NCBI GenBank assembly: GCA_028711505.1
Contig: JAQTSC010000002.1
Location: 11,936-75,935 of the forward strand
Origin: Minisyncoccota bacterium
Lineage (GTDB): Bacteria > Patescibacteriota > Minisyncoccia > JAHISW01 > Tagabacteraceae
Length of the DNA: 64,000 nucleotides
Direction: 5' to 3'
Below the pieces are notes generated by a model that searched no databases, was not told the origin of the DNA, and was given only the letters and a program-made list of their open reading frames with translations. Positions within the stretch are counted from its first letter, which is position 1. Every line of letters starts with the position of its first letter. Both the position numbers and the translations under genes were made by a program. This document shows, piece by piece, positions 1-64,000 of this stretch.

Positions 1-455
1 TGTTCAAAGATTCGCTGGAAGGCGAAGAGCTTTTGGATTTTACGGAGAAAATCAGAAGCATCATAACTTCAAACAATTCCATTGTAATTTCCGAAGGAAA
101 ACCTAAAAAACAGCCTCTTGCCTACCCTATAAAAAACGAAAGCGACGGTGTTTTTAACTGGATAAAATTTCAGACCTCTCCGGATTCCATAAAAAAGATA
201 GAAAACGAACTGAAGAAAGAAAATATGGTTCTTCGTTTTATAACGACAAAAAGCATGAAAGAAGAACCGGTAAAAGCCTCTGTCACGGCTTTCAAAAAGA
301 AAATGCCGGAATTGGGTGAAAAGCCGGCGTCAGCCATTATCCATATTCCGGAATCGGAAGCCAAAAAAGAAGAACCCTCGGACAATAAAATCCAAGAAGA
401 AGAGCTTGATAAAAAAATAGAGGAACTTTTAGGAGAAAGCGAAGTTCAAAAATAA
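1..455 (+). CDS. rpsF: 30S ribosomal protein S6, 5'-truncated at window edge (in-frame ORF continues upstream of the listed start at 33)
   Basis: Translation has the S6-like 'QLAYPI' core and an acidic C-terminal extension. It sits first in an rpsF-ssb-rpsR gene order. Confidence 0.75.
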   Translation, partial: FKDSLEGEELLDFTEKIRSIITSNNSIVISEGKPKKQPLAYPIKNESDGVFNWIKFQTSPDSIKKIENELKKENMVLRFITTKSMKEEPVKASVTAFKKKMPELGEKPASAIIHIPESEAKKEEPSDNKIQEEELDKKIEELLGESEVQK

Positions 456-479
456 TATTGAAAAAGTTAGAATAAAAAT

Positions 480-935
480 ATGAATCTCAACAAAGTGTTT
501 ATTATCGGAAACATGACTCGCGACCCGGAATTGCGCACTCTTCCTTCCGGCAGCGCGGTAGCGTCTTTCGGAGTAGCCACAAACAGGGTGTGGATAAACA
601 AGACCGGAGAAAAACAGCAAGAAGTTCAATTCCACAACATCGTTGCCTTTGGAAAACAGGCGGAAATAGTAGCTCAATATCTTAAAAAAGGCGCCATGAT
701 ATTGGTTGAAGGCAGACTTAATACCAGAAACTGGGAAGCCCAAGACGGAACGAAAAAAACACGAACCGAAATAGTTATGGAAAAAATGCAGATGGGCCCG
801 AGAAGAGATGCCGAGTTTTCCGGAAACCGCAGCCAGGAAAATACAAGTAAAAATCCCGGCAAAACAGGAAACGACACCTTGGATACCATTGAATACCCGG
901 ATGAAAACGGAAATCCTGACGATATACCGTTTTAA
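480..935 (+). CDS. ssb: single-stranded DNA-binding protein
   Basis: OB-fold SSB N-terminus (MNLNKVFIIGNMTRDPELR...), a flexible Gly/Pro/Asn-rich tail, and the C-terminal acidic 'DDIPF' motif typical of SSB. Confidence 0.9.
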   Translation: MNLNKVFIIGNMTRDPELRTLPSGSAVASFGVATNRVWINKTGEKQQEVQFHNIVAFGKQAEIVAQYLKKGAMILVEGRLNTRNWEAQDGTKKTRTEIVMEKMQMGPRRDAEFSGNRSQENTSKNPGKTGNDTLDTIEYPDENGNPDDIPF

Positions 936-952
936 TTTAAATCATTAAAATT

Positions 953-1153
953 ATGAAAAACTGCCATTTTTGCACAAACAACGTGAAAAAAATCGACTAC
1001 AAAGACGCGGAGAACTTAAATAAGTTCTTAGACCACCAAGCGAAAATAATGCCCGCCAAAGAAACCGGGCTTTGCATCAAACATCAAAGGAGGCTGGCTC
1101 AAGCCATAAAACGCAGCCGCATGCTGGGACTGCTCCCCTTTGTAAGACATTAA
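953..1153 (+). CDS. rpsR: 30S ribosomal protein S18
   Basis: 66 aa with CxxC and a 'KIDYKDAENLNKFL...RRLAQAIKRSRMLGLLPF' S18 signature, directly after ssb. Confidence 0.9.
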   Translation: MKNCHFCTNNVKKIDYKDAENLNKFLDHQAKIMPAKETGLCIKHQRRLAQAIKRSRMLGLLPFVRH

Positions 1154-1166
1154 TTTTAGAAATTAC

Positions 1167-1202
1167 AGGCCGGATAGCAATTATATTCTACCGGCCTTTT
1201 TC
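1167..1202. terminator. intrinsic terminator hairpin (GGCCGG...CCGGCC + T-run) ending the rpsF-ssb-rpsR operon; overlaps the recA stop codon
   Basis: Inverted repeat aGGCCGG(17-nt loop)CCGGCCt followed by TTTTTC on the + strand, convergent with recA. Confidence 0.45.
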
Positions 1203-2216
1203 TATGCTATAGAATTCTTTTATTTTTTTCGTTATCTCGTCAGCTGTTTTATTGTCCTCGCGCAGAAAAATTCTCGCCTTGTCATAGCCTACTCCCAATT
1301 TCAGGCTTCCATACGAATACGTAGTTCCTGATTTTTTTATTATTCCGGCTTTCTCGCCCAAATTAAGAAGTTCAGCGCTCCTTGAAATTCCTTCATCGTA
1401 CAAAAGGTCAAACTCGGCTTCCCTGAAAGGAGGCGCCACTTTATTTTTTACGACTTTCGCTTTTACCCTTCCGCCGATTATTTCATCACCTCTTTTTATC
1501 TGGGCTATTCTTCTCACGTCTATCCTCACGGAAGAATAAAATTTCAGCGCTTTTCCTCCCGGCGTGGTTTCCGGATTTCCGAACATCACTCCTATTTTCA
1601 TTCTAATCTGATTTATAAAAATCACGATTGTTTTGGATTTTGCGGATATTGCCGTAAGTTTGCGAAGCGCCTGCGACATAAGTCTTGCCTGGAGACCCAC
1701 GTGCGCGTCTCCCATCTCTCCTTCTATCTCTGCCCGCGGCGTTAAAGCGGCGACGGAATCTATCACGATTACATCGATTTTTCCGGAACGAACCAGGCTT
1801 TCTGTTATTTCAAGAGCCTGTTCTCCCGTGTCGGGCTGGGAGATAAGAAGATCGTCAACTTTTACGCCAAGTTTTTCCGCGTACACGGGATCCATCGCGT
1901 GCTCAGCGTCTATAAAAGAGCAGAGGCCTCCTTTTTTTTGAGCTTGAGCAAGAACATGGAGAGCCAGCGTGGTTTTACCCGAAGATTCCGGACCAAAAAT
2001 TTCAATAACTCTGCCGCGCGGAAGCCCGCCAAGCCCCAAGGCAACGTCTAAAGAAAGAGAGCCCGTAGAGATAACGTCCACATCAACTCTTTTCGTGTCG
2101 CCAAGCTTCATTATCGCGCCTTCACCGTATTTGCTTTTAATCCCTTCTATCACGGAATTTATGTCCGCTCCCATTGTCTTGGGTTCTTTTTTCGCTTTTG
2201 CTGTAAATTTAGCCAT
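1188..2216 (-). CDS. recA: recombinase RecA
   Basis: Walker A '[12 protein letters not shown]', RecA loops L1/L2, full-length 342-aa colinear RecA architecture. Confidence 0.95.
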
Positions 2217-2249
2217 TTTATAAATTATATTAAGCCTTTTAAATTAAAA

Positions 2250-2609
2250 CTACTTCATTACCACTTCTATTTTTTGTTTATAAGTCCTTCCGAACCTGTC
2301 TTCGGCTTTAACTTCAATGATATTATATCCTTGCGCTAAAATCATGTCTTTTTCAAAATTTCCAAGGCTATCGGTCAAAACATGGCTTCCGTCTATATAC
2401 AGTGCAGAAACATTTACAGAAACGCCTTTTATTTTTATAACCGGATTATTTACAGTTTCTCCGTTTTTAGGATAATCAAGGCTTATGCCGGGACCCTGTA
2501 AAAAATTTTTGGAACGTCCGTAAAGATAAAAAACAAACGCGAAAAATATAACAAAAACGAAAATTATTTTCGCAAAAAACGCCGCGTTCATCTTTATCGC
2601 TTTAAGCAT
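2250..2609 (-). CDS. hypothetical membrane-anchored protein (N-terminal TM, beta-rich ectodomain)
   Basis: ORF with a hydrophobic N-terminal helix. No recognisable catalytic motif. Stop overlaps the ftsK start (operonic). Confidence 0.35.
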   Translation of the reverse strand: MLKAIKMNAAFFAKIIFVFVIFFAFVFYLYGRSKNFLQGPGISLDYPKNGETVNNPVIKIKGVSVNVSALYIDGSHVLTDSLGNFEKDMILAQGYNIIEVKAEDRFGRTYKQKIEVVMK

Positions 2610-4788
2610 CGTAATTTTCCGGAGGTAAGTCTAAAATCTCGCGCGGACGGGAACCGTCGGGAGGCCCGACAACTCCTCTCTCTTCCATCATATCAAGAAG
2701 GCGCGCGGCCCGGGAATAACCGACCCTTAATCTTCTTTGCAGCAGAGAGGTTGACGCTCTCTTTGACTGAATAATTATTTCTCTTGCCTGTTCGTAAAGT
2801 TCGTCTTCTTCGTCGTCGCCGGACCCTGGCGTCTCGTCAAAAATCGAGGATTGCTGCATTTCGCCGTTTCCCAAATTTATTTCCGACGAATCGAAATTTT
2901 CATATTCTCCCAAAAGATAATTGACTACTTTCTTTACCTCGCTTTCCGAAACAAAAGTTCCCTGTATGCGCCGCGGCTTTGCCGAATCGCCGGAAAGGTA
3001 GAGCATGTCTCCGTTTCCCAAAAGCTTCTCCGCTCCCGCCATATCCAAAATTGTTCTGGAATCAACTTGAGACGCAACTTGAAAAGCAACGCGGCTGGTG
3101 ATGTTCGCTTTTATAAGTCCGGTGATAACTTCAACCGAGGGCCTTTGGGTGGAAACAACAAGATGTATCCCCACGGCGCGAGACATTTGCGCCAGCCTCA
3201 CTATTGAAGATTCAAACTCGCGCGGATAACTCATCATAATATCGGCGAGCTCGTCAATTATAACGACAATATACGGCATTGATTCTGTTTTACCGTTTTT
3301 GTGATAAGAATTTATGTCTCTCGCTCCGGCCGCCAAAAGCACATCGTATCTTCTTTCCATTTCTTTGGTCGCCCATTTCAAAGCCACTATCGCCTTCTTC
3401 GCTTCTGTTATTACCGGCGAAAGAAGGTACGGTAAATTATTGTACATGGTAAGCTCCACGCGTTTCGGGTCTATCATGAGAAGCTGAAGGTCTGCCGGAG
3501 AATGTCTGTAAAGCAAGCTCATTATAAGCGAATGTATTGCCACTGATTTTCCGGAACCGGTAGCTCCGGCTATAAGCACATGGGGCATTTTCGCTATTGA
3601 AGCGTAGACCGGTCTGCCTGCCACGTTTCTGCCTAAGGCCAAAAGAAGAGGCAGTTCGGAATTCAGATATTCCGTTTGCTGAAGAAGCGACCGCAAACCG
3701 ACAAGAGAAGATGACCTGTTTGGAACTTCTATTCCCACAAGAGACTTGCCGGGTATTGGAGCTTCTATTCGTATGGGATGGCTTGCCAACGCCAAAGACA
3801 AATCATTATTAAGTCCCGTGATGCGCGATAATTTTACGCCTTCCGCCGGTTTTAAAGTATATTGCGTAACGGAAGGACCTATTCTTATTTCATCCATTTC
3901 CACGCTTATTCCGAAATTCTGAAAAGTCCGTTTTATGATATTGGAATTAGCTTTTATGTCCCCTGCCGAAGGCTTGCCCTTATCCGATTCCAAAAGCTCA
4001 AATGGAGGAGGATTGAATTTTTTGTCGGAAAATTTTTTAAAAACACCTGACAAAATTTTTGTTTTTATCCCGTTTTCATTTTCTTCTTCCACGTCGTATT
4101 TTTCACCTGGTTCTTTTTTCATCTCATTTCCGTTTTCTTCTGTTTTTTCTCCGACCGCTATTGCGTCCGCGGGAACGGAAGGAATACCGTAAACTTCGCC
4201 TTGAGACTGGGCATCCGATTCTTCGAGTTTGGATTTGGAAAAAAACATTCGTTCTCTTGCTCTTCTCGCGAGCGAAGCGAAAGAAATAGGAATATTAGAC
4301 ATTATCAGAAAGCCGACGATAAAAACCATGGAGAAAACAATTATGCTGGCCCAAAAATCAATCAGCTTCAAAAAAGGAAGAGCCGCCAAAAAACCCACGT
4401 ATCCGCCGGTTTTTTTCCCAAAAACGATATCTATAAGAGATAAGCTGCTTACAAAAATAAAAAGCCCGCCTATCAAGCTGGAGGCAAGAAGCCGCGGCCT
4501 GTATGAGGAAAAAAGAGAAATGGAAATAAAAAAAAGCACCGCGGGCACCAAAAAAATCGCCGTGCCAAAAAGCCAATCAAGCCCAACACGGACATATTCT
4601 CCGGCCACCCCAGCCTTATTGCAGACAACGAGGACAAAAAAGAGAGAAAATCCAAGGCAAACTATGCCCCAAATTGAATATTTTGTCTCGTCTTTAAGCC
4701 CGGAATGCCAACGCGTATCGGGCGCGTTTTTCGCGCTCTTTTCGGCAGATGAGGAAATGCTTTTTTTAACGCCGTTTTTTAACGCCAT
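2602..4788 (-). CDS. ftsK: DNA translocase FtsK/SpoIIIE
   Basis: N-terminal multi-TM region, an acidic linker, the Walker A 'GATGSGKSVAIHSLIMSLL' motor domain, and a C-terminal winged-helix gamma domain (LLQRRLRVGYSRAARLLDMMEERGVVGP). Confidence 0.9.
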   Translation of the reverse strand: MALKNGVKKSISSSAEKSAKNAPDTRWHSGLKDETKYSIWGIVCLGFSLFFVLVVCNKAGVAGEYVRVGLDWLFGTAIFLVPAVLFFISISLFSSYRPRLLASSLIGGLFIFVSSLSLIDIVFGKKTGGYVGFLAALPFLKLIDFWASIIVFSMVFIVGFLIMSNIPISFASLARRARERMFFSKSKLEESDAQSQGEVYGIPSVPADAIAVGEKTEENGNEMKKEPGEKYDVEEENENGIKTKILSGVFKKFSDKKFNPPPFELLESDKGKPSAGDIKANSNIIKRTFQNFGISVEMDEIRIGPSVTQYTLKPAEGVKLSRITGLNNDLSLALASHPIRIEAPIPGKSLVGIEVPNRSSSLVGLRSLLQQTEYLNSELPLLLALGRNVAGRPVYASIAKMPHVLIAGATGSGKSVAIHSLIMSLLYRHSPADLQLLMIDPKRVELTMYNNLPYLLSPVITEAKKAIVALKWATKEMERRYDVLLAAGARDINSYHKNGKTESMPYIVVIIDELADIMMSYPREFESSIVRLAQMSRAVGIHLVVSTQRPSVEVITGLIKANITSRVAFQVASQVDSRTILDMAGAEKLLGNGDMLYLSGDSAKPRRIQGTFVSESEVKKVVNYLLGEYENFDSSEINLGNGEMQQSSIFDETPGSGDDEEDELYEQAREIIIQSKRASTSLLQRRLRVGYSRAARLLDMMEERGVVGPPDGSRPREILDLPPENYDA

Positions 4789-4889
4789 TTCAACTTAGTT
4801 ATGCTACGTTTAATTGATTCTTCGGGTCAAAATAAAAAATTTTGTTTTTATTCACCCTCATTGTCAATTATAGTCCAAAACGGCGAAAA

Positions 4890-4930
4890 ATCAAAAAACC
4901 TGCGGGGAATATCTCCCCACAGGTTTTGAA
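4890..4930 (-). terminator. intrinsic terminator downstream of the S41 peptidase gene (minus strand), possibly bidirectional
   Basis: AAAAAACCTGCGGGGA-ATAT-CTCCCCACAGGTTTT: a 12-bp GC-rich stem flanked by an A-run and a T-run. Confidence 0.5.
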
Positions 4931-4937
4931 ACGCACG

Positions 4938-5582
4938 TTAAATTTTTGTTCCCGCCAAAAAACTTCTGGCAAGTTCAAAAATTTCTTTTCCGTTTGACAC
5001 ATCCGCCTTGATGTCAGGCTCAATACCGCCCAAAAGGCACCTTCTCGTAAGAGGAGAAAAATATTTCATCAAGGATTTATCTCCCGCGGTCTTTTCCCCT
5101 ATTATAACCGCCCTGTGATTGTCCTGAAGCGAAGCGGCAAAAAGTTCCCCCGCGCCGGATGTTTGACGGCTGACTAAAATGATAACCTGGCCGTCAATCT
5201 GAAAATCAATATCTTCTTCCTCAAACTGGAAACTGTCGGCATTTACCGCGCTAAATCCGGATTTATTTTTTATGCTCTCAAATACGACAGTGGCATCCTC
5301 CGGCAAAAACATCCAGGCTGTTCTTAAAGCTTCGCTGTCTTGGCCGCCCGTACAATTCCGCAAATCAAAAATCCACCTTTCGCACCCGACCAAAGAGGCC
5401 CCGATGGAAAAACGCAAAAATTTTTGAGCGAAACCCCTGTCAAAACTCGGAACGGTTATTTTCGCGCATAACGGATCTTCGCAGCGAGCCAGTCCGGCGC
5501 CTGCGCCAAGCAAGAAAAAAAGAAGTATTATAAAAAGGAAAACGGCTGCCAAAACTTTTCCCCGCTTCTTGTTCTGAAACAT
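4938..5582 (-). CDS. S41-family C-terminal processing peptidase, minimal form without PDZ domain
   Basis: Signal/TM N-terminus. S41 core motifs 'DLRNCTGG', 'TSGAGELFAASLQDNHRAVIIGEKTAGDK' (Ser-Lys dyad context). Confidence 0.6.
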   Translation of the reverse strand: MFQNKKRGKVLAAVFLFIILLFFLLGAGAGLARCEDPLCAKITVPSFDRGFAQKFLRFSIGASLVGCERWIFDLRNCTGGQDSEALRTAWMFLPEDATVVFESIKNKSGFSAVNADSFQFEEEDIDFQIDGQVIILVSRQTSGAGELFAASLQDNHRAVIIGEKTAGDKSLMKYFSPLTRRCLLGGIEPDIKADVSNGKEIFELARSFLAGTKI

Positions 5583-5712
5583 AAACCCCTCCTTTTAGTT
5601 TCAGGTTTTTGAGCTGTTTATATGTCAAAAAATGCCTATTATTCTCTGGGCATTTTGGAACAAATTTAACACCAAGTCAAGCAAGAAAAATAAGCCGCGA
5701 GCAGCAAAATTC

Positions 5713-6699
5713 TTAAAGCGGAATTTTTTTTACTTCCACTTTAGGCCAGATTCCCCACTCTCCTTTTTTCAAAAGACCGGTCGTCGCTCCGAAATCCTGC
5801 ATGTTAGACGTGGCATTCGCCGTACCAAGCTGTATGGCATATTCAATACTCCCATTTTCAATAAAACCGGAAACGAAAGCCGAGCCGAAAGAATCCCCTG
5901 CTCCTGTCCGGTCAACCATCTCCGATTCCGGAATCCCCGCGGAATAAAGATCTTTCCCGTCGGAAACAACGACCCCATCCGGACCTTTCGTCATCACGGC
6001 AATGCCCTTTACCATTTCATCAAGCTTTTTAAAAATTCCTTTTTCGTCTTTGTAATCAACGCCCGCGAGCTCCGCCGATTCTTCCTGGTTTAAAATCAAA
6101 ATATCGATTTTATCCAAAACGGTTTTTAAAATTTCAGTATCTTTTTCATTCTTTAAACTGCCCGCCGGATTTGACGCCACCTTTATTCCGCTTTTTTCGG
6201 CAAATTCCATGAGCGGAACGAGCATCTCGTGACTATTCGCCGATAGTGAAGAAACATAAAACCATTTTGCTCCGAGCTTTTCAAACGGAATATCTTCTTT
6301 GGTAAGCTCATGGCAAGCGCCATATTTTTCCAAAATACTCCTGTCAACATTCGGGAGAGAAAGGACTACGGAAAAAGCCGTGGGGTATTTATCCGTTTCT
6401 TCCAGCAATTCCAAAGAAACGCCGTGCCTTGAAAGTTCTTTTTTGACCGCTTCGGCAAAAACATCTTTTCCTACCGATCCGAAATAAGCGGTTTTTAATC
6501 CTTGTTCGGAAAAAGTGCAGGCCGCGTTCGTGCCGCAGCCTCCCATTGACGCAAAGACCGAATCAATATGAATTTTTGAACCAAGAGGAACGCACAGCCC
6601 TTTTTTTGTCGCGAACTTTTCATCGTCAATTGCCACCAGCTTGTCGCTGGCCATAAATAAATCATAAGTCGCCGAACCGAAAGTTATAACGTCAAACAT
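5713..6699 (-). CDS. PfkB-family carbohydrate/nucleoside kinase (ribokinase-like)
   Basis: N-terminal GG motif region and C-terminal 'DRTGAGDSFGSAFVSGF' anion-hole/ATP motif characteristic of the ribokinase/pfkB family. Confidence 0.8.
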   Translation of the reverse strand: MFDVITFGSATYDLFMASDKLVAIDDEKFATKKGLCVPLGSKIHIDSVFASMGGCGTNAACTFSEQGLKTAYFGSVGKDVFAEAVKKELSRHGVSLELLEETDKYPTAFSVVLSLPNVDRSILEKYGACHELTKEDIPFEKLGAKWFYVSSLSANSHEMLVPLMEFAEKSGIKVASNPAGSLKNEKDTEILKTVLDKIDILILNQEESAELAGVDYKDEKGIFKKLDEMVKGIAVMTKGPDGVVVSDGKDLYSAGIPESEMVDRTGAGDSFGSAFVSGFIENGSIEYAIQLGTANATSNMQDFGATTGLLKKGEWGIWPKVEVKKIPL

Positions 6700-6729
6700 A
6701 TTATTTTTTTATTGAATAATAAAAAGACT

Positions 6730-7317
6730 CTAATTACTCAGATATTGGCATATTGTTACCCCCACGCCATTACTGTTTGGAACAGGTATACCGATTCCGC
6801 AAGATACGTTTTCTCCTTCCAGATACCAAAGAAGGAAAAAGCTTTTGCAAAAATTGTTCGGACGAAAAGAACAAGAATAAACATATCCCTGGAAACAGAT
6901 ATCCGGTCCTCCCCCTGCCCCGGAAGGCCCGCAAATAATTCCTTGGTCTCCCGTATAATTTTTAAAATCAACATAGGGAGAAAGCGCACTGTTAAGCACC
7001 GATGATTCGCTATACGATACCCCGTTAAATCCGCATTTGTCATCGTCGTAATCTCCCAAGCAATGCGGTCCGGTATCTCCCGGGTCTGGATATTCTCCAT
7101 TTCCTGAAATTGCCAAATTTATGGCTTTTACATATTGATTTATGTCCGATATTCTTTCTGAATTTCTGGAATCTATTCTTACGCCATTATACAAAACAAG
7201 AGCGACAGAGCTCAACAATCCCACAATTCCGATGACAACAAGAAGCTCCAAAAGAGTAAAAGCCGCGTTTCTCTTTTTTATGACAAAACGCCGGGAAAAA
7301 ACCAGTTTCAAGTTCAT
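6730..7317 (-). CDS. type IV pilin-like protein (class III signal peptide, Cys-rich variable C-terminus), copy 1
   Basis: Prepilin-type N-terminus 'KKRNAAFTLLELLVVIGIVGLL' (FTLLE motif; A instead of G at -1). Four or more conserved Cys in the C-terminal region. Confidence 0.7.
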   Translation of the reverse strand: MNLKLVFSRRFVIKKRNAAFTLLELLVVIGIVGLLSSVALVLYNGVRIDSRNSERISDINQYVKAINLAISGNGEYPDPGDTGPHCLGDYDDDKCGFNGVSYSESSVLNSALSPYVDFKNYTGDQGIICGPSGAGGGPDICFQGYVYSCSFRPNNFCKSFFLLWYLEGENVSCGIGIPVPNSNGVGVTICQYLSN

Positions 7318-7324
7318 ATTTTAA
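7027..7324. repeat. direct repeat copy A (~300 bp, 5' third of the pilin gene; period 657 bp)
   Basis: Six-frame ORFs 7142..7324 and 7799..7981 translate identically and the two pilin N-termini are identical for 97 codons. Boundaries approximate. Confidence 0.75.
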
Positions 7325-7389
7325 TTTTCAACCTCTTAAGTACGCTTCTTCGCGCTTTTTCTTTCACGTATTATCGGATAAGAAAATTA

Positions 7390-7974
7390 TCAATGGCCTA
7401 CATATGAACATCCTGTTATGGTAGCGCCGCCCCTCATTTCATGTGAAATACCGATTCCGCAAGAAGCGTCTGCTCCTTCCATAAGCCATTGGATGACAAT
7501 TGTTTTGCAAAAATTATTCGGACGCTCAGAACAAAAATAGATATATCCTTCGGAGCACTCCTCCGGGGCTTCTCCGCCAGGAAGTCCGCAGACCATGGCT
7601 TTATTGCCGGCATAAGTTTTCAAATCCAAATAAGGAGAAAGGATATTATTCAGCGTCTCCGATTCGGAATAATATGTCCCATTAAGTCCGCATTTGTCAT
7701 CGTCGTAATCTCCCAAACAATGCGGTCCGGTATCTCCCGGGTCTGGATATTCTCCATTTCCTGAAATTGCCAAATTTATGGCTTTTACATATTGATTTAT
7801 GTCCGATATTCTTTCTGAATTTCTGGAATCTATTCTTACGCCATTATACAAAACAAGAGCGACAGAGCTCAACAATCCCACAATTCCGATGACAACAAGA
7901 AGCTCCAAAAGAGTAAAAGCCGCGTTTCTCTTTTTTATGACAAAACGCCGGGAAAAAACCAGTTTCAAGTTCAT
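7390..7974 (-). CDS. type IV pilin-like protein, copy 2 (N-terminal 97 aa identical to copy 1, C-terminus divergent)
   Basis: Same prepilin leader and FTLLE motif. Identical to 6730..7317 through '...DYDDDKCG', then diverges while conserving the Cys positions. Confidence 0.7.
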   Translation of the reverse strand: MNLKLVFSRRFVIKKRNAAFTLLELLVVIGIVGLLSSVALVLYNGVRIDSRNSERISDINQYVKAINLAISGNGEYPDPGDTGPHCLGDYDDDKCGLNGTYYSESETLNNILSPYLDLKTYAGNKAMVCGLPGGEAPEECSEGYIYFCSERPNNFCKTIVIQWLMEGADASCGIGISHEMRGGATITGCSYVGH

Positions 7975-7981
7975 ATTTTAA
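7684..7981. repeat. direct repeat copy B (~300 bp, 5' third of the pilin gene)
   Basis: See copy A. Nucleotide-identical block offset by 657 bp. Confidence 0.75.
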
Positions 7982-8010
7982 AGATAGAAACGTTTTGAAA
8001 ATTCAACAAA

Positions 8011-9006
8011 TTATTTTCTCGCCAACGCTTTTTTAACCGCTTCTTTTATGTTCTCAACTCCCATTCCGAATTTTTCCAAAAGTTCATCCGGCTCGCCGGA
8101 TTCCCCGTATCTGTCGCGGACTCCCACAAATTCAATCGGCGCTGGAAATTCTTCAGATAAAATTTCCGCCACAGCCGAACCCATACCGCCATTAACCTGG
8201 TGTTCTTCAACGGTAACTACGGCTCCGGTTCTTTTTACGCTTTCCAAAATCGTATTTTTATCCATCGGCTTAATTGTGTGATTATTTATTACCTCCGCTT
8301 TAACCCCCTCTTTTTCAAGTTCCGCCGCGGCCAAAATCGCATTATGAACGAGCGGACCGCAAGCGATTATTGAGACTTGGGAATTTCCGCCCTCCGGCGA
8401 CCAAAAAATTTCCGCTTTTCCTATTTCAAACGGAGTTTCTTCGGTTGTCATAACCGGAGTTTTTTCACGCGCGAATCTTAAATAAACAGGGCCTTTGTAT
8501 TTTGCTGCCGCAAGCGTCGCTTTTTTTGTTTCTATGGAATCGCACGGCGCGATTATGACCAAGCCAGGCAAACATCTCGTTATGGCGATATCTTCAAGCG
8601 CCTGATGACTCATTCCATCAGGACCTACTGAAATCCCGGCATGAGCGCCTGCAATCTTAACATTGGCTTCGTTCTGCACGGCCCCACGAACCTGGCACCA
8701 ATTCAATCCCGGACTAAACACGGCATATGTCGCCAAAAAAGGCACTTTTCCGTCAAGGGCAAGGCCAACCGCGACATTCATCATATTTTGCTCCGCAATG
8801 CCCATTTCAATAAATCTGTCCGGAAACGCGCGCATAAATTCGGCGGAACGCGTTGATTCCGAAATATCGGCGCAAAGCGCAACGACATTCGGATCGTCTT
8901 TCCCCGCCAAAACAAGCCCTTCTCCATATCCAAAACGGGTTGGGATACGCTCAATTTTTTCCTTATCCAATAAATTCTGGCTCAGTTTTAAATTTTGATT
9001 TTGCAT
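8011..9006 (-). CDS. transketolase, C-terminal (pyrimidine-binding/C-terminal domain) subunit
   Basis: Matches the transketolase Pyr and C-terminal domains (EQNMMNVAVGLALDGKVPF...). Split-gene arrangement with the upstream N-terminal subunit. Confidence 0.85.
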   Translation of the reverse strand: MQNQNLKLSQNLLDKEKIERIPTRFGYGEGLVLAGKDDPNVVALCADISESTRSAEFMRAFPDRFIEMGIAEQNMMNVAVGLALDGKVPFLATYAVFSPGLNWCQVRGAVQNEANVKIAGAHAGISVGPDGMSHQALEDIAITRCLPGLVIIAPCDSIETKKATLAAAKYKGPVYLRFAREKTPVMTTEETPFEIGKAEIFWSPEGGNSQVSIIACGPLVHNAILAAAELEKEGVKAEVINNHTIKPMDKNTILESVKRTGAVVTVEEHQVNGGMGSAVAEILSEEFPAPIEFVGVRDRYGESGEPDELLEKFGMGVENIKEAVKKALARK

Positions 9007-9029
9007 GATATTAGACGGTAATTTTATAT

Positions 9030-9887
9030 TTATTCATAATCACTTTTTATTTTGCCGCAAAGAGACCTTAATTGCGCCAGCGCTTTTTCCGCTTCCTCGG
9101 GTTTTGGCACTTTGCCGTGCCAAGAGCAATCGAATTCCATAAAATCAATTCCTTTCCCGGGAATCGTATGGGCCAAAATCATAACCGGTTTTTCAAAAAC
9201 AGCTTTCGCCTCGTTGCAAGCGTTAACAATCGCTTCTATATTATGCCCGTCAACTTCGATAACGTGCCAGCCGAACGATTCGTATCTTTCGCGAAGCGGT
9301 TCTTTCGGCATAACGCTTTCTGTGTATCCGTCTATCTGAATATTATTTCTGTCCATGATAAAAGTGAGGTTGTCCAAATGCCATTTTCCGGCAAGCATAG
9401 CCGCTTCCCAAGTCATACCCTCGTCCATTTCGCCGTCGCCAACAAGACAATAAATCTGATGTTTCTTTTTGTTCATTTTCGCGGAAATAGCCATGCCAAC
9501 CGCTATGCCCTGACCAAAAGCCAAAGGTCCGGAACTGTTTTCTATCCCCGGAAGCGCTTTTCTGTGAGGATGTCCCTGCAAACGGCTGCCCATCTTGCGC
9601 AATGTTTTTAATTCTTCGGTCGGAAAATATCCGGCGCGAGCCATGGCCGCGTATTGCACAGGACAAATATGACCATTGGATAAAATAACCCTGTCGCGTT
9701 CTTCCCATGCCGGATTTTTCGGATCATGTTTCAACACTTCAAAATAAAGCGCGGTAAAAACATCCGCCATGCCCATAGGACCGGCAGAATGTCCGGATTT
9801 CGCTTCAACGAGCATATTGATAATATCCTCGCGAATTTGCCTTGCGGTATCGTCTAAGGATTTTAATCGTTCATCGGATAAATACAT
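9030..9887 (-). CDS. transketolase, N-terminal (thiamine-diphosphate-binding) subunit
   Basis: TPP-binding motifs 'SGHSAGPMGMADV', 'GDGEMDEG...NL' (GDG-X-N ThDP motif). Confidence 0.85.
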   Translation of the reverse strand: MYLSDERLKSLDDTARQIREDIINMLVEAKSGHSAGPMGMADVFTALYFEVLKHDPKNPAWEERDRVILSNGHICPVQYAAMARAGYFPTEELKTLRKMGSRLQGHPHRKALPGIENSSGPLAFGQGIAVGMAISAKMNKKKHQIYCLVGDGEMDEGMTWEAAMLAGKWHLDNLTFIMDRNNIQIDGYTESVMPKEPLRERYESFGWHVIEVDGHNIEAIVNACNEAKAVFEKPVMILAHTIPGKGIDFMEFDCSWHGKVPKPEEAEKALAQLRSLCGKIKSDYE

Positions 9888-9924
9888 GATATATTTTTTA
9901 ATTTATTAATTTATTTCTTGTAAA

Positions 9925-10551
9925 TTATGCGTTCTTTAATTCTTCTACGGCCATTCCTATATCCTTTGCGGAAAAAATATACGATGCCGTAACCAAAATA
10001 TCGGCTCCGGCCTCAGCGGCTTTTTTAGCGGCTTCTTTATCTATTCCGCCGTCAACTTCTATTATAGCAGACGGACAATTTTCTTTTATGTGGATTATTT
10101 TATCAAGGCTTTCTTCTAAAAATGTTTGCCCGGCCAATCCGGCGCGGACTGACAAAATTTGAAAAATATCAACTTTTTCGTAAAAAGGCACGAGTCTGGT
10201 CCACGCAGTGTCCGGGGCTATGGCTATTCCGACTTCTTTTCCGGCTTTACGGCATTTATCCGCGACCAAAAAAGGGTCTTTCGCGGTTTCAAGCTGAAAA
10301 ATAATCCTGCTAATCGGCTCTATAAGCCAATCTTCAACTTTTTGGTCAATATCGTTTATCATCAAATGCGCCTCCAGTTTTAGAGGCGTTTTGATATCGG
10401 CTAAATCTTTCGGATTATGCCAAATAATATTTTGCGTAAAAGTGCCGTCGCAGACGTCTATCTGCGCCCATTCTGAATACGGCTCAATTAATTTTATCTG
10501 CCTTTTAACTTCCTCAAAAGATTCTGCGTTGATAGCGGGTATTATTTCCAT
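9925..10551 (-). CDS. rpe: ribulose-phosphate 3-epimerase-like TIM-barrel protein
   Basis: ~208 aa, 'IDVCDG' metal-binding segment, C-terminal 'VDGGI' phosphate-binding motif. Adjacent to the transketolase genes (non-oxidative pentose phosphate pathway). Confidence 0.65.
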   Translation of the reverse strand: MEIIPAINAESFEEVKRQIKLIEPYSEWAQIDVCDGTFTQNIIWHNPKDLADIKTPLKLEAHLMINDIDQKVEDWLIEPISRIIFQLETAKDPFLVADKCRKAGKEVGIAIAPDTAWTRLVPFYEKVDIFQILSVRAGLAGQTFLEESLDKIIHIKENCPSAIIEVDGGIDKEAAKKAAEAGADILVTASYIFSAKDIGMAVEELKNA

Positions 10552-10640
10552 ATTGAAAGATTATACCACCCCGCCAAAATCCGCGCGAGGCAAAAAAAGC
10601 CCCGTTCTGCGAAACGGGGGCTTGTTTGGCCAATGCCATG

Positions 10641-11165
10641 CTAAAAAAATCTTTTGATAAGAACTATGGTGCTGGCATTGTACAGCGGATTTTCAAAAGG
10701 GAAAATTTTCTGTTCAATTACTCCCGAAAAGCCGTTGCTATTCGTGGCATGTATAATGCTGTTCCCGCCAACAAAAAGAGCGACGTGCCCAATATACAAT
10801 TTCTTTTCCGGAAATAAATCATGTCTGTAATGGCCCCTTTCGCCTTCAAAAAAGACAAGGTCTCCCGCTTGAACATTTCGTCTTCCGCAAACCTCAAAAC
10901 CCTGCCGATCCGCCGCCTGAAGAATCGTTGAACGAGGAATCTTTATGTCAGCTTTGGCAAAGACGGACTGGATGAAAGAAGAACAATCAAATACTTTATT
11001 CTCAACGCCAAGCTCATCAAGATATGCCCCGTATTTGTAAGGACTGCCGATAAGACGTTTCGCCTCTTCTACTACTATTTCAATCTTTTTATTCTCCATA
11101 AAGCGTTCCTCCTTATTTAAAAAACCAATTTTATACAAGCTTACACTCTTATTGAAATTTGTCAA
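10641..11165 (-). CDS. NlpC/P60 (C40) family cell-wall peptidase; true start may be internal Met near 11099
   Basis: 'GSPYKYGA', catalytic Cys in 'FDCSSFIQ', and His in 'GHVALFVG...IHA', which is the canonical NlpC/P60 triad order. Confidence 0.8.
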   Translation of the reverse strand: MTNFNKSVSLYKIGFLNKEERFMENKKIEIVVEEAKRLIGSPYKYGAYLDELGVENKVFDCSSFIQSVFAKADIKIPRSTILQAADRQGFEVCGRRNVQAGDLVFFEGERGHYRHDLFPEKKLYIGHVALFVGGNSIIHATNSNGFSGVIEQKIFPFENPLYNASTIVLIKRFF

Positions 11166-11192
11166 AGTTTAATGTATCCTTGTATAATTAAA

Positions 11193-11266
11193 GCCGGCGT
11201 AGCTCAGTCGGTTAGAGCATGGGACTCATAAACCCAAGGTCAGTGGTTCGATTCCACTCGCCGGCA
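11193..11266 (+). tRNA. tRNA with CAU anticodon (elongator Met or lysidine-type Ile2)
   Basis: Cloverleaf: GCCGGCG acceptor, D arm GCTC/GAGC, anticodon loop CTCATAA, T loop TTCGATT. 74 nt, no encoded CCA. Confidence 0.8.
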
Positions 11267-11286
11267 TTGTACGATTGAAAATTTTT

Positions 11287-11360
11287 GCGGCTGTAGCTTA
11301 GCGGTTTAAAGCGCTTCCCTGTCACGGAAGAGACCGTGGGTTCAAATCCCATCAGCCGCG
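11287..11360 (+). tRNA. tRNA-Asp (GTC)
   Basis: Acceptor GCGGCTG/CAGCCGC, anticodon stem CTTCC/GGAAG with loop CTGTCAC, T loop TTCAAAT. Confidence 0.85.
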
Positions 11361-11422
11361 CTTAATTAAAATTCCCGACATAAAGTCGGGAATTTTCCGT
11401 TATTGCTGCAGCTTACTGCAGC

Positions 11423-11821
11423 TTAATATTTCTTGACCAAGACAGTAAAAGAAGGGGCCTCAAAATTAAAAAATGAAACTTTTTTTAATTCCTGGCTCAA
11501 CGCCTCAATCTCACAAGGGTCGGATGAATAAATTTTCACAAAAGGAAAACTCACATCGCAATGGTCGTCGCAAACAAAAGCGGCAGTATCAAAATCTTCT
11601 AAGATAACCTTGCTTTTTGCTCCGGCTTTTTGTATGGCGAGTTTTACGGCTCTTGTAAAATCCTGCCGTGTTTTTTGCGGCAAATTTTTTGCCCCATGAA
11701 TTTCAACAACCGAAACAACTTCGTTTTTCGTCATATTTCCGCTCTCCTTTCTCCCGTCTAAAATCTCAAAATAAACAAATTTATTATTATCAACGTCCTG
11801 TTCCCTTCTGTCTTTTATCAC
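11423..11821 (-). CDS. hypothetical protein (132 aa)
   Basis: ORF between tRNA genes. No confidently recognisable family. Confidence 0.35.
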   Translation of the reverse strand: MIKDRREQDVDNNKFVYFEILDGRKESGNMTKNEVVSVVEIHGAKNLPQKTRQDFTRAVKLAIQKAGAKSKVILEDFDTAAFVCDDHCDVSFPFVKIYSSDPCEIEALSQELKKVSFFNFEAPSFTVLVKKY

Positions 11822-11882
11822 AATGCCAAAAAGAAAACAAGAAAGGCAGGTTAATGTTTAACCTGCCTCAGAAAATCAAGCG

Positions 11883-12251
11883 TTAAGCTCTACGAAAAGC
11901 TTTCAACCGGACCTTTATCAAAAATTTAAGATTTTTATAGCCGGCAAAAAACATAATAAACGGCCAACCGTAGATTTCCTTGTATTGCCGGAACAAAAAT
12001 TTTATCTGACGCGGGTCCTTAAAGTCTGATAAAAAAATTCCGCTAGACTTTTGAATCAACCAGTAAAAACGGAATTTTGTGATTTTGTTGAATAAAAATA
12101 GAAAGAAATTAGGCGGAGGGATGAGGCAGACTTTCGGTATTGACCTGTTGTAATCTTCGGCTCTGGCATGTTTTATTTGATAATAAAGCACCCCTGTTTT
12201 TCGGTACCACCAAAGAAAAATAATAAAAGCAAAAATCATCAATATTTCCAT
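11883..12251 (-). CDS. hypothetical small membrane protein
   Basis: ORF with an N-terminal TM helix. Low-complexity, basic composition. Weak call. Confidence 0.25.
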   Translation of the reverse strand: MEILMIFAFIIFLWWYRKTGVLYYQIKHARAEDYNRSIPKVCLIPPPNFFLFLFNKITKFRFYWLIQKSSGIFLSDFKDPRQIKFLFRQYKEIYGWPFIMFFAGYKNLKFLIKVRLKAFRRA

Positions 12252-12380
12252 TTCTATTTCCCCCTTTTTTTAAGATTCAACATCAGATTTTATCTAAACT
12301 AATTTTTACCGCGCTGATAAAAAATAATCAAGTGCTTGTTTATTTGGGAAAAAACTGTTATATTTTAAAAATAAATTTAT

Positions 12381-12452
12381 CGCGGGGAAGTGTAACGGTT
12401 GCACACGAGGCTCATAACCTTGTAGTAGTAGGTTCAATTCCTACCCCCGCAA
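12381..12452 (+). tRNA. initiator tRNA-fMet (CAU)
   Basis: CGCGGGG 5' acceptor with a C1:A72 mismatch (the bacterial initiator hallmark), anticodon loop CTCATAA, T arm GTAGG-TTCAATT-CCTAC. Confidence 0.75.
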
Positions 12453-12610
12453 CACAACAACAAAAAACATCCGCTTGCCGGGTGTTTTTTGTTGTTGCTA
12501 TTGAGGAACTAAGCGCGAAGAAAATACCACTTCAGGCGGAGAAAATAAAATAGAAAAAATTTATTAACCTATTCATTATAGGAAGGGGAAATCATTGTTT
12601 TTATTTTGAT

Positions 12611-13213
12611 TTATATATACTCCACTTCCTTCAGCGCTTTTTCATAAAGCGACAAAACCTCCTTGGCTTCATCTTGAGTAAACTCATACGCTTCGCCTTC
12701 AAAATCTATATTCTTCCGCACCTCGTGAGCTCTCCACACATCATAAATTCCTTTGAATTTATGATGGTCTATTTTTGAAAGCCTTTCGCCGAAAGTTTCT
12801 CCCTGATACCCTATTTTGATTATTATCTCATCAATAATATTATCCGCCTCAACAACCGCCCATTTCCAATCCTCCGGGTTTTCCGAGTCCCGAAGTCTTT
12901 TTACTTTATTCCATCTTTCAATCCTTTCCTGCGGAGAAAAGTCCGCCGTCCTTTTTAAAAGTTCCGCTAATTTTGTTTTTCTCATTCTGAAAAGCATAAG
13001 CAGGACGCACAAAATTCCAAAGAAAAGGATAATGGAAAGAACCACCGAAAATATTTTTACCTGAGAAAAAGAGCCGAAACGCTTCCATTCTCCGGTCGTG
13101 AAGAAACGGTTTGATTCTTCAAAAAAAACCGAGATGCGATAAAAAATGTATTCCAAATTCAGATAAGGTTTCATAAAAACAAAAGATAAATACAAACAAG
13201 ACGGAAAGAACAA
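12611..13213 (-). CDS. hypothetical membrane protein (N-terminal TM segments, charged C-terminal domain)
   Basis: ORF directly downstream of gatA, same strand. No recognised motifs. Confidence 0.4.
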   Translation of the reverse strand: MFFPSCLYLSFVFMKPYLNLEYIFYRISVFFEESNRFFTTGEWKRFGSFSQVKIFSVVLSIILFFGILCVLLMLFRMRKTKLAELLKRTADFSPQERIERWNKVKRLRDSENPEDWKWAVVEADNIIDEIIIKIGYQGETFGERLSKIDHHKFKGIYDVWRAHEVRKNIDFEGEAYEFTQDEAKEVLSLYEKALKEVEYI

Positions 13214-13219
13214 AATAAT

Positions 13220-14707
13220 TTAAAAATTCTCTTCAAAAAATTTGCCTAAAGAAAATAATCTTTCTTCTTCAAACCACGGAGCCATAAATTGAACGCCTAT
13301 CGGCAATTTTTTCGCTCCAATTTCCGCGTACCCGCAAGGCAAAGAGATTGCCGGAACTCCGCTTAAATTTGCCGACACGGTAAAGATATCCGCAAGATAC
13401 ATCTGTACGGGGTCTTCTGTTCTTTCTCCAAGTTTAAAAGCCGGCGTAGGGGTTGTCGGACTCAACACGACATCAACATCGGTAAAAGCCCGGTTAAAAT
13501 CGGCTTTCATCAAATCTCTGGCTTTTTGCGCCAAACCGTAATATTCGTCATAATAACCGGACGAAAGAACGTATGTTCCAAGCAAAATCCTCCTGCGCGC
13601 TTCCCTGCCAAAACCTTTTCCTCTTGTTTCTTTATAGCCGGCCAAAAGATTTTCTCCGGATTTTGAAAATCCGTATTTTATACCGTCGTATCTCGCGAGA
13701 TTTGAAGAAACTTCGGCTGGCATAATTACATAATAAATTTCAAGCGCGTATTTCAAGCTCGGCAAACTGATTTCTTTTATTTCATATCCTGAATTTTTGA
13801 AAAACCCTATCGCTTTAAAAACATTTTCGGAAACGAAGTTATCAATGCCTTTGTTTTCACCGGATAAATTGAAAAATTCTTTTGGTATTCCTATTTTCAG
13901 CTTTTGACTATCGTCCGCCGGCCGACGAATCGATTTTCTGTTTTTGGTTTCTTCACTGGTAGAATCCATCGGGTCGCAATCTCGTATGGCGTTAAAAATT
14001 ATTTCCGCATCTTCCACGGTTTTCGTCATCGGGCCTATCTGGTCCAAAGAAGATGCCATGGCAATAAGTCCGTGTCTTGAGACCGCTCCGTAGGTCGGTT
14101 TAAACCCCACAATTCCGCAAAAACCGGCCGGCTGCCTTATTGAACCGCCGGTGTCGGAACCAAGCGCGGCAAGACACATCTGGCTGGCGACCGCGGCGGC
14201 GGAGCCGCCGGAAGACCCGCCGGAAACTCTTTCTCCGTCATAAGGATTTTTGGTCGCTCCAAAAGCGGAATTTTCGGTTGAACCGCCCATGGCAAATTCA
14301 TCAAGGTTGGTTTTTCCTAAAAATATGGCGCCTTCTTTTTCAAGCTTATCAATAACCGCGGCATTGTACGGCGCTTTGAAATTTTCAAGAATTTTCGACG
14401 CGGCAGTGCACTTTTTTCCTTTTATCAAAATGTTGTCTTTTATCGCCAAAGGAATCCCGGTCAATTCCGAAAATCGCCCTCCCTCTTTGATTTGCTCGTC
14501 AATTTTTTCCGCCTTCTCCATTACATCGTCAAAAACTTCCAAATAAGCGTTGATATCGCTGTTTCTTTTCTTGATGTTTTCAAGATAAAAAACGGAAAGT
14601 TCCCTGCTGGAAATTTCGCCGGTTTTTAGAAGTTCGTGCGCTTTTTTTATTGAAAGTTCGGATAAATCAATCTTCGTCATTATCAAAAACTTTTTTAACC
14701 TTAACAA
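13220..14707 (-). CDS. gatA: Asp-tRNA(Asn)/Glu-tRNA(Gln) amidotransferase subunit A
   Basis: Amidase signature 'GGSSGGSAAAVA' with the Ser-cisSer-Lys triad context. 495 aa. Overlaps gatC. Confidence 0.95.
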   Translation of the reverse strand: MLRLKKFLIMTKIDLSELSIKKAHELLKTGEISSRELSVFYLENIKKRNSDINAYLEVFDDVMEKAEKIDEQIKEGGRFSELTGIPLAIKDNILIKGKKCTAASKILENFKAPYNAAVIDKLEKEGAIFLGKTNLDEFAMGGSTENSAFGATKNPYDGERVSGGSSGGSAAAVASQMCLAALGSDTGGSIRQPAGFCGIVGFKPTYGAVSRHGLIAMASSLDQIGPMTKTVEDAEIIFNAIRDCDPMDSTSEETKNRKSIRRPADDSQKLKIGIPKEFFNLSGENKGIDNFVSENVFKAIGFFKNSGYEIKEISLPSLKYALEIYYVIMPAEVSSNLARYDGIKYGFSKSGENLLAGYKETRGKGFGREARRRILLGTYVLSSGYYDEYYGLAQKARDLMKADFNRAFTDVDVVLSPTTPTPAFKLGERTEDPVQMYLADIFTVSANLSGVPAISLPCGYAEIGAKKLPIGVQFMAPWFEEERLFSLGKFFEENF

Positions 14708-14987
14708 ACCCTCTCTCTTTCTGCGGCGCTTCTTTCAAAAACGTTTCGCTGTATTCGGCTTCCTTATGCGGATTCTCGTCTTCTCTTAAAACGTTCTTAA
14801 GTCCCGCGCTGTCCCCGTTTTCGTTTTCAGCCGAGATAATCTGCAGTTCACCCGGCGCTTGTTTTAATTTTGAGATGAACGTCACGATATCATCCAAATT
14901 TTTTTGGAGCACTTTCAACTCGCTGTCAGGAACATCCAAACGGCCAAGTTCGGCTAATTTTTCCAACTCTTTTTTCGTAAATGCCAT
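14667..14987 (-). CDS. gatC: Asp-tRNA(Asn)/Glu-tRNA(Gln) amidotransferase subunit C
   Basis: ~100-aa GatC-like sequence (MAFTKKELEKLAELGRLDV...) directly upstream of and overlapping gatA. Confidence 0.85.
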   Translation of the reverse strand: MAFTKKELEKLAELGRLDVPDSELKVLQKNLDDIVTFISKLKQAPGELQIISAENENGDSAGLKNVLREDENPHKEAEYSETFLKEAPQKERGFVKVKKVFDNDED

Positions 14988-15182
14988 GTTTTAATATTAC
15001 ACGCGCAAGGAGATTATTAAAAGCATCCGCTTCGAACCTCTGGAATATTCCTTTCGCGACACGCTCTCTTCGCTCCAGCGGCTCACTCGCTCGTCTACGG
15101 CGAAAAAAATTTTTTGTTTTATAAATTTTAACAAAAAATACCAATCTTTTTTCGTCTTCGAATGATCTTGAAAGAAATATTA

Positions 15183-15347
15183 CCGAGGTTCGCTAAAAAC
15201 CAGTAGGGAGCAGAATGTTTCCTCTGAGCGGATTGTGTAGGCGTTTTGGCATGGTCCCCGCCCTTGGCGGGGCAAAACGCCGGAACCCTCGGAGTCCCGC
15301 GCTGGCGGGACGAGAATGAGCGAAGGGAAAACATTCTACTCCCTACT
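15183..15347. ncRNA. candidate structured RNA element (GC-rich, nested hairpins closed by a ~20-bp long-range stem); identity and strand unknown
   Basis: AGTAGGGAGCAGAATGTTTCC (15202-15222) pairs with GGAAAACATTCTACTCCCTACT (15325-15347). Enclosed are CCGAGG...CCTCGG and GGCGTTTTGGC...GCCAAAACGCC with an inner CCCCGCC-CTT-GGCGGGG hairpin. Lies in the 3' UTR of ligA and upstream of gatC. Confidence 0.3.
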
Positions 15348-15348
15348 A

Positions 15349-17421
<2,073 letters not shown>

Positions 17422-17450
17422 TTACAAAAACGCCGGCAAAAAATTGAAAC

Positions 17451-18218
17451 TTATGTCCAAAAAAATGCCAAAAGAGAGCCGAAGACAAGAAACGGGCCGA
17501 AAGGAATTTTGCTCTTAAGCCCGTAGCCTTTTTTAAGCGAAATCAGCAAAAGCCCGATTATTGAGCCTACCCAAAACGCGAACAAAAATCCGAAAAATAC
17601 TTTTTCAAATCCCAAAAACCAGCCAAGACCTAAGGCGAGCTTGGCATCGCCAAAACCCATCCACTTTCCTTTTGACAAAAACCAAAGGACGGCAAAAAAA
17701 CCGCCAAAAAGAAATCCCGCTGACAAATCCAGAAGAAAATCGTAGAGGCTGAAACTTGAAAAATAAATCATGTAATTAAAAGCGAGCGCGTTGAAAAACC
17801 AAACATAACCGTTCGGAATTATAAAATGAAGAAAATCATAAACCGCGATAACGATTAGGATTGAAACAATAAGCCAAAGAAAAAACACGATCCCAAGCAA
17901 ATGGAAATTGGAAAATTGATTGAAAATTAAAAATTTAAAATTAAAAATCAGCAGGAACAACAGCCCCGTTATTGTTTCTAATATCGGATACTGCCAGGAA
18001 ATTTTGCTTTTGCACCCCCTGCATTTCCCTTTTTGCGCCAAAAAACTGAAAATCGGAAAAAGCTCCTTCCACTTTAATTTTTTTCCGCAGGAAAAACATT
18101 TTGAATTTCCCCAAAAAACGCCCTCGCCGGTGCCGCGCCTAAGTATAAGCACATTCAAAAAACTGCCTATGACAGACCCGAAGATAAAAACAATTATGCC
18201 AAGAACAACATTATTCAT
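17451..18218 (-). CDS. pilD: type IV prepilin leader peptidase (A24 family)
   Basis: N-terminal CxxC...CxxC zinc motif, conserved Asp-containing motifs (AVYDF; GFGDAKL), polytopic membrane protein. Confidence 0.85.
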   Translation of the reverse strand: MNNVVLGIIVFIFGSVIGSFLNVLILRRGTGEGVFWGNSKCFSCGKKLKWKELFPIFSFLAQKGKCRGCKSKISWQYPILETITGLLFLLIFNFKFLIFNQFSNFHLLGIVFFLWLIVSILIVIAVYDFLHFIIPNGYVWFFNALAFNYMIYFSSFSLYDFLLDLSAGFLFGGFFAVLWFLSKGKWMGFGDAKLALGLGWFLGFEKVFFGFLFAFWVGSIIGLLLISLKKGYGLKSKIPFGPFLVFGSLLAFFWT

Positions 18219-18326
18219 ATTCTAATTTTACCATATCTTTTTTATTTCTAAACACGGCGGCATAAACAGAAACCCAGCTCCTTATAAGGGGGCTGGGTTG
18301 CCTGTTTCAATGCAATCTGAAAGGAA

Positions 18327-18836
18327 TTACGGAGTTACGTCGTAGCAAGCATCAGTTCCTGCACCATCAGTCGCATCGCAGTCAGCGTCGTTTCCGTCAA
18401 AACCGAAGTCAGCTGAAGGAGACTTATCTGCATCATTATCAAGAGCAGCATTAGAAGTATCTTCTAGGACCGCTCCAAGATGGTAATAAAGACAGTTGCC
18501 CGCATCAGCCACGGCGCACGCGCCTCCAGCGCTGCTATCCAAATTATCATAAGCATAGCCTGCGAGAGAGCTAGGGTCAGTCGGAACTACAGCTATATAC
18601 GTAGGAGCAAGAGTAGACAATGCATCCGGATAACCAGTTTCAGTGGCGCACGCTGCGTCATAACAAAGCTCAAGCGCCAATTGAATTTGTTTTAAGTCCG
18701 CAATTCTTCTAGCATCTCTTGATTTCTGCCTCGCGCTGTTCAATGACGCCAAAACTACTGACGCCAAAATACCAATGATGGCGATAACCACGAGGAGTTC
18801 AATTAAAGTAAAGCCCTTATTTCTTTTGCTAAACAT
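18327..18836 (-). CDS. pilA: type IV major pilin (PilA-like)
   Basis: Canonical prepilin N-terminus 'KGFTLIELLVVIAIIGILASVVLASL' (G|FTLIE). C-terminal Cys pairs. Confidence 0.85.
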   Translation of the reverse strand: MFSKRNKGFTLIELLVVIAIIGILASVVLASLNSARQKSRDARRIADLKQIQLALELCYDAACATETGYPDALSTLAPTYIAVVPTDPSSLAGYAYDNLDSSAGGACAVADAGNCLYYHLGAVLEDTSNAALDNDADKSPSADFGFDGNDADCDATDGAGTDACYDVTP

Positions 18837-18962
18837 TTTTTAATTCGGTATTAAGTTAATCGACCTTTTGGTTAATTGCTTAATTACAAATTCATTATAA
18901 CGTTTCTGACTTTATTTTTCACGTTTTGTTGTGGATAAGTTTCTTTGCAAGACAACTCCGCA

Positions 18963-20171
18963 TTATACCGCCATCGCGATGTTGTAAATCGGCACCAAAA
19001 CAGAAGCCAGAAGAAGCCCGACACCGACGCCCAAAACAACGGTCATCGCCGGCTCAATAAGACCTATCATTGTTTCAAGAGCGTCGTCCATTTCTCTTTT
19101 ATAGAAACCCGCCAGCGTTTTAAATATAAAATCCAATTTCCCTGTTTCTTCCCCTATTTTTATCATCTGTCCCATAAGAGGCGAAATTTCATGATACCTG
19201 GAAAAACTTTCGGAAATAGTGGCGCCTCCTTTAACCGATTCTATCGTATCTTTTAAAATCGCCCTGTAAATCGGGCTCTCAACCACATCCGATGTTATTT
19301 CCAAAGACCTTATCATGCTCACGCCTCCGGTAATCAAAGTTTCCAGGTTGTCGGCAATACGGGCAAGATAAAGCTTTTGGTATAAAGTTCCAAGATAAGG
19401 AATAGAAAGCTGGAGAGAAGCGACTTTAAGACGGCCATCGGGTGTTTTTGAATATCTCCATAAAAGGAAAACTCCTACTGCCAAAAAAAGGAAGAAAAAA
19501 GCTCCGTAATTTCTCAAAATATCGCTTGTGTACATTACCGCTTTCGTGTAAAGAGGAGCCTCCTGCCCGCTTTCTTTAATAATATCGGTGAGTTTGGGAA
19601 TAACAACAACCATCATTACCACAATTACACCGATAAAAGCGGCAACAACGAAAGCTGGATAGATAAGCGCTTTTTTCGCTTTGCCTATAAGTTCGGCATT
19701 GCGTTCCAGATAATCAGCCAAATGTTTGAAAATTTCATCCAATTTTCCGGATTCTTCCCCTGTCTTCACCATGCTTACGTAAAAATTAGAGAAAACTTTC
19801 GGATATCGCGAAAGCGCTTCCGCGATCCTTGAGCCGCCGCTTATATCCACGACAATGCCATTTAGAACCTCGCGCATAGCAGGATTTTCAATTTCGGCAG
19901 AGAGAAGTTTAAAAGCGCTCAATACTGAAACTTTCGCCTCAAAAAGAGTCGCTATCTGTCTTGAAAGCATCACTATATCTTTTCTTTTCACTTTTTTAAA
20001 AGAAAAAATATCCTTGTCAAAAAAAGGAATCCTGCTTGATTTTGAAACAAGGGAGATTACTATCAGGCCTCTTCTTTGGAGAGAACTTAAGGCGATTTCC
20101 TGGCTTGACGCTTCCAGTTCGCCTTCTTTAATTTCTCCGTTAGGCGTTGTCGCTTTGTAATAAAAAAGCAT
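18963..20171 (-). CDS. pilC: type IV pilus assembly platform protein PilC (GspF family)
   Basis: Two T2SSF-domain repeats with 3 TM segments. 402 aa. Located between pilA and pilT. Confidence 0.9.
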   Translation of the reverse strand: MLFYYKATTPNGEIKEGELEASSQEIALSSLQRRGLIVISLVSKSSRIPFFDKDIFSFKKVKRKDIVMLSRQIATLFEAKVSVLSAFKLLSAEIENPAMREVLNGIVVDISGGSRIAEALSRYPKVFSNFYVSMVKTGEESGKLDEIFKHLADYLERNAELIGKAKKALIYPAFVVAAFIGVIVVMMVVVIPKLTDIIKESGQEAPLYTKAVMYTSDILRNYGAFFFLFLAVGVFLLWRYSKTPDGRLKVASLQLSIPYLGTLYQKLYLARIADNLETLITGGVSMIRSLEITSDVVESPIYRAILKDTIESVKGGATISESFSRYHEISPLMGQMIKIGEETGKLDFIFKTLAGFYKREMDDALETMIGLIEPAMTVVLGVGVGLLLASVLVPIYNIAMAV

Positions 20172-20177
20172 AGAAAA

Positions 20178-21254
20178 TCAAGAATTTAAATCAACGAGCG
20201 CTTTGGGATTTAAAGAAAAAGCAAGCGCGTTGTCCATGCTTATTTCACCGCTTCTCACAAGATTCAAAAGTGAACTATTCAAGCTTATCATCCCTTCTGA
20301 CGAACTCGTTTCTATAACTATATCTATCTCGTGCGTGCGACCTTCGCGTATCAAATTCCGAATCGCCGTGTTTGCTATAAGAAGTTCGTACGCGGGGATA
20401 AGCCCTCCGGAAATCCTCGGCACAAGCCTTTGGGAAAAAATGCCAAGCAAACTTCCCGCAAGCTGCAGGCGAATCTGGTTTTGCTGGTCCGCCTGGAAAG
20501 AATCTATAATTCTGTCCACGGTCTGGCTTGCGTTGTTGGTGTGAAGCGATGAAAAAACCATATGCCCGGTTTCCGCCGCGGTTACGGCAATTGCGATACT
20601 GTCCGGATCTCTCATCTCGCCTATCATTGCCACGTCCACGTCTTGACGGAACATGGCGCGAAGGGCGCGCGGAAAATCTTCCGCGTCAGTCCCCACTTCG
20701 CGCTGATCTATTGTTGATTTGTCTTGTATGAATAAATATTCTATAGGATCTTCAATCGTCACAATATGCTGATTCATTTCATGATTTATTATATCTATCA
20801 TCGCGGCAAGGGTGGTTGATTTACCGTGCCCGGTAGGACCGACTACAAGGAAAAAACCTTGTTGCTTTAAAGCAAATGTCCTTAAAAGATCCGGCACATT
20901 CAGGTCTTCAAGATTTTTTATTTCGGAAGGAATAAAACGCATCGCCAAACCCATGTAGCCTTTCTGCCTGAAAGCGTTACATCTGAAACGAGCTTTATTC
21001 GCGGCATTATACGCGAAATCCAAATCTCCTTTTGCCAAAAGTTCCGTTTTTTGACTTTCTTTTATCATGGAAAAAACGATTCCTTCTATCAATTCCGGCG
21101 TCATCATCGGCTTCTTTACCAAAGGAACCAGTGTTCCGGAAACCCTCACGGTCGGGTGCCTGCCAACGGAAAGATGCAAATCAGACCCGCCTGATTCAAC
21201 GACGGAAGTAACCAAATCATTAATTTCTTTTAAATAATCGATTGAAGGCATCAA
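20178..21254 (-). CDS. pilT: twitching-motility/retraction ATPase PilT
   Basis: PilT-type secretion ATPase: Walker A 'GPTGHGKSTTLAAMI', Asp box, His box. ~358 aa, lacking the PilB N-terminal domains. Confidence 0.9.
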   Translation of the reverse strand: MMPSIDYLKEINDLVTSVVESGGSDLHLSVGRHPTVRVSGTLVPLVKKPMMTPELIEGIVFSMIKESQKTELLAKGDLDFAYNAANKARFRCNAFRQKGYMGLAMRFIPSEIKNLEDLNVPDLLRTFALKQQGFFLVVGPTGHGKSTTLAAMIDIINHEMNQHIVTIEDPIEYLFIQDKSTIDQREVGTDAEDFPRALRAMFRQDVDVAMIGEMRDPDSIAIAVTAAETGHMVFSSLHTNNASQTVDRIIDSFQADQQNQIRLQLAGSLLGIFSQRLVPRISGGLIPAYELLIANTAIRNLIREGRTHEIDIVIETSSSEGMISLNSSLLNLVRSGEISMDNALAFSLNPKALVDLNS

Positions 21255-21323
21255 AATAATTTAAGAAGATAAAATACCGATTATAAAATTACAATTTTAT
21301 ATTTTTGTTCCAAAATTTCCGTT

Positions 21324-21767
21324 TTAAGCTCTCTTCCTCTCCAATACCGACTTGATTTTTTCGACAACTTCAGTGGGCGTAAAATTCGCTTTTACGATGT
21401 AATCCGAAGCGCCAAGCTTTATTCCTTTGTCTATATCGTCTTTTTGCCCAAGATTGCTTAAAATGATTATCGGAAATTTTCCGATAATACCTTCCGTCTT
21501 AAGCGCTTCTAAAAATTCCAGACCGGTCATTTTCGGCATGACAACATCCAAAAGCATGATATCCGGCCGAAATCCGCCTTTTAATTTATTCAGAGCGTCA
21601 TCCGTGCTTTTTGAAGATTCCACACTAAAGCCGGATGATTTGAACTTTACCGAATACATGTCCAAAAGAAAATCATCGTCGTCTAAAAGGAAAACCGTAA
21701 TTACCTTATCCATTGTTTTTTCGGACTCGGGCGAAAGATCGCTTGCGGTTGTGTTTCCTTGAGACAT
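21324..21767 (-). CDS. response regulator receiver-domain protein (CheY-like, stand-alone)
   Basis: REC domain motifs: acidic pocket 'LLDDDD', phospho-acceptor 'LLDVVMP', and 'LSNLG...K'. Confidence 0.8.
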   Translation of the reverse strand: MSQGNTTASDLSPESEKTMDKVITVFLLDDDDFLLDMYSVKFKSSGFSVESSKSTDDALNKLKGGFRPDIMLLDVVMPKMTGLEFLEALKTEGIIGKFPIIILSNLGQKDDIDKGIKLGASDYIVKANFTPTEVVEKIKSVLERKRA

Positions 21768-21801
21768 AATTTTATTTTTGATTAAGAGTGCCGCCGTATC
21801 A

Positions 21802-23511
21802 TCATATTATTTCCCTCAACTGTTCAAGCCCTATGGTGCCGTCTAAAACCTTTAAAATTCCGTCTTGCCTCATTGTTATCATCCCCTGGCTGAATGCTTC
21901 TTTCATTATAGCCGATTCTCCCGGATTTGTTAAAATTATTTTTTCAAGTTCTGGCGTCATCGACATAACTTCAAAAATTCCGATCCTCCCCCTGGTGCCT
22001 CTTGGACACTGCGCGGAAGGCAAGGCTTGATAAATAGTATCGGGGATTTCGACCTTTTCCCTTACTCCGGCAGGCATTTGCTTTATCTCTTCTTCAAGCA
22101 TAGCCCTTACTGTGCCGGAAACTTTTACTCCTTTTTTTGATTCGGGACAAAGAGTCCCGACAAGACGCTGAGAAATTGCCGAAATCAAAGTTGCCGGAAT
22201 AAGAAACGGGTCAACTCCCATATCTATAAGACGCGGAATAACGCCGGTGGCGGTATTCGTGTGAAGCGTTGAGAAAACAAGGTGACCGGTCAAAGCAGAC
22301 TGCACCGCCAGCCGCGCTGTTTCTTTGTCTCGTATCTCGCCAACCATGATTACATCCGGGTCTTGCCTTAAAATTGACCTTAACCCGCTCGCGAAATCAT
22401 AACCGATCTCCGGCCTTACCTGCGATTGGCTCATTCCTTCCAAATTATATTCAATAGGATCTTCCAAGCTCACAGCGTTGCTTTTTTCCTTATCCAAAAG
22501 ATTGAGCATCGCGTAGAGAGTGGTAGTTTTTCCGGAACCGGTGGGACCGGTTATCAAGATCATTCCATAGGGCTTTTCAAGCCCTTCTTTTACCATTTTT
22601 AAATTTCTTCCCAAAAGACCGACTTCTTCCAATTTTTTGAGCCCCTTAGTGGCGTCCAAAATTCTTATCACTATTTTTTCTCCGTAAAAAGTCGGAAAAG
22701 TGGAAACGCGAAAATCAATCCTTTTACCGCCGACGCCCGCCTCAAAACGACCGTCCTGCGGTTTTCTTTTTTCGTCCAATTTCATGTTAGTAAGAATTTT
22801 TATTCTCGCGACAACCGCCTCGTGCACTTTTTTCGGCAAAGTAAGACTGGTGTACAAAACGCCGTCAACCCTGAACCTGACTTTCAGCCGGTCGTAAAGC
22901 GGTTCTATGTGTATATCCGAAGCTCTTCCTTCTATGGCATGCCTTATGATAACGGCAACCATTTTTGTAATCGGCGCCTCTTCGGTGGAAGTGGCCATTT
23001 CTTCCGCCTGTTTTATGTCTTCCGGCAAAGTCTTCTGCGCGATAACCGATTCCAATTCATCAAGAATTTTTACTGTTTCGCCGCCAAGACTTTGATAGCT
23101 ATTCAGGGCGTTTTTCAAATCAGTCGAAGAAATCAGAAACAGCTTGAACGGCATATTCAATTTCGAAGATAAAAACTGAAGAGCTTCTCGGGCCTCCATA
23201 TCGTCCGGATTTACAATCCCCACTTCCATAACTCCCTCTTCAACGCCAAGCGGCGCGAATTTGTAAAAACGAACGGATTCTTCGGGGATATTTTTTATTA
23301 TTTCAAAAGGTAAAGTCAAAGAACCCTCCACTTTTTTTATCGGCAACCCGAAAACTTCGCTTTTTGCCTTAGTTATTTCATCTGCGGAGATATTTCGCTT
23401 AACAAGAATTTCTTCAAGGTCAGCCCCTGTTTCGTCGGCCTCTTTTTTGCTCTTAAAAAGAAGGTCATTGGAAATAATATTATTTTTTACTAAAACTTCT
23501 CCAAAAGTCAT
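21802..23511 (-). CDS. pilB: type IV pilus assembly (extension) ATPase PilB/GspE
   Basis: N-terminal T2SSE_N-like domain, Walker A 'GPTGSGKTTTLYAML', tetra-Cys motif (CPESKKG...C). Confidence 0.9.
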   Translation of the reverse strand: MTFGEVLVKNNIISNDLLFKSKKEADETGADLEEILVKRNISADEITKAKSEVFGLPIKKVEGSLTLPFEIIKNIPEESVRFYKFAPLGVEEGVMEVGIVNPDDMEAREALQFLSSKLNMPFKLFLISSTDLKNALNSYQSLGGETVKILDELESVIAQKTLPEDIKQAEEMATSTEEAPITKMVAVIIRHAIEGRASDIHIEPLYDRLKVRFRVDGVLYTSLTLPKKVHEAVVARIKILTNMKLDEKRKPQDGRFEAGVGGKRIDFRVSTFPTFYGEKIVIRILDATKGLKKLEEVGLLGRNLKMVKEGLEKPYGMILITGPTGSGKTTTLYAMLNLLDKEKSNAVSLEDPIEYNLEGMSQSQVRPEIGYDFASGLRSILRQDPDVIMVGEIRDKETARLAVQSALTGHLVFSTLHTNTATGVIPRLIDMGVDPFLIPATLISAISQRLVGTLCPESKKGVKVSGTVRAMLEEEIKQMPAGVREKVEIPDTIYQALPSAQCPRGTRGRIGIFEVMSMTPELEKIILTNPGESAIMKEAFSQGMITMRQDGILKVLDGTIGLEQLREII

Positions 23512-23571
23512 AAAATAAAAAATTCAAAATTACTGTCTTGCAGTTTGTAATAGGCGAATCGCGGAAATTTA

Positions 23572-23913
23572 TTATATCCCATTCGCGGGAGCGAAAGGAT
23601 TTTCTCTTCCTATTTTGTCAGGGTAAGGAATGACAGGCGTAAGATCTTTAAGCGCTTTAAAATCAGACCGGCCAAAAAATCCAGTATCAATCTCTATGTT
23701 TCTTATGCGCGTTACTATCTCGACAAAATCCTTGCCTACTATACTTTCGTCAGCAAGAATGGCCGGAGAACCAAGATTTATTGAATCGATTGAAGGCAAA
23801 GCCACGGAGCCCGAAGAACTGCCGCCTTTGAAAAAATTCGCATAAATATAGTAGCTAGCCACAGCCAAAATCGCCAAAGACAGAATAAAAATTAAATTGC
23901 GTTTATTAAACAT
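23572..23913 (-). CDS. hypothetical pilus-assembly-associated protein (PilP-like position)
   Basis: 113 aa with a single N-terminal TM. Position between pilB and pilO-like genes. Confidence 0.3.
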   Translation of the reverse strand: MFNKRNLIFILSLAILAVASYYIYANFFKGGSSSGSVALPSIDSINLGSPAILADESIVGKDFVEIVTRIRNIEIDTGFFGRSDFKALKDLTPVIPYPDKIGRENPFAPANGI

Positions 23914-23924
23914 TTTATCGGTTT

Positions 23925-24479
23925 TTATTTTTTGAAATAAGCGTTGGCGGTCATGGAAAATTTATGCACGTTGGTTTCGCCACTCTCGGAAGAAAATTCT
24001 ATTCCCGTAATATCCATGAAACGCAGACTGCGCTGTATCTCGTCAAAAAAAGATTTAGCCGCCGGATAAGAAGCCGAAAAAAACATATTTACCTGTAGCA
24101 CAGAGCGGCTTTCGCCGCCATTTTCTCCGGGCAAATTGCTAGCGGCCTGAGGTTTTGATTCGGCCTGGGTCTGAAGCTGTTCTATAATCACTCCCGACGC
24201 CGACGCGATATTTGAAAGTTCCACCATAAGTCTTAAGCTATCGGCGTTTTCAGGCACCATCTTGGAAAGACGCTCCAAATTTTTCGGGTCTATGGAATTA
24301 TATTTATCCAAAAGTTCATCTCTTATTTTTTTTGTTTCGCGCGATTCGCTAAGCGCCGAATCAAGCGCAGCCTTGTGCGTTTTTAAAGTTTTTATTTGGT
24401 CTAATGCCGGTTTCGTCCAAGAAAGGAAGACTCCGACGGCGGCCAACAGCATTATTATTATTGTAATTCCTCTGCCCAT
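23925..24479 (-). CDS. PilO-like pilus assembly protein
   Basis: Single N-terminal TM followed by a coiled-coil and a periplasmic domain. Gene order pilM-N-O. Confidence 0.45.
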   Translation of the reverse strand: MGRGITIIIMLLAAVGVFLSWTKPALDQIKTLKTHKAALDSALSESRETKKIRDELLDKYNSIDPKNLERLSKMVPENADSLRLMVELSNIASASGVIIEQLQTQAESKPQAASNLPGENGGESRSVLQVNMFFSASYPAAKSFFDEIQRSLRFMDITGIEFSSESGETNVHKFSMTANAYFKK

Positions 24480-24501
24480 GTGTTTAAGATTTAGATCATT
24501 A

Positions 24502-25119
24502 TCATTTATTTATCTCTTCGCTTATTACCAAACTCAAGGAAAAAGACACTTCACCTTTTTCCGTCAAATTAAAATTTGAAAAAGAAAAATCTTCTATGTT
24601 TTTATTTTTATTGAAAACATCCGATTGCTGAGCCAAAGCCTCATAATTTTTAGCCTTCCCCGAAAGCTGCACTTTTATGCTATTTTGCTCTCCTTCGCTT
24701 GAAACGACTTTTGTTTTTCCTTTTTCATTTCCTACCGCTTTGCCGTAAGAATAAGAAAAGTTTGAAAAATACACATCCTTGACCGTCGTCTCTTCAACCA
24801 GCTTAAAAACCCTCGTCGGATAAAGATGATTCCCCAAAAGAGCGCCTGCGTCGGGTATTGAAAAAGAAAGATTCTCCATCTGCGCTATAAGAGACAATTC
24901 AAACGCAGCCTTTGCCCTTTCCAAAGAAGCGGAAAGATCGGTTATCTGCTGGCTTATCATTCGCTTATATAAAAGAGATCCGCCGAAAGCCAAAAGAGAA
25001 ATAGTCAAAAGAAAAACCGAGATTTTCATTAAAAAACCGGAGCTAACCTTGCGGTAATAATCTTTCCCCGTTGAAAAGGAACTTTTTGGCATGAAAGATA
25101 TTTTTCCGGAAGTTTCCAT
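24502..25119 (-). CDS. PilN-like pilus assembly protein
   Basis: Short cytoplasmic N-terminus, single TM, coiled-coil. Immediately downstream of pilM. Confidence 0.45.
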   Translation of the reverse strand: METSGKISFMPKSSFSTGKDYYRKVSSGFLMKISVFLLTISLLAFGGSLLYKRMISQQITDLSASLERAKAAFELSLIAQMENLSFSIPDAGALLGNHLYPTRVFKLVEETTVKDVYFSNFSYSYGKAVGNEKGKTKVVSSEGEQNSIKVQLSGKAKNYEALAQQSDVFNKNKNIEDFSFSNFNLTEKGEVSFSLSLVISEEINK

Positions 25120-25127
25120 AAAAATTT

Positions 25128-26264
25128 TTACAAATCCCTCATCGCGAGACCTGTTGCCACCGCGAACACAGGGCTAATTTGTTTTATGCTTTCCTGAAGG
25201 AAAAGCGGGTATTCTGTTTTTGAAAAAGGGTCGGCAAGCGAAACTTCAACTCCCAAGTTTTTCACCGCCATATCGGTTATTCCCTTTAGAAGCGCGCCGC
25301 CGCCGATTAAAACAATTTTACTCACTGAATTCCCGTATTTTCTTCCGTAAGCAAGCGACATCTGTTTTGATTCGGCAAAAATAAAACTTAAAACAGTTTC
25401 CATTACATTCACGAATTCGCGATACTCCGGCCTCGGCGAAAGACCTATCTCCTGTTTCATCTCCTCCGCCCTTTCAAAACTTATTTTTAATGAATTGGCG
25501 ATGGCGGTTGTTATCGCCTGTCCTCCTTTGTCGACGGCATGTGTCATTCGCAACGCTCCCTTATCTATAACGCTTATCTTTGTAGACGAAGCGCCCAAAT
25601 CAATCAGCATAAACGGAGCTGTCTGTCTGAATATGGAAGAACGCCACTCGCTAAAAACTTCTATCTCAAACGCTTTAACTTTCATTCCGGCTTTTGAAAT
25701 TATATGCTGATATTTCATAATCACTTCCCTTTGAATCGCCGCAAGAAGCACTTCAACCATCTGTTTTTTTTCTGTTTTTCCTCCGGAAGAAAGAAGTTGT
25801 TGTTCTTCCTCTCCTGTTTCATCCGAACCCGCGTCAAGAACCCACCAATCAAGGTCAACTTCGTTCAAGGGGACCGGAATATATTTTCTGGCTTCAAAAC
25901 CTATCATCTCATTCATATTCTTTCCTCCTTCCACCAAAGGAATTTTTATCGTAGTCAAAAAACTGCTTTTCACCGGAATAGAAACAATCGCGTCTTTAGC
26001 GCCCGCTCCCGATTCTTTGGCCAAATCCATTATCATGGAAACCGCCGCTTCCTCTGAAAGTTGAGCGTTCTGCCCTATTGGACGATTCGCGTACGGCCCG
26101 GTGGCAAGTTCTCCGTATGTTTCAAGGATCGCTTTTTCTTTTTCTTTTTTTAGCTGAACTATTTTCACCGATGAACTGCCGATATCAATACCAATAACTC
26201 TTTGGTCTTTCTGCCAAAATTTTAAATCAGGGGAAAGTGTCTTACCGAATAATGTAAAAGCCAT
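25128..26264 (-). CDS. pilM: type IV pilus assembly ATPase-fold protein PilM (actin-like)
   Basis: Actin/FtsA-like fold: 'GIDIGSSSVKIV' phosphate-1 motif, 'LIDLGASSTK', 'LIGGGALLKGI'. Confidence 0.8.
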   Translation of the reverse strand: MAFTLFGKTLSPDLKFWQKDQRVIGIDIGSSSVKIVQLKKEKEKAILETYGELATGPYANRPIGQNAQLSEEAAVSMIMDLAKESGAGAKDAIVSIPVKSSFLTTIKIPLVEGGKNMNEMIGFEARKYIPVPLNEVDLDWWVLDAGSDETGEEEQQLLSSGGKTEKKQMVEVLLAAIQREVIMKYQHIISKAGMKVKAFEIEVFSEWRSSIFRQTAPFMLIDLGASSTKISVIDKGALRMTHAVDKGGQAITTAIANSLKISFERAEEMKQEIGLSPRPEYREFVNVMETVLSFIFAESKQMSLAYGRKYGNSVSKIVLIGGGALLKGITDMAVKNLGVEVSLADPFSKTEYPLFLQESIKQISPVFAVATGLAMRDL

Positions 26265-26313
26265 CGCATCTTTTTGAATTTAAGATTATTATACCATATA
26301 AAGAAAACGAAAT

Positions 26314-26964
26314 ATGGGCATTGTGAAGCAAGTTATCCACACATTTTTGAATATAATTTTCCCTGAAAGATGTTTTGGCTGCGGGACAATCGGTTTCTTG
26401 TTTTGTGAAAAATGCCGGCAAAAAATTAACGGCCCGAAGATATCAAAATTCGGCGAAATTGAAGTATTTAGCGCGGCTTCATATCAAAACGATGGGATAA
26501 AAAATGCCATCAAAAATTTAAAATACAGATATGCCAAAAATACCGCGGAAGCCTTGGCAAATATAATTATTGAAAAAATAATTTCACCGGAAATTTTAGA
26601 AATAGAAGACGATGATATCTTGGTGCCAATTCCCCTTTCCCCAAAAAGAACGAGAGAAAGAGGGTTCAACCAAGCAGAGCTTATCGCAAAAATTCTATCG
26701 GACAAAATATTTATAAAGATGCGCGGCGATATCCTCTATAAAACAAAAGAAACCGAATCGCAAGTGGAAATAAAAAATCGAGATGAACGGCTGAAAAATT
26801 TAGCCGGCGCGTTCGTCGTAAAAGATTTTTCAGCCGTTCATGAAAAAACAATCTTTCTAATTGACGATGTCTGCACAACCGGCGCGACTTTATACGAAGC
26901 CTCAAAGGTTTTAAGGCATGCCGGCGCGAAAAAAATTATCGGAATCACTGTGGCGCGAGGGTAA
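26314..26964 (+). CDS. comFC: competence protein ComFC (phosphoribosyltransferase-like)
   Basis: N-terminal CxxC...CxxC zinc ribbon and the C-terminal PRTase motif 'LIDDVCTTGATL'. Confidence 0.85.
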   Translation: MGIVKQVIHTFLNIIFPERCFGCGTIGFLFCEKCRQKINGPKISKFGEIEVFSAASYQNDGIKNAIKNLKYRYAKNTAEALANIIIEKIISPEILEIEDDDILVPIPLSPKRTRERGFNQAELIAKILSDKIFIKMRGDILYKTKETESQVEIKNRDERLKNLAGAFVVKDFSAVHEKTIFLIDDVCTTGATLYEASKVLRHAGAKKIIGITVARG

Positions 26965-26989
26965 AAAATGTGTTAGCGTAAAAAAACAT

Positions 26990-27076
26990 GGAGGCGTGGC
27001 TGAGCGGCCGAAAGCAGCACACTGCTAATGTGTTGAGGGGGAAACTCCTCCGCAGGTTCGAATCCTGCCGCCTCCG
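26990..27076 (+). tRNA. tRNA-Ser (GCT)
   Basis: GGAGGCG acceptor, anticodon loop CTGCTAA, long variable arm, T loop TTCGAAT. 87 nt. Confidence 0.85.
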
Positions 27077-27116
27077 TACTTCGACAGGCTCAAATCAGGA
27101 ATCTGAATTATTTGTA

Positions 27117-27731
27117 ATGATTAAAAAAAGACAAAAAGATGTCTGGAATAAGGTTTATAGCAAATATACTCCCGCTGAATTACCGTGGTTCAATCTAAAA
27201 TTTCCGAAAGAAGTAACAAAATGGATTTCCGCGCTGGATAAAAATACTACGATGATAATTCCCGGCTGCGGTTTCGGAGACACGGCTGGCGTTCTTTCCA
27301 AAATGGGTTTTAGAAAAATAATGGGTACGGATATTTCTAAAAAAGCGACAGCCGGAGCAAGAAAGAGATTTCCAAAATTGAAATTTAAAACAGTTGAAAC
27401 CGAAAAACTGAATCAAGAAAGATACGCCAACGCAAATATTTTTGATTGGCTTAATTTTCATCATATCAACAGAAAAAATATTCGTGCTTACTTATTTTCA
27501 TTACAAAAAATATGTAATACTTTGATTCTTGCTTATATTTTTGAACCAGAATTAGGCAAAAAAAGAAATTCTTACATAACAGGTGAAAAAGTCTATAATC
27601 ATAACCCGGCGGATGTTATAAAAATACTGGATAAACTTACTCAAAAGAAAAAACTCACGTTTGAATTTAAGATAAATCCAAAATTTGGGAATAAAAAGCA
27701 TAAAGCCGTAGCTTTTATGTTCATAAAATAG
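27117..27731 (+). CDS. class I SAM-dependent methyltransferase-like protein (TPMT-like)
   Basis: Motif I-like 'IPGCGFGDTAG'. The listed ORF start at 26988 overlaps tRNA-Ser, so the start is taken as the internal ATG at 27117. Confidence 0.5.
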   Translation: MIKKRQKDVWNKVYSKYTPAELPWFNLKFPKEVTKWISALDKNTTMIIPGCGFGDTAGVLSKMGFRKIMGTDISKKATAGARKRFPKLKFKTVETEKLNQERYANANIFDWLNFHHINRKNIRAYLFSLQKICNTLILAYIFEPELGKKRNSYITGEKVYNHNPADVIKILDKLTQKKKLTFEFKINPKFGNKKHKAVAFMFIK

Positions 27732-27799
27732 AGGCGCGAAGCCCTGCCCTATTTTTTCGTTTTATTCATTTTTTCCAAAAAATATTCTATAATCTAAAC

Positions 27800-28024
27800 A
27801 TGACGGATTTACCGTTTCTTGCTTCGCAAAGTTATTGGATTTTATTTCTAGTCGCCGCGTGGACCATCCCATGGAAAGGCGTCGCTTTGTGGAAAGCGGC
27901 CCGGTTCGGCCAAAAGTGGTGGTTCATCGCTCTGCTCGTTTTAAACACTCTGGCGATTTTGGAAATAATCTATATCTTTTTCGTAGCAAGGAAGCAAAAC
28001 CAGGAACTTATAAAAACTCTCTGA
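27800..28024 (+). CDS. hypothetical small membrane protein (2 TM)
   Basis: 74-aa ORF with two hydrophobic helices, between the two tRNA-Ser genes. Confidence 0.35.
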   Translation: MTDLPFLASQSYWILFLVAAWTIPWKGVALWKAARFGQKWWFIALLVLNTLAILEIIYIFFVARKQNQELIKTL

Positions 28025-28127
28025 TATTGCCCTAGTCAAGATTTTGATTTAGGATTGTTCTCGAATGTAATTCGGGCTTTTGCAGATATTTATAAAAACA
28101 CGTTAAATTTGAATTGGTGAGCTTGGC

Positions 28128-28217
28128 GGAGGCGTGGCTGAGCGGTTGAAGGCGGCGGTCTTGAAAACCGTTATGCCGGCAACGGCATCAGAGGTTCGAA
28201 TCCTCTCGCCTCCGCCA
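28128..28217 (+). tRNA. tRNA-Ser (TGA), with encoded CCA
   Basis: GGAGGCG acceptor, anticodon loop CTTGAAA, long variable arm, T loop TTCGAAT, 3'-GCCA. Confidence 0.85.
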
Positions 28218-28244
28218 AGCTTGTGAATTTCTCTCAAATAGCCA

Positions 28245-28862
28245 ATGTTTGAATTCCTCATAAATTTTTTCGTCAAAATAGTTGAAACTGGAGGCTACCC
28301 CGGAATAGTCTTTTTGATGGCGCTTGAAAGCACGGCAATGCCCTTGCCTAGTGAAGCCATAATGCCTTTTGCCGGATTTCTGTGGTTTCTGGGAAAAATG
28401 TCTTTCGGCTGGATAATTTTTTTCAGCACAATCGGCAGTATCATCGGTTCTCTTCTCTCTTACTTTATAGGCTTTTATGCCGGAGAACCGTTTATTAAAA
28501 AATTCGGAAAATATTTTTTAATAAACGAAGAGCACCTTGAAGCAACCGAAAAATTTTTCAAAAAATTCGGCAGTAAAACGATTTTATTCAGCCGCTTTAT
28601 TCCTGTAATAAGGCACCTGATTTCCCTGCCCGCGGGAATCGGCAAAATGAATCTGCTGAAATTTTCCTCTTATACGATTTTGGGGGCTGGAATATGGAAC
28701 GCGTTTCTTACTTATCTCGGCTACTATCTAGGAGAAAACTGGGCTGAAATAAGAAAATTCAGCGAAATTATCGATATTGCCATTATAATTTTAATACTAG
28801 GAACAGCGGTTTTTCTAATAATGAGAAGGGTAAAAGCGCGGGCTAAAATCAATACTTTATAA
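28245..28862 (+). CDS. DedA/SNARE-associated family membrane protein
   Basis: DedA signature region 'GYPGIVFLMALESTAMPLPSE' and 'FSRFIPVIRHLISLPAG'. Multi-TM. Confidence 0.85.
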   Translation: MFEFLINFFVKIVETGGYPGIVFLMALESTAMPLPSEAIMPFAGFLWFLGKMSFGWIIFFSTIGSIIGSLLSYFIGFYAGEPFIKKFGKYFLINEEHLEATEKFFKKFGSKTILFSRFIPVIRHLISLPAGIGKMNLLKFSSYTILGAGIWNAFLTYLGYYLGENWAEIRKFSEIIDIAIIILILGTAVFLIMRRVKARAKINTL

Positions 28863-28998
28863 AAGGGGTTGACTTTTGCCCCAGACCTGCTATTGTAGAA
28901 TTGTACTTATTCCACTCTCTTCCTTGCGCGAATAGTTATACGAGGCAGGAAAGAAGTCTAGGAAAAGTGGTCGTATTATATTCGTGTTAAGGAAATTT

Positions 28999-29322
28999 AT
29001 GGCAAAAAAACTATACGTAGGAAGCTTGTCGTACGGAACAACGGATGACACCCTGAGAGACGGATTCTCCCAGGCTGGAAACGTTGAATCGGCTGTTGTC
29101 ATCACTGATAAAATGACGGGCCGCTCAAAAGGTTTCGGATTCGTGGAAATGTCCACAGACGAAGAAGCCCAAAAAGCCATCGAACTTTTCAATGGAAAAG
29201 AATTTGATGGACGTACGATAAACGTCAGCGAAGCCAGACCAATGGAAGCTCGCCCACCGAGAAGAGATTTTGGTGGAAGCAGAGGCCGTGGCGGATTCGG
29301 CTCAAGAAACAATTCTTTCTAA
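28999..29322 (+). CDS. RRM-domain RNA-binding protein with Arg/Gly-rich tail
   Basis: RNP-2 'LYVGSL' and RNP-1 'KGFGFVEM' motifs. C-terminal 'RRDFGGSRGRGGFGSRN'. Confidence 0.85.
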   Translation: MAKKLYVGSLSYGTTDDTLRDGFSQAGNVESAVVITDKMTGRSKGFGFVEMSTDEEAQKAIELFNGKEFDGRTINVSEARPMEARPPRRDFGGSRGRGGFGSRNNSF

Positions 29323-29398
29323 ATTTTTGGAAAGATAGTTAAAACAAAAACAACCTCTGCTCAGAGGTTGTTTTTGTTTTAACGTTTTTCGAAACAAA

Positions 29399-29809
29399 TC
29401 ACCAATTCAATTCAAGCGCGCGGTCAGCGTTGCCATACCGGCCTGTGGAAATTATAGATCCTTCACCGTCATATTCCGCGCTGCAAGTCGCGCCATTATC
29501 AAGACTGCAGGAAATAGTGGCCGTCAGCCCGTCGTCGCACCCGATGGTTGTTTCCTGGTTTACCTGATAAAAACATTCTTCGGCGCCGGCATCGGCCGCG
29601 TAAAAAGCCACGACAGACTGTCCTGATTGTATCGTCATTTTTATCTGCTGGAACATCAAAACAGACACGCCAAGCCCGATACTCAAAAGCATGCTTAACA
29701 TAAGAAGAGAAAGAAGAATAGAAATAGCTCCTTCTTCTCCGCCTTTCCTGTTTAATTTAAAATTCAATGCCAACCTCCGAAAAAAAGTTTTTTTAACCAT
29801 ATCTGTCAT
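29399..29809 (-). CDS. minor pilin-like protein (hydrophobic N-terminal helix, Cys-rich C-terminus)
   Basis: Basic N-terminus then a hydrophobic helix 'ISILLSLLMLSMLLSIGLGVSVLMF'. Last gene of the minor-pilin operon. Confidence 0.45.
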   Translation of the reverse strand: MTDMVKKTFFRRLALNFKLNRKGGEEGAISILLSLLMLSMLLSIGLGVSVLMFQQIKMTIQSGQSVVAFYAADAGAEECFYQVNQETTIGCDDGLTATISCSLDNGATCSAEYDGEGSIISTGRYGNADRALELNW

Positions 29810-29813
29810 GTTT

Positions 29814-30332
29814 TTATCTTAAAGCCACGGAACTTTGAAGATTAATAACATCCGATCCGCCGCTGCTTCTAACACCGGGTTCAAGTTTAAGAATTATAGT
29901 GACAAACGTCCTGTCTGGAGACGTATAGTCTCTTACATAAAAAGCTCCCGAGACTTTCACTGCGCCTTCCGGGGTCACATCAAAAACAGGGACAGTAGAC
30001 GGCGGTTTATAAAAATAAAGCCCGACATCTCCAAATTTATAGACCAAATTTTCTCCGGCTGAATTCGTAATGTCCAAAGTAGACCCGTCTTCCGAAACAG
30101 AGTTTACGACGCTTGTCCTCAATTCCCTTGTTAAAAATTCCAGAGTATAACGTCCGGTTTCATAAAGGTTTTGGACTAAAAATACTTTGCGCTGAGTTTT
30201 GACCACGGAAATTGAAACAGCCGTGATACTCAAAACAAAAGCGCTGAAAATCGCCAAAGAAACGAGGGTTTCTATAATCGTAAATCCCGCCAAAAATTCA
30301 ATATCCTTCTTTTTTAATGTTTTAAGCTTCAT
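29814..30332 (-). CDS. type IV pilin-like minor pilin
   Basis: Prepilin motif 'LAGFTIIETLVSLAIFSAFVL' (G|FTIIE). Confidence 0.65.
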   Translation of the reverse strand: MKLKTLKKKDIEFLAGFTIIETLVSLAIFSAFVLSITAVSISVVKTQRKVFLVQNLYETGRYTLEFLTRELRTSVVNSVSEDGSTLDITNSAGENLVYKFGDVGLYFYKPPSTVPVFDVTPEGAVKVSGAFYVRDYTSPDRTFVTIILKLEPGVRSSGGSDVINLQSSVALR

Positions 30333-30350
30333 GCTTCAGTTTTAAAATTT

Positions 30351-30875
30351 TTATCTCCATCTCCACAAGCGGTCTTCCACGTTTAAAGTGTGCCACCCTG
30401 TCCGAGCCTGCCATCTTATTTCTGAGACAACCTTTATTTCATCGTTGCTTACCCGGGATAAAATTACCCTTCTGTAAAAAGGCGTGTCCTCTCCCTCCTC
30501 GTATTGATAAAGTCCGAAAGAATTTATTTTCAATGGCGCTTCCGGGTCCGCGCAAGAAGCGTCAATTAGCAAAATACTGTCATGAACAGGGCAATAAATT
30601 TGAGAGCTTCCTATCGGATGCGAATAAGGAGTGGTAGTACTGTACCATTCCCAGCTTCTCCAATCGCCGTTTGATTTTCTTATATCCCTTATTATTTCAA
30701 CCCCCTCCTGCGCCAATCCTGAAGCGATAAGCCGCGACTTGCTGTTTTCAACGGCTTTTAGCGAATAATTAGTCATGTTGAAAACTCCGAATATTCCGAC
30801 AATGGCGATGGACGTCGCCACAATAACTCCAACAAAACTCAATCCTTGATTTTTCGGATGACCGGAATTATTCAT
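30351..30875 (-). CDS. minor pilin-like protein (PilV/PilW-like position)
   Basis: N-terminal hydrophobic helix 'LSFVGVIVATSIAIVGIFGVF'. Within the pilin operon. Confidence 0.45.
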   Translation of the reverse strand: MNNSGHPKNQGLSFVGVIVATSIAIVGIFGVFNMTNYSLKAVENSKSRLIASGLAQEGVEIIRDIRKSNGDWRSWEWYSTTTPYSHPIGSSQIYCPVHDSILLIDASCADPEAPLKINSFGLYQYEEGEDTPFYRRVILSRVSNDEIKVVSEIRWQARTGWHTLNVEDRLWRWR

Positions 30876-30885
30876 AAATTTTATT

Positions 30886-31464
30886 TTATTCCGCCAGAGG
30901 AGTAAGAATATCGACTCCTCCTCCGCTCTTTGCCAATACTATATTATAAGTTATATCCGAACCGCTTCCCGCCCACAGTGTTATGGAGAAACTGGAACCA
31001 AAGGGGTCTTCCGAATTGCCGTCAAAAAAAGTAGTCGGACGCGGCGGCTTAAAAAAAATATCAAAAGAAGAGGGCGGGTACTGATAAGAAATCCCCGAAG
31101 GCAAATAAACAGTTTCTAAAATATAATCCCCCGCGTCATATATGTTATTGCTGGTCGCGCATTCGGGAGACACGTCGGCATAAACAGAATAATAATCTCC
31201 CGACGAAGGAAAGATTATTCCGTATCCGCAATATTGTTCTTTTACGTCAATCCCGCTTATGGCCAAATTTTGAGCCCTTCTTATATCCGAAGCCAAACGC
31301 TGCGCAGCTTGGCTTAAATTGTATTTTTTTTCTCCTTCTTTATAATTAGCCGCGATGATTGCCGTTATTATAGTTATGACAGAAACCACGACCATAAGCT
31401 CAATAAGAGTAAACCCGATCCTCAGAAATCCGGCTTTTTTGTTTTTTGGCAACAGACTCATCAT
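30886..31464 (-). CDS. type IV pilin-like minor pilin
   Basis: Prepilin motif 'KKAGFLRIGFTLIELMVVVSVITIITAIIAA' (G|FTLIE). Confidence 0.7.
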   Translation of the reverse strand: MMSLLPKNKKAGFLRIGFTLIELMVVVSVITIITAIIAANYKEGEKKYNLSQAAQRLASDIRRAQNLAISGIDVKEQYCGYGIIFPSSGDYYSVYADVSPECATSNNIYDAGDYILETVYLPSGISYQYPPSSFDIFFKPPRPTTFFDGNSEDPFGSSFSITLWAGSGSDITYNIVLAKSGGGVDILTPLAE

Positions 31465-31495
31465 TGATTTAATTATACATCATCATAACAAAGTG

Positions 31496-31534
31496 CAAAA
31501 AACATTCCGGCCGCCGATAAGCGCAGCCGGAATG
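31496..31534 (-). terminator. intrinsic terminator after large adhesin-like gene copy B (minus strand)
   Basis: Hairpin CATTCCGGCtgcgcttatcggcgGCCGGAATG followed by TTTTTTG on the minus strand. Part of the duplicated unit. Confidence 0.5.
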
Positions 31535-32155
31535 AAAGAATATCAAGCGTCGGTTGAATTGATTTAAAAAGGAAGTATTTCTTTCCAATTAGGAAGCGGC
31601 CATTTTACTTCCACTGTGCTTAAAAGCGTGCATGATTTTCCGTTTGAATCGGTGATTCTTAAGGAGACTTGTTTTGAGCCTTGGCTTAAAAATGTTGTCA
31701 TCGGGCTTTGTTCTACCGAAGTTCCGGGGGAACCGTCTTGGAATTCCCATACGCGTTCAGTGGTGGAAGCTCCTTCGGTGACCGTTGAACTGTCCGTGAA
31801 TTGAACGACATCGTCTTCGTTGGGCTTGAAAGGAAGCCATGTGTAGACAACGGTCGGGTATTCGACGTAATCCGTGGTAAAAGGAGTTCCGACAATCCAA
31901 TCAGAATGGCCGTTATCGTCATTGTAGACTTTGACGCGCCAATTATACGTTTCTCCGTAGACGAGTTTGTCTGATTCGGGGACATCAATGACGAGAACCT
32001 GCTGTGTATTTATCGTGGGGCTTGGATATGAAAGTCCCGATTGGTTTCTGTCCACTTCAGGCGATAGAAAATCGCTGTTGTTGTCTACCTGCATTTGGAA
32101 TCTTGATTCCGCTTTTTCAAGAGGGTCGGAATACGTCCACGAGAAGGTATGGCGG
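31499..32155. repeat. near-identical direct repeat, copy B (3' end of adhesin gene plus terminator; period 2040 bp)
   Basis: Six-frame ORFs 31616..31804 / 33656..33844 and 31713..31988 / 33753..34028 translate identically. Boundaries approximate. Confidence 0.8.
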
Positions 32156-33522
32156 GCTATATTGCAATATGTGTCAGGACCCGGTTCTGATACAGAGAGG
32201 TCAGTAGCTTCCGGATCTCCGCTTGGAGGCACAAAAGAAGTATTAACCTGATATCCCGAGCCGTTGAAATTCACCCATCCGACGACATCTCCTCCCCATG
32301 CCCAGCCTGACCAATTTCCCGAAGTGTCCATAGTGGCGCCGTAGGCGCCGGGATTCTCTCCTTCATCATATGCCGCAGCCGACGGAGTAAAATTTGAAGT
32401 CCAGCGGGCGATGTCTTTGGAAATTCTAAGTTCGTCAATATAACCATTCACTCCCATATCTCCATTCCAATGCGCTCCGACTCTTAAATCATAATTGCCC
32501 GCGTTTATATTAGTTATAGAAGCATCGGTATAATCAGCGCCCAGCTGAACGCCGTTTACATACATGCGAATCTTTGTTCCGTTTCTCACAAGCGCCAAAT
32601 GATACCAAGTGTGAAGCTGCGCGCTGGTCCAATCTCTCGACATTAAAATTACACTTCCGCTTTTATCGTAAGTGAAGTATAGCGTTCCGTCAGCGTGCCT
32701 CCATAAATTCCAGCCATCCGTGTCTGCCGTTCCCCTGCCTCCTCTTCCGACAAAATTTTGATGAGTATTTATTGAATTTAGATACACCCAAAAATCAACG
32801 GTAAAGTCTCCGCTAAAATCCCAATCGGAACTGTTGGGAGTAGAAAGATAATCTCCGCTGCCGTCAAAAGCGGCGCTGTATCCTCCGAATTTGCTCTGGC
32901 TGGAACTTCTCGCGACATTTCCGTTTGGCGTCATCACATGGGTGAAGGCCGAACTATTCGTCAACCCCATATCATCCATATGCAAAAGCAATTTCGCATA
33001 GCTGTCATTACCTCCAATGCCTCCGCCTCCTGCGGAAGGGTCTCTTAAACTAATCCATCCGTCCCAGCCTCCGCCGTAAGAAAGAGCTCTCGCCCAGCCT
33101 TCTATGGAAAGATTCTCATCTCCTATATCGGCCGGAGAATCAACTCTGGCATCGCAAACGCCCGATGGACAGCCTGAGAGATCAGCCGCGTTAAAAGTTA
33201 TCCATCCGATATTTTCGGACCAGGCAAAACCGGAAAAAATACCAGTGTCCAAATTAAGATTCACTCCGTAGCTGGAGGTTCCGCCTCCGGTCAAATTGTT
33301 AAAACTTATCCATCCGATATTTTCGGACCAGGCGAAACCGGTGGTATTTTGCGCGCTTCCGGCTTCTGCAGGCTCCCAATTCCGCAAAAACATCACGGCG
33401 GAAAAAATAAAAACAACGGAGATTAAAACATTTATTAAAAAACCTAATTTTTCGGATGCCGATTTTTTTATTATGGAAAGATTCATTGTCTTTATTTTAC
33501 GCCAGAAAACGATCAACGGCAA
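31564..33522 (-). CDS. large secreted/anchored adhesin-like protein with repeated 'AWSENIGWISFN' motifs, LamG/ConA-like lectin domain insertion, and C-terminal PKD-like domain (copy B)
   Basis: N-terminal signal-anchor. Tandem 'GFAWSENIGWI(S/T)FN' repeats. Central ~230 aa with a LamG-like pattern (DFTVDFWV...WYHLALVRNG...MYVNGV...GYIDELRI). C-terminal 'WEFQDGSPGT...' PKD-like beta-sandwich. Confidence 0.55.
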   Translation of the reverse strand: MPLIVFWRKIKTMNLSIIKKSASEKLGFLINVLISVVFIFSAVMFLRNWEPAEAGSAQNTTGFAWSENIGWISFNNLTGGGTSSYGVNLNLDTGIFSGFAWSENIGWITFNAADLSGCPSGVCDARVDSPADIGDENLSIEGWARALSYGGGWDGWISLRDPSAGGGGIGGNDSYAKLLLHMDDMGLTNSSAFTHVMTPNGNVARSSSQSKFGGYSAAFDGSGDYLSTPNSSDWDFSGDFTVDFWVYLNSINTHQNFVGRGGRGTADTDGWNLWRHADGTLYFTYDKSGSVILMSRDWTSAQLHTWYHLALVRNGTKIRMYVNGVQLGADYTDASITNINAGNYDLRVGAHWNGDMGVNGYIDELRISKDIARWTSNFTPSAAAYDEGENPGAYGATMDTSGNWSGWAWGGDVVGWVNFNGSGYQVNTSFVPPSGDPEATDLSVSEPGPDTYCNIARHTFSWTYSDPLEKAESRFQMQVDNNSDFLSPEVDRNQSGLSYPSPTINTQQVLVIDVPESDKLVYGETYNWRVKVYNDDNGHSDWIVGTPFTTDYVEYPTVVYTWLPFKPNEDDVVQFTDSSTVTEGASTTERVWEFQDGSPGTSVEQSPMTTFLSQGSKQVSLRITDSNGKSCTLLSTVEVKWPLPNWKEILPF

Positions 33523-33535
33523 ACCTGTTGTGGAT

Positions 33536-33574
33536 AATAAAACATTCCGACCGCCGATAAGCGCAGCCGGAATG
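33536..33574 (-). terminator. intrinsic terminator after adhesin-like gene copy A (duplicate of 31496..31534 with one stem mismatch)
   Basis: CATTCCGaCC...GGCCGGAATG hairpin plus a T-rich tract on the minus strand. Confidence 0.4.
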
Positions 33575-34195
33575 AAAGAATATCAAGCGTCGGTTGAATT
33601 GATTTAAAAAGGAAGTATTTCTTTCCAATTAGGAAGCGGCCATTTTACTTCCACTGTGCTTAAAAGCGTGCATGATTTTCCGTTTGAATCGGTGATTCTT
33701 AAGGAGACTTGTTTTGAGCCTTGGCTTAAAAATGTTGTCATCGGGCTTTGTTCTACCGAAGTTCCGGGGGAACCGTCTTGGAATTCCCATACGCGTTCAG
33801 TGGTGGAAGCTCCTTCGGTGACCGTTGAACTGTCCGTGAATTGAACGACATCGTCTTCGTTGGGCTTGAAAGGAAGCCATGTGTAGACAACGGTCGGGTA
33901 TTCGACGTAATCCGTGGTAAAAGGAGTTCCGACAATCCAATCAGAATGGCCGTTATCGTCATTGTAGACTTTGACGCGCCAATTATACGTTTCTCCGTAG
34001 ACGAGTTTGTCTGATTCGGGGACATCAATGACGAGAACCTGCTGTGTATTTATCGTGGGGCTTGGATATGAAAGTCCCGATTGGTTTCTGTCCACTTCAG
34101 GCGATAGAAAATCGCTGTTGTTGTCTACCTGCATTTGGAATCTTGATTCCGCTTTTTCAAGAGGGTCGGAATACGTCCACGAGAAGGTATGGCGG
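33539..34195. repeat. near-identical direct repeat, copy A
   Basis: See copy B. The 5' ends of the two genes (about 33060-33540 vs 34420-34900) are also similar but more diverged. Confidence 0.8.
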
Positions 34196-34878
34196 GCGGT
34201 ATTGCAGTACGTATCGGAGCTTGGCGAGGAAACCGTAAGATCGATAGCTTTCGGATTGATATCCACCGGCACAAAAGAAGTATTAACCTGATATCCCGAG
34301 CCGTTGAAATTCACCCACCCGACGACATCTCCTCCCCATGCCCAGCCTGACCAATTTCCCGAAGTGTCCATAGTGGTGCCGTAGGCCTCTCCGCTATCTT
34401 TCAAACTAATCCATCCGTCCCAGCCTCCGCCGTAAGAAAGAGCTTTCGCCCAGCCTTCTATGGCAACTGTTTCCTTTCCTATTTTATTTGGCAAAGCGAC
34501 TCTGGCATCGCAAACGCCCGATGGACAGCCTGCGAGATCAGCCGCGTTAAAACTTATCCATCCGATATTTTCGGACCAGGCAAAACCGGAAAAAATACCG
34601 GTGTCCAAATTAAGATTCACTCCGTAATCGGAAGTGCCGCCTCCGGTCAAATTATTAAAACTTATCCATCCGATATTTTCGGACCAAGCGAAACCGGTGG
34701 TATTTTGCATATTTCCAGCGTTTACGGATTTCGAATTTAGAAGAAACATCGCTCCCGAAAAAATAATCGCAACGGAGATTAAAACATTTATTGAAAAACT
34801 AAATTTTTCGGATGCCGATTTTTTTATTATGGAAAGATTCATTGTCTTTATTTTACGCCAGAAAACGGTCAACGGCAA
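33604..34878 (-). CDS. adhesin-like paralog lacking the LamG-like insertion (copy A)
   Basis: The first ~150 aa and the C-terminal ~230 aa are near-identical to 31564..33522. The lectin-like middle region is absent. Confidence 0.55.
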   Translation of the reverse strand: MPLTVFWRKIKTMNLSIIKKSASEKFSFSINVLISVAIIFSGAMFLLNSKSVNAGNMQNTTGFAWSENIGWISFNNLTGGGTSDYGVNLNLDTGIFSGFAWSENIGWISFNAADLAGCPSGVCDARVALPNKIGKETVAIEGWAKALSYGGGWDGWISLKDSGEAYGTTMDTSGNWSGWAWGGDVVGWVNFNGSGYQVNTSFVPVDINPKAIDLTVSSPSSDTYCNTARHTFSWTYSDPLEKAESRFQMQVDNNSDFLSPEVDRNQSGLSYPSPTINTQQVLVIDVPESDKLVYGETYNWRVKVYNDDNGHSDWIVGTPFTTDYVEYPTVVYTWLPFKPNEDDVVQFTDSSTVTEGASTTERVWEFQDGSPGTSVEQSPMTTFLSQGSKQVSLRITDSNGKSCTLLSTVEVKWPLPNWKEILPF

Positions 34879-34950
34879 ACCTGTTGTGGATAATAAAAAT
34901 ACCAGTTTTTATTATTGTTTCCCGGGAAGAATCGCTATAATATTAAATAC

Positions 34951-35460
34951 ATGCAAACCGCGACGGACAACGGGCAAAAAGAAGAAAAACAGCCACAAGT
35001 TAAACTACCAATAGCATGGTCTGCCCTTGAGTACAGATACGTACCCAAAGGACCAAACTGGTTTTGGTTTTTAGGAAGCGGAACTTTGGCTTTAGTGATT
35101 ACGGCAATTTTTCTTAAAAATTTTCTTTTAGCGGTATTCGCGGTTATCGCCGCGCTGGCAATAGCCCTTCAGGGGATCAGAAAGCCTAAAAAAATCAGCA
35201 TATCAGTGGAAGAAAAAGGAGTAAGAGTAGAAAGCAAATTCTACGAATACGAGAAAATAAAATCTTTTTGGCTGGAAACGGAAAGGCCGGAGAAAAAAGA
35301 ACTGGTATTTGAATTTAAAGGAAAAATGGTTAGATATATAAAAGTACCCTTGGGAAACGCCAACCCGGCAGACCTTAAATCCGCTTTAATAAAATTACTG
35401 CAGGAAAAAAAATACGAACAGCCTTTTTTGGAAACAATCACGGATATCTTAGGGTTGTAA
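34951..35460 (+). CDS. hypothetical membrane protein (two TM, C-terminal soluble domain); start uncertain (ORF opens at 34915 with TTG)
   Basis: ORF divergent from the adhesin operon. No recognised motif. Confidence 0.4.
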   Translation: MQTATDNGQKEEKQPQVKLPIAWSALEYRYVPKGPNWFWFLGSGTLALVITAIFLKNFLLAVFAVIAALAIALQGIRKPKKISISVEEKGVRVESKFYEYEKIKSFWLETERPEKKELVFEFKGKMVRYIKVPLGNANPADLKSALIKLLQEKKYEQPFLETITDILGL

Positions 35461-35500
35461 TATGCCTAATTAAAATTACGGACAGGGCATTTTATAAAAT

Positions 35501-35572
35501 GCGCCCATAGCTCAACGGATAGAGCGCAAGCTTGCGGAGCTTGAAATCGAGGTTCGATTCCTCGTGGGCGCA
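35501..35572 (+). tRNA. tRNA-Arg with unusual GCG anticodon (by manual fold)
   Basis: GCGCCCA acceptor, D arm GCTC/GAGC, anticodon stem CAAGC/GCTTG with loop TTGCGGA, T arm CGAGG-TTCGATT-CCTCG. Confidence 0.7.
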
Positions 35573-35574
35573 AA

Positions 35575-36693
35575 ATGAAACCGAAAATTCTTATTTTTTC
35601 TCTGGCCTATTCTCCTCTTTGGGGCGGAGCTGAAATTGCCGTCAAAGAAATTACTGACCGGATTGCGGATGCGGAATTTTTTATGATTACCAAAAAATTC
35701 AACACCGGAGACGAAAAAAAAGAGCGAATCGGAAACATAAATATTTTTAGAATAAATTCTTCAAAACTTCTCTTCCCTTTTAAAGCATATCTTGCCGCAA
35801 GAAAACTTCACAAAAAAGAAAATTTTTCCGCCGTATGGTCCATCATGGCAAACCGCGCCGGCTTTGCCGCGCTCTTTTTCAAATTCAATTTTCGCGAGAT
35901 AAAATTTCTTCTTACGTTGCAGGAAGGAGACCCCGCTGAATACATAAAAAAACGCGCGGGCTTTCTCTGGATTATCATAAAGCCGCTTTTTAAAAAGATT
36001 TTTACCGAAGCGGATTACATACAAGCCATAAGCCGATACCTGGCCGATTGGGCGGAAAAAATGAATGCAAAATGTCCGATTGAAATCGTCCCGAACGGAG
36101 TCGACCTTTCAAAGGCTAAACCGAAAGCAGAGAAGCGAAAAGCGGACGAAACAATAATTATCACCACTTCCCGGCTGGTGCCGAAAAATGGCATCGCCGA
36201 TTTAATTGATGCCGCAAAGATTTTAACTGAAGAAGAATGTAAGATTGAACTCCAGATTTTGGGCGACGGTCCCGAAAAAAAAGCTTGCGAATTGAGGATT
36301 GCGAATTACGGGTTGCGAGACAAGATAAATTTATTAGGGCATGTCCCGCAGGAACAGATACCTGAATATCTGGCAGCCGCCGATATTTTTTGCCGGCCTT
36401 CTCTTTCCGAAGGGCTTGGCAATTCTTTTCTTGAAGCAATGGCGGCGGGACTTCCGGTTGTAGGGACTCCGGTGGGCGGAATACCGGATTTCATCAGCGA
36501 CGGAGAAACGGGACTTTTTGCCGAACCAGGCAATCCAAAAAGCATCGCCGAAAAAATAAAGATACTAATCAATGACCCTGCCTTAACTCAAAAACTTTCA
36601 GAAAACGGAAAAAAGCTTGTTTTTGAAAAATACGGGTGGAACGGAATTTCTCAAAAAATGTCAAAAATTTTATGGAACTTAATTCACTCCTGA
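35575..36693 (+). CDS. glycosyltransferase family 1 (GT4-like)
   Basis: GT-B fold with the C-terminal 'E...GLGNSFLEAMAAGLPVVGT' EX7E-type motif. Confidence 0.8.
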   Translation: MKPKILIFSLAYSPLWGGAEIAVKEITDRIADAEFFMITKKFNTGDEKKERIGNINIFRINSSKLLFPFKAYLAARKLHKKENFSAVWSIMANRAGFAALFFKFNFREIKFLLTLQEGDPAEYIKKRAGFLWIIIKPLFKKIFTEADYIQAISRYLADWAEKMNAKCPIEIVPNGVDLSKAKPKAEKRKADETIIITTSRLVPKNGIADLIDAAKILTEEECKIELQILGDGPEKKACELRIANYGLRDKINLLGHVPQEQIPEYLAAADIFCRPSLSEGLGNSFLEAMAAGLPVVGTPVGGIPDFISDGETGLFAEPGNPKSIAEKIKILINDPALTQKLSENGKKLVFEKYGWNGISQKMSKILWNLIHS

Positions 36694-38861
36694 CAGAACA
36701 CTTTCGTCTCACCGAATACCAAAAAAAGGCGCTGAAAAAACTCGGGATAAAAACCGCGAAAGAACTGCTTTGGCACTTCCCTTCAAGATACGAAGAGATG
36801 GGGGAGAAAAAAACAATCGCGGATCTTGAAGAAGGAGTCCGCGCCACCATAATCGGCAGAATTTCCAAAATAGATTTTGAAAAAACGTGGAAAAAGAAGA
36901 TAAACATAGCCCACGCGTCTCTTGATGACGGCACGGGAATGGTAAAGCTTGTCTGGTTCCACCAACCGTTTGTGGCGAATCTCTTAAAAGAAGGCGACAG
37001 TGTGCAAATAAGCGGAAAGGTCCAAAAAAACGAGAAGGCCATGCCTGACGGCAGGCAGGGTTTTTATTTCGCCAATCCTGAATACGAAAAAGCGGAAAAC
37101 AACCAGACCTCTTTTGACGCCAAAAACGGCAAAGCCGGGCTTTTGGCGATTTATCCCGAAACAAGAGGTCTTTCTTCAAAATGGTTCCGGATAAAAATTC
37201 AAACCGCGTTAAAAAAAATAGACATAAAAAGTCTACCCGATCCTCTTGAGAAAGAAATCCTTAACAAATATCATCTTCCTTCCTTAAAAGACGCCCTTGT
37301 TTACATTCACACCCCGAAAGACAGAAAAAACGCCGAAGCCGCCAGAAAAAGATTTTCCTTTGAAGAAATTTTCTTTATACAAATATCCAGACAGCAAAAA
37401 AGGAAATTGTGCGAAAAACTCCCGTCATTTGAGGCAAAAGCCGGGAAAAACGAAACAGACTCTTTTGTAAAAAATTTTTCTTTTCCTCTCACAAAATCCC
37501 AGCAAAAAGCCGCGGAAAACATCATTAATGATTTCAAAAAAGGAACGCCCATGGCGCGTCTGCTCGAGGGAGACGTCGGCTCGGGAAAAACTGCCGTCGC
37601 AGCGATAGCAACCTACATAATATTTAAAAACAAACTTCAAACCGCCTACATGGCGCCGACGGAAATTCTGGCGCGCCAGATTTTTGAATCGTTTATAAAA
37701 TATTTCTCAAACACGGGAGCGAAAATAGGGCTCCTGACTTCGTCGGACTGCAGGAAGTTCCCTTCAAAAATACAAACGGAAACTTCGGCAAAAATACCGA
37801 AATCAAAAATGTTCAAATGGATTTCCGAAGGAGAACTGGACATTATCATAGGAACTCACTCGCTTATCCAGGACAAGGTGAAATTTTCGATTCTGGAGAA
37901 AGAAATCTACAAAGATAAAAAGCTTGCCCTGGTAATAATAGACGAGCAGCACCGCTTCGGCACAAACCAGCGCGCCGCTTTGATAAACAAAAAAAACGAA
38001 AGCGACAAAAACAGAATTCCTCATTTTCTCTCAATGACAGCCACCCCTATTCCCCGCACATTAGCGCTCACTGTTTATGGCGACCTTGATTTAACGCTCT
38101 TGGACGAAATGCCTCCCGGCAGAAAAAAAATAGAAACGGAAATAGTCGCGCCAAACGAAAGAGAAAACGCTTATGAAAAAATCCGGGAAGAAATTAAAAA
38201 GGGGCGGCAGGCGTATGTCATATGCCCGAGGATAGAACCTTCCGAAGAAAAAACGGCAAGCCTCATTTCGCTGAATATGAGGGCGGTAAAAGACGAATAC
38301 GAAAAACTTTCCGAAAAAATTTTCCCGGAATTCATAGTGGGCATGCTCCATGGAAAAATGCAGCCCAAAGAAAAAGAAGAGGTCATGGAAGCTTTTGAGA
38401 AAGGAGAAATAAATATTCTAGTGGCGACGTCGGTAATAGAAGTCGGAGTAAACGTGCCGAACGCCACGGTAATAATAATAGAAGGCGCGGAACGTTTTGG
38501 CTTAGCTCAGCTTCACCAATTGCGAGGGCGCGTCCTAAGAAGCACCTACCAACCCTACTGTTTTGTCTTCACGGAATCGGGAACGCAAAAAACTTTGGCG
38601 CGGCTTAAGGCGCTTAAAACCGCGAAAAACGGATTTGAACTGGCGGAATATGATTTGGAATTCCGAGGTCCGGGAGAATTATCGGGCAAAAAACAATGGG
38701 GTATTTCCGATGTCGGAATGGAAGCGCTCAAAAATATAAAAATGGTAGAGGCGGCGAGGGAGGAAGCAAAAAATTTATTATCCAGCGACTCCGACCTAAA
38801 AAAATGCCCGCTCATTAAAGAGCGGCTTGAACAAGAAAATCTCAATATACATTTTGAATAA
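36636..38861 (+). CDS. recG: ATP-dependent DNA helicase RecG (start possibly at Met 36672)
   Basis: N-terminal wedge domain, helicase motif I 'GDVGSGKTAVA', DEQH box 'IIDEQHRFG', motif VI 'QLHQLRGRVLR'. Confidence 0.9.
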   Translation: MERNFSKNVKNFMELNSLLTEHFRLTEYQKKALKKLGIKTAKELLWHFPSRYEEMGEKKTIADLEEGVRATIIGRISKIDFEKTWKKKINIAHASLDDGTGMVKLVWFHQPFVANLLKEGDSVQISGKVQKNEKAMPDGRQGFYFANPEYEKAENNQTSFDAKNGKAGLLAIYPETRGLSSKWFRIKIQTALKKIDIKSLPDPLEKEILNKYHLPSLKDALVYIHTPKDRKNAEAARKRFSFEEIFFIQISRQQKRKLCEKLPSFEAKAGKNETDSFVKNFSFPLTKSQQKAAENIINDFKKGTPMARLLEGDVGSGKTAVAAIATYIIFKNKLQTAYMAPTEILARQIFESFIKYFSNTGAKIGLLTSSDCRKFPSKIQTETSAKIPKSKMFKWISEGELDIIIGTHSLIQDKVKFSILEKEIYKDKKLALVIIDEQHRFGTNQRAALINKKNESDKNRIPHFLSMTATPIPRTLALTVYGDLDLTLLDEMPPGRKKIETEIVAPNERENAYEKIREEIKKGRQAYVICPRIEPSEEKTASLISLNMRAVKDEYEKLSEKIFPEFIVGMLHGKMQPKEKEEVMEAFEKGEINILVATSVIEVGVNVPNATVIIIEGAERFGLAQLHQLRGRVLRSTYQPYCFVFTESGTQKTLARLKALKTAKNGFELAEYDLEFRGPGELSGKKQWGISDVGMEALKNIKMVEAAREEAKNLLSSDSDLKKCPLIKERLEQENLNIHFE

Positions 38862-38877
38862 TCCGATAGAAAGGACC

Positions 38878-40422
38878 TTACTTCCTATATTTAGGTGTTA
38901 CCCAAAAACCCATATATTTCCCTAAAAGAAGACGTGTTTGGGAATCAACTCCGGGGATCGCTCCGAAAACTATTATCGTAAAAGGGATAAGCACCCACTG
39001 AAAAAACATATAAACAACATTGTAGAATTTTTTGCCATCGGGCCGCTTTGGTAAAAGCTTGAAAGAAAGAATCGCCGAACCGACAAGCCCGAGCATAGCT
39101 ATTGTCATAAGCAATCTTGTTATGCGCGGAAGATTGTAGGAAAGAAGCATATTATTGAATTCCTGTCCGCCCAAAGCCAGAGGAAGCCACCCAAGCATAA
39201 AGATAAGCAGGGGGTTCGTGGACAAAGACCAAAAGCCTTCAATCTGCACAAACGCAAGGCGTAATTTTTGCGCAAGAGGAATTGACTTGTTTTTCAAAAA
39301 ACCGAAAAGGATATACGGTACGTTTTCAACGCCCCAGGTCCAACGCCGCTGCTGTTTGTAGACATTCAAAGACGTACGCCAAAAACTTGGAGCCAAATTG
39401 GCGTCCATTGAAACCGGATAAGAAAGAGGAACCACGCGATAATCGCCGTCATAAAACAAAAGAAAATTCCAGAAGATCCGCGAGTCCTCGGAAACCATAT
39501 TTTTCTGCCAATACCCTATTTCGTAAAGCGCCTTGAAAGGAATCGAATGAGACGAAAAAGTGGCAAGCCTTTCCGGACGTTCCTGCTGTATCATCTGCCA
39601 AAAAGTTCCGGAAGTGGCGACGACACGGGAAAGAGCCGGCGATTGCCAGATATTATTATTATAAAGAGGCACCGGCTGGTAAGAACTTTTATACGGCTTT
39701 TCAGCGGTAAGAAAATGCCAGGTCAGACATAAAAAATATTTCGGGTAAACGCGCGTGTCTATGTCAAAAGCCGATACTAAAACATCTTCGTAAGGTATAT
39801 TATTTTTGTCCAAAATTTCTTTTCTTGCTTCTTCCGCGGCAAAGGCGATATTTGAACCCTTCCCCGCCATTTCTCCCGGAATATTTTTCGGATGTTTCGT
39901 TATCAAAAAATGAGCGAATTTATCTCCGTATTTTTCAAAAATTTTTTTCGCGTTTTCCGCGGCAGTCGCGCCCGCTCTTTCTTCGCTCGCCAGAATTATT
40001 ATCATTTTTTCCTTGGGCCAGTCGGAATTCAAAATTGAAACAACCGCGTCTTCTATTACTCCGAAATCTTCTTTGTAAAAAGGCAAAAGCACCATCTGAT
40101 AAAGATGCTGCCATTTCATATTCATAAGCCGCTTATGCCAATCCGTTTCAATATTGGATTTCATCCTTTGCCAGTTAGCGCGCAGATGCAATGAAAGATA
40201 CGCGGTTTTTATCAGCCAATAGACGTCAAAAACGATTATAAAAAGCGCGACCCACACCGGCTTAAACCACGAAAGAAAGACAACGCCGATTATGGTGAAC
40301 CACATCAAAAAACCAGGAAGCATTTCCAGAATTCTGTATATTATTCTGTCGTTTCCTGAAAGTTCCGAAGCGCGGCCGATTTTAAGATACGGCCTTTTAT
40401 CCAAAACACCGGCATTCATCAT
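38878..40422 (-). CDS. membrane glycosyltransferase, GT2-like with 'QQRRW' motif (cellulose-synthase-like processive GT)
   Basis: N-terminal TMs, a cytoplasmic GT-A-like domain, 'QQRRWTWG' (QxxRW), and C-terminal multi-TM. Confidence 0.55.
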   Translation of the reverse strand: MMNAGVLDKRPYLKIGRASELSGNDRIIYRILEMLPGFLMWFTIIGVVFLSWFKPVWVALFIIVFDVYWLIKTAYLSLHLRANWQRMKSNIETDWHKRLMNMKWQHLYQMVLLPFYKEDFGVIEDAVVSILNSDWPKEKMIIILASEERAGATAAENAKKIFEKYGDKFAHFLITKHPKNIPGEMAGKGSNIAFAAEEARKEILDKNNIPYEDVLVSAFDIDTRVYPKYFLCLTWHFLTAEKPYKSSYQPVPLYNNNIWQSPALSRVVATSGTFWQMIQQERPERLATFSSHSIPFKALYEIGYWQKNMVSEDSRIFWNFLLFYDGDYRVVPLSYPVSMDANLAPSFWRTSLNVYKQQRRWTWGVENVPYILFGFLKNKSIPLAQKLRLAFVQIEGFWSLSTNPLLIFMLGWLPLALGGQEFNNMLLSYNLPRITRLLMTIAMLGLVGSAILSFKLLPKRPDGKKFYNVVYMFFQWVLIPFTIIVFGAIPGVDSQTRLLLGKYMGFWVTPKYRK

Positions 40423-40520
40423 TTTAATGTATCAAAAAGCGCTGGCTTGAGGAAGATACCAGAGAACGAACGCCATAACCGCGGCTCCCAAAAGCGCGAC
40501 GAAAATAATCGATTTTTTCA

Positions 40521-40593
40521 TAATATTTTTGGATGTGCCAGGACTCGAACCTGGAACCATCGAGGTATAAGCTCGAAGCTCTGCCAATTGAGC
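40521..40593 (-). tRNA. tRNA-Ile with UAU anticodon (by manual fold)
   Basis: Reverse complement folds as GGATGTG-TA-GCTC-AATTGGCA-GAGC-T-TCGAG-CTTATAC-CTCGA-TGGTT-CCAGG-TTCGAGT-CCTGG-CACATCC-A. Confidence 0.7.
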
Positions 40594-40611
40594 TACACAT
40601 CCCCCCTTATT

Positions 40612-42471
40612 TTATTTCCTGACCCCCGATACTTTCATTAATTTTTCAAACTCGTCTTTTTCAATGCTTTCTTTTTCTATCAAAGTTTTGGCGACAAGGT
40701 CAAGGCTGGTTTTATGCTTCACCAAAATATCTTTGGCGCGTCTGAAAGCGTCTTTCATAAATTTACTCACCTCTTGGTCAATAAGAGAAGCCACTTCTTC
40801 GGAGTATTCTTTTTCCATTCCAATATCCTTTCCCAAAAACACCAAGTCTCCGTGCTCGCCCAAAGACACCGGGCCGATTTTATCGGACATGCCGTATCTT
40901 GTGGTCAGAGCGCGCGCGATGTCCGTAGCTCTTCTTAAATCATCGGACGCGCCTGTCGTGATTTCGTTAAAAACCAATTTTTCCGCGGCATACCCGCCAA
41001 GCGCCACCGCAAGCTCTTCAAGAAAATGGGATTTTGAATATAGATGCCTTTCATGCTCCGGAAGTTTTAAAGTATATCCGGCTGCCCTTCCGCGCGCCAC
41101 TATGGAAACTTTATGCACGGGGTCGGCATTCGGCAAAGCCGCCGCCACGAGAGCATGCCCGGCTTCGTGGTAAGAAGAAATTTTCTTTTCATCAATGCTC
41201 AAAATATGGCTCTTTCTTTCGGGACCAAGCATTACTTTTTCAATTGACCTCGTAAGGTCTAACTGTGTAATTTCTTTTCTGTCTTCACGTGCCGCCAGTA
41301 TCGCTCCCTCGTTCATGAGATTCTGCAAATCGGCTCCGGAAAATCCCGGAGTGCGTTCCGCAATTCTTTTCAAGTCAACTTCTCCGGCAAGAGGTTTTTT
41401 ACGCGCGTGTATTTTTAAAATTTCCTCGCGGTCTCCGATATCCGGCAAATCCAGAACAACCCTGCGGTCAAATCTTCCCGGACGAAGCAGCGCCGGGTCC
41501 AAAACATCCGGTCTGTTTGTCGCCGCCATGACAATAAGTTTTTCATTGGGTTCAAATCCGTCAAGCTCCACAAGAATCTGATTTAAAGTTTGTTCGCGTT
41601 CGTCATGTCCTCCTCCGAGACCGGCCCCTCGATGCCTTCCTACGGCGTCTATTTCATCAACAAAAACAATGGCAGGCGACGCTTTTTTCGCCATGCTGAA
41701 AAGATCTCGGACGCGTGAAGCGCCCACACCAACGAACATTTCCACAAACTCCGAACCGGACATATGAAAAAAAGGAACTCCCGCTTCGCCGGCAACCGCG
41801 CGGGCAAGCAAAGTCTTTCCTGTTCCCGGAGCGCCCATAAGCAAAACACCTTTGGGAATCCGCGCGCCGATGTTTAAAAATTTCTGCGGGTTTTTAAGAA
41901 AATCGACTATTTCGCGCAGCTCTTCTTTCGCTTCTTTGACTCCGGCAATATCCTTAAACGCGACTTTTTCTCCTTTGTCATTGGGACCGATTACGCGAGC
42001 GCGCGATTGACCGAAATTGAAAGCTTGAAGCGCGCTGCTTTTTGCCTGTCTCGCTATAAACCAGAAAAAGACCAGAATAAAAACCAAAGGCAGAATGAAA
42101 GGCAAAAGATTGCCGGCCCAAAACCAGAACCCGGTCGGATTCTGCACCTCTATGCTTACTCCAGCGAGCTTCTCCGGAGATACCCCGTAATTTTTAAGAG
42201 TTTCGGAAAGAGAAGTTTCCGCTTCCTTCTTGGAAACTTTTTCAACGCCGTCTTTCAAAATAATATTCAAATTGTCTCCTGCAACCGATATTTTTGAAAT
42301 ACCGTCCGAATTAATCTGGCTGGCGACTTCGGACAAAGTCATGCTTTCTTTTTTGGAAAAAGATTCAGCCAAAAAAGAATATCCGGCGGCCAAAAGCATC
42401 AGTGCCAAAAGCGCCGTGATAAAATGACGCCCGTAATTGCCCATGTTCGGTTTTAATTCTTTTTTGGCCAT
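40612..42471 (-). CDS. ftsH: ATP-dependent zinc metalloprotease FtsH
   Basis: Two N-terminal TMs, AAA+ Walker A '[18 protein letters not shown]', SRH, and the zinc motif 'HEAGHAL'. Confidence 0.95.
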
Positions 42472-42614
42472 AATAATTTTTTAAATTTGTTTTAAATATT
42501 ATACTCCGTCTGATTGGCCCGTTCGGCCGGAAGAAAACAGAAATTTTTATTTTTTCCTCACTGCCAATTATAACCCCCGAACGCGTCAAAAACAAGAGAA
42601 AAACGAAGTAAAGT

Positions 42615-42643
42615 TTGTCAAACGAAATAAAATATTGTATTAT
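42615..42643 (+). promoter_or_regulatory. candidate sigma70-type promoter upstream of infB
   Basis: TTGTCA -35, 17-nt spacer, TATTAT -10, ~16 nt before the infB ATG. Confidence 0.3.
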
Positions 42644-42658
42644 TGACAAGTTAAACCG

Positions 42659-44176
42659 ATGAATACTGAAAATAAAAATTTAATCCCCCGCTCGCCCATA
42701 GTTGTCATCATGGGGCATATTGACCACGGCAAAACCACGCTCTTGGATTTTATCAGAAAAACAAAAGTGGCGGAAAAAGAATCGGGTGGAATTACCCAGC
42801 ACATTGGCGCGTATGAAATAGAATTGGACAAAGGAAAGGTAAAAAGGAAAATAACTTTTCTCGACACGCCCGGGCACGAAGCATTTTCAAAAATCAGGGA
42901 ACGTGGAGCGAAAATAGCCGATGTCGCCGTTCTTGTTGTCGCCGCTGATGACGGGATGAAAGAACAAACATACGAAACCCTTGACGCGATAAAAAACGCC
43001 GATATCCCTTTCGTTGTGGCGATAAACAAAATAGACAAAGAAGGGGCCAACCCCGAACGAATTAAAAAACAGCTTTCCGAAAAAGAAGTGTATCTTGAAG
43101 AATGGGGCGGAAAAACTCCGGCAGTGGAAATTTCCGCCAAAACAGGGCAAGGCGTGGATAATCTTTTGGAAATGATTTTGCTTCTTTCCGACATGGAAGA
43201 ATTCAAGACCGACCCCAACGCTCCGGCTTCCGGCTATATCGCGGAAGCGCACGTTGATAAAAAAAGGGGCGTTTCTGCGACTCTTGTCATACAAAACGGC
43301 AAATTAAAGCAAGGAATGCACGTGGTCGCCTCCGACGCGTGCGCCCCGGTAAGGATTTTTGAAAATTTTCTTGGAAAATCCATAAAAGAAGCATCCGCGC
43401 CTTCTCCTGTTCAGATAACGGGATTCAATAAATTACCCGCGGCAGGAAGCGAATTCCAAACTTTTGAAAACAAAAAAGAAGCGGAGGTCGCGATTGAAAA
43501 GTTTATCTCCGCTTCCGCGGGGAAAATCAATAAAGATCTTGGGCCGAAAATCCAAGGAGAACATGATGTTTCTATTGTAGCTCTCGTGCTTAAATCGGAC
43601 GCAGGCGGCTCGGCTGAGGCGCTTGAAAAAATCGCGCAGAAACTAGGAAGCGATAAAACGACTATAAAAATTCTGCGTTCCGACGTGGGCGATATAAACG
43701 AAGACGACGTAAGGCTGGTATCAAGCGCCGGAGAAAACGCGCTGATAATCGGATTTAGAGTAAAACAAGAAACGGCCGCGGCGGCTCTTAGCGAACGCTT
43801 CACCGTTCCGGTTAAAATTTTTGACATAATATACGAAGCCGAAGACTGGCTGAAAGAAGAAATAAAAAAACGCGAGCCCCTTGAGATGAAAGAAGAAACG
43901 GTTGGCAAGGCAAAATTATTAAAAATTTTTAAAAACGACAAAACCAAAAAAATCGTCGGAGGAGAAGTGATTTCCGGAAAAATATTCCTGAACGCCAACA
44001 TAAAAATATACCGCCGCGATTTTTTCCTGGGAGAAGGAAAAATAACGGAGCTCCAGCAAAACAAAAACAAAGCTGACGAAGTCAAAGAAGGACTGCAATT
44101 CGGGGCGCTGATTCAAACCAAGGCGAATATCGCCGAAAAAGACATATTTGAGATTATAGAAAAAATTCAAATCTAA
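42659..44176 (+). CDS. infB: translation initiation factor IF-2 (short form lacking N-terminal domains)
   Basis: G domain 'GHIDHGKTTLLD', 'DTPGH', 'NKID'. Domain II/C-terminal beta-barrels. 505 aa. Confidence 0.9.
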   Translation: MNTENKNLIPRSPIVVIMGHIDHGKTTLLDFIRKTKVAEKESGGITQHIGAYEIELDKGKVKRKITFLDTPGHEAFSKIRERGAKIADVAVLVVAADDGMKEQTYETLDAIKNADIPFVVAINKIDKEGANPERIKKQLSEKEVYLEEWGGKTPAVEISAKTGQGVDNLLEMILLLSDMEEFKTDPNAPASGYIAEAHVDKKRGVSATLVIQNGKLKQGMHVVASDACAPVRIFENFLGKSIKEASAPSPVQITGFNKLPAAGSEFQTFENKKEAEVAIEKFISASAGKINKDLGPKIQGEHDVSIVALVLKSDAGGSAEALEKIAQKLGSDKTTIKILRSDVGDINEDDVRLVSSAGENALIIGFRVKQETAAAALSERFTVPVKIFDIIYEAEDWLKEEIKKREPLEMKEETVGKAKLLKIFKNDKTKKIVGGEVISGKIFLNANIKIYRRDFFLGEGKITELQQNKNKADEVKEGLQFGALIQTKANIAEKDIFEIIEKIQI

Positions 44177-44179
44177 AAA

Positions 44180-44512
44180 ATGGCATCCGAGAAAAGAGCG
44201 GGAAAATTCGTTTCCCTCTTCACAAAACTGGTTTCGGAATTTATCGCCAGGCGAAATGTTGGAAATGGATTCGCAACAATCACCGGGATGGAATTTTCAA
44301 ACGACTTAAAATCTGCTAAAGTATTTGTCAGTATTTATCCGGAAAAAGAAGAAAAAGAAATGCTGGTTTTTCTGGGAAAAAACCGTGGAAAAATCGGAAA
44401 ATACGCCTCCGAAAAAACCAAAATGAGATTTCTGCCCAAACTTGAATTCGTTTTGGACAAAGGAGAAAAAAACCGGCAAAAGATAGAAAAGATTTTGTCG
44501 GCAGGGGTTTAA
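44180..44512 (+). CDS. rbfA: ribosome-binding factor A
   Basis: ~110-aa KH-like protein immediately after infB (conserved infB-rbfA order). 'ITGMEFSNDLKSAKVFVS' core. Confidence 0.8.
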   Translation: MASEKRAGKFVSLFTKLVSEFIARRNVGNGFATITGMEFSNDLKSAKVFVSIYPEKEEKEMLVFLGKNRGKIGKYASEKTKMRFLPKLEFVLDKGEKNRQKIEKILSAGV

Positions 44513-44516
44513 AAAA

Positions 44517-44588
44517 GGCCAGGTAGCCAAGTGGTAAGGCAAGGGTCTGCAAAACCCTTACACGCGGGTTCAATTCCCGCCCTGGCCT
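44517..44588 (+). tRNA. tRNA-Cys (GCA)
   Basis: GGCCAGG acceptor, anticodon loop CTGCAAA, T loop TTCAATT. Confidence 0.85.
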
Positions 44589-44626
44589 CAAGCCATAGAG
44601 CATTTGAAAACAGAAATTTAGCCATT

Positions 44627-44708
44627 GCTCGGGTGGCGGAATTGGTATACGCGCACGACTTAAAATCGTGTCTCGCAAGAGATGCGGGTTCGACCCCCGC
44701 CCCGAGCA
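44627..44708 (+). tRNA. tRNA-Leu (TAA)
   Basis: GCTCGGG acceptor, anticodon stem CACGA/TCGTG with loop CTTAAAA, long variable arm, T loop TTCGACC. Confidence 0.85.
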
Positions 44709-44713
44709 TAAAC

Positions 44714-44797
44714 GGGCGAGTGGCGGAATTGGCAGACGCGTAAGGTTTAGGACCTTATGGGAGAAATCCTGTGGGAGTTCAACTCTCCCCTCGCCCA
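44714..44797 (+). tRNA. tRNA-Leu (TAG)
   Basis: GGGCGAG acceptor, anticodon loop TTTAGGA, long variable arm, T loop TTCAACT. Confidence 0.85.
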
Positions 44798-44818
44798 TTG
44801 GATATTGAAAAATTTTAA

Positions 44819-44889
44819 GCGGCCATGGTTTAGTGGCAGGACGGCTCCTTGCCAAGGAGCAGGTGGGAGTTCGATTCTCCCTGGCCGCA
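44819..44889 (+). tRNA. tRNA-Gly (GCC)
   Basis: GCGGCCA acceptor, anticodon loop TTGCCAA, T loop TTCGATT. Confidence 0.85.
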
Positions 44890-45155
44890 CCCTTCAATAA
44901 ACTCAGGGTAAACAAAATGAAACTTTTGGCGCTCCAACCACGCTGGAAATATTTAGGATTTCACATACTTCGAAAGTTCAAACATCGTTACACCCCCTGC
45001 ACAAGGAATGTATGGCCTTGATAATAGCGACAGCCGATTTTCGTTGAAAATAAATAATCTTTTGTTGGCCAAACAGAAGTCTTAACTAAATCTTGACTTT
45101 TTTGTTTGGCAATGTATAATGGTAGAGGAAAATCAAACCTTGAAAGGAGAAAAAA

Positions 45156-45383
45156 ATGTCAGAAGGAGCCATAATTTTTGCGTTGGCAATATGTCTTTTG
45201 ATAGGATTTCCTTTATGCCTCTTTTTTTGGCCGCGGCTTATGAATAAATGCCCGAGGTGCGGAAGCAGATTAACTTACACCAAAATTTCAACAGTTCCTG
45301 CTCCAGGCTTAGAAACACAGTTTTTGGGAATCCGCCAGAAACAAATTGAACATCTTTTTTGTATAAAAAGGCATGGACAGTAG
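45156..45383 (+). CDS. hypothetical small membrane protein with CxxC motif
   Basis: 75-aa ORF with a strong SD (AAAGGAGAAAAAAATG), an N-terminal TM, and 'CPRCG'. Confidence 0.35.
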   Translation: MSEGAIIFALAICLLIGFPLCLFFWPRLMNKCPRCGSRLTYTKISTVPAPGLETQFLGIRQKQIEHLFCIKRHGQ

Positions 45384-45750
45384 CAAAAACCAGAAAGACA
45401 AAAATTCATCAAGCCGTTGGGCATAGAGCCCAGCGGTTTTCTTTTTTGGTCACTTATGAAGATTGTTAATATTATGGATTTTTACAGAAATAGATTTATT
45501 AAAGAAGATAAAATTCTGCTTTCTATCAGTGTCTCACGCAATACTGGAAGCACAGTGAACAGTTCACGACCAAGCCCTGTGCAGAATCCAATTTTGCATA
45601 GGGCTTTTGCTAATCAATTTTTTAAATTGGACAGCTATTGATTTTTATAACGTAATTGTTATGCTACTTTGAAATCTTTTGAAATCTGAAGATAACAGCT
45701 TTTAACTGAAATTTCCGAAATTCTCGCACCTTAACAAAAAAGGAGGGGCT

Positions 45751-46068
45751 ATGCTAAACATGATAAGGAAACGGCTAGGAGCAAAGAAAGAAGAAAATTT
45801 GCCCGCGATGGAAACAAAAGAAAAAACATTTGAACAGATGAAAGTTGTGTGCAGAACGGCGAAAAATTTTATTGATGCCTTGGAAGAGCTTGAGGAATTG
45901 CATTTTTGCAAATGCGGAGAGCTGTTTCTCTGCCGCCACAAAAAGTGTCCGGAATGCGGAGAACCGAATCCGAAATACAGACCTTTCGCTGGCAAAGACC
46001 AGGAAAGGGCGGAAAACATGGCTGAAGCGGCGCTCGATAAACTTCGCGCCGCATGCAAAGCTTTATAG
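45751..46068 (+). CDS. hypothetical small zinc-ribbon-like protein
   Basis: Strong SD (AAAAAGGAGGGGCTATG). 'CKCGELFLCRHKKCPECGEP' has 4-6 Cys in a ribbon-like arrangement. Followed by a terminator. Confidence 0.45.
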   Translation: MLNMIRKRLGAKKEENLPAMETKEKTFEQMKVVCRTAKNFIDALEELEELHFCKCGELFLCRHKKCPECGEPNPKYRPFAGKDQERAENMAEAALDKLRAACKAL

Positions 46069-46097
46069 TCTTACCTCCACGGATACCACAAGCAGGA

Positions 46098-46137
46098 GCC
46101 CCGAAACGGAACTTATCCGAAGGGGCTTCTTTTTTTA
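46098..46137 (+). terminator. intrinsic terminator
   Basis: GCCCCgaaacggaacttatccgaaGGGGC followed by TTCTTTTTTT. Confidence 0.6.
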
Positions 46138-46258
46138 ATCTCAAAAAGACAAAAAATCTTTAAAATAAGCAGTTTTTTGCCCTATTTTTACTTAAACTCG
46201 CAAAAAGCAAGGAAATAAATTTTCTGCCAAAACTAAAGTTTCTGGTTTCCAAACGGGA

Positions 46259-46286
46259 TTGACTTTTTTAGCGGATATGATATAAT
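46259..46286 (+). promoter_or_regulatory. candidate strong sigma70-type promoter with extended -10
   Basis: TTGACT -35, 16-nt spacer, TGaTATAAT extended -10. ~65 nt upstream of the ATG at 46353, which has an AGGAGG SD. Confidence 0.45.
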
Positions 46287-46352
46287 TGGGTCAGGAAAAT
46301 AAAGGAGTTTTTTGAAAAAATATAAATCTCAAAAACGAGGAGGTATTGAATT

Positions 46353-47708
46353 ATGAAATCAAGGATATGGAATAAACTGATTTCTTTTCTTCTGCGGATG
46401 GGATCAATAACATGGAAATGGCCCTCCTTTTTTCGAAAAAGAAAAGAGGATGATAAAGAAAGGGAAAAAGAAAATGACAAAGAGAAAAAATTAAGTATTG
46501 GAATAATTTCTTTTCTTCTGCGGATGGGATCTTTCTACCTTATCTGGAGGGGATGCCAAATAATCCCCGTGGATTCGATTTTCAAAGGAACATCTTACAG
46601 CGGCGGGTATATTGAATTAATTTTTGTCGTAGCAATAACATGGTTTCTCCCTTGCGGAATTTTTTACGGAGCCTGGAGAAATCTGCCCGCTGAACCGCCA
46701 ACAGCAGGACTTATCACCATTTTTGGCATGAGAACTTGCTTATTTACGGTAAACGGCTGGACTTTTTTACCCTTATACCCTTTTCTCTTCGGCATAATCG
46801 CCTTTGACATGAGAGTCCGCGCCGAACAATTGCCTGAACAGGACGTAAGAACTCCGGATCAAGCCGAATCAAAAATTACTGGAGTAATTTCCTGGAAACC
46901 CGACCCGAAAAATCTTCGAAATTTTCAAAACGTGGGCGGAGCTAAAGGAGCGGTAGAAAATTTGTTTAACATATGGACAAGCACTATAAGACAATGGGCC
47001 GCTTCGCCCGAAGAAGGTCCTGCGGGTTATATGGAACTTCTGGCCGCCCAATGGGAAGCGGTAAACAGGCTTCTTAAAAAAATGGCTCCTATGTCTTTAT
47101 GCAAGATTGATTCAGAAATTCCCACGATAGCTCTTTTCAGATATTTTGCCGAGCCCCGAAAACCGCTTACGGAAAATCTGAAAAAACTCTACTCAAGTGA
47201 CGGAAAAAGCGAGGATTGGGCTAAGCTTGAAGAAAAGCTGAAAGAAAGCAAAAAAGAAGATCTGATAAAAAAACAGGTAGAAAACCGGGAAGAAGATATT
47301 GAGGCAGTCAGACAAGGCAAAGGAAATTTCCGGAAACCAGAGCTGGGAATAATTATTACACAGCTGGATATCGGAAAAGTCGTCCCGTTTGGAGAACTCG
47401 CAAAATCAATGGAAAAAGAGGCGATGGAACAGAGAGAAAGGGCTGCTGAAAAAGTCCAGGTATTGAATGTCAACGAGAGAAGCAGTGAGCTTATGGAAGC
47501 AGTGGTAAAAGACGAGAACGGAAAAACAAAAACAATACCCACCGGCAGAACAAGAAAACAAGCTGACGAGATTGTCATGATCCAGCAAAAAAAGATTCAA
47601 AAATCTGTCAAAGAAGTTCAAATCTCTTTAACGCCGGAAAGCCAAGACGCAATTTCTGCAATCGTTGGCGGAATCGTTAGAGCGGTAAAGGAGGTAAAAA
47701 ATGGCTGA
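46353..47708 (+). CDS. hypothetical membrane protein with duplicated N-terminal amphipathic segment and long C-terminal coiled-coil
   Basis: 'ISFLLRMGS' encoded twice (nt 46376-46401 and 46507-46532), hydrophobic segments at residues ~80-150, and a Lys/Glu-rich C-terminal half. Confidence 0.5.
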   Translation: MKSRIWNKLISFLLRMGSITWKWPSFFRKRKEDDKEREKENDKEKKLSIGIISFLLRMGSFYLIWRGCQIIPVDSIFKGTSYSGGYIELIFVVAITWFLPCGIFYGAWRNLPAEPPTAGLITIFGMRTCLFTVNGWTFLPLYPFLFGIIAFDMRVRAEQLPEQDVRTPDQAESKITGVISWKPDPKNLRNFQNVGGAKGAVENLFNIWTSTIRQWAASPEEGPAGYMELLAAQWEAVNRLLKKMAPMSLCKIDSEIPTIALFRYFAEPRKPLTENLKKLYSSDGKSEDWAKLEEKLKESKKEDLIKKQVENREEDIEAVRQGKGNFRKPELGIIITQLDIGKVVPFGELAKSMEKEAMEQRERAAEKVQVLNVNERSSELMEAVVKDENGKTKTIPTGRTRKQADEIVMIQQKKIQKSVKEVQISLTPESQDAISAIVGGIVRAVKEVKNG

Positions 47709-48189
47709 TAAAAAAGAAAAGCCGGAAGAGAAACCGGTAGTTATAGGAAAGCTTCCCTCTTCGCTTTGGTGGTTTATAGTTTTAATTTGCCTTGCTGTGT
47801 TCTTTCAAAGGGCATACTTAATCCATGCAGCAAGAACAGGAGAAGAAAAAAGGAAAGAGAAAACACAAGCTGTCATTCCTCATTTCGCCAGCACCGGTGT
47901 CTTGAAATGGAAACATTCCGGTAAAATAAATCCGGAGCAACGACGCGAGGCGAACATAACGGTTGCCGCAAATCGGACGCGAACCGACATGATTCTGGAA
48001 CGCAAAGGGGTGGGCAGATTTGAGGGAAAATCCCTTGACGGAATCGTGTATGAAGGAAGTTGGACGGGAGCGGACCGGCATGGCGGCAAGTTTAAACTGG
48101 TCTTTGATTCTCCAAACCATGCCATAGGCTGGCATGAAGACTCGGAGACAAAAGAAAAAATCCCCACTACCTTTTCACTTAATGGATAG
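47701..48189 (+). CDS. hypothetical membrane-anchored protein
   Basis: ATG overlaps the stop of the upstream gene (ATGGCTGA), indicating translational coupling. Single TM. Confidence 0.5.
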   Translation: MADKKEKPEEKPVVIGKLPSSLWWFIVLICLAVFFQRAYLIHAARTGEEKRKEKTQAVIPHFASTGVLKWKHSGKINPEQRREANITVAANRTRTDMILERKGVGRFEGKSLDGIVYEGSWTGADRHGGKFKLVFDSPNHAIGWHEDSETKEKIPTTFSLNG

Positions 48190-48204
48190 CGAGGAGAAAA
48201 ACCC

Positions 48205-48239
48205 AAAAGGGGTTCGTGTTAAACACGAACCCCTTTTTC
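48205..48239. terminator. bidirectional intrinsic terminator between convergent operons
   Basis: AAAAGGGGTTCGTG-ttaaa-CACGAACCCCTTTTT: a perfect 10-bp stem flanked by an A-run and a T-run. Confidence 0.65.
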
Positions 48240-48264
48240 TATTCCAAATAAATACCGCTCTTAA

Positions 48265-48717
48265 TCACCAATCGGAATAATCCATGTAAGTGTCTGAATT
48301 ATCCTCTTCGGGCGGATTCCAATAATAGTAATCGGCGGAATAATCTCCCGTTGCGTCATATCCGTAATCGTAATAAGTGTCTGAAGGGCTTTGCCCGAAA
48401 ACCGTGTCCTGTAAAATCCGGATAAGCCCCCAAAAAGAAAGCAAGACAAAAAATCCTATAAGCCCGTATATCAGAAAATTTTTAGCCGATTTTCTTTTTT
48501 CGGGATTATTCGCCGTGGTGATGTATCTGAGAACTCCGAAAATAAAAACCACAGACGCGACAAGCCATAAAAGCTGTATTATCTGAAGCACGATGTCCGT
48601 GCCTCTTTCAAAAACTTCCTTAACAGAAGCTGCTGCGGCAAAAAAAGGCAAAAGAAAACAAACAGCGCACAAAGGCAAAAATACGGAGTACGATTTTATG
48701 TTTTTCCCAAAGGACAT
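48265..48717 (-). CDS. small secreted two-TM protein, VirB2/TrbC-like paralog 5, with Tyr/Asp-rich C-terminal tail
   Basis: Signal peptide 'MSFGKNIKSYSVFLPLCAVCFLLPFFAAAAS', TM1, charged loop 'NNPEKRKSAKN', and TM2 'LIYGLIGFFVLLSFWGLI'. Tail 'DTYYDYGYDATGDYSADYYYW'. The longer listed ORF start overlaps the upstream gene. Confidence 0.5.
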   Translation of the reverse strand: MSFGKNIKSYSVFLPLCAVCFLLPFFAAAASVKEVFERGTDIVLQIIQLLWLVASVVFIFGVLRYITTANNPEKRKSAKNFLIYGLIGFFVLLSFWGLIRILQDTVFGQSPSDTYYDYGYDATGDYSADYYYWNPPEEDNSDTYMDYSDW

Positions 48718-48956
48718 CAAAATGAATCGACAAAATTTTGAATAATCATAAGCACGCCCTGACTGGAAATCATCAAAGCCATTCCAATTAAACCCCACGC
48801 CAGATGCTGTTTCCCTTTTTTTCTCTTCTCTTCGTTATCGGCCGAATAAATCATTTCAACCACGCCATAGATAAAAACCATAATAGCCACCGCGAAAATA
48901 AAAATCACGAATGGCTGTATGGCTTCTTCTATAATGGTGTTTATAACTTTATCCAT
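48717..48956 (-). CDS. small two-TM protein, VirB2/TrbC-like paralog 4 (no signal peptide)
   Basis: TM1 'FVIFIFAVAIMVFIYGVV', loop 'NEEKRKKGKQH', and TM2 'LAWGLIGMALMIS'. Confidence 0.45.
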   Translation of the reverse strand: MDKVINTIIEEAIQPFVIFIFAVAIMVFIYGVVEMIYSADNEEKRKKGKQHLAWGLIGMALMISSQGVLMIIQNFVDSF

Positions 48957-48974
48957 TATATGAGTTTTCGGTTA

Positions 48975-49328
48975 TTAGAGGCTAATGTCAGGAAAATTCG
49001 GACTGCCTCCTGTCTGGATACCGAAAGTATCGGCAAAAATCTGGATTATTCCCCAGAAAGCGACCATAACGAAAATTCCGATAAGTCCGTAGATGATAAG
49101 CCCTCTTGCTTTCTTCTCATTCGCTTCATCTCCTCCGGCAGTAACGTATTTCACTATGCCCCACAAAAACACCGCGACGGCGAGAAGCATGAAAAGCGGA
49201 ATAATCCCGTTCGCCAAACTTTTAAGCGTATCAAGAATAGATTCAAGGTCTGAGGCGGCGAAAGCGCAAAGCGGCGCAAATCCCACAATTGCCGGAATAA
49301 ACGGAGAAAATCTGGATAATTTTTTCAT
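48975..49328 (-). CDS. small secreted two-TM protein, VirB2/TrbC-like paralog 3
   Basis: Signal peptide ending AFAAS, TM1 'IIPLFMLLAVAVFLWGIV', loop 'GGDEANEKKARG', and TM2 'LIIYGLIGIFVMVAFWGII'. Confidence 0.5.
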   Translation of the reverse strand: MKKLSRFSPFIPAIVGFAPLCAFAASDLESILDTLKSLANGIIPLFMLLAVAVFLWGIVKYVTAGGDEANEKKARGLIIYGLIGIFVMVAFWGIIQIFADTFGIQTGGSPNFPDISL

Positions 49329-49398
49329 ATTATGATTTTTAATTGATAATTTTAATGATTCTTTTTTTCGACCTTATTTTAAAATTTGACTGCGATTA

Positions 49399-49782
49399 TT
49401 AAAGTTTTTGCGCGAAATCCGATACTGCCGCCGCTATAGCGTAAGCGCCCAAAAGCACCGCCGCGCCGATTACCGCGTAATAAAAAGTGCTTCTAGCCTT
49501 TTTAAGCTGCTCAGTATCGCCGCGCGCCGTGGTAAAAAGAAACCCGGACCAAATTACCATAAGGGCCGCGATTATACTTCCTATTTTAGCGACAAGCGCG
49601 GTAATTTTTTTGACAATGACTGAAAAATCAGAAGTGCCTATGGGGTTTTCAAGCCCGGTACCCCCGCTACTTTCGCCAAAACCGACAGCCTCGCAAACAG
49701 CAAATACCGGCAGAAAAATCAAAACCGCCAGCAAAAACGCCGGAAACAAGCAGTTCATATTTTTATACAAGAATACTTTCAT
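49399..49782 (-). CDS. small secreted two-TM protein, VirB2/TrbC-like paralog 2
   Basis: Long signal peptide, TM1 'IGSIIAALMVIWSGFLF', loop 'TARGDTEQLKKARS', and TM2 'TFYYAVIGAAVLLGAYAIA'. Confidence 0.5.
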   Translation of the reverse strand: MKVFLYKNMNCLFPAFLLAVLIFLPVFAVCEAVGFGESSGGTGLENPIGTSDFSVIVKKITALVAKIGSIIAALMVIWSGFLFTTARGDTEQLKKARSTFYYAVIGAAVLLGAYAIAAAVSDFAQKL

Positions 49783-49804
49783 CTTCTCTTAAAATAATTT
49801 TAAC

Positions 49805-50215
49805 CTAAAGCGAGCAGGAAGGAAACTGGTTCCACGATTTATACAGACTGAACCCGGGGTCAAGCAGAAAACCAAGTATCGTATTGATTACGGCGTAAGC
49901 CGCGAAAGCGATAACAATGCCGGTTGCCGTAAATTTAAAAATGTTTTTCCCTTTCTCAATTTGGCTTGAATTATCTCCTCCCGTCATAAAAATAATTCCC
50001 GCCGCGGCAAAAGACAAAACGGACAAAGGCAAAACTATATTAAAAGCAAGAAATTTTACAAGATTGCCCGCAAGCTCGGCAAACTTGCAAAAATCGCACG
50101 CAGGCTGTCCCGCGCCGCCGCAAGGCACTATCTTTGCCGCTCCAGCCAAAAGAGGAAACATCAAGAAAAAAACAGTCAAGATGTTTACTCCCAAAATTTT
50201 TATATTTCTCCCCAT
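49805..50215 (-). CDS. small secreted two-TM protein, VirB2/TrbC-like paralog 1 (Cys-rich N-terminal segment); start taken at internal Met
   Basis: Signal peptide, 'CGGAGQPACDFC', TM1 'LAFNIVLPLSVLSFAAAGIIF', loop 'GGDNSSQIEKGKN', and TM2 'TATGIVIAFAAYAVI'. Confidence 0.45.
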   Translation of the reverse strand: MGRNIKILGVNILTVFFLMFPLLAGAAKIVPCGGAGQPACDFCKFAELAGNLVKFLAFNIVLPLSVLSFAAAGIIFMTGGDNSSQIEKGKNIFKFTATGIVIAFAAYAVINTILGFLLDPGFSLYKSWNQFPSCSL

Positions 50216-50228
50216 TGCTCCTCTATGT

Positions 50229-51536
50229 TTATTCCAATTTATCCATCTCTTCCGCCAAAAGGATTTTGGCGTCGCGGATTGCCGAAGAAACATTTTTCTT
50301 TCCGCTCACCACCGAATCAACCATGTTTTTAAAAATCAAAGAAACTGCCGAAGGATCGGGTTCAAGCCACGACTTTGAACGTATGGCTGCTTTGTAAAAT
50401 GTTTCCATAAAAGGATTATCCTCAACTCCTTGTCCTGAACTTAAAAGGGCTCTTTTAACCGGAGGCAAATAAAGATTCTCTTCTATCATCTTTTGAACTT
50501 CGTCCGAGCTGAAAACCGAAGCCGCCAAAAAGGCCTTGGAAGCGTTTGCGGTCGATTTCGAAACCGCCATAACGTAAACACGGCCGAAAGTAGACTGGGT
50601 TGCCGAATCTTTGACCTGCGGGACTTGATAAACATCAAAATTCAGATGGGGGTTTTTACGGACAATTTCCCTCGCTTCGCTCGCGTATCCAAAATACACG
50701 GCAAGTTTTCCTGACACAAAAAAATCAATGTCCTCCGGCAGCGCCCTGTTCCATGAATAAGAAATCTTTGTCGGATTTGAAAAACTCGTGAAAAAATTCA
50801 AAGCGCTCGCCGCGGGGTCAACCGACGAGTCCCCTCTCTCTCCGAAAGAAAGCTTGTTTGTTTCCGGATCAATAATTTTATTCCCTGTCTGGAGAAGAAG
50901 GAGCGAAAAAACTTCTTTGGCGTTTTTTATGTTGGAAAATTCGCCCATTGCTCCGCCCGACTTCAAAATATTTCCCGACTCGTCTTTTTCCGTCATGGCT
51001 CGCGATTGATTTAAAAATCCGTCCCAGGTCGCCGACGGGTTCGCTATGGCGGCTTTTGAAAAAATATCTTTGTTCCAATACAAAACCAGGGGATCAACAC
51101 AAAAAGGCATTCCGGCAATGCCGTCTTTTTTCATAAAAAGAAATCCGCTGTCTACAAAAGTATCCCGAAACGTCCTTTCGCTTAAAGATTCATAGGGTAT
51201 AAAAAATGCCTTGCTTCCGTGCTTCAAAAGAAGGTCCTGAGGCAAAAACCATAAATCGGGGCCGGTGCCCGAAGCTATGGCATTAACAAGTTCGGTTTCG
51301 TAAGTGGCAGGGTCTTTTTCATAATATTTTATGGAAAAAGACTTTTGGTTCTCGGAATTGACCGCGTCAATTATCCTGCCCCACGAATCTTCGGAAAACA
51401 CTCCCCACATAGTAAGGTCTGCGGGGGGTTCCGAACTTTGGCCGGGAAGCCACGGTAAAATTCCCGACAAAACGAGAAAAGATAAAAGAACCAAAGCTCC
51501 TATTGCGCCGTAAAGCGCTATTTGAAATTTAGACAT
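50229..51536 (-). CDS. extracellular solute-binding protein (ABC transporter SBP family 1-like), orphan
   Basis: N-terminal signal-anchor and a ~400-aa periplasmic-binding-protein type II-like sequence. No adjacent permease or ATPase genes. Confidence 0.6.
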   Translation of the reverse strand: MSKFQIALYGAIGALVLLSFLVLSGILPWLPGQSSEPPADLTMWGVFSEDSWGRIIDAVNSENQKSFSIKYYEKDPATYETELVNAIASGTGPDLWFLPQDLLLKHGSKAFFIPYESLSERTFRDTFVDSGFLFMKKDGIAGMPFCVDPLVLYWNKDIFSKAAIANPSATWDGFLNQSRAMTEKDESGNILKSGGAMGEFSNIKNAKEVFSLLLLQTGNKIIDPETNKLSFGERGDSSVDPAASALNFFTSFSNPTKISYSWNRALPEDIDFFVSGKLAVYFGYASEAREIVRKNPHLNFDVYQVPQVKDSATQSTFGRVYVMAVSKSTANASKAFLAASVFSSDEVQKMIEENLYLPPVKRALLSSGQGVEDNPFMETFYKAAIRSKSWLEPDPSAVSLIFKNMVDSVVSGKKNVSSAIRDAKILLAEEMDKLE

Positions 51537-51541
51537 ATTTT

Positions 51542-52096
51542 TTAAAAAACTTTTTTGTAAACGCCGGTGTCGGGCTTTATAAACGCCATTCCGTAATGGC
51601 TGTCTCCGGCGTCAAAACTTTTTAGAAATTCAAAACCCGCTCCGGAAAAAAGCGCCCGCAAATCTTCTTCGCCGGTTCTCAGGCTTGGAGGAGGGCCAAT
51701 GCCGACAACAGACAATTTCCATTCCACTGCCGCTATTTTTCCTCCGGGACGCAAAATTCTAAACGCTTCTCTTATCGCCGCTCCCTTATCTTCCATCTGA
51801 AAAAGCGAATTGGAAATCAGCACAAAATCAACAAGAGAATCCGCGAGCCCTGTGCCTTTTTCTTTTTCCAAATCAACGCGGCTGAATTGCGCATTGGTAA
51901 TGCCTTCAACCAAAAGTTTGCTCTTTAACGCTTCAAGCACTTCTTTCTGTATGTCAAAAGTATAAACAATCCCGCTTCTTCCCACTCTTCTCGCCATCTC
52001 GCCCGTAAAATGGCCCGAGCCGCAACCAAAATCAGCAACCTTCATGCCGGGTCTCAAATCCAAATCAGCTATTATTTTCGCGGGATTCAAAAACAT
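51542..52096 (-). CDS. class I SAM-dependent methyltransferase
   Basis: Motif I 'VADFGCGSGHFT', post-I acidic 'TFD', and motif 'RILRPGG'. Confidence 0.8.
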   Translation of the reverse strand: MFLNPAKIIADLDLRPGMKVADFGCGSGHFTGEMARRVGRSGIVYTFDIQKEVLEALKSKLLVEGITNAQFSRVDLEKEKGTGLADSLVDFVLISNSLFQMEDKGAAIREAFRILRPGGKIAAVEWKLSVVGIGPPPSLRTGEEDLRALFSGAGFEFLKSFDAGDSHYGMAFIKPDTGVYKKVF

Positions 52097-52174
52097 TTGT
52101 TTTCCTTTTTCTTAAATTCTAACACAAAAAAAGGGCGGAAAAACCGCCCGGGTGTGCATAAGAATTTAATTTTT

Positions 52175-54649
52175 CTAAAGGCAAGTTATTGATGCCAGCT
52201 TGTCCCCCTCTTTAAGGGTCATCACTTTCACCCCCTGAGTCTGCCTGCCGGAAACATGAATTTCCGAAAGATGAGTTTTGATTATCTGTCCTTTTTTGGA
52301 AATCGCGATAATTTCTTCAAGCTCCGGTTCAAGAACTTTCGCGGCTGAAAGCACTCCTGTTTTTGAAGTCACCTTCGCGGTTTTAATTCCGGAACCTCCC
52401 CTCTTCTGCAAACGGTATTCGCTCACTTTTGTTTTTTTGCCAAATCCTTTTTCGCTTAAGGTAAGAACATATGTGTCTTTTTCTTTGGAAGCTATCACGT
52501 CAGAACCCACAAGCTCGTCTCCCGCTTTAAGCCTGATGGCGCGCACTCCCGCCGCCTGCCTGCCCATCTGCCTGACATCGGATTCCTTAAATCTTATTGC
52601 CTGGCCTTTGGCGCTCACAAGAATCAAATGGTCTGATGAAGAAACAATCCGCGCCCATCCGAGCTCGTCTCCTTTTTGAAGCTTAATCGCGATAATTCCG
52701 CTCCTTCTTACGTCTTTAAACTGCGAAATCGGAACTTTTTTAACGACTCCTCTTCTCGTGACCATTGCCAGAAAAGTTTTATCCTCATTTCCGGTTTTCG
52801 GCATTACCAAAATGGAGGTTATTCGCTCTTCCGAACTCATTGAAATAAAGTTCATCGCCGATTTGCCTTTCGTGGCGCGCTTACCCTCCGGGAGCTCGTA
52901 CATTTTTATTTTATACGCCTTCCCTTTGTCGGTAAAAAACATTAAATCGTCGTGAGTATTCGCCTGAAGAAGAATGCGCACCGAATCTTCTTCCCTCGTT
53001 GTCAGATCAATAACTCCCTTGCCTCCTCTTTTTTGAACCTTGTACGATTCCGGTTTTGACCTTTTTATGTACCCCCCTTCCGTCAAAACGAGAGTCACGG
53101 TTTCTTCCGGAATTATGTCTTCCTCGGAAATATTTCCGACGGCGCGCTTCATTACCTTTGTCCGTCTTTCGTCTCCGTATTTTTCTTTTATATCAAGAAG
53201 TTCTTTTTTGACTGCGGCCATTATTTTCTTCGGGTCTTTTAAAAACGCTTCCAATTCTTTTATCAGTTTCTTTTTTTCCGCAAGCTCGTCTTCCACTTTC
53301 CGCCTTTCAAGAGCGGCAAGCGCCTGTAAGCGCATTTCCAAAATTGCCACCGCCTGCCTTTCGGACAGTTTGAAATTTTTCATTAATCTTACGCGAGCTT
53401 CGTCTTTATCCGAAGAACTTCTTATGGTTTTGATAATTTCATTTATATGATCAAGCGCTATTTTAAGCCCCTCCAAAATATGCGCGCGGTTTTTGGCGAC
53501 GTTCAAGTCAAATTTCGCGCGGCGTTCAATAACGACAAACCGATGCTCCAAAAATTTTTCCAGAATGGCCTTCAGCGAAAGCACCTGCGGCTGTATGCCG
53601 TCAACCAAAGCCAGCATATTGAAATGATACACTTTCTCCAGCTCGGTATGTTTATACAAAGCGTTAAGAATTTTTTGCGGGTTTGCCCCGTTTTTAAGGT
53701 CTATAACAATAGAAAGGCCCTCTTTGTCGGACTCGTCGCGCAGATCACGGATTCCTTCTATCTTTTTCTCCTGCACAAGGTCGGCAATTTTAGTGATGAG
53801 GTCCGCCTTGTTCACGGAATAAGGAATGGACGAAACCAATATCTGATACTGCCCTTCTTTCACTTCCGCTATTTCCGTTTCTCCCCTTGTCACCACTCCG
53901 CCGCGTCCGGTGGCATACGCCGCTTCAATATCTTTTTCATTAAAAATGATGCCGCCGGTGGGAAAATCCGGACCTTTTACGAATTGCATCAAATCTTCAA
54001 CTCCGGATTTAGGATTGTCTATGAGATGGGCCGCGGCCGAAATGAGTTCCGCGAGATTATGAGGAGGAATATTGGTGGCCATACCCACGGCGATTCCGAT
54101 AGTGCCGTTCATCAAAAGGTTCGGTATGGCCGCAGGAAGAACTTTAGGCTCTTTAAGCCTTCCGTCATAATTGGGAATAAAATCAATCGTTTCCTTTTCA
54201 ATATCTTTAAGCATTTCTCCGGCAATTTTAGTCATGCGGGCTTCGGTATAGCGATGAGCCGCCGGCGCGTCTCCGTCTATGGAACCCCAGTTGCCTTGGC
54301 CGTCAACAAGCGGATAACGCAAAGAAAAGTCCTGCGCCATTCTTGCCATGGTGTCGTAAATAGCCATATCGCCGTGAGGATGATATTTGCTCATGGTATC
54401 GCCCACAACCGTTGCCGATTTTTTGAAGCGGGCGGAACTTGAAAGCCCGTCTTCGTGCATTACAGTCAAAATTCTTCTCTGCACGGGCTTAAGCCCGTCA
54501 CGAACATCGGGAAGCGCGCGGCTCACGATAACGGACATCGCGTAGTCCAGATACGATTTTCTCATTTCCGCGCTGATATCCTGCTCAATGATTTTGGAAA
54601 TCGGTTTTTCTTCCTCCGCGTTCTTATTTTTTTCTTCTTTCGGTTTCAT
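52175..54649 (-). CDS. gyrA: DNA gyrase subunit A
   Basis: Active-site region '[26 protein letters not shown]', catalytic Tyr context, C-terminal beta-pinwheel repeats. 824 aa. Confidence 0.95.
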
Positions 54650-54703
54650 TTATTTATTTTTGGATGTCCGGCGAAACGAATTCTTGCCGGAACAATTTTA
54701 AAA

Positions 54704-54964
54704 TCACTCATCAAAAATATTCAGCTCTTTTATTCTTACCACGGTCTCTCCAATCATGTCTCCGACAACCGATATCGGACCTTTTTCCGAAAGAGCGCGG
54801 ACGTTGTCCGAATTTTCATCGGCAAACCTGCCCGGAATAAGTTCAACAAAAAGCCATAAAAAAATCACTATCGCCATGCATCCCAGCGTCAAAAAGAACG
54901 CCGTTATCTTTCTCTGACCTTCCGGCTTTTCTCTTGTTTTTTCAATCCAATCCAGAATCCTCAT
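54704..54964 (-). CDS. hypothetical small membrane protein
   Basis: 86-aa ORF with a central TM helix, upstream of gyrA on the same strand. Confidence 0.35.
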   Translation of the reverse strand: MRILDWIEKTREKPEGQRKITAFFLTLGCMAIVIFLWLFVELIPGRFADENSDNVRALSEKGPISVVGDMIGETVVRIKELNIFDE

Positions 54965-54972
54965 GCTTTCTT

Positions 54973-55632
54973 CTATAATATAGGCGATAAAACCACAACA
55001 TCGCTTTTATTCGCTTCTATGTCCTTTTTCTTGAAACTGAACTTTTCAACCGGCTTTGTATCGTCCTGCCCGATTTCTTTTAAAAATTCTTTAAGCTTTT
55101 TTTCGTCGGGCTTGAAATCTTTCGTTATATAATGCATCGGAATTATTATTTTAGGCTCTATCTGATTGATTATTTTTGAAGCGTTCTCCGCATCCAAAAC
55201 TTCGTCTCCGCCCACCGGAATAAAAAGAATATCCACATCTCCCAAAATCTCGGCAACCTCCGGCCTTAATTCTTTTTCATTGAAATCGCCGAGGTGGCAG
55301 ATATTAAGGTTCTCAAAAAGAACCGAAAAAATCGTGTTAAGCCCGTCTTTTTGCCCGTTTTCTTTATCATGAAAACTTTTTATTCCTCGGGCATAAATTC
55401 CCGCGATTTCGTATTCTCCGGGACCGGCGGCGACAAACGGTTTTTCTTTGCCTTCTTTTGCCGAGATATTTTCGGCGCCATTGTGATTGTCGTGGCCATG
55501 GCTGGCGAAAACTACATCCGCCTGGAAACGAGGCGACTTAAATCCCGACTTCTTTGAAGGCGGGTCAAAAACTAAAATCGTATCCCCTGATTGAACCTTA
55601 AAACAGGAGGCTCCGTAGTATGTGATAACCAT
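54973..55632 (-). CDS. MBL-fold metallo-hydrolase
   Basis: 'SHGHDNHNG' (HxHxDH-like) and a downstream His/Asp metal ligand pattern. ~220 aa. Confidence 0.7.
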   Translation of the reverse strand: MVITYYGASCFKVQSGDTILVFDPPSKKSGFKSPRFQADVVFASHGHDNHNGAENISAKEGKEKPFVAAGPGEYEIAGIYARGIKSFHDKENGQKDGLNTIFSVLFENLNICHLGDFNEKELRPEVAEILGDVDILFIPVGGDEVLDAENASKIINQIEPKIIIPMHYITKDFKPDEKKLKEFLKEIGQDDTKPVEKFSFKKKDIEANKSDVVVLSPIL

Positions 55633-55696
55633 GTTTTATTAATTAAATTATAGAGGATTATCGCAAAAAATAAAAGGGCTAAAAAATGGAAAACTC

Positions 55697-55725
55697 TTGC
55701 AAAAAACCGGCGCAATTACTATACT
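55697..55725 (+). promoter_or_regulatory. candidate sigma70-type promoter upstream of the S1-domain gene
   Basis: TTGCAA -35, 17-nt spacer, TATACT -10. ~50 nt upstream of the ATG at 55778, which has a GGGAGG SD. Confidence 0.35.
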
Positions 55726-55777
55726 ATTCCTCATGCTTACAGCAGAGAAAAACGTAATAAAAAAACAGGGAGGCTCA

Positions 55778-56824
55778 ATGGATTTCCTTTCAAAAATCTT
55801 CCCTATGACCCCGCCGAAGAAAGGCGACCTCATTGAAGGAGAAGTTCTGAAAAAAAAGAAAGGGACGCTTTTTGTGGGTGTAAAGCCTTTCGGAACGGGG
55901 ATAATTTACGGCAGAGAATACAACAACGCGCGTGAAATTATAAAAGCGCTCAAGACAGGAGACAAAATAACGGCAAAAATTGTTGACGCCGAAAACGAAG
56001 ACGGCTATTTTGAACTTTCCTTAAAAGAAGCAGGACAGGAACTGGTATGGGTTGAAGCCGAAGAAGCAAGAGCCGGCCAGACGGTTTTTTCGTTGGCGCC
56101 GATAGAAGCCAACAAAGGGGGCCTTATTTTTGAATGGAAGGGTCTTCAGGGATTTCTCCCCGCTTCCCAGCTCAAAACCAGCCACTATCCTAGAGTCGAA
56201 GGCGGAGATAAAGATATGATTTTAGGAGAACTCAAAAAACTTATGGCCGAAAAACTCTCGGTCATAGTCATAGACGTAGACAAAAAAGAAAACAAACTCA
56301 TTTTTTCCGAAAAAGAAACCGAAGCGGGAAAAATGAAAGACGCCATAGCCAAATACAAAATCGGCGACGTGGTGGACGGAGAAATAACCGGCGTGGTTAA
56401 TTTCGGGATTTTTATAAAAATAGAAGACGGGCTTGAAGGGCTCGCTCATATTTCCGAACTTGACTGGGGTTTGGTTGAAGACCCGAACAAACTTTTTACA
56501 GTCGGACAAAAAATCAACGCGCAAATAATCTCCATAAAAGACGGCAAAATTTCACTTTCCGTAAAGGCGCTCAAATTCAACCCGTGGCAAGGCGCTAAAA
56601 ACAAATACAAAAAAGGTGACACCGTAAAGGGCGTCGTCATCAAATACAATAAATACGGAACTCTCGCGAGCATAGAAGAAGGAGTTGCCGGACTTATCCA
56701 TATTTCCGAATTCCCCTCGGAAGAAGAGATGAAAAACAAATTGGAGCTCGGAAAATCCTACGATTTCAAAATAAACCTTTTTGAACCGGACGAAGAACGG
56801 CTGATATTGTCATATCTGCAATAA
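55778..56824 (+). CDS. rpsA: S1 RNA-binding domain protein (short 30S ribosomal protein S1-like, ~4 S1 repeats)
   Basis: Repeated S1-domain patterns (G..V.G.V....FG.FV). The listed ORF start at 55697 is ignored in favour of the ATG with an SD at 55778. Confidence 0.7.
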   Translation: MDFLSKIFPMTPPKKGDLIEGEVLKKKKGTLFVGVKPFGTGIIYGREYNNAREIIKALKTGDKITAKIVDAENEDGYFELSLKEAGQELVWVEAEEARAGQTVFSLAPIEANKGGLIFEWKGLQGFLPASQLKTSHYPRVEGGDKDMILGELKKLMAEKLSVIVIDVDKKENKLIFSEKETEAGKMKDAIAKYKIGDVVDGEITGVVNFGIFIKIEDGLEGLAHISELDWGLVEDPNKLFTVGQKINAQIISIKDGKISLSVKALKFNPWQGAKNKYKKGDTVKGVVIKYNKYGTLASIEEGVAGLIHISEFPSEEEMKNKLELGKSYDFKINLFEPDEERLILSYLQ

Positions 56825-56880
56825 TCAAAGGAGGAAGATGTAATGTTCTTTATACATCGTATGCTTTTTGCGGATGACTA

Positions 56881-56912
56881 AGCCCCGCCACTTTTTGTGG
56901 CGGGGCGTTCTT
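56881..56912 (+). terminator. intrinsic terminator after the S1-domain gene
   Basis: GCCCCGCCAC-tttttgt-GGCGGGGC followed by gTTCTTT. Confidence 0.5.
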
Positions 56913-56921
56913 TCAATGAAA

Positions 56922-57488
56922 TCAGACTTTTCTTTCTCCTGAAATAATCTTCTCTATTTCGCTTCCAGCCGCCTTAAAGACTTTTTTCAAAGCGGTTTTT
57001 TCGTCCGGCTTGAATTTAGCCATCAAAAAATTCAAAAGTTTTTCACCATCGGGCTTTTTTAGTTTTCCTTTGGAGCCGGCGGGAATTATGCCGATGCGAA
57101 CCCTCCAAAAATCTTTTGTTTTTACCTGACGCATTATTGATTCAACGCCCTTGTGCCCGCCGGAACCTTTCCCAAAAGAAATTTTGAATTTGCCAAAAGC
57201 AAGGTCAATGTCATCGTGAACAACAATCATCTGCTCCGCTTTCTTCTTCGAAGTAATGATTTTTTTTAGCGCCGAACCGGATTTATTCATAAAAGTTTCA
57301 GGAAGAAAAGCGGCGATTTTTTCCTTACCCGCTTTCCCTTCCGCGGAAAGCGAAAGATTTTTTTTATCTTCTTCAAAATCGGAAAAATCATTTACACGGC
57401 AAAATTCCATAACCGCCATCCTGCCGGTATTATGCCTTGTGCCTTCGTATTCCTCATCCGGGTTTCCCAAACCGACTAAATAAAACAT
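56922..57488 (-). CDS. pth: peptidyl-tRNA hydrolase
   Basis: 'LVGLGNPDEEYEGTRHNTG' N-terminal signature with catalytic His. 188 aa. Confidence 0.9.
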   Translation of the reverse strand: MFYLVGLGNPDEEYEGTRHNTGRMAVMEFCRVNDFSDFEEDKKNLSLSAEGKAGKEKIAAFLPETFMNKSGSALKKIITSKKKAEQMIVVHDDIDLAFGKFKISFGKGSGGHKGVESIMRQVKTKDFWRVRIGIIPAGSKGKLKKPDGEKLLNFLMAKFKPDEKTALKKVFKAAGSEIEKIISGERKV

Positions 57489-57681
57489 ATGAATTATTTT
57501 AACTCGATTTTTCTAAAAATCAAAAAGGCTCCGCGGTTCTTCACGCGCGGCGCCTTTATTCCAAAAACGGCAGGCAAACAATCAAATAACGAACCCCTCA
57601 TCTTAAACCTCAAATTTTAAATCAAAATTTAGGATGAAGGGCGAGTCGCGCGTTTTTAAGGCGCGACTCGCCGTGAAAGAA

Positions 57682-58614
57682 CTATTTCCTTACTATTTGG
57701 AATTGACCGTCATAACCTTTGTGCGATACTACATCGCCGCCCAAAGGAGAAACAACGGCCAGAATTTTTCCAACCATCTCCACATCAGCAGGATTATCCT
57801 TCTGGCACGAACCGCCAACAAAGAGATAATCCCCGTAGACGCCCAGTTGCAACTTACGGTCGCTTCCACTTGCGCGAACATCCGCTACGGCGACCGCAAC
57901 CGCTTTTGACCACTCCAACCACTCTTTCGGCAAATCAATGACATAAATTCTACCACCAAAATAAAGGTTGGGGTGCGTTACCTTTACGGCGGCTTTAAGC
58001 GTTTCGCTCTCCTGATATTTTCGCTCTTGACGAAGGCGAGCAGATTCGTCAATCGCCTTTGCCAATTTTCGCAACCTTTCAACCTCCGGCAAAGGCATGT
58101 CTAATCCCCAGACATCCCCAAGATAATTATGGGAATTGTCTTGAGAAGTGACTCCTTCGTGACCAACAACCTTATCGGCCACTTTGCCAAAGAAAACATC
58201 TTCCCATCCTTCCGCAAAACGAAACCTGAAAGGCGAAGAAGATGTCCCTGTGGCTGAGGGGATGGATTGGATATTTACCCGACCGCTGTTTTTTAGACAA
58301 GCAGTCATGCCCTTTGCCCAGCGACCGCCGGACCCAATCCACGCGCCCGGAGCGACCGTTTTGATAATCAGGTCGCGGCCCCGTGTTTCAAGCCGGAACA
58401 CGCTTCCGGCAAAAAGACGGGGATTAGCCAAGATAAAATCAGCTAACTCCGCCGGGGTACAAGAATTTCTCTCACCCCACCCGAAAGCCCAAGACTTTCG
58501 GGTGGACGTACGGTCCATCCCGATTTTGACGTATTGCGCCTCATCGGGCTCATTGTCGCTACCCCAATGGCCGTGGGATGTAATCATAAACTTGCCATCC
58601 AATATCTTTTTCAT
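57682..58614 (-). CDS. hypothetical protein in GC-rich island (310 aa)
   Basis: Long ORF in a locally GC-rich (~55%) segment with no family recognised by eye. The strand choice is supported only by the longest ORF. Confidence 0.4.
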   Translation of the reverse strand: MKKILDGKFMITSHGHWGSDNEPDEAQYVKIGMDRTSTRKSWAFGWGERNSCTPAELADFILANPRLFAGSVFRLETRGRDLIIKTVAPGAWIGSGGRWAKGMTACLKNSGRVNIQSIPSATGTSSSPFRFRFAEGWEDVFFGKVADKVVGHEGVTSQDNSHNYLGDVWGLDMPLPEVERLRKLAKAIDESARLRQERKYQESETLKAAVKVTHPNLYFGGRIYVIDLPKEWLEWSKAVAVAVADVRASGSDRKLQLGVYGDYLFVGGSCQKDNPADVEMVGKILAVVSPLGGDVVSHKGYDGQFQIVRK

Positions 58615-58782
58615 CTCCGTTCTCCCTTCATATCATATTCTATTTTTTTCCGCTTTTACGGTTTAACTCTCATTTAACGCTCTCAAAGAACTTTCCTCTT
58701 CTGAAGCCACCAAAACTTTGACGACTTCGGAAAAAGAGGAGAGATGTCGCTTACAAACGCGACAGAGCTCTCCTTGTCCAAT

Positions 58783-59079
58783 TTAGTGCTGTGCCACCAA
58801 AACCCGACCGCCGCGACCGTCATCGTACACCACGCGACGGAATTTATGGACCACTTGATGAAAAACAATCAGGTAAGCCCATACGGCCATGGGACCGGTG
58901 AGCACCACCTCGTCCCGCTGGTCAGCCGGAGTCGCTTCTACAATAGCGTTGGCATTGCGGCCAACGATATTGGAAGCTTCAAAAGGCTCTGTAATCAACG
59001 TCTGCCGACCGCCAACCTCCCCAATTTCGCAACCATTATACAGTTGCAGATTTTTTAAACTCAAATCAACGGTAATCAT
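58783..59079 (-). CDS. hypothetical protein in GC-rich island (98 aa)
   Basis: ORF co-oriented with 57682..58614 in the same compositional island. No recognised motif. Confidence 0.35.
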   Translation of the reverse strand: MITVDLSLKNLQLYNGCEIGEVGGRQTLITEPFEASNIVGRNANAIVEATPADQRDEVVLTGPMAVWAYLIVFHQVVHKFRRVVYDDGRGGRVLVAQH

Positions 59080-59278
59080 TTCCTTCTCCTCCCTTTCTTT
59101 TTTTCCTTAAAAAAAGACTTAAGGTCTTGGTAGCTTTTCAAATTTTATTTTAATTATACACCCAAAAGGATTATTTGTCAAGGTCAAAAAGCGGCAAAAA
59201 GCGGTGAAAAATGGCTTAAAATAAGGTTGATTCTCTACCCCTTGATTTCCCTATTTTTTTGCTATATAATTTGCCTTA

Positions 59279-59869
59279 ATGGAGAACGAAAATAAAGAAA
59301 ACATAGAAAAAACACCGGAAAAACAGCCCGAAAGCACGGCCGGCTTTAGACGGTCTTTATGGGAATTTGTTAAGTTTTTCATCATTGCAGGCATAATTGT
59401 CGTGCCCTTAAGGCTTTGGATAGCCCAGCCGTTTATAGTAAGCGGTTCTTCAATGTACCCCAATTTTGAAAACGGAGAGTACCTTATAATAGACGAATTT
59501 TCATACAAATTTAAAGCGCCGCAAAGAGGAGAAGTTATCGTATTCCGCTACCCCGACGATCCGTCTAAATTTTTCATAAAAAGAATAGTCGGGCTCCCGG
59601 GGGAACGCGTTGAGATAAAAAACAATAGCATCTACGCGTACAACAATGAGTTCCCGGAAGGCATTATGCTTCAAGAATCATATCTTCCCGAAGAAATGCG
59701 GACCACGAATCTCACGATGCTTCTTTCAAACGACCAGTATTTCGTCATGGGCGACAATCGCGGGATGAGTTCCGATTCGCGCTCGTGGGGTCCTCTGAAA
59801 AAAGATTTGATAATCGGCCGCGCGTGGATACGTCTTTGGCCTTTTAACAAGGCAAGCATCTCTTTTTAA
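59279..59869 (+). CDS. lepB: signal peptidase I (S26 family)
   Basis: TM anchor, catalytic Ser in 'VSGSSMYPNF' and Lys in 'KRIVGLPGE', and 'GDNRGMSSDSR' box E. Confidence 0.9.
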   Translation: MENENKENIEKTPEKQPESTAGFRRSLWEFVKFFIIAGIIVVPLRLWIAQPFIVSGSSMYPNFENGEYLIIDEFSYKFKAPQRGEVIVFRYPDDPSKFFIKRIVGLPGERVEIKNNSIYAYNNEFPEGIMLQESYLPEEMRTTNLTMLLSNDQYFVMGDNRGMSSDSRSWGPLKKDLIIGRAWIRLWPFNKASISF

Positions 59870-59890
59870 ATTTCTTTACTAAAATAAAAA

Positions 59891-61171
59891 ATGCCAATAA
59901 AACCGACAAAAAAAGAACCGGTGCAAAAAGCCAAGGGCATGCACGATATTCTGCCCAAAGAATATCTTTTAAGAAAAAAATTTGTTGAAAAAGCGGCGGC
60001 AATCGCCTTTTTTTACGGATTTAAACCCGTACGCACGCCCATACTCGAAAAAGAGGAGCTTTTTACGACAACACTCGGAGAGACAACCGATATCGTTGAA
60101 AAAGAAATGTATAATCTCAAAACCAAAGGCGGCGACAAACTTGTTCTAAGGCCCGAAGGTACGGCTCCCATGACGCGCCTTTACATTGAACACGGACTCC
60201 ACACCAAACCTCAGCCGGTAATGCTTTACTACGAAGGTTCTTTCTTTAGGCACGAAAATCCTCAAAAAGGAAGACGCAGAGAATTTGAACAGCTGGGGCT
60301 TGAGATACTCGGAGAAACAGACCCGATCACGGACGCGACAATTATAAAAACATTTCTCGTGATACTTGAAGAAGCGGCGGGGTTAAAACCGATAACTCTC
60401 CGCATCAATTCCGTAGGATGCAAAAACTGCAGAAAAGCTTATCTAAAAGAACTTACAACCTATTTACGCAAAAAATCTTCGTATTTATGCAAAAATTGCA
60501 ACCGCCGCATCAAAACAAACCCTCTCCGAATTTTAGACTGCAAAGAAGAAAGCTGCGCGAAAATAAAAGAAGAAGCTCCTCAGATCATAAATTACCTGTG
60601 CGATCCGTGTAAAAATCATTTTAAAGAAACGCTTGAGGTGCTTGATTCGTCCGAAATCCCCTACTACATCGACCACTATCTTGTTCGCGGGCTTGATTAC
60701 TATTCCAGAACCGCTTTTGAACTTACGATTGAAGACGACTCCCTGGTGCTTGTCGGAGGCGGACGCTATGATTCACTGGCAAAGATGCTTGGCGGCAAGG
60801 ATATTCCCGCAGTCGGCGCCGCTTTGGGCGTTGACCGCGTAATCGAAAAAATGAAAGAAAAAGGAAAAGACGACCTGGAAAAGAAAAAACCGAAAGTATT
60901 TTTCATCCAGCTTGGAAACGAAGCGAAATTCAAAAGCTTAAAGATCCTGGAAATCCTAAGAAAAGCAAAAATACCGGTAAGGCATTCTTTAACCAAAAAC
61001 AGCATGAGAGGACAGTTGAACCTGGCGGGAAAAACAAAAGCTCCCTACGCGCTGATATTCGGGCAAAAAGAATCTTTAGACAATTCCATAATCGTCAAAA
61101 ATGTGGAAACAGCGTCTCAGGAAACGGTGCCGCTTTCCAATCTCGCCGAATACTTAAAAAAGAAGCTATGA
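59891..61171 (+). CDS. hisS: histidine--tRNA ligase (with Cys-rich zinc-ribbon-like insertion)
   Basis: Class II motifs 1-3 (…LRPEGTAP…; …FRHENPQKGRRREF…; …GGGRYD…), a C-terminal anticodon-binding domain, and an inserted 'CKNCRK…CKNCNRR…CKEESC…CDPCKNH' segment. Confidence 0.9.
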   Translation: MPIKPTKKEPVQKAKGMHDILPKEYLLRKKFVEKAAAIAFFYGFKPVRTPILEKEELFTTTLGETTDIVEKEMYNLKTKGGDKLVLRPEGTAPMTRLYIEHGLHTKPQPVMLYYEGSFFRHENPQKGRRREFEQLGLEILGETDPITDATIIKTFLVILEEAAGLKPITLRINSVGCKNCRKAYLKELTTYLRKKSSYLCKNCNRRIKTNPLRILDCKEESCAKIKEEAPQIINYLCDPCKNHFKETLEVLDSSEIPYYIDHYLVRGLDYYSRTAFELTIEDDSLVLVGGGRYDSLAKMLGGKDIPAVGAALGVDRVIEKMKEKGKDDLEKKKPKVFFIQLGNEAKFKSLKILEILRKAKIPVRHSLTKNSMRGQLNLAGKTKAPYALIFGQKESLDNSIIVKNVETASQETVPLSNLAEYLKKKL

Positions 61172-61536
61172 CAGACTGCGTTTTCTGCAAAATCTTAAAC
61201 GGAGAGATAAAAACGGAATTCCTTTACAAAGACGACATGGTTTCGGCGTTTAAAGACGCGAAACCAATGGCGCCCGCTCACGTTTTGATAATTCCAAACC
61301 GGCATATTGAAACAATCGACGACCTAGAAAAAACGGACGAGCCCGTCGCCGGACGGATGATAATGGCCGCGCAAAAAATCGCCAGGGATTTGAACATTTC
61401 AGAAAAAGGATATAAACTTCTTTTCAGGGTTAAAAAACACGGAGGGCAGGAAGTAAACCATATTCATCTTCATCTTGTGGGAGGCGCTCCCCTCTCCGAA
61501 AATATACACCCGATAGGCGTTAATTTTAAAAATTAA
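61168..61536 (+). CDS. HIT-family (histidine triad) nucleotide hydrolase
   Basis: 'CVFCKI', 'APAHVLIIP', and the histidine triad 'HIHLHLVGG'. Confidence 0.85.
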   Translation: MTDCVFCKILNGEIKTEFLYKDDMVSAFKDAKPMAPAHVLIIPNRHIETIDDLEKTDEPVAGRMIMAAQKIARDLNISEKGYKLLFRVKKHGGQEVNHIHLHLVGGAPLSENIHPIGVNFKN

Positions 61537-61554
61537 AACAATAACCAATCAATA

Positions 61555-61794
61555 ATGGTCCAAGTCACAAAAAAGAAAAAAGAAACCACGGTGAGTTTGC
61601 TAAAAAGATTCAGCCGGAAGATGAAACAGTCGGGAGTTATTTCGAAATTCAAAAATCGCCAATTTAAGACAAGGGCGAAATCGGCGCTGAAGAAAAAAGA
61701 AGAAGCGCTGAAAAGAATGGCGCGCGCGAAAAAAATGGAAAAACTTTTCAAACTCGGGAAAATAAAACCGACGGCATATTCTCATAAATCATGA
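61555..61794 (+). CDS. rpsU: 30S ribosomal protein S21
   Basis: 79-aa, highly basic, 'LKRFSRKMKQSGV...FKTRAKSALKKKEEAL'. Conserved neighbourhood with yqeY and ybeY. Confidence 0.7.
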   Translation: MVQVTKKKKETTVSLLKRFSRKMKQSGVISKFKNRQFKTRAKSALKKKEEALKRMARAKKMEKLFKLGKIKPTAYSHKS

Positions 61795-62264
61795 ATCTCA
61801 AAGAAAAAATAAAGGAAGAACTCAAAAACGGGATGAGAGAGAAAAACGAAGTAAAAGTCTCCGTAATGAAGATGCTTCTTTCGTCCATAAACAATAAAGA
61901 AATAGAACTCAAACAGAAAGAAACCGGAATAAGCGAAGAAAAAATGATAGAAGCAGTAAGGGCGGAAGCGAAAAAGCGGCGCGACGCGGCCGCGGCTTAC
62001 ACTGAAGCGAAACGCGACGATTTGGCCCGGAAAGAAAAAGAAGAAAATTTAATCATAGAAGCTCTTCTTCCCGAAGAACTTCCTCTTGAAGAAATTGAAA
62101 AAATAGCGAAAGAAGCCGTGGCGGAATCAAAAGCCGAATCTATTAAAGATTTCGGTCAAGCGATGAAAGTCGCCATGCAAAAAATCAAAGGCCGCGCGTC
62201 CGGCGACAAAGTGGGAGCCGCGATAAAAAAAGCTCTTGAAAATTCCGGCTGCGTCCAATGTTAA
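61791..62264 (+). CDS. yqeY: GatB/YqeY-domain protein
   Basis: YqeY/GatB C-terminal-like helical domain. Start overlaps the rpsU stop. Confidence 0.75.
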   Translation: MNLKEKIKEELKNGMREKNEVKVSVMKMLLSSINNKEIELKQKETGISEEKMIEAVRAEAKKRRDAAAAYTEAKRDDLARKEKEENLIIEALLPEELPLEEIEKIAKEAVAESKAESIKDFGQAMKVAMQKIKGRASGDKVGAAIKKALENSGCVQC

Positions 62265-62608
62265 ACTTAGTCAATTTGACAAAAAAAAGAAGGCCGGCTT
62301 TGCCCTGGGAAAAAATCAAAGACATGGTCCTCGGCAAAAAATATTCGCTCAGTGTAATTTTGGCGGAAAATAAGCTCATGTCCAAATTCAACCGGGTTTA
62401 TCGGAACAAAAAAACCCCGGCAGACACACTATCGTTTATAATAAACAAAGGATACGGGGAGATTTTTCTAAACTCAAAAAATACTCACAAAAAAGCTCTT
62501 TCCCTCTTTGTCCACTCCCTTCTCCACCTGAAAGGGATGGAACACGGAGAAAAAATGGAAAAAACAGAACAAAAATATTTCAAAAAAATCTGCGAAGAGT
62601 TAAAATAA
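62258..62608 (+). CDS. ybeY: rRNA maturation endoribonuclease YbeY
   Basis: Zinc-binding 'HSLLHLKGMEH' (HxxxHxxGxxH) motif. ~116 aa. Confidence 0.7.
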   Translation: MLNLVNLTKKRRPALPWEKIKDMVLGKKYSLSVILAENKLMSKFNRVYRNKKTPADTLSFIINKGYGEIFLNSKNTHKKALSLFVHSLLHLKGMEHGEKMEKTEQKYFKKICEELK

Positions 62609-62631
62609 AGTCATAAGCAAAACAGTATTTT

Positions 62632-63810
62632 ATGGCGCGGGATATCATAATGGGAATAGATATCGGCACATCGTCGATTAAGACGGCGATAGCCGAAAAA
62701 AGAAAAAACGAAACTCTTCCTTACATACTTGGGACGGGCTCAAGCCCAAGCTTGGGGCTCAGAAAAGGCTACATAATAGACAGCCGCGAAGTAGGAGCGG
62801 CAATAAAAGATTCTCTAAAAAAAGCCAGAGAAAACACGGGCATAAGCATCAAGCAGGCATATGTTTCGGTCGGAGGAGCGGGAATTGACGCCGTAAGGTC
62901 AAAAGGCTCAATCGCCGTTTCCAGAGCCGACCACGAAATCAGCGATGCGGACGTAAAAAGATCTTTAAGCCAGTGCGAAACTCAGCTGCGCAGAACTTCT
63001 TCTTCCTACCTTCTAAACAGAGACATAATCCATGTCTTCCCTATCGCCTATAAAATAGACGACGAACCGGTTATGGGAAATCCCGTTGGAATGAGAGGAG
63101 AAAAACTTGAAGTTGATGCTCTTTTTATAACGATTTTATCCCAGCATTTAAGCGGTCTTGAAAAAAGCCTTGAAATTGCCGGAATCTCCATTGAAGACGT
63201 AGTTGTTGATTCTTGGGCAACAAGCCACGCTCTTTTGGGCAAAAAGGATAAAGAAGTCGGATGCATTCTCGTAAACATAGGGGGCGATACCTCTTCCTTA
63301 ATGGTCTTTGAAGAAGGCGGCCCTATTTCCCACGAAATTCTACCCATTGGTTCAAATCACATAACATACGACATCGCGCAGGCATTCCAGGTGGGCTTAA
63401 ACGAAGCGGAAGAATTTAAACTTTCTTACGGAAAAGACATAGCCATCAAAAAAAAGCTGGCAAGCGTAATAGAACCGCGTCTTAAAGATATTTTTGAATT
63501 TGTTGAAAATCATCTTGATAAAATAAAAAGAGCTAAACTTCTTCCGGGGGGAATAATTCTGACCGGCGGCGGTTCAAAGCTTGAAGGAATAGACGAGATT
63601 GCAAAAAAATCACTGCAGCTTCCGGTAAAAATATGCAGAGGAGAATTTCCGGGCGCGCCGAAGGGTTCGCACGCCGACCCGTCATGGTCGGTTGCTCTCG
63701 GCCTCTGCCTTATCGGAGCAAACGAAAGTAATATCCCATCTTTCGGACAAGACATCATGTCCAAACCGAAAGGAAAAATCGCTCAATTTTTCAAAAATTT
63801 TATACCTTAA
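62632..63810 (+). CDS. ftsA: cell division protein FtsA
   Basis: Actin-like fold: 'GIDIGTSSIKTAI', 'LVNIGGDTSSL', 'ILTGGGSKLEGI'. Immediately upstream of ftsZ. Confidence 0.85.
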   Translation: MARDIIMGIDIGTSSIKTAIAEKRKNETLPYILGTGSSPSLGLRKGYIIDSREVGAAIKDSLKKARENTGISIKQAYVSVGGAGIDAVRSKGSIAVSRADHEISDADVKRSLSQCETQLRRTSSSYLLNRDIIHVFPIAYKIDDEPVMGNPVGMRGEKLEVDALFITILSQHLSGLEKSLEIAGISIEDVVVDSWATSHALLGKKDKEVGCILVNIGGDTSSLMVFEEGGPISHEILPIGSNHITYDIAQAFQVGLNEAEEFKLSYGKDIAIKKKLASVIEPRLKDIFEFVENHLDKIKRAKLLPGGIILTGGGSKLEGIDEIAKKSLQLPVKICRGEFPGAPKGSHADPSWSVALGLCLIGANESNIPSFGQDIMSKPKGKIAQFFKNFIP

Positions 63811-63914
63811 AAAACAGCGTTTTTTGCAAGAAAAAAGTTGACCACTTCAAGCAATTCTATTCTGATAAAACTCCCGTTGACAATAACGGGAGTTTTATCT
63901 AATTTTTATATATC

Positions 63915-64000
63915 ATGACTCGAGTTCAACCAGACGTAGAAGCATTCGCCAGAATAAAGGTTTTAGGCATTGGCGGTTCGGGCGCGAATACCGTTGACCA
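63915..64000 (+). CDS. ftsZ: cell division protein FtsZ, 3'-truncated at window edge
   Basis: N-terminus '...IKVLGIGGSGANTVD' (tubulin GTP-binding loop T1). Confidence 0.7.
   Translation, partial: MTRVQPDVEAFARIKVLGIGGSGANTVD

Follow-up and report, generated by a model that had tools for sequence, protein, structure and literature searches.

A tandem pair of type IV pilin genes with a shared 5′ module in an uncultured Paceibacteria bacterium: probable partial gene conversion

The genome of an uncultured Paceibacteria (CPR) bacterium encodes two paralogous type IV pilins in tandem, A and B; both genes are intact, with 5′ parts that are almost identical at the nucleotide level and 3′ halves that are strongly diverged. 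This pair is best explained by tandem duplication, then 3′ divergence and a recent conversion of the 5′ segment, a history that we judge probable. Read in this way, the pair represents partial gene conversion in a clean though rather unremarkable form; both mechanism and architecture are well known in other bacteria, and the locus offers a textbook example from an ultra-small genome without requiring any new principle. All analyses refer to a 64-kb stretch of DNA containing both genes (hereafter the window) unless stated otherwise, and feature coordinates are presented in Table 1.

Structure and divergence of the pilin pair

Both genes were located on the minus strand, with PfkB kinase and transketolase subunit genes as their immediate neighbours. 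The distance from start to start was 657 nt, confirming the 657-bp-period duplication of adjacent pilin genes reported in a preliminary description of this DNA. Local alignment of the spacer between the genes revealed no significant similarity to either flank, and a remnant of the duplicated unit was rejected for both spacer and flanks, with shuffled sequences reaching the observed score in 351/1000 and 129/1000 cases. Within this spacer, RNA structure was not notable (z = −1.5) and no terminator-like site was found. A ribosome-binding motif (AAGAGG) was present 14 nt upstream of copy A and none was found for copy B, which is uninformative given that just 4/33 genes in the window possessed such a motif.

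Table 1 Coordinates of the pilin pair, the type IV pilus machinery and the recombination genes in the window.
Feature	Coordinates	Strand	Remarks
Pilin gene B, upstream copy	7390..7974	(-)	194 aa; NCBI MDD5032739.1
Pilin gene A, downstream copy	6730..7317	(-)	195 aa; NCBI MDD5032738.1; P0002
Homogenised 5′ module in B	7687..7981	(-)	7 nt upstream plus codons 1-96
Homogenised 5′ module in A	7030..7324	(-)	1 mismatch in 295 nt vs 7687..7981
Divergent 3′ module of B	7390..7686	(-)	Codons 97-194 plus stop; β-sheet globular half, 6 Cys
Divergent 3′ module of A	6730..7029	(-)	Codons 97-195 plus stop
Unique spacer between pilin genes A and B	7318..7389	(-)	72 nt
Type IV pilus machinery	17451..26264	(-)	Pfam matches A24_N_bact/Peptidase_A24, N_methyl, T2SSF, T2SSE, PilO, PilM_2
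PilD	17451-18218	(-)	
Operon pilin	18327-18836	(-)	
PilC	18963-20171	(-)	
PilT	20178-21254	(-)	
Response regulator	21324-21767	(-)	
PilB	21802-23511	(-)	
PilO-like	23925-24479	(-)	
PilM	25128-26264	(-)	
recA	1188..2216	(-)	PF00154 RecA, E = 5.8e-138; putative role in conversion
recG	36636-38861		RecG

Nucleotide alignment showed that identity between A and B started 7 nt before the ATG and was exact for 264 nt, as far as a sole, synonymous mismatch at coding nt 258 (TGT/TGC, Cys86), beyond which a further 30 nt were identical. Residues 1-96 were identical in the two proteins, making A and B adjacent paralogues with an identical α1 helix. The first ~97 codons had previously been described as nucleotide-identical; this stood as near-identity over 96 codons, the exactness being broken by the single mismatch. 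The shared module encodes the class III leader, the α1 helix and the first loop, which carries Cys86 and Cys95. A maximum chi-square test placed the breakpoint after coding nt 288 (120.8 observed vs ≤27.3 in permutations, with 0/2000 reaching the observed value). Divergence was not spread evenly along the alignment, as differences were found at 1/288 nt before the breakpoint vs 105/297 nt after it (Fisher test, p = 1.2e−34).

The 3′ halves shared 65% nucleotide identity and 47/99 residues (48%), with one 1-codon indel. This divergence was also apparent at synonymous sites, with a dS of 0.015 in the 5′ part vs 0.80 in the 3′ part (3′ dN = 0.40; dN/dS about 0.5). At codons whose residue was conserved, synonymous differences numbered 1/96 in the 5′ part vs 14/47 in the 3′ part (p = 4e−7), hence selection at the protein level is insufficient to explain the pattern. 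The step in synonymous divergence requires recombination, as purifying selection alone could not produce it. Clustering of the changes in loops was ruled out, since 25/51 loop residues vs 26/47 residues in secondary-structure elements were changed.

Both copies scored above the cutoffs for PF07963 (N_methyl; 27.9 bits, cutoff 21.2) and TIGR02532 (22.8 bits, cutoff 16.3), in agreement with their earlier assignment as type IV pilins. The leader ended in KKRNAA with the cleavage site directly before FTLLELLVVIGIVGLL, and was followed in A and B by a hydrophobic stretch; Glu24, at +5 counted from Phe20, was invariant across 89 family members. Position −1 was occupied by Ala19 in both proteins and not by the usual Gly (Gly 78, Ala 9 and Ser 1 among the 89 family sequences). 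Strom and Lory, in 1991, reportedly found that PilD partially tolerates Ala at this position. With Ala replacing Gly, prepilin processing of A and B is assumed.

AlphaFold returned confident pilin models of the same topology for both copies (pLDDT of A = 89.6), in which a ~50-residue N-terminal α-helix precedes a β-sheet globular domain in the predicted lollipop fold. All eight cysteines were conserved, located at residues 86, 95, 129, 140, 148, 156, 172 and 189 in B and at the same positions, shifted by +1 after the indel, in A. Two of these eight fall within the identical 5′ part. The constant N-terminal and variable C-terminal architecture was thereby borne out, together with the common cysteine spacing of the divergent halves. 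Core Gly, Tyr and Trp residues were likewise conserved in both copies. Based on the dN/dS ratio, the retained cysteine and core residues and the confident models, both copies look functional.

Origin of the shared 5′ module

We propose that a lineage-specific tandem duplication would have generated two pilin copies, whose exposed β-sheet 3′ halves would then have diverged fast at the protein level whilst keeping the fold and all cysteines. The 5′ 295 bp would have been overwritten recently through non-reciprocal homologous recombination between the copies, from which the 3′ modules would have escaped. Recombination very probably made the two 5′ modules nearly identical, and the mechanism was probably RecA-type conversion between the loci or, in an equivalent form, an unequal crossover; homologous recombination machinery (RecA, RecG) is encoded in the window. 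The 5′ module, kept the most alike by purifying selection, would remain similar enough for strand exchange by RecA and hence be open to renewed homogenisation. The position of the tract boundary could reflect chance rather than selection.

A and B belong to a large, uncharacterised family of Cys-rich Patescibacteria pilins that are often paired in tandem. Their 3′ halves were mutual nearest relatives (48% identity, 107 bits), and the best match of either to 242 collected family members, a set drawn in part from representatives recovered when 1.84 billion clusters were searched exhaustively with a profile, was ≤44% identity and ≤77 bits. The nearest homologues (L001, L002 and L005) were single-copy, no orthologous pair was found in related genomes, and the 3′ halves of A and B grouped together. 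The exact A and B proteins occurred on one contig, the exact pair being known from one genome only. The comparison of alleles across metagenomic samples that had been advised earlier returned, in genome and metagenome scans, distant single-copy homologues only. Exact look-ups of both pilins, PfkB and two guessed partial products returned nothing, and that of the transketolase retrieved a single assembled contig (L012, described below). A word-index search with the 3′ half of A alone gave no candidates and also missed P0002 itself, making it uninformative.

Four other loci (L006/L007, L008/L009, L010 and L011) likewise carried two family members in tandem or nearly so, with L006/L007 and L008/L009 each recovered from at least two samples. 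In all four pairs the 5′ part was more similar than the 3′ part; the L006 pair contained a 98-nt exact run and had a dS of 0.34 in the 5′ part vs 0.77 in the 3′ part. The locus thus fits a tendency towards tandem pairs in this widespread family of Cys-rich Paceibacteria pilins.

An alternative, which we consider unlikely, is that a recent duplication was followed by the replacement of one 3′ half with a diverged allele from another strain or species, through crossovers in the conserved 5′ module and the downstream flank. Allelic replacement classically affects pilin loci, competence-type functions (type IV pilus, RecA) are encoded in the window, and both the sharp breakpoint and the step in dS would be equally compatible with such an import. 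However, among the 242 family members no database protein came nearer to a 3′ half than its partner copy did, the GC content of the 3′ halves (44% and 43%) matched that of the window (42.6%) and a second crossover had left no trace in the flanks. As this lineage is very sparsely sampled, the missing donor is weak evidence against import.

Pilus assembly and surface variation

A complete type IV pilus machinery was encoded 10 kb from the tandem pilins, and the PilD/PilB/PilC/PilM components presumably process and assemble A and B. Given their common leader, cleavage site and filament-core helix, both proteins should be treated identically by this machinery, and would consequently be interchangeable or co-polymerise whilst showing two different surfaces. 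Two subunits that are interchangeable in assembly, and putatively co-assembled, are likely on these grounds, and alternative binding specificities, as raised in the preliminary description, are plausible. The GAST content of the tandem pilins was 28-29% vs 38% in the operon pilin. By the GAST criterion that separates low-abundance from major pilins (PMC11623550), this suggests that A and B are low-abundance rather than major pilins, making it uncertain whether they co-polymerise as major subunits.

Among the attachment organelles known from CPR/Patescibacteria, which dwell on other microbes, type IV pili are the main ones, and the pair represents natural ‘same stalk, different head’ variants for the comparison of binding. 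Under partial gene conversion, the locus illustrates how recombination can hold the assembly part of a pilin constant while the exposed part diverges fast. A further-reaching reading, which we regard as quite unlikely, is that a pilin system built of two modules is maintained in Paceibacteria. Repeated conversion driven by RecA would hold the leader, α1 and first disulfide loop identical as an assembly module, the exposed heads would diversify under selection and bind different host-cell surfaces, and populations could move back and forth between one gene and two by way of the long direct repeats. If true, obligate episymbionts would thereby vary their surface or host range by a minimal route that needs no cassettes, and one that recurs in the family, with tandem pairs at at least five loci and 5′ conversion tracts in two of these.

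We consider it very unlikely that the pair is a programmed or semi-programmed device for surface variation, comparable to pilE/pilS antigenic variation or the loss of pilA in Francisella. In such a device, recombination between the 295-bp direct repeats would switch the population between states, through a deletion that leaves a single hybrid gene, through renewed duplication or by reshuffling the 3′ cassettes. The repeats, with one mismatch and 657 bp apart, would be good substrates for RecA, which is present, and a second tandem pair of surface-protein genes within the window was likewise mosaic. Moreover, Francisella is documented to lose a pilin gene by deletion between direct repeats (PMC2941502), and variation could be useful given that CPR pili mediate host attachment (PMC11623550). 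Against this, the locus holds two copies only, both complete genes with start codons, and the synonymous divergence of the two 3′ modules (dS 0.8) shows long coexistence without exchange or loss. Searches of the window with both genes (tblastn and blastn) recovered only the two complete pilin genes and two unrelated pilin N-termini, and thus none of the silent, promoterless C-terminal cassettes envisaged earlier. The G4 motif (G3+N1-7 x4) was absent from both strands of the whole window, no inverted repeats flanked the pilins (two weak, distant ones were found in 5500-9500) and no recombinases occurred among the immediate neighbours. Of the recombination-driven surface variation suggested previously, recombination is upheld by the jump in dS, but a Neisseria-like programmed system is not, and the reading of A and B as antigenic variants is weakly supported.

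Two further mechanisms of variation were rejected. In the Moraxella tfpQ/tfpI system, which operates with Piv, inverted repeats flank alternative 3′ segments and a site-specific recombinase is involved; here, the copies are direct and not inverted, and lie next to the kinase and transketolase genes. Targets of DGR mutagenesis have copy differences confined to the adenine positions of one copy. Such mutagenesis of the 3′ half was ruled out, since adenine occupied 26% (B) and 21% (A) of the 106 mismatches between the copies, demonstrating no adenine bias, and all 12 substitution types were present in addition to the indel.

It is hardly credible that one pilin gene with two strain alleles was wrongly arranged in tandem by the metagenome assembler. 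In favour of such an artefact, the source is a metagenome-assembled genome (MAG), the exact repeat of 264-295 nt exceeds typical k-mers and the exact proteins are confined to one contig. Against it, the spacer is unique, each copy has a distinct upstream context and its own stop codon, one base differs between the repeat copies, and several other lineages and samples yielded tandem pairs of this family in independent assemblies. Furthermore, the Logan assembly of SRR22315508 (k = 31) yielded a contig (L012) identical (100%) to window positions 9314..7952 that breaks exactly k−1 = 30 nt inside the repeat, counted from its left edge. These reads may be the source data of the MAG, in which case the assembly would be independent solely in its algorithm. 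A break at k−1 implies two different left contexts of the shared segment in the reads, whereas a two-allele bubble would branch at the right edge only.

Comparison with known systems

Neisseria possesses many silent, 5′-truncated and promoterless pilS donor cassettes, with a G4 element upstream of pilE. The pilE/pilS system resembles the A/B pair in its constant N-terminal coding region, in a C-terminal region that varies between conserved Cys, and in RecA-dependent gene conversion as the mechanism, which is presumed for A/B. It differs in that the variable part is converted in Neisseria, whereas the constant part would have been converted in A/B, and in that A and B are both complete, with neither cassettes nor G4 in the 64-kb window.

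Adjacent major pilins are also known from the monoderm type IV pilus of Streptococcus sanguinis, namely PilE1 and PilE2 (PMC10628169; PMC6497953). These share extensive identity over the whole protein, in contrast to the 48% of the A/B 3′ halves. In addition, A and B are flanked by transketolase and sugar kinase genes some 10 kb away from the pilus operon, contain eight Cys, have low GAST and are only putatively co-assembled. Their lower GAST content relative to the operon pilin argues mildly against the status of PilE1/PilE2-type major pilins.

In Francisella tularensis, loss of pilA by direct-repeat-mediated deletion has been observed in strains (PMC2941502). At both loci, direct repeats that flank adjacent pilin genes or lie inside them offer a substrate for recombinational loss, which at A/B is a predicted possibility only. 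[quoted passage not shown] The Pam pili, described recently in CPR (bioRxiv 10.64898/2026.03.03.709456), are of the donor-strand-exchange type and have no relation to A and B.

Finally, concerted evolution of tandem paralogues has been described for the tandem lipoprotein clusters of Staphylococcus aureus (PMC2568036) and in general models (PMC3966223). Interlocus conversion with ‘escape’ shares with the A/B pair the partial homogenisation of adjacent paralogues, putatively through non-reciprocal recombination in A/B too, the sharp synonymous step and the persistence of the diverged part. There is no essential difference between such systems and the pair described here, which would represent a CPR pilin example with an unusually clean single breakpoint.

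The tandem pilin pair and its family

Two adjacent genes, an upstream copy B and a downstream copy A, both exceeded the curated thresholds for PF07963 (N_methyl) and TIGR02532. Each encodes the N-terminus …KKRNAA|FTLLELLVV…, with Glu at +5, so the preliminary description of them as pilins holds. Both proteins are encoded on a contig of 86.7 kb from a metagenome-assembled genome assigned to 'Candidatus Pacebacteria/Paceibacterota'. The copies are separated by 72 nt and their starts lie 657 nt apart, the period originally reported. No terminator, notable structure or detectable flank relic was found in this spacer. The identical antisense ORFs within both tract copies most likely arise from the repeat itself rather than representing genes.

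Nucleotide alignment placed the start of the shared tract 7 nt 5' of the ATG. The first 264 nt were exact, and the sole mismatch, a synonymous TGT/TGC difference at Cys86 (coding nt 258), was followed by 30 identical nt. Beyond codon 96, nucleotide identity fell to 65% (47/99 residues, with a single one-codon indel). A maximum chi-square scan located the breakpoint after coding nt 288 (120.8 observed vs ≤27.3 across 2000 permutations), with differences at 1/288 nt before and 105/297 nt after it (Fisher p = 1.2e-34). Divergence was thus unevenly spread far beyond chance and the breakpoint sharp, upholding the proposed constant-N plus variable-C architecture, although the claimed nucleotide identity of the first ~97 codons needs amending to near-identity through codon 96. 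The tract encodes the leader, the complete alpha1 helix and the first loop, which contains the Cys86-Cys95 pair; the remainder of the head is divergent. All eight cysteines of B (86, 95, 129, 140, 148, 156, 172 and 189) were kept in A, shifted by +1 after the indel. Their conserved spacing was correctly noted, but two of the eight sit inside the identical part and not in the C-terminal halves.

A profile search assigned both copies to a large family of pilins of 165-200 residues, with thousands of matches in a word-indexed database and, when 1.84 billion representatives were searched exhaustively, 41 matches <1e-30 and 6525 <1e-10. Source-named matches were almost all Patescibacteria (Taylor-, Staskawicz- and Yonathbacteria, Paceibacterota). 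Across an 89-sequence family alignment, Cys86, Cys95 and Cys172 were invariant and Cys189 occurred in 88/89; about 80% of members had the 148/156 pair and about 16% the 129/140 pair. Position -1 was occupied by Gly in 78 sequences, by Ala in 9 and by Ser in 1, so the Ala of A and B is unusual within the family but not unique. This family of CPR bacteria is uncharacterised yet clearly pilin-type.

Coordinates of the pilin pair, its genomic context and related pairs in other assemblies
Feature	Position	Strand	Details
Pilin copy B, 194 aa	7390-7974	minus	ORF; NCBI MDD5032739.1
Pilin copy A, 195 aa	6730-7317	minus	ORF; NCBI MDD5032738.1
Shared tract, 295 nt, 1 mismatch	B 7981..7687; A 7324..7030	minus	Nucleotide alignment
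Antisense ORFs, 60 aa	7142-7324; 7799-7981	plus	Within tract copies
Split transketolase, C-terminal subunit	8011-9006	minus	36 nt upstream of pair
PfkB-family sugar kinase	5713-6699	minus	30 nt downstream of pair
Type IV pilus gene set, complete, monoderm-type	17451-26264		PilD, pilin, PilC, PilT, response regulator, PilB, PilO-like, PilM
Operon pilin	18327-18836		6 Cys
Pilin-like gene cluster	29814-31464		Putative minor pilins
Tandem surface-type paralogues, 652 and 424 aa	31564-33522; 33604-34878	minus	Region 31499-34898
RecA	1188-2216
RecG	36636-38861
tRNA-Ile, anticodon TAT (UAU)	40530-40602	minus	ARAGORN
tRNA-Met(CAT), two	11193-11266; 12381-12453
L006/L007 pair	L006 4001-5162		Thioredoxin reductase, pilin, pilin, enolase; two samples
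L008/L009 pair	L008 3377-4549		Flanking genes as in L006/L007; several samples
L010 pair	L010 3405-4588		Adjoins ATP synthase operon
L011 near-tandem pair	L011 4001-5999		Pilin, unrelated gene, pilin

Divergence history and recurrence

Synonymous divergence between the copies (Nei-Gojobori) was 0.015 in codons 1-96 and 0.80 from codon 97 to the end, and synonymous differences at amino-acid-conserved codons numbered 1/96 in the 5' part vs 14/47 in the 3' part (p = 4e-7). Because purifying selection on the protein cannot yield this contrast, the sequences indicate that the two parts differ in coalescence time, which requires recombination, as had been suspected. The 3' halves were mutual nearest relatives (48% identity vs ≤44% to any other collected family member), and the closest homologues were single-copy genes. 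The locus of one database homologue (P0003, 49% identical) also holds a PfkB 45% identical to that of the window, and another homologue (locus L005, 38% identical) adjoins a transketolase subunit gene. The simplest history is a lineage-specific tandem duplication yielding two pilin copies, their divergence, and a conversion that recently overwrote the 5' 295 bp. Judging from the ratio 0.015/0.80, the conversion age is probably at most about 2% of the duplication age. The mismatch (B 7717, A 7060) lies 31 nt ahead of the first difference in the divergent part, at nt 289 (B 7686, A 7029). The conversion could end at nt 257, in which case the next 30 nt (encoding the conserved LGDYDDDKCG) would owe their identity to something else, or the mismatch may be a mutation arising after conversion.

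It is less likely, though conceivable, that the duplication is recent and that one copy then acquired a foreign 3' half; a candidate donor for either 3' half was absent from the databases and base composition was uniform. An assembly artefact is very improbable, given that the spacer is unique sequence, the upstream contexts of A and B are distinct, their tract copies differ by one base, tandem pairs of the same family recur in other assemblies, and an independent contig breaks where a true repeat predicts. This Logan contig (L012, run SRR22315508, 1363 nt) was 100% identical to window 9314..7952 and ended exactly 30 nt inside the shared tract. The de Bruijn graph behind Logan contigs uses k = 31, and each 31-mer is unique in it (PMC12424806). 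A contig must therefore break off k-1 = 30 nt inside any segment that is entered from two different left contexts, whereas two alleles of a single gene would cause branching only at the right edge of the shared segment. The pair is best read as a new and very clean case of a known phenomenon, in which tandem pilin paralogues undergo partial gene conversion.

Within the 3' half, dN/dS was about 0.5 (0.85 in the last third) and substitutions were equally spread across loops and secondary-structure elements. Because 52% of residues were replaced at a dS where typical proteins remain about 90% identical, the heads have evolved fast, under relaxed or diversifying selection, the two being inseparable with two sequences.

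Four further, unrelated loci carried two family members in tandem or nearly so, and the 5' part was more alike than the 3' part in every pair. The L006 pair (dS 0.34 vs 0.77; two exact stretches, of 47 and 98 nt, in the helix-coding region) is a second, independent, patchier case of 5' homogenisation. In three older pairs dS was saturated and hence uninformative on this point. The recurrence fits the standard model of conversion and escape, whereby the helix-coding part would keep the similarity that RecA strand exchange requires and be re-homogenised occasionally, and the head-coding part, once diverged, would escape conversion.

In several lineages, family members (L006, L008, L010, L011 and window 6730-7974), often as tandem pairs, were found away from pilus machinery and beside central-metabolism genes: thioredoxin reductase and enolase, pyruvate phosphate dikinase and PfkB, transketolase, or ATP synthase. 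Small, densely packed genomes may produce such adjacency by chance; co-expression is another possible reason.

Tandem paralogy is also seen in a second gene pair of the window, coding for surface-type proteins. Both proteins carry PKD and Ig-like domains; only the longer has LamG, which lies in an additional stretch of about 228 aa. The pair is likewise mosaic. Identity is 96% over 852 nt that cover the 3' ends and 65 nt of the flank downstream, and 88% over 503 nt at the 5' ends, suggesting that tandem genes for surface proteins recombine actively in this genome.

Pilus machinery and expression signals

The complete pilus gene set is located 10 kb from the tandem pair. Its operon pilin differs from the pair in head family and in Gly+Ala+Ser+Thr (GAST) content (38% vs 28-29%). 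Judged by GAST content, as was done for the pilins of Saccharibacteria (PMC11623550), the operon pilin is more likely to be the major subunit, and the tandem pair resemble 'orphan' pilins more closely.

A Shine-Dalgarno-like motif lay 6-18 nt upstream in only 4/33 confidently identified window genes. Most of the 33 starts were preceded by A/T-rich sequence, and several (e.g. 9925-10551, 25128-26264) had a TATAAT-like box ~10-20 nt from the ATG, which hints at short or absent leaders. The window also encodes RecA, RecG, two tRNA-Met(CAT) and a tRNA-Ile(UAU); in most bacteria AUA is read by a lysidine-modified CAU tRNA instead.

Proposed function and comparison with known systems

An invertible pilin segment was rejected, as the repeats are direct, flanking inverted repeats are absent and neither adjoining gene encodes a recombinase, as was a DGR target, the mismatches having no adenine-specific pattern. 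Invoking antigenic-variation machinery was an overreach: the search for silent, 5'-truncated pilin cassettes found none within the 64-kb window, nor was a G4 motif found there, and a Neisseria pilE/pilS system was rejected on these grounds. In contrast to that system, the part converted in A and B is the constant one. A reading in which selection maintains such pairs as a recurrent 'same stalk, different head' system, serving episymbionts in host recognition and in switching at the population level, is unlikely.

Acting on direct repeats, RecA could conceivably amplify the interval or delete it, the latter leaving one hybrid gene, copy A under the upstream context of B. The loss of Francisella pilA through direct repeats (PMC2941502) is a precedent for such a deletion, here a predicted possibility. 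As leader, cleavage site, Glu5 and core helix are identical, PilD and the assembly platform should handle both prepilins alike, and A and B may substitute for each other or, we infer, mix in one filament showing two head surfaces. The nearest characterised parallel is PilE1/PilE2 of S. sanguinis, which share an identical alpha1 and polymerise stochastically into one heteropolymeric pilus with a mosaic surface (PMC10628169).

Follow-up and report, generated by a model that had tools for sequence, protein, structure and literature searches.

A small structured element (positions 15201-15348) lies in the spacer between ligA and gatC in the window, the 64-kb stretch of genomic DNA analysed here. 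It consists of a 22-bp closing helix around a 104-nt, 65% GC three-way junction and belongs to a real family, though one with only three members, that keeps its helices through compensatory changes and is absent from this site in related genomes. With a probability of roughly 0.4, we read the element as a sporadically acquired structured module that would be co-transcribed with ligA and would act here as a terminator or as a duplex of the RNase III type.

Setting and fold of the element

The LigA protein of the window is identical to MDD5032748.1 from Candidatus Pacebacteria (CPR/Patescibacteria), and ligA, gatC and gatA follow one another in this order on the minus strand (Table 1). The genome is compact, with spacers mostly of 5-100 nt, and the 361 nt between ligA and gatC form one of its longest spacers without a tRNA gene. 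This spacer is also the most structured of the window spacers longer than about 110 nt (z = -8.5), exceeding even those that hold tRNAs, and open reading frames across it gave no match in Pfam. The longest spacer of the window (49783-50228, 446 nt) shows ordinary folding (z -0.5 and -1.2). The initial annotation, made from the letters of the sequence, had described a GC-rich stretch that begins directly at the ligA stop, and both points hold: the G+C content is 0.57 for 15175-15324 vs 0.426 for the whole window, and the stop codon occupies 15349-15351 on the minus strand.

Folded as RNA, the minus strand reaches -85 kcal/mol (z -7.6), compared with -80.2 kcal/mol (z -5.2) for the plus strand, and no shuffle equalled either value. 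The arm AGTAGGGAGCAGAATGTTTCC (15202-15222) pairs with 15327-15347 with 2 mismatches; such a pair appeared in 0 of 100 shuffles, and the two arms make up the longest local inverted repeat in the window (I1), in agreement with the long-range closing helix of about 20 bp that had been proposed. Both mismatches read C.A when the plus strand is folded but become G.U pairs in the minus strand, which weakly favours the latter as the one that folds. The antisense strands of the three members fold about equally well, so folding energy is not decisive for the strand. The gene-sense strand is probably the one that works as RNA, judging from co-orientation with an operon in two cases, a promoter-like site beside the third member, and the G.U pairs of the window copy.

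The closing helix (P1) holds two hairpin arms, P2 and P3/P3a. Two of the inner helices named in the initial annotation occur in the minimum-energy fold, namely GGCGTTTTG/CAAAACGCC (15273-15281 with 15240-15248) and CCCCGCC/GGCGGGG (15266-15272 with 15256-15262). A further one, CCGAGG (15183) with CCTCGG (15288), is absent from both folds; CCGAGG is part of the closing helix of the neighbouring domain B, and the left boundary, placed at 15183 before, moves to 15201. One hairpin had been missed, GTCCCGC-CAGC-GCGGGAC (15294-15311, minus strand), which belongs to P2. The 3' junction strand forms two 2-bp helices with the 5' junction strand (15318-15326), and a search for a conserved pseudoknot between the unpaired regions found none.

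Table 1. Genes, helices and signals in and around the ligA-gatC spacer (window coordinates).
Feature	Position	Strand	Basis or remark
ligA (NAD-dependent DNA ligase, 689 aa)	15349..17418	-	gene upstream of the element
Closing helix P1, 5' arm UAGUAGGGAGUAGAAUGUUUUC	15327..15348	-	minimum-energy folds, inverted repeat I1, arm search; adjoins the ligA stop codon
P2 hairpin	15285..15317	-	lower stem AUUCUC/GAGGGU, 3-nt bulge, upper stem GUCCCGC/GCGGGAC, loop CAGC (15301-15304)
P3/P3a arm	15240..15281	-	P3 GGCGUUUUG/CAAAACGCC; P3a CCCCGCC-AAG-GGCGGGG
7-nt bulge ACCAUGC, 3' side of the P3/P3a arm	15249-15255	-	
3' junction strand (UACACAAUCC, then GC, UC, AG, A)	15223..15239	-	fold and model alignment
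Closing helix P1, 3' arm GGAAACAUUCUGCUCCCUACUG	15201..15222	-	22 pairs, 3 G.U on the minus strand
UUUUU run	15195..15199	-	one base (G) past the closing helix; read from sequence
Domain B	15033..15192	-	inverted repeats I3 and I4, whole-spacer fold
Extended -10-like box TGTAATATT	14993..15001	-	by eye; 5 nt before the gatC ATG
gatC (106 aa)	14667..14987	-	PF02686; gene downstream of the element
gatA	13220-14707	-	PF01425 Amidase; next after gatC

Domain B has a 23-bp closing helix (15033-15055 with 15170-15192) that encloses two hairpins, an A/U one with U7 after it and a GC-rich one. A covariance model of its own (R3) found no homologue in any locus searched, and the domain is not part of the element's family. 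An independent assembly of the same organism (Logan contig L081, SRR22315508; 100% identical over 1401 nt) ends at window position 15127, exactly where domain B forms the loop of its A/U hairpin.

Several other features of the window were recorded. The tRNA-Ser gene at 28128-28217 has a 5' leader, AGCTTGGC, complementary to the discriminator base, the encoded CCA and four trailer bases (28120-28134 with 28207-28221), by which the acceptor stem of the precursor becomes 8 bp longer. ARAGORN placed a tRNA-Ile with anticodon UAU at 40530-40602 on the minus strand; this anticodon is uncommon in bacteria, most of which read AUA with a modified CAU anticodon. A repeat of at least 300 nt with 100% identity and another with 90% identity (31499-31798 with 33539-33838, and 33041-33340 with 34397-34696) lie in two adjacent large open reading frames (31564-33522 and 33604-34878), and tandem paralogues 86% identical occupy 6730-7974 (6915-7214 and 7572-7871).

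A family of three members and its distribution

With the window sequence as its sole input, a covariance model (R1) was searched against about 190 kb of CPR DNA and matched in two loci, L003 (1-158; 51.6 bits, E 2e-9), where the copy is clipped by the contig end, and L082 (4055-4187; 46.7 bits, E 2.6e-8). Plain long hairpins of the window scored at most 22 bits in a model search with filters off. The L082 copy lies 4 nt past the gatC stop and 22 nt ahead of the gatA start, on the strand of the genes, and like the window copy is co-oriented with its flanking genes; the L003 copy has the opposite orientation and is situated upstream of a small gene and ligA. About 25 nt upstream of the L003 copy, on the element's strand, stands a promoter-like site (CTGACC, 17 nt, TATTAT; 1 found vs 0.2 expected). 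The density is about 3 copies per 190-200 kb, a figure for ligA neighbourhoods, which alone were sampled.

Folding the three members one at a time yields a single architecture, in which two hairpin arms leave a three-way junction. Of the cells in the model-based alignment 93.8% are paired, a share that drops to 43-52% once the partners are slid by 1-3 columns. Two-sided changes occur in 28 of 55 pairs, including 4 of 7 in the P2 upper stem, 4 of 7 in P3a and 3 of 9 in P3, and all helices contain compensatory changes. This alignment holds three sequences only and was fitted to the model, which favours the structure, a bias countered by the identical architecture of the sequences folded singly. 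Alignment with MAFFT followed by RNAalifold, which uses no structure model, recovered the closing helix and misaligned the core.

The CAGC loop of P2 is invariant in all three members (C-CAGC-G), the bulge after P3a is conserved as (A)ACC(A/G)UGC, and the junction strands are similar (the U.CA.A part). Within the roughly 190 kb of CPR DNA, the two signature motifs occur together only at these three places. The cores measure 95-104 nt with 65-67% GC in hosts of 38-52% GC whose LigA proteins are only 51-69% identical. The closing helices, of 22, 19 and at least 22 bp, contain no mismatches (perfect or with G.U only) and have 26-45% GC, and their arms show no sequence common to the three members.

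Wider searches did not enlarge the family. The three-member model (R2) was run on about 1.6 Mb, made up of ligA loci (730 kb) and LigA-bearing viral contigs (865 kb), and gave no further match with E<1; no second copy exists in 67.5 kb of the genome itself (the 64-kb window and 3.5 kb of L093). Nothing was found by nhmmer and blastn against 81 ligA loci, and blastn against phage and plasmid collections returned only chance matches of 30-40 nt. Scans for the exact closing arms, the least conserved part, found none in viral contigs and one single-arm match in metagenomes, in an unrelated context and judged to be chance. Of two core-motif scans of viral contigs one was empty and the other gave 7 matches, 0 of which the model confirmed.

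No known family accounts for the element. Rfam 15 gave no family match at gathering scores over the whole window, and with inputs of 121-601 nt at E<=10 only chance microRNA-type and other weak matches far below thresholds; the L082 and L003 members returned noise only. The initial annotation had seen no SRP, RNase P or tmRNA consensus by eye. SRP RNA, hammerhead and other self-cleaving cores, T-box and IS200/IS605 ends were dropped on inspection, as was 5S rRNA, because the CCAUGCC...AAC resemblance falls in the wrong arm, and tRNA acceptor mimicry, because L003 reads ACCG rather than ACCA. A literature search found no description of such a non-coding RNA motif in CPR bacteria.

The loci of nine relatives were compared, the closest LigA in a large collection being only 64-69% identical to that of the window. 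All nine keep ligA followed by gatC and gatA (gatA lies past the contig end in two, and L101 has an extra gene), and the element is absent from all nine within 2-10 kb of ligA. The ligA-gatC spacer, 361 nt here, measures 8-35 nt in seven of the nine. It is 8, 17, 21, 27, 27, 35, 147 and 217 nt long in the eight relatives without an extra gene, and in L101 74 nt and 32 nt flank the extra gene; the two long spacers (147 and 217 nt) hold unrelated hairpins. The element is thus not conserved at this position, and the 361-nt spacer is, as a whole, an expansion peculiar to this genome. The same pattern recurs at L082: in L101, whose LigA is 88% identical to that of L082, the gatC-gatA spacer that bears the element in L082 is 2 nt long, and no copy lies within 10 kb downstream. 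Two further LigA proteins, P0121 (Logan, contig of 6.4 kb) and P0122 (ENA, contig of 24 kb), match that of L082 at 90% identity or more. Absence in close relatives, together with residence in non-orthologous spacers, points to a family that is gained or lost quickly. The apparent association with ligA and gatCAB is biased, as only ligA neighbourhoods were sampled.

Some of these loci have features of their own. The gatC-gatA spacer of L090 (4301-4407) contains an unrelated element of about 90 nt with a closing helix of about 22 bp, so different hairpin elements have entered this operon in different lineages. In L101 the extra open reading frame between ligA and gatC (4024-4533, 169 aa) has no Pfam match, and a GIY-YIG endonuclease-like gene lies near (6922-7311).

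These comparisons bear on the initial proposal of a structured non-coding RNA in two ways. Its candidate status gains from two CPR homologues with compensatory changes, with no Rfam family to claim them, and loses from the residence of those homologues in non-orthologous spacers and from the nine relatives without the element. The test asked for in the initial annotation was covariation in homologous spacers of related genomes; it came from the two non-orthologous copies instead.

Local role and competing explanations

The initial annotation had set aside a simple terminator for lack of a T-tract, which is true for the plus strand only. On the minus strand, which carries ligA and gatC, G and UUUUU come right after the closing helix, and to judge from the sequence this combination looks like an intrinsic terminator of ligA. 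The genome's ordinary gene-end hairpins show stems of 14-21 bp and then a U run, and by this likeness the closing helix with G+U5 looks like a local terminator with the conserved core as its loop. Long perfect hairpins with 14-22 bp stems, several with U runs, were noted at the gene ends 29338-29383, 48205-48237, 26783-26841, 12455-12497 and about 4860-4900, and the one at 26783-26841 encloses a small inner hairpin. The U run is missing after the helix in L082 (L003 is ended there by the contig edge), so termination is not the family's general function; its lack fits the place of that copy between two genes that need joint expression.

About two turns of perfect duplex form a classical RNase III substrate. 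The closing helices (22, 19 and at least 22 bp) offer in sequence the nearly perfect double-stranded RNA of at least 20 bp, or about two turns, that this enzyme is expected to recognise. On the far side of domain B, the extended -10-like box before gatC suggests that this gene may be transcribed from a promoter of its own as a leaderless mRNA; the ligA transcription unit would probably have the element at its 3' end. Similar -10-like boxes stand 5-10 nt before gatC in L084, L086, L091 and L092, often as '...TTAAAAC ATG', even where the spacer has only 17-27 nt.

We therefore favour, tentatively and at the probability given above, the following course of events. A module that is gained and lost on short evolutionary time scales, in differing spacers of differing genomes, would have been inserted here, with or beside the unrelated hairpin domain B, into an otherwise tight ligA-gatC junction. 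It would be transcribed with ligA and fold as RNA at the 3' end of the ligA message, where the closing helix with G+U5 could serve as the ligA terminator and as a hairpin protecting the 3' end; the same helix, about two turns of perfect duplex, may also be an RNase III substrate. Several points weigh against this reading. The family has three members only, so the covariation rests on few sequences; with antisense strands that fold about as well, the choice of RNA strand depends on orientation and three G.U pairs of a single helix; the L082 copy has no U run; 67.5 kb of this genome hold no second copy; the arms, unrelated in sequence and with no target duplication to be seen, give no sign of classical transposition; and a plain terminator needs no conserved core.

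In other readings the core itself is recognised. A possible but doubtful one is that the element represents a new conserved structured RNA class restricted to CPR/Patescibacteria, which either binds a partner (e.g. in the control of GatCAB tRNA-dependent amidation) or is a mobile element recognised by structure and lacking conserved ends. A trans-acting small RNA or RNP RNA, encoded in operons or behind its own promoter, cut out by RNase III and binding its partner through the CAGC loop and the ACC(A/G)UGC bulge, appears rather unlikely. Unpaired nucleotides that stay invariant while all stems covary, in hosts so far apart in LigA, speak for such an RNA, as do the perfect 19-22 bp closing helix of all three members, the promoter-like site upstream of L003 and the presence of a single copy in 67.5 kb, yet the RNA would have to be missing near ligA in nine relatives, L101 among them, it has no linked partner gene, and it matches no family in Rfam. 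Its entry into a gatC-gatA junction that is normally overlapping or very tight also resembles an insertion more than the move of a gene.

A further reading is a non-autonomous mobile DNA element (MITE, REPIN or attC-like), whose folded single strand would be recognised by a recombinase or transposase acting in trans, any effect on RNA being incidental. Close relatives that differ in presence, with clean empty sites and with varying position and orientation, a core composition foreign to the host, the equal folding of both strands and the wealth of inserted structured sequences in CPR genomes (PMC11270868) would all suit it. We nevertheless hold it to be improbable: the terminal arms have no sequence in common between copies, the ends show no target-site duplication, 67.5 kb of the genome contain just the one copy, scanning metagenomes for the exact arms gave only one chance half-match, the attC core sites (RYYYAAC/GTTRRRY) are absent from the ends, and no transposase gene is nearby. 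The sporadically acquired module, the small RNA and the mobile DNA element overlap as readings and are not separable on three members.

Control of the gatCAB amidotransferase genes in cis, by a riboswitch-like or tRNA-sensing RNA, is more improbable still. In its favour, a gat gene follows in both known cases, gatC at 214 nt in the window and gatA at 22 nt in L082, and the L003 copy has the position of a leader behind its promoter-like site. Sampling, however, covered ligA neighbourhoods alone, and the element is missing from nine relatives that carry gatCAB. A perfect P1 of 19-22 bp would form regardless of a ligand, domain B and the probable gatC promoter separate the element from gatC in the window, and no T-box, glutamine or other riboswitch model matches. 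There is very little chance that the element is an accidental hairpin or an ordinary long terminator without a family: the genome does have many gene-end hairpins with 14-22 bp stems, but these reach at most 22 bits, whereas the two homologues carry the core motifs at E values of about 1e-8 to 1e-9 and contradict this reading, and the control model of domain B finds nothing. A divergent 6S-like or other housekeeping RNA (SRP, RNase P, tmRNA, 5S) is the least probable explanation of all and is contradicted by the fold and the Rfam scans. The 6S-like architecture suggested in the initial annotation has size and a long closing stem in its favour, but all three members are three-way junctions and not rods with a central bubble, inputs of 121-601 nt match no Rfam model even at E<=10, and close relatives lack the element at this site.

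The core nucleotides and helices are kept across deeply diverged hosts and yet are missing in close relatives, which implies that the element is recognised by something, be it a protein, an RNA or a recombinase. It is a small structured intergenic element, moderately notable for its invariant loops and covarying stems, and under-sampled; three members make it a lead, not a result. CPR bacteria account for a large and uncultured share of bacterial diversity. Should the family turn out to be widespread, reduced genomes would have either a novel regulatory RNA or a small mobile element of a novel type, and annotators would be warned that long spacers in such genomes are not empty.

Comparison with known systems

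The element falls outside the definitions of MITEs, 6S RNA, attC sites and every Rfam family. Terminal inverted repeats conserved between copies, the mark of MITEs and Correia elements, are not shared among the three members; neither the window nor L082 has a direct repeat beside the arms as a target-site duplication (the empty L101 site has diverged too far to be aligned); and the copy number is one in the 64-kb window and 3.5 kb of L093. The integron attC core sites RYYYAAC/GTTRRRY are absent, the ends reading UAGUAGGG...CCCUACUG in the window and UUGGAUA...UAUCCAA in L082. The Rfam model of 6S RNA gave no match at the gathering score or at E<=10.

Other systems resemble the element in part. 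It has in common with intrinsic (Rho-independent) terminators a stable helix followed by a U run in the direction of ligA, and the local terminators are long-stemmed too, but its 'loop' is a conserved 104-nt three-way junction and the L082 member has no U run. Orphan structured RNA motifs, of the kind proposed as Rfam candidates, likewise combine covarying stems and conserved unpaired nucleotides within one lineage; unlike them, the element has an unusually long and perfect closing stem and only three members.

Small intergenic repeats come nearer. Like the Correia repeat enclosed elements (CREE) of Neisseria, ERIC, RUP/BOX and the Rickettsia palindromic elements, it has a length of about 100-150 nt, inverted ends and a conserved core, and it shares with CREE-type repeats an intergenic position and variable presence between strains, co-transcription being a feature of CREE. 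The RNA hairpin of CREE can be bound or cut by RNase III and can alter the expression of neighbouring genes (PMC2649163, PMC2229807). CREE-type repeats, however, occur in each genome as many near-identical copies, with terminal repeats that are conserved and with a target duplication, whereas the element has one copy in 67.5 kb, arms that share no sequence, and a core kept through compensatory changes. A second parallel is offered by the intervening sequences of 23S rRNA, which are sporadic stem-loop insertions whose long double-stranded stem is an RNase III processing site and which are regarded as selfish (PMC4990558); CPR genomes have many structured insertions in their rRNA genes (PMC11270868). 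Those sequences sit inside rRNA helices, whereas the element lies between protein-coding genes and its excision is hypothetical. By analogy, the element would work most like Correia-type elements and 23S intervening sequences, as an inserted stem-loop with a conserved core and variable presence, with RNase III as its likely reader.

Follow-up and report, generated by a model that had tools for sequence, protein, structure and literature searches.

Tandem paralogs of a Sec-exported barrel-FN3-PKD protein family, one with a lectin-type insert, beside the minor pilin genes of a Minisyncoccota bacterium: candidate type IV pilus-associated attachment factors

Introduction

Diderm type IVa pili have as their tip adhesin PilY1/PilC (Neisseria_PilC, PF05567), a non-pilin of ∼1000-1200 aa with a C-terminal β-propeller. 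Monoderms lack PilY1 according to PMC9934059, and a passage of PMC11623550 cites it as also priming pilus assembly. Lectin-bearing tip proteins have been established or proposed in S. sanguinis (PilC; PMC9934059) and in Saccharibacteria (PilX1/PilX2; PMC11623550). The S. sanguinis modular pilins carry a ConA-like lectin with an Ig-like module (PilC) or a vWA module (PilB) (PMC9934059, PMC8179133), and the Saccharibacteria (TM7x) proteins are lectin-like putative tip proteins, PilX1 with a β-jelly-roll and PilX2 with a β-propeller (PMC11623550, PMC12206443).

Here we describe two adjoining genes of an uncharacterized family, barrel-FN3-PKD, in a 64,000-nt stretch of a Minisyncoccota contig (the window). 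Like PilY1/PilC, their products are non-pilins with a Sec-type signal peptide, are encoded beside four core minor pilins (FimU/GspH, PilV/GspI, PilW/GspJ and PilX/GspK types), are modular, with a variable and possibly lectin-like part, and have a proposed seat on the minor-pilin tip complex. A non-pilin gene directly 5′ of H/V/W/X-like pilins, the gene context looked for in a PilY1 counterpart, is found in the window and at 20 related loci. Unlike PilY1, the window proteins have no C-terminal β-propeller, the predicted folds being barrel, FN3 and PKD, and at 412-640 aa they are much smaller; the family gene precedes the pilins, whereas the PilY1 gene comes after pilX, and the family's host belongs to a monoderm-type lineage, where PilY1 is reported absent (PMC9934059). 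Neither paralog matched PF05567 in Pfam at E ≤ 1.

With S. sanguinis PilC the window proteins share a ConA/LamG-superfamily lectin and Ig-like modules on a T4P-associated monoderm protein with a proposed place in the tip complex, but PilC and PilB are true pilins, having a class III signal peptide and α1 helix that the window proteins lack, and their modules are appended, whereas the window lectin sits inside a loop of another domain. PilX1 and PilX2 are large accessory proteins, likewise encoded at Patescibacteria T4P loci, with carbohydrate-binding-like domains and no PilD-type signal peptide, and are also proposed to be host-binding tip adhesins. They are described, however, with a lollipop pilin-like N terminus and C-terminal domains, unlike the window proteins, and they have other folds, come from another Patescibacteria class and show no detected sequence relationship to them.

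Results

The sequence-only reading had reported two adjoining minus-strand genes of 652 and 424 aa, and these ORFs were found as claimed with TTG starts, at 31564..33522 (long) and 33604..34878 (short). Homolog alignment and the NCBI records place the start at an ATG 12 codons inside each, at 33486 and 34842, respectively. The proteins, called "giant" in that reading, are mid-sized.

33604..34842, minus strand: short paralog CDS, 412 aa from ATG (NCBI record P0002)
31564..33486, minus strand: long paralog CDS, 640 aa from ATG (NCBI record P0001)
31499..32125, minus strand: 627-nt perfect repeat, 100% identical to 33539-34165
33539..33542, no strand: tandem-duplication junction, TTTT, 4-nt microhomology

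The short paralog runs from a signal peptide through a Trp-rich barrel, an FN3-like and a PKD domain to an LPxWKEILPF tail, and the long paralog has the same architecture with a LamG insert. BLASTP and DNA alignment agree on the tandem paralogy that had been proposed, and the motif strings quoted in its support are all present. Between the long and short proteins BLASTP identity reaches 94% in the C-terminal 267 aa, where the final ∼208 aa are the same, and 82% in the N-terminal 161 aa. At the DNA level, 31499-32346 and 33539-34386 are 96% identical, and 33041-33542 and 34397-34898 are 88% identical. The 627-nt repeat comprises the C-terminal coding region, encoding the identical last ∼208 aa, and a 65-nt 3′ flank; its identity is interpreted as a sign of recent gene conversion or recent duplication, and recombination across it could delete one copy. 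Third codon positions are enriched among the substitutions between the copies (46 of 93). A diversity-generating retroelement target was rejected, as the changes show no adenine bias and are mostly transitions of all kinds, enriched at third positions. At the junction the 65-nt 3′ flank of one gene abuts the following copy's 56-nt 5′ flank with only 4 nt shared, so that collapsed strain variants of a single-copy gene cannot yield the junction-spanning sequence. The tandem duplication is real.

34717..34842, minus strand: Sec-type signal peptide, short paralog, predicted signal peptidase I site VNA↓G
33361-33486, minus strand: Sec-type signal peptide, long paralog, predicted signal peptidase I site AEA↓G
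33607..33642, minus strand: conserved C-terminal tail, short paralog, WPLPNWKEILPF; consensus LPxWKE(I/V)xP(W/F)
31567-31602, minus strand: conserved C-terminal tail, long paralog, equivalent of the short-paralog tail

The N terminus, previously taken for a signal anchor, resembles instead a cleavable Sec signal peptide: residues 11-35 form a hydrophobic helix, and at the predicted cleavage site 52 of 56 homologs have Ala at position -1 and 55 of 56 have V/A/T/I/S at position -3. Both paralogs would be Sec-exported, and signal peptidase I probably cuts them at (V/A)-x-A↓G. Pfam and NCBIfam profile searches gave no N_methyl or TIGR02532 prepilin match for either paralog. A type IV or modular pilin was rejected, given an N terminus that ends in a signal peptidase I-type (V/A)-x-A↓G site and has no class III signal peptide. 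At the other end, 42 of the 56 homologs stop at the same C-terminal position without a hydrophobic tail, and the family alignment has 30 invariant columns, and E408 is invariant. A sortase substrate was likewise discarded, because LPxWKExxP lies at the extreme end, with no LPXTG, hydrophobic segment and basic tail. Neither paralog has a recognizable anchor, whether an LPXTG with a transmembrane tail, a lipobox or a cell-wall-binding Pfam match.

34258..34713, minus strand: Trp-rich four-repeat domain, short paralog, residues 44-195
33041..33354, minus strand: barrel of long paralog, N-terminal part, repeats 1-3, 5′ of the insert
32227..32346, minus strand: barrel of long paralog, C-terminal part, repeat 4, 3′ of the insert
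33943..34251 (short) and 31903-32211 (long), minus strand: FN3/Ig-like domain, Ig_Rha78A_N PF25788
33643..33885 (short) and 31603-31845 (long), minus strand: PKD domain, PKD_4 PF18911

The PKD-like module claimed for both copies is borne out by Pfam (PKD_4, 35.0 and 36.6 bits against a cut-off of 27) and by its fold; on the short paralog Ig_Rha78A_N scores 27.1 bits, slightly under its cut-off of 27.4. The barrel consists of four ∼40-aa repeats with the motif G-[FWY]-A-W-S-x-N-I-G-W-I-S-F and is predicted by AF2 to be a small up-and-down β-barrel (pLDDT 89.8, pTM 0.85 for the barrel alone; pLDDT 88 for the whole short paralog). Models were made of these two, and the fold of the long paralog, with 228 aa inserted in its barrel, is assumed. 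Residues 44-195 match nothing in Pfam or NCBIfam at E ≤ 1, which also led us to reject choline-binding/CW_binding, GW and SH3b repeats, and Pfam leaves the barrel uncovered in ten further proteins that carry it. Foldseek returned no match to the barrel at E ≤ 0.001. In structure comparison the nearest folds are the barrels in which surface lipoproteins (hemophilin, TbpB, HpuA) bind their ligands, with 5-15% identity and TM-scores below 0.5 to hemophilin, the TbpB/HpuA C-lobe barrels, fHbp and OmpA-like barrels. In contrast to the eight-stranded lipoprotein and hemophore barrels, that of the window is made of four clear sequence repeats, and the likeness of the predicted model to them is a resemblance of topology, not evidence of homology. 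More than 6000 protein clusters contain the barrel, in carriers of 158-3269 aa, with partners such as LVIVD, CARDB, TSP3, long PKD arrays and many other extracellular modules. Being so common and so variously partnered, it may be a surface module of general use and not one for docking to pili.

32347..33040, minus strand: insert, long paralog only, 684 nt; Gly-rich linker, LamG/ConA-like module and second linker

A lectin-type insertion in the longer copy only, as first described, is confirmed by Laminin_G_3 (PF13385; E = 2.1e-21, 77.1 bits against a cut-off of 27.6) at residues 220-369 of the 652-aa ORF (∼32416-32865); Pfam gives no such match in the short paralog. The GC content of the insert, 0.467, equals that of the remainder of the gene, and no sequence relative turned up in the PDB. 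The LamG module may be a glycan binder. It enters the loop between the second and third strands of barrel repeat 3. A LamG cassette 44-50% identical to the insert recurs in LamG pilins of Patescibacteria, among them P0008, a 699-aa true pilin of another T4P cluster with two LamG units, directly after pilD, and a 418-aa neighbor in locus L085; the insert boundaries NDSY...AAAY correspond to one repeat unit of P0008. That cluster has the gene order of the window (pilO-pilB-RR-pilT-pilC-pilins-pilD), but the carrier there is a canonical pilin (KGVTLIELAIV...) with its units appended in tandem and no barrel/FN3/PKD scaffold. In another family member (L134/L135) the same loop holds Fib_succ_major, matched over its full length (1-187 of 187), and homologs have other insertions at equivalent loops. 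The cassette on pilins elsewhere and Fib_succ_major in the same loop strengthen the earlier idea of a swappable module.

30886..31464, minus strand: minor pilin 1, GspH/FimU-like, prepilin site G↓FTLIE
30351..30875, minus strand: minor pilin 2, PilV/GspI-like, without Glu5
29814..30332, minus strand: minor pilin 3, PilW/GspJ/ComGF-like, prepilin site G↓FTIIE
29399..29809, minus strand: minor pilin 4, PilX/GspK-like, motif AFYAADAGAE
31503..31534, minus strand: terminator-like hairpin 3′ of long paralog, 12-bp stem with 8 GC pairs, then UUUUUUG
33543..33574, minus strand: duplicate terminator-like hairpin 3′ of short paralog, then UUUUAUUAU
31472..31499, minus strand: promoter-like site 5′ of minor pilin 1, TTTGCA-16-TATAAT, 10/12 matches
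29338..29383, no strand: perfect hairpin, 20-bp stem, bidirectional terminator-like, at the end of the pilin operon
17451..26264, minus strand: T4P machinery cluster, 3 kb downstream of the minor pilins

The pair is read, as had been noted, toward four pilin-like genes at 29399-31464. Their profile matches are N_methyl (22.1 bits against 21.2) and GspH TIGR01708 (E = 1e-10) for the first, PilV TIGR02523 (E = 6e-5) for the second, ComGF/GspJ (E = 3.5e-6 and 7e-4) for the third and, for the fourth, PilX_N in 6 of 12 orthologs (best E = 1.4e-5), the window copy itself having no Pfam match. By these matches the genes are the core minor pilin set GspH-I-J-K / FimU-PilV-PilW-PilX, with approximate subtype names, since the equivalog scores are all under the curated cut-offs. 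The perfect hairpin separates the pilin operon from a convergent gene for an RRM protein, and the machinery cluster comprises pilM, likely pilN, pilO, pilB, a response regulator, pilT, pilC, a major pilin and pilD. The terminator-like hairpin and promoter-like site before the pilins make co-transcription of the pair with them doubtful in the window.

The family is widespread in Paceibacteria, and synteny in related genomes strengthens the proposed pilus link. The pilin set follows a family gene at 20 loci (∼18 distinct genomes) with gaps of -25 to 424 nt, at most 33 nt in eight of them, where the overlapping or near-contiguous genes imply operons. Every member of the window's clade lies directly 5′ of H-V-W-X pilins, a second clade is likewise fully linked, and the gene order is kept down to 30% protein identity. 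Five loci (L005, L011, L046, L056 and L119) have the layout pilT-pilC-pilins-pilD-...-family gene-H-V-W-X, and in L108 and L110 the family gene is directly 5′ of pilM. T4P genes lie within ∼7 kb at 24 of 50 genome loci of at least 10 kb and at 11 of the 24 metagenome loci that reach 8 kb, to be read against a background frequency near random genes in these genomes that is an estimate; at 47 of 82 genome loci the 7-kb neighborhood of the family gene is free of T4P genes. Locus L096 holds three family copies.

Discussion

Because the family lies inside T4P gene clusters, the paralogs are probably pilus-associated attachment factors, and we infer attachment at the pilus tip. Once exported by Sec and cleaved by signal peptidase I, the mature protein would comprise the barrel, FN3-like and PKD domains and the invariant LPxWKExxP tail, with no pilin helix. 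Gene context suggests that it could then sit as a non-pilin effector on the tip complex of the four adjoining minor pilins, as a functional counterpart of PilY1/PilC of diderm T4P, and show binding surfaces to host or substrate. The repeat-3 loop of the barrel would be a plug-in site, holding one complete LamG/ConA-like cassette in the long paralog; with paralogs that do and do not have LamG in this loop, the cell can make two versions of the scaffold, with and without a lectin-type head. That the pair is a lineage-specific tandem duplication of a Paceibacteria-wide gene from the T4P gene set, acting as a PilY1-like non-pilin tip effector with a plug-in lectin site, is an account that, taken whole, we consider evenly balanced between right and wrong.

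We think it rather unlikely, if well worth weighing, that the proteins are free-standing secreted or cell-surface adhesins or glycan binders beside the pilus and physically no part of it, the barrel serving as a retention or ligand module. The spread of the barrel over thousands of clusters with unrelated extracellular modules would fit this, as would its nearest folds among ligand-binding lipoprotein barrels, the many genome loci with no T4P gene nearby, and the terminator and separate promoter before the pilins, but the minor-pilin gene order is kept to 30% identity, with no exception in the window's clade, several genomes place the gene between pilD and the minor pilins, eight loci imply operons, and the paralogs have no recognizable anchor. 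In assessing the tip-effector account we counted against it this terminator and promoter, the more than half of related loci with no T4P gene within 7 kb, the lack of a PilY1 domain and the wide occurrence of the barrel.

We consider it improbable that the family helps to assemble or prime the monoderm T4P machine (e.g. as an envelope-spanning or initiation factor), is no adhesin and has LamG as a secondary embellishment. The genes adjoin HIJK-type priming pilins and, in several genomes, pilD or pilM, conservation runs high in the scaffold and C-terminal tail, and PilY1 likewise primes assembly, by the passage cited above; yet LamG and Fib_succ_major inserts and hypervariable loops suit outward-facing binding, single genomes contain duplicated and diversified family copies (the window and L096), and many T4P clusters of related genomes appear to have no linked copy.

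An assembly artifact, a head-to-tail joining of two alleles from different strains, of which one has LamG and the other lacks it, is very improbable, for although the contig is metagenome-assembled, short-read assemblers struggle with a 627-nt perfect repeat, and the closest strain match for comparison is 46% identical with no close relative found, reads must contain the flank-to-flank junction that shares 4 nt only, the divergent patches differ in the ordinary way, biased to third codon positions, and an independent contig (L096) also has tandem family paralogs differing in domains.

Returning to the tip-effector account, we raise in its broadest form a conjecture that we regard as doubtful: the barrel-FN3-PKD family may be the missing non-pilin T4P tip effector of Patescibacteria, its repeat-3 loop a socket for recombined lectin heads (LamG, Fib_succ_major), and tandem copies with and without a head may fix the range of hosts or substrates of the episymbiont, or switch it. 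If this is true, Patescibacteria, a monoderm-type lineage thought to be without an equivalent of PilY1, would have one.

Architecture and probable export of the two paralogs

The two adjacent minus-strand genes that the sequence-only reading took for giant surface proteins encode products of moderate size. Both ORFs open at a TTG codon, and an alignment of 55 homologues together with the public protein records places each start at an ATG 12 codons downstream, which makes the proteins mid-sized (640 and 412 aa, both titled 'PKD domain-containing protein' in the public records).

Features of the gene pair
31564..33522, minus strand: ORF of the long paralog, TTG start
33604..34878, minus strand: ORF of the short paralog, TTG start
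32347-33040: insert of 684 nt present in the long copy only, from DNA comparison of the copies

Pfam searches bore out the lectin-type and PKD domains called by eye, with Laminin_G_3 matching the long copy only (E=2.1e-21), PKD_4 scoring above its cut-off in both copies, and an FN3-like match (Ig_Rha78A_N) at or just below its cut-off. Residues ∼44-195, which hold the GFAWSENIGWISFN motifs, are covered by no Pfam or NCBIfam model, and known cell-wall-binding repeats were rejected as the identity of this Trp-rich domain because no such profile matched. In the AlphaFold2 model of the short paralog (pLDDT 88, from a 56-sequence alignment), residues 11-35 form an N-terminal helix, 48-190 a beta-rich domain, 198-300 an FN3-like sandwich and 320-400 a PKD sandwich. 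Modeled on its own, the Trp-rich domain reached a pLDDT of 89.8 and a pTM of 0.85, and it is predicted to be a four-repeat barrel without a close solved relative.

The N-terminal hydrophobic segment, previously described as a signal anchor, precedes a site at which 52 of 56 homologues have Ala at -1 and 55 of 56 have V/A/T/I/S at -3, with G/A/D at +1. Such a pattern marks signal peptidase I sites, and the segment is therefore more likely to be a cleaved signal peptide than an anchor; the prepilin motif is absent from both paralogs. The extreme C terminus is also strongly conserved across the 56 homologues (L403 in 46, P404 in 55, W406 in 51 and E408 in all), with 42 terminating at the identical residue; the tail may have a docking function. 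A sortase or other C-terminal sorting signal was ruled out, as the tail lacks a hydrophobic segment in those 42 members. Homologues P0052, P0111 and P0024 run 9-24 residues past the conserved LPxWKExxP end and carry a hydrophobic segment there, most members stopping exactly at the motif.

A barrel loop that accepts lectin-type domains

The LamG segment of the long paralog lies between 'WDGWISLRD' and YGATMDTSGNWSGWAWGG, within the loop joining the second and third strands of barrel repeat 3, and is bordered by Gly-rich and acidic linkers. Its GC content equals that of the rest of the gene, without anomaly, and within the window we found no donor, there being no second LamG or barrel copy. Searching the PDB by sequence with the insert gave no useful match. 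The first homology search was dominated by LamG proteins that match the insert alone; the multi-LamG 'long homologues' were accordingly dismissed as sharing the architecture, as they lack the barrel, FN3 and PKD domains, and an alignment including them was of poor quality and was left out of the analysis. The best match among LamG proteins is P0008, a true type IV pilin (KGVTLIELAIV...) with two LamG units, 50% and 44% identical to the insert and with the same boundaries (NDSY...TSAY); the P0008 gene directly follows pilD in a type IV pilus (T4P) cluster ordered as in the window. This locus (L085, 7001-10372) encodes two true type IV pilins with LamG modules (699 and 418 aa) after pilD, in an otherwise matching gene order; in the window, ligA directly follows pilD.

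LamG inside the barrel was seen in no other family member among the best 120 database matches, 82 genome loci and 80 metagenome loci. A 693-aa metagenomic member (L134/L135, 5992-8073) carries Fib_succ_major (PF09603) at exactly the same barrel loop, as a full-length alignment scoring 30 bits against a cut-off of 33.9, and pilB lies ∼4 kb downstream of its gene. In other homologues the corresponding loops of repeats 1 and 3 contain shorter insertions. The loop is thus a place where putative carbohydrate-binding domains are inserted recurrently, and the long paralog would represent a version armed with LamG, specific to this lineage, next to a copy that has none.

Pilin genes and probable transcription units in the window

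All four genes downstream of the pair, read earlier as pilin-like, do have pilin-type N termini. The first is GspH/FimU-like (G|FTLIE), the second PilV-like without Glu5, and the third GspJ/PilW/ComGF-like (G|FTIIE); the fourth carries an AFYAADAGAE motif, and its orthologues match PilX_N in 6 of 12 cases, a PDB sequence search with it giving no useful match. On the same strand, 3 kb further, stands a complete T4P cluster of pilM, a likely pilN, pilO, pilB, a response regulator, pilT, pilC, the major pilin and pilD. The minor-pilin genes occupy, in the order given, 30886-31464, 30351-30875, 29814-30332 and 29399-29809, and the major pilin is encoded at 18327-18836. The response-regulator gene (21324-21767) stands alone between pilB and pilT, as in L085, and precedes pilB in several other loci.

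The earlier argument that the pair is co-transcribed with the pilins is weakened by a hairpin with a 12-bp stem and a U-run after each paralog (z ∼ -2.6 against shuffles) and by a promoter-like TTTGCA-16-TATAAT site upstream of the first pilin gene; pair and pilins therefore probably form separate transcription units in this genome. Between the last pilin gene and a convergent RRM-protein gene, a perfect palindrome with a 20-bp stem (29338-29383) looks like a bidirectional terminator. Elsewhere in the window, ARAGORN finds a tRNA-Ile with anticodon TAT (40530-40602), which is uncommon in bacteria, and the listed ORF at 26988-27731 begins inside a tRNA-Ser (26989-27077), its Pfam matches starting after residue ∼45; this methyltransferase gene probably starts further downstream.

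Linkage to pilus genes across relatives

A pattern scan in which each species was represented by one genome yielded more than 553 relatives, and 80 loci were kept; all these relatives came from Patescibacteria-type MAGs, mostly of Paceibacteria/Parcubacteria groups. Linkage to pilins and T4P genes was scored by profile searches with the pilins and T4P proteins of the window. The simple ORF caller over-extends some starts, yielding 'family' ORFs of 800-1100 aa, and such lengths were excluded as evidence. A pilin set directly follows the family gene in 20 loci, at gaps of -25 to 424 nt; in 8 of the 20 the gap is at most 33 nt, which implies operons. On a distance tree, this linkage is found in every member of the window's clade and is likewise uniform in a second clade. 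The order pilT-pilC-pilins-pilD-...-family gene-H-V-W-X, ending in the four minor-pilin genes, recurs in L005, L011, L046, L056 and L119, and pilM abuts the family gene in L108 and L110. In other clades the family gene lies upstream of RNase Y, with pilB ∼4 kb beyond. Overall, T4P genes occur in 24 of 50 genome loci of at least 10 kb and in 18 of 80 metagenome loci (11 of the 24 that span at least 8 kb); for a random gene in such ∼1-Mb genomes, we estimate that T4P genes would be nearby in fewer than 10% of cases.

One contig (L096, 5839-8055 and 11534-12622) holds three family genes: a tandem pair, whose first copy has two FN3-like domains and no barrel, plus a third copy immediately upstream of pilH-V-W. 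Many related loci have, immediately upstream of the family gene and often in the interval separating it from pilD, genes whose products share an N terminus with a basic start, ∼20 hydrophobic residues and 'AW(T/Q)EP(S/T)xxPPxxNxxxP(L/I)NxG'. These products are blank in Pfam except for DUF2341 in one, and no such gene lies within the window.

'AW(T/Q)EP' genes in loci of relatives
L011, 4848-6248
L046, 5267-6355
L056, 4551-5474
L032, 5595-6767
L048, 2710-3882
L053, 3233-3958
L018, 4080-6395
L038, 4754-6937
L067, 5585-6990

In L046 the gene separating the 'AWTEP' gene from the family gene (6400-6996) encodes a membrane protein of ∼198 aa that belongs to the type I signal peptidases (Peptidase_S26, E=3e-16), which suggests a dedicated enzyme for these secreted proteins; the gene at the equivalent position in L011 (6281-6853) gave no match.

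The barrel is not confined to this setting. A full phmmer scan queried with the 152-aa domain identified 6324 representatives of 50%-identity clusters at E≤1e-3, of which 3087 reached E≤1e-10, in proteins of 158 to 3269 aa where it is usually N-terminal and sometimes repeated, with partners including FN3, PKD, LVIVD, CARDB, TSP3 and, once, a C-terminal LamG. In the barrel-bearing proteins examined Pfam never covers the barrel itself; the locus points to a widespread, unannotated family. It is mainly this breadth that speaks for the alternative that the paralogs are surface adhesins independent of the pilus, built on a general extracellular module; we consider that alternative possible and somewhat doubtful. 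That the paralogs are accessories of pilus assembly seems to us unlikely.

Origin of the tandem pair

DNA matches between the units (31499-32346 with 33539-34386, and 33041-33542 with 34397-34898) agree with the tandem duplication proposed from sequence, the longer copy carrying the lectin-type insert. The proteins are 82% identical over the N-terminal 161 aa and 94% over the C-terminal 267 aa, and the 3' 627 nt of both units are 100% identical, including 65 nt past the stop codon. Beyond this repeat divergence is patchy, with 33 differences in 32126-32245, 18 in 33086-33145 and 34 in 33266-33445; transitions predominate, 46 of 93 differences fall at third codon positions, and adenine bias is absent, which rules out DGR-type hypermutation behind the divergent patches. 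The pattern apparently reflects ordinary divergence and a later gene conversion of the 3' part, not retroelement-driven diversification. On the distance tree the two paralogs are each other's closest relatives, and the metagenome scan found no close strain (none above 46% identity). At the unit junction (33539-33542) the 3' flank of one gene meets the 5' flank of the next copy via TTTT microhomology; such a junction-spanning sequence could not arise by collapsing two alleles of a single-copy gene, so we regard the duplication as real and an assembly artefact as very improbable.

Discussion

Patescibacteria account for a large part of bacterial diversity, and those in cultivation live attached to other cells; to our knowledge, how they recognize their hosts is largely unknown. 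Our preferred reading, by analogy and held at about even confidence, is that the paralogs may be Sec-exported, non-pilin partners of the minor-pilin tip complex, functional analogues of PilY1/PilC whose loop would take interchangeable lectin-type heads. The tip-adhesin interpretation thus stands in part, strengthened by the comparative data and deprived of some of its co-transcription argument; we infer a pilus-tip location, glycan binding, and switching by recombination across the 627-nt repeat. As the window proteins have neither the PilY1 propeller domain nor the class III signal peptide of a pilin, we propose that they work like PilY1/PilC, not that they are members of either group.

A lectin-bearing T4P tip protein is established in S. 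sanguinis PilC (PMC9934059), and others have been proposed in Saccharibacteria PilX1/PilX2 (PMC11623550), the pili of Saccharibacteria being the only ones among Patescibacteria studied experimentally so far (PMC11623550). Compared with these, the carrier here is a non-pilin, its fold is undescribed, and the lectin is inserted rather than appended. Because PilY1, a non-pilin effector, is reported to be absent from monoderms (PMC9934059), a non-pilin candidate in this lineage is noteworthy. PMX.108_01191 of Ca. Minisyncoccus archaeophilus (Paceibacterales) combines a signal peptide with Ig-like and PKD domains and ranks in the top five secreted proteins by expression level when the cells grow on methanogens (PMC10936435); it may belong to the barrel-FN3-PKD family.

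Genes of the family are embedded within the pilus clusters of Paceibacteria, and a defined loop of the proteins accepts different lectin-type domains. If these proteins do sit on the pilus tip, they would be concrete candidates for determinants of host specificity, a second, independent solution to the job of PilY1 in diderm bacteria, and a natural scaffold into which domains can be inserted; otherwise they would still form a new family of extracellular domains that merits a Pfam entry.

Follow-up and report, generated by a model that had tools for sequence, protein, structure and literature searches.

Two neighbouring genes on the minus strand of the window (the whole 64-kb stretch of DNA that was analysed) are copies of a single gene unit, and the divergence between them is distributed as a mosaic that is best explained by RecA-type gene conversion between lineage-specific tandem paralogs, a reading to which a probability of about 0.72 is given. 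The duplication is head to tail, and each repeated unit consists of a 56-bp leader, an ORF and a terminator hairpin, such that the unit of copy A occupies 31499-33542 and the unit of copy B 33539-34898. The features of the two units are the following.

31564-33486, minus strand: gene A, ORF of 640 aa (MDD5032768.1), with a B-like architecture plus a nested LamG/concanavalin-like domain
33604-34842, minus strand: gene B, ORF of 412 aa with an ATG start per NCBI annotation (NCBI MDD5032769.1, "PKD domain-containing protein")
31499-32157, minus strand: high-identity tract 1 in copy A, partner 33539-34197; 659 bp, 1 mismatch, period 2040
33539-34197, minus strand: high-identity tract 1 in copy B, partner 31499-32157
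32158-32227, minus strand: diverged island in copy A, partner 34198-34267; 70 bp, ~54% identity
34198-34267, minus strand: diverged island in copy B, partner 32158-32227
32228-32346, minus strand: high-identity tract 2 in copy A, partner 34268-34386; 119 bp, 2 mismatches
32347-33040, minus strand: A-specific segment, 694 bp versus 10 bp in B (34387-34396)
33041-33542, minus strand: intermediate-identity 5' part in copy A (leader and codons 1-149), partner 34397-34898; 502 bp, 88.5% identity
34397-34898, minus strand: intermediate-identity 5' part in copy B, including the B leader 34843-34898
31503-31534, minus strand: intrinsic-terminator-like hairpin after gene A, a 12-bp stem followed by UUUUUU; -23.4 kcal/mol, z = -4.6
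33543-33574, minus strand: copy of the terminator hairpin after gene B, with the gene A leader directly next to it; -23.4 kcal/mol, z = -5.4

Layout of the duplicated unit

The original prediction described a duplication of gene 3' ends with a period of 2040 bp. The 3' ends are duplicated as described, but the extent is greater, given that the whole gene unit is present twice, and the period of 2040 bp applies to the 3' tract and not to the 5' part, where it is 1356 because copy A has 694 bp at the position where B has 10 bp. The repeated ORFs that had been cited (31616/33656 and others) do recur, but they are plus-strand, six-frame shadows of genes that are encoded on the minus strand. Identity over at least about 650 bp had also been claimed, and tract 1 bears this out, although the value of 1 mismatch in 659 bp may overstate the identity, since the contig comes from a metagenome-assembled genome and bubble-popping or polishing may erase real differences. 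Tract 1 takes in the final 198 codons with their stop codon, together with the 3' UTR and the terminator, is limited by the boundary of the duplicated unit and contains the longest exact run between the copies (31511-32157, 647 bp). The succession of identical, diverged and again identical sequence is likewise as first reported, with tract 1 followed by the 70-bp island and then by the 119 bp of tract 2, which has the island on one flank and the LamG indel on the other. The 5' part is patchy: a single mismatch separates the copies over the 97 bp of the leader and first 13 codons, identity falls to ~80% in the signal-anchor region and at aa 116-149, and it is ~95% in the WSENIGW repeats.

The terminators are copied with one mismatch in the stem (CATTCCGGCC versus CATTCCGACC), as had been noted. 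This is the sole mismatch of tract 1 (31510 G versus 33550 A); it turns a G-C into a G-U pair in the minus-strand RNA, and both hairpins fold at -23.4 kcal/mol. At the junction of the B terminator with the A leader (33539-33545), the unit boundaries have only a short T-run in common. Promoters had been included in the repeat as well. A 56-bp leader is indeed duplicated, but the promoter within it amounts to a weak sigma-70-like match of a kind found at chance-level frequency, with 11 such matches found and 10.8 expected in shuffled sequence.

The two proteins and their family

Proteins A and B belong to a widespread, uncharacterised family of the Patescibacteria with a signal anchor, a Trp-rich beta domain, an Ig/Fn3 domain and a PKD domain. 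Gene B has this ancestral-type layout, with Pfam matches to PKD_4 (E = 4.7e-9) and Ig_Rha78A_N (E = 5e-6), and its product can be aligned end to end with homologues of about 400 aa. PKD_4 scores 35-36.6 bits in both A and B, above the gathering cut-off of 27. An AF2 model of protein B has a pLDDT of 81.7; a Foldseek search against the PDB recognised the Ig/Fn3/PKD part alone and returned no match for the fold of the N-terminal domain, for which Pfam and NCBIfam hold no model. Neither protein behaves as a type IV pilin or pseudopilin, given that N_methyl and TIGR02532 do not match, B lacks the Gly and both lack Glu5. A and B would be secreted or membrane-anchored surface proteins, with a probable role at the surface or in adhesion.

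About 80 other species have one copy of the family gene each, in every case without the LamG insert, and partial second matches occur in 3 of 80 related loci. Apart from each other, the best relative of A and B has 47% aa identity, and both proteins are singletons among 15 billion sequences. A search for metagenome contigs encoding protein B returned none, and an exact 24-mer is absent from metagenome contigs.

Gene A differs most visibly by an in-frame insert, in which codons 150-380 stand in place of "SGE" in B. The insert encodes Gly-rich linkers and a LamG jelly-roll domain, detected by Laminin_G_3 in A only (77.1 bits against a cut-off of 27.6; E = 2.1e-21, aa 220-369 of a 652-aa ORF). 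The LamG domain is nested in the N-domain, between the motifs WDGWI and WxGWAWG, and these motifs are 251 aa apart in A, compared with 23 aa in B and 17-34 aa in 50 relatives. No LamG domain was found near the family gene, within 8 kb on either side, in 80 related loci. A foreign origin of the insert was considered and rejected, as its GC of 0.467 and GC3 of 0.44 are within the genome range.

The island encodes PSGDPEATDLSVSEPGPDTYCNI versus VDINPKAIDLTVSSPSSDTYCNT, a stretch made up of the linker that connects the N-domain to the Ig domain, of the first Ig strand and of the loop after it; in the AF2 model, B residues 192-215 form the linker, a strand at 198-205 and a loop. The two proteins have the Ig/PKD stalk and the C-terminal tail in identical form and differ in the signal-anchor region, the loops of the N-domain, the linker and the presence of a lectin-like head.

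Probable gene conversion and its alternatives

The alignment of the copies gives strongly non-uniform divergence. With 94 differences over 1350 aligned positions, the analytic upper bound for an exact run of 647 bp under uniform scatter is P = 9e-27, and 200,000 random placements of the differences produced a longest run of 226 bp. Among codons for identical amino acids, those that differ between the copies number 0 of 188 in the 3' tract, 13 of 112 in the N-terminal part and 9 of 14 in the island (Fisher p = 1.7e-6 and 3.5e-5 for the contrasts between synonymous classes). The dS values follow the same order: 0 for the 3' tract, 0.26 for the N-terminal part, where dN is 0.11, and saturation for the island. 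Three significantly different synonymous classes require at least two or three recombination events. The original claim of recent gene conversion or recombination, as opposed to a simple old duplication, is therefore supported by both the non-uniform divergence (P <= 9e-27) and the synonymous classes.

Within the island, synonymous change is near-saturated (pS about 1.0) but pN is only 0.28, and the island is therefore old DNA rather than a hypermutated or fast-evolving patch. The differences comprise all mismatch types plus small indels and are not adenine-specific. Both variants have in common a lineage-specific 3-residue length feature that is absent in 13 of 15 aligned homologues. The island is not an inverted segment, as alignment to the reverse complement is worse (-16 versus 8), and the 64-kb window holds no further copy of it. 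A single duplication followed by conversion would not be expected to leave an island that exceeds the remainder of the gene in divergence; this calls for an older duplication or for import from a different allele. The earlier reading of this DNA had overlooked the whole-gene duplication, the LamG domain nested in one copy and the old age of the island DNA.

In the proposed history, the whole unit of leader, ORF and intrinsic terminator would have been duplicated head to tail in the present lineage, copy A would later have gained a lectin-like LamG domain in a loop of its N-terminal beta domain, and the copies would then have traded sequence repeatedly by homologous, RecA-type, non-reciprocal recombination. 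The identity of about 88% in the 5' 500 bp may date from one or more older events, and very recent events would have rendered the last 659 bp and the separate 119-bp segment near-identical. Conversion tracts would halt where homology is missing, at the end of the duplicated unit, at the LamG indel and at the 70-bp island. The deep divergence of the island (~54%, with small indels) may block heteroduplex formation; alternatively or additionally, selection may keep the island different. We infer the order of these events, their RecA dependence and the reason for which the island is spared. Further points in favour of this history are the single gene copy of the family in other species, the restriction of the LamG insert to A and its native base composition, the RecA and RecG genes of the window, a second tandem pair (of pilin genes) with a like mosaic, and the partial near-identical repeats of 9 of 80 related loci.

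A mosaic of this kind could also be generated by a very recent duplication of the whole unit, or unequal crossover, followed by import of the 5' 500 bp, the island and the LamG domain from divergent alleles or paralogues of other strains or species. The identical parts would then be the original state and the differing parts the novelty. This course of events is considered rather unlikely, even though the near-saturated island is flanked by near-identical sequence that is usable as recombination arms, imports of different origin yield three divergence classes as easily as conversions of different age, and modules are common to neighbouring surface-protein genes in relatives (at 86% in the locus L080 and at 92-98% in L004). 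No donor-like sequence was found, with no protein above 47% identity to either copy besides the pair itself, and the length feature that both islands have and most homologues lack suggests a common local origin. The base composition of the LamG insert is native, and the scenario calls for three or more independent imports into a single gene. An assembly artefact is quite improbable; it would mean that LamG-bearing and LamG-free strain variants of one gene had been placed one after the other, or that the consensus of a repeat had been written into each of the two positions. The contig does belong to a MAG, a 647-bp exact repeat exceeds short-read k-mers and is hard to resolve, and no independent assembly of the organism was found. 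However, the terminator and leader are joined through a T-run too short for k-mer overlap, and given that this microhomology is far below the assembler k-mer length, a coincidence in the assembly graph is unlikely. Both ORFs are intact and both terminators fold, and isolated single mismatches in near-identical tracts, together with the 12% difference in the 5' part, are unlike a copied consensus. In addition, the same mosaic recurs 25 kb away in an independent tandem pair of pilin genes (6730-7317 and 7390-7974), which differ by 2 nt over their first 97 codons and are 65% identical thereafter.

The locus had also been suggested to be phase- or antigenically variable. Programmed variation could take the form of phase variation, of cassette-type antigenic variation as in pilE/pilS, or of a diversity-generating retroelement acting on the island, and it would suit surface-protein genes that are located in a type IV pilus-rich region, a short variable block between identical flanks, and the nearby pilin pair with its identical 5' half and variable 3' half. 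It is nonetheless very improbable here. Neither gene is a silent cassette, since both are complete and each has a terminator, and searches of the 64-kb window by tblastn, blastn and blastn-short gave no third paralogue or silent cassette for the island or any other part of the gene. A Pfam scan of window ORFs of at least 200 aa detected no reverse transcriptase, integrase, transposase or invertase. With mismatches of all types and neither a reverse transcriptase nor a template copy, a diversity-generating retroelement was rejected. Among simple-sequence repeats there is only an A run of 7 nt, which is common in this genome (1.7 such runs per kb); TRF finds none, and inverted repeats do not flank the leaders. 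The window yielded neither a reverse transcriptase nor a silent cassette, and simple-sequence repeats and invertible elements were likewise not found, so the suggested phase or antigenic variation is unsupported.

Known systems and the pilus neighbourhood

As gene conversion between duplicated genes, the A/B pair is a clean but ordinary case, and parallels can be found in several systems. In Helicobacter pylori, intragenomic gene conversion keeps long terminal regions of babA/babB(/babC) nearly identical, and chimeras arise by recombination (PMC4552749). As in A and B, these are paralogous surface-protein genes with near-identical terminal regions and a divergent internal region, which in bab determines binding. 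The bab genes, however, are at dispersed loci rather than in tandem, and encode outer-membrane beta-barrel adhesins of a different fold. For bab, experiments and comparisons across strains document the conversion, which is coupled to phase variation through CT repeats, whereas A and B are known from one contig and have no such repeats. Concerted evolution of prokaryotic duplicated genes, such as tufA/tufB and rRNA operons, has been surveyed (PMC6053082). These resemble A and B in RecA-type non-reciprocal exchange and in zero synonymous divergence within converted tracts, but they are mostly dosage-sensitive core genes that are homogenised over their full length, whereas homogenisation of A and B is partial and accompanied by a domain insertion and a diverged island. 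The pilE/pilS system of Neisseria has a similar mosaic of identical sequence and variable mini-blocks in a pilus-related locus. It depends on numerous silent cassettes that lack promoters and on a dedicated initiation site, in contrast to two complete, terminated, non-pilin genes with no silent copies in the window. Diversity-generating retroelements are common in CPR genomes and can also place a short hypervariable stretch of a surface protein next to an identical repeat, but A and B have neither the reverse transcriptase, nor the non-coding template repeat, nor the adenine-specific substitutions.

Patescibacteria live attached to hosts, and their surface and pilus proteins are presumed to be determinants of host recognition; to our knowledge, almost nothing is known about how these proteins evolve. 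On its own, the A/B locus illustrates a well-known mechanism and opens no new question. It does provide a quantifiable case in which an uncharacterised, conserved family diversifies by tandem duplication and a nested lectin-like insertion, with partial gene conversion keeping a common stalk, and it is a concrete target for population-level reads that report on copy number, chimeras and island variants. A broader and unlikely proposal is that, in Patescibacteria, surface and pilus genes that lie next to each other regularly serve as a recombination toolkit, in which homogeneous "handles" carry variable heads that can be swapped, lost or amplified to alter host attachment within a population. 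In A and B, the Ig/PKD stalk would act as the handle, with the LamG domain and the linker island as heads; in the pilin pair, the N-terminal half would be the handle and the C-terminal halves the heads. The proposal is compatible with, but not demonstrated by, the two independent mosaic pairs in 64 kb and the partial near-identical repeats that 9 of 80 related loci contain.

The A and B genes are found beside pilin-like genes and near a pilM/B/T/C/D cluster, and the window also encodes two recombination proteins.

29399-31464, minus strand: four small ORFs directly downstream of A and B, two of them with a prepilin N-terminal methylation motif; outside the repeat
1188-2216: RecA, E = 5.8e-138
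36636-38861: RecG, with wedge and helicase domains

Linkage to pilins does not extend across the family, as a pilin-like ORF is found within 3 kb downstream in only 9 of 57 relatives, which is near the background rate. At the present locus, the four downstream ORFs likely form the operon context of A and B.

Two complete genes and their protein family

The window is part of an 86,685-bp contig in a metagenome-assembled genome whose label is Candidatus Pacebacteria/Paceibacterota. The original prediction of a duplication with mosaic identity was confirmed and extended to whole gene units: the repeat is made up of two complete genes, A and B, in tandem on the minus strand. The plus-strand ORFs quoted in that prediction only shadow the reading frames of A and B. 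Each copy of the unit takes in the entire gene: its leader of 56 bp, its ORF and a terminator hairpin that has a 12-bp stem followed by a U run.

Duplicated genes and units
34842-33604, minus strand: gene B, 412 aa, MDD5032769.1
33486-31564, minus strand: gene A, 640 aa, MDD5032768.1
34898-33539, minus strand: unit B
33542-31499, minus strand: unit A

The hairpins of A and B (both -23.4 kcal/mol; z = -4.6 and -5.4) differ solely by a change of G-C to G-U. The end of unit B overlaps the start of unit A only in a short T-run, and the sequence at this junction fits an original head-to-tail duplication via illegitimate recombination. The duplicated leader carries a single promoter-like match (33487-33522 and 34843-34878), TTGCCG-17-TAAAAT, ending 7 nt upstream of the ATG, and no Shine-Dalgarno-like sequence; promoter-like matches overall occur at chance frequency. 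If this match is real, the mRNAs of A and B would be leaderless or almost leaderless.

Both proteins match Pfam models for a PKD and an Ig-like domain, and A alone matches a concanavalin-like Laminin_G_3 (LamG) domain (E = 2.1e-21). The AlphaFold model of B (pLDDT 81.7) consists of an N-terminal helix (residues 11-35), a beta-rich domain of Trp-rich motifs (47-188), an Ig/Fn3-like domain (198-310) and a PKD domain (320-400). Foldseek recognition of this model is confined to the Ig/Fn3/PKD portion, and the N-terminal domain of A and B has no matching model in Pfam or NCBIfam. The prepilin motif is absent from both. The C-terminal tail LPxWKEILPW is conserved in the family (A 31567-31600, B 33607-33640 and homologues P0004-P0117), and an unrelated LamG-rich protein of 1037 aa, P0069, terminates similarly with SPYWREI. 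Endings of this type could be a common signal in Patescibacteria for sorting or anchoring by the C-terminus, of which we know of no published description.

Proteins of about 400 aa with the architecture of B are widespread in Patescibacteria, with 1894 matches in a homology search and relatives encoded in 570 of 600 candidate stretches from a genome-contig collection holding one genome per species. The closest relative of A and B is only 45-47% identical. Nearly all of 80 related loci are single-copy within 8 kb on either side, with a partial second match in three, and none has a LamG domain near the family gene. The spacing from WDGWI to WxGWAWG in the N-terminal domain reaches 251 residues in A, compared with 23 in B and a range of 17-34 in 50 relatives. 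Therefore, B is taken as the ancestral form, the duplication as lineage-specific, and the nested LamG domain as a gain of A. This insert has native base composition.

The mosaic of identity

Identity between A and B falls into blocks of very different divergence.

Blocks between A and B, in gene orientation
A 33041-33542, B 34397-34898: 5' block, leader and codons 1-149; 88.5% identity, dS 0.26, dN 0.11
A 32347-33040 (694 bp), 10 bp in B: in-frame indel; 231 residues in place of 'SGE'
119 bp, 3' of the indel: 2 mismatches
70 bp (A 32158-32227, B 34198-34267): diverged island, about 54% identity
Final 659 bp, reaching the extreme end of the duplicated unit: 3' tract, 1 mismatch

The predicted period of 2040 bp holds for the 119-bp block, the island and the 3' tract; in the 5' part it shortens to 1356 bp, the difference of 684 bp being due to the LamG indel. 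The 5' block is itself patchy: the leader and first 13 codons have 1 mismatch in 97 bp, the signal-anchor region and residues 116-149 are about 80% identical, and two WSENIGW repeats are about 95% identical between the genes. Within each gene, the two GFAWSENIGWISFN repeats (33190-33233 and 33298-33341 in A; 34547-34589 and 34655-34697 in B) share about 95% DNA identity over 44 bp, perhaps because the repeat is recent or has been homogenised within the gene.

The mosaic exceeds chance. Of 1350 aligned positions 94 differ, and the longest identical run is 647 bp (analytic upper bound P = 9e-27); in 200,000 random placements of the differences the longest run never exceeded 226 bp. Codons for the same amino acid differ in 0/188 cases in the 3' tract, 1/32 before the island, 13/112 in the N-terminal part and 9/14 in the island (Fisher tests, p = 1.7e-6 and 3.5e-5). 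Since the mosaic is visible at synonymous sites too, protein-level constraint does not explain it. With three classes of divergence in a single gene pair, no fewer than two or three separate recombination events are needed, regardless of direction.

The island encodes the linker between the domains together with the first Ig strand and the loop after it, and lies in the most variable and indel-rich stretch of the family alignment. Almost all of its synonymous sites are changed while pN is only 0.28, which makes it old, purified DNA rather than a patch of local hypermutation or positive selection.

Probable gene conversion and its rivals

Gene conversion between lineage-specific tandem paralogues is the best-supported explanation. 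This part of the original interpretation is upheld by the non-uniform divergence and the synonymous classes. Conversion tracts would stop where homology stops, at the unit boundary, the LamG indel and the deeply diverged island, such that the 119-bp and 659-bp tracts would have been homogenised separately. The island could have been spared as a mechanical barrier to heteroduplex formation, or by selection, for example if the linker is co-adapted with the presence or absence of LamG.

A reverse history, in which the duplication is recent and divergent segments of other alleles were imported afterwards, is less likely: it requires three imports and an unseen donor, and both islands carry a common lineage-specific length feature. 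Several observations argue against an assembly artefact: the ORFs and terminators are intact, mismatches are isolated, a second mosaic pair exists in the window, and the T-run at the junction is far shorter than assembler k-mers, making k-mer coincidence an unlikely source. The suggested phase or antigenic variation was unsupported by any test run, whether as a diversity-generating retroelement (DGR), silent cassettes, simple-sequence-repeat (SSR) phase variation or an invertible promoter, and no reverse transcriptase, integrase or transposase was found among window ORFs of at least 200 aa.

Apart from conversion, RecA could act on the 647-bp identical direct repeats to delete or amplify the 2040-bp unit, and unit copy number may therefore vary within the population.

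The closest analogue is babA/babB of H. pylori, adhesin paralogues that are nearly identical at their ends, diverge in a middle part that determines function, and are shaped by gene conversion within the genome (PMC4552749). More broadly, the concerted evolution of paralogues in prokaryotes offers a parallel (PMC6053082). The A/B locus differs in its tandem arrangement, in belonging to an uncharacterised Patescibacteria family and in combining conversion with nested domain gain; the process is known and the example is new.

Other mosaics and the neighbourhood

The second tandem pair in the window consists of type IV pilin genes (TIGR02532/N_methyl motif) at 6730-7317 and 7390-7974, minus strand. 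Only 2 nt differ over the stretch that starts 7 bp before the ATG and includes codon 97, and the remaining 97 codons are 65% identical in nucleotides and 48% in amino acids. The pair is the mirror image of the A/B mosaic. Of the 80 related loci, 9 contain internal repeats of 200 bp or longer with an identity of 85% or higher, and four of these loci were inspected.

Repeats in four related loci (own coordinates)
L004, 690-2908: three paralogues, common N-terminal module 92-98% identical, C-termini different
L029, 6608-7624: 333-bp intragenic domain repeat, 99.7% identical, in a 1100-aa fusion protein
L080, 3498-3941 and 5783-6226: C-terminal module, 86%, common to an N-domain protein and its 806-aa neighbour
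L047, 5522-6531 and 10161-11161: two flanking 910-aa Cys-rich paralogues, 1 kb at 87%

Partial duplication and homogenisation of surface-protein modules thus appear common around the family, which makes the A/B locus less singular. There is a small chance that they belong to a general strategy of varying attachment proteins by recombination. In L029, an ORF downstream of the family gene (9298-10317) has an N-terminal module like those of the three L004 paralogues and a C-terminus that, by eye, resembles a tail-fibre intramolecular chaperone (Peptidase_S74-like).

Four small ORFs, two with prepilin motifs, lie directly downstream of A on the same strand. The family is not generally linked to pilin-like genes (9/57 relatives, about the background rate). 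The remainder of the window is core chromosome, with gyrA, infB, ftsH, ligA, hisS and ftsA among its genes.

Neighbouring genes
1188-2216: recA
17451-26264, minus strand: complete type IV pilus set (PilM, PilB-like and PilT-like ATPases, PilC, pilin, prepilin peptidase pilD)
36636-38861: recG

A perfect palindrome at 29338-29383 (22-bp arms, 2-nt loop) separates the end of the pilin-like operon from a convergent gene for an RRM-type RNA-binding protein and resembles a bidirectional terminator. The start of an SPFH/Band-7 domain ORF contains an exact direct repeat of 26 bp (46380-46405 and 46506-46531, 126 bp apart).
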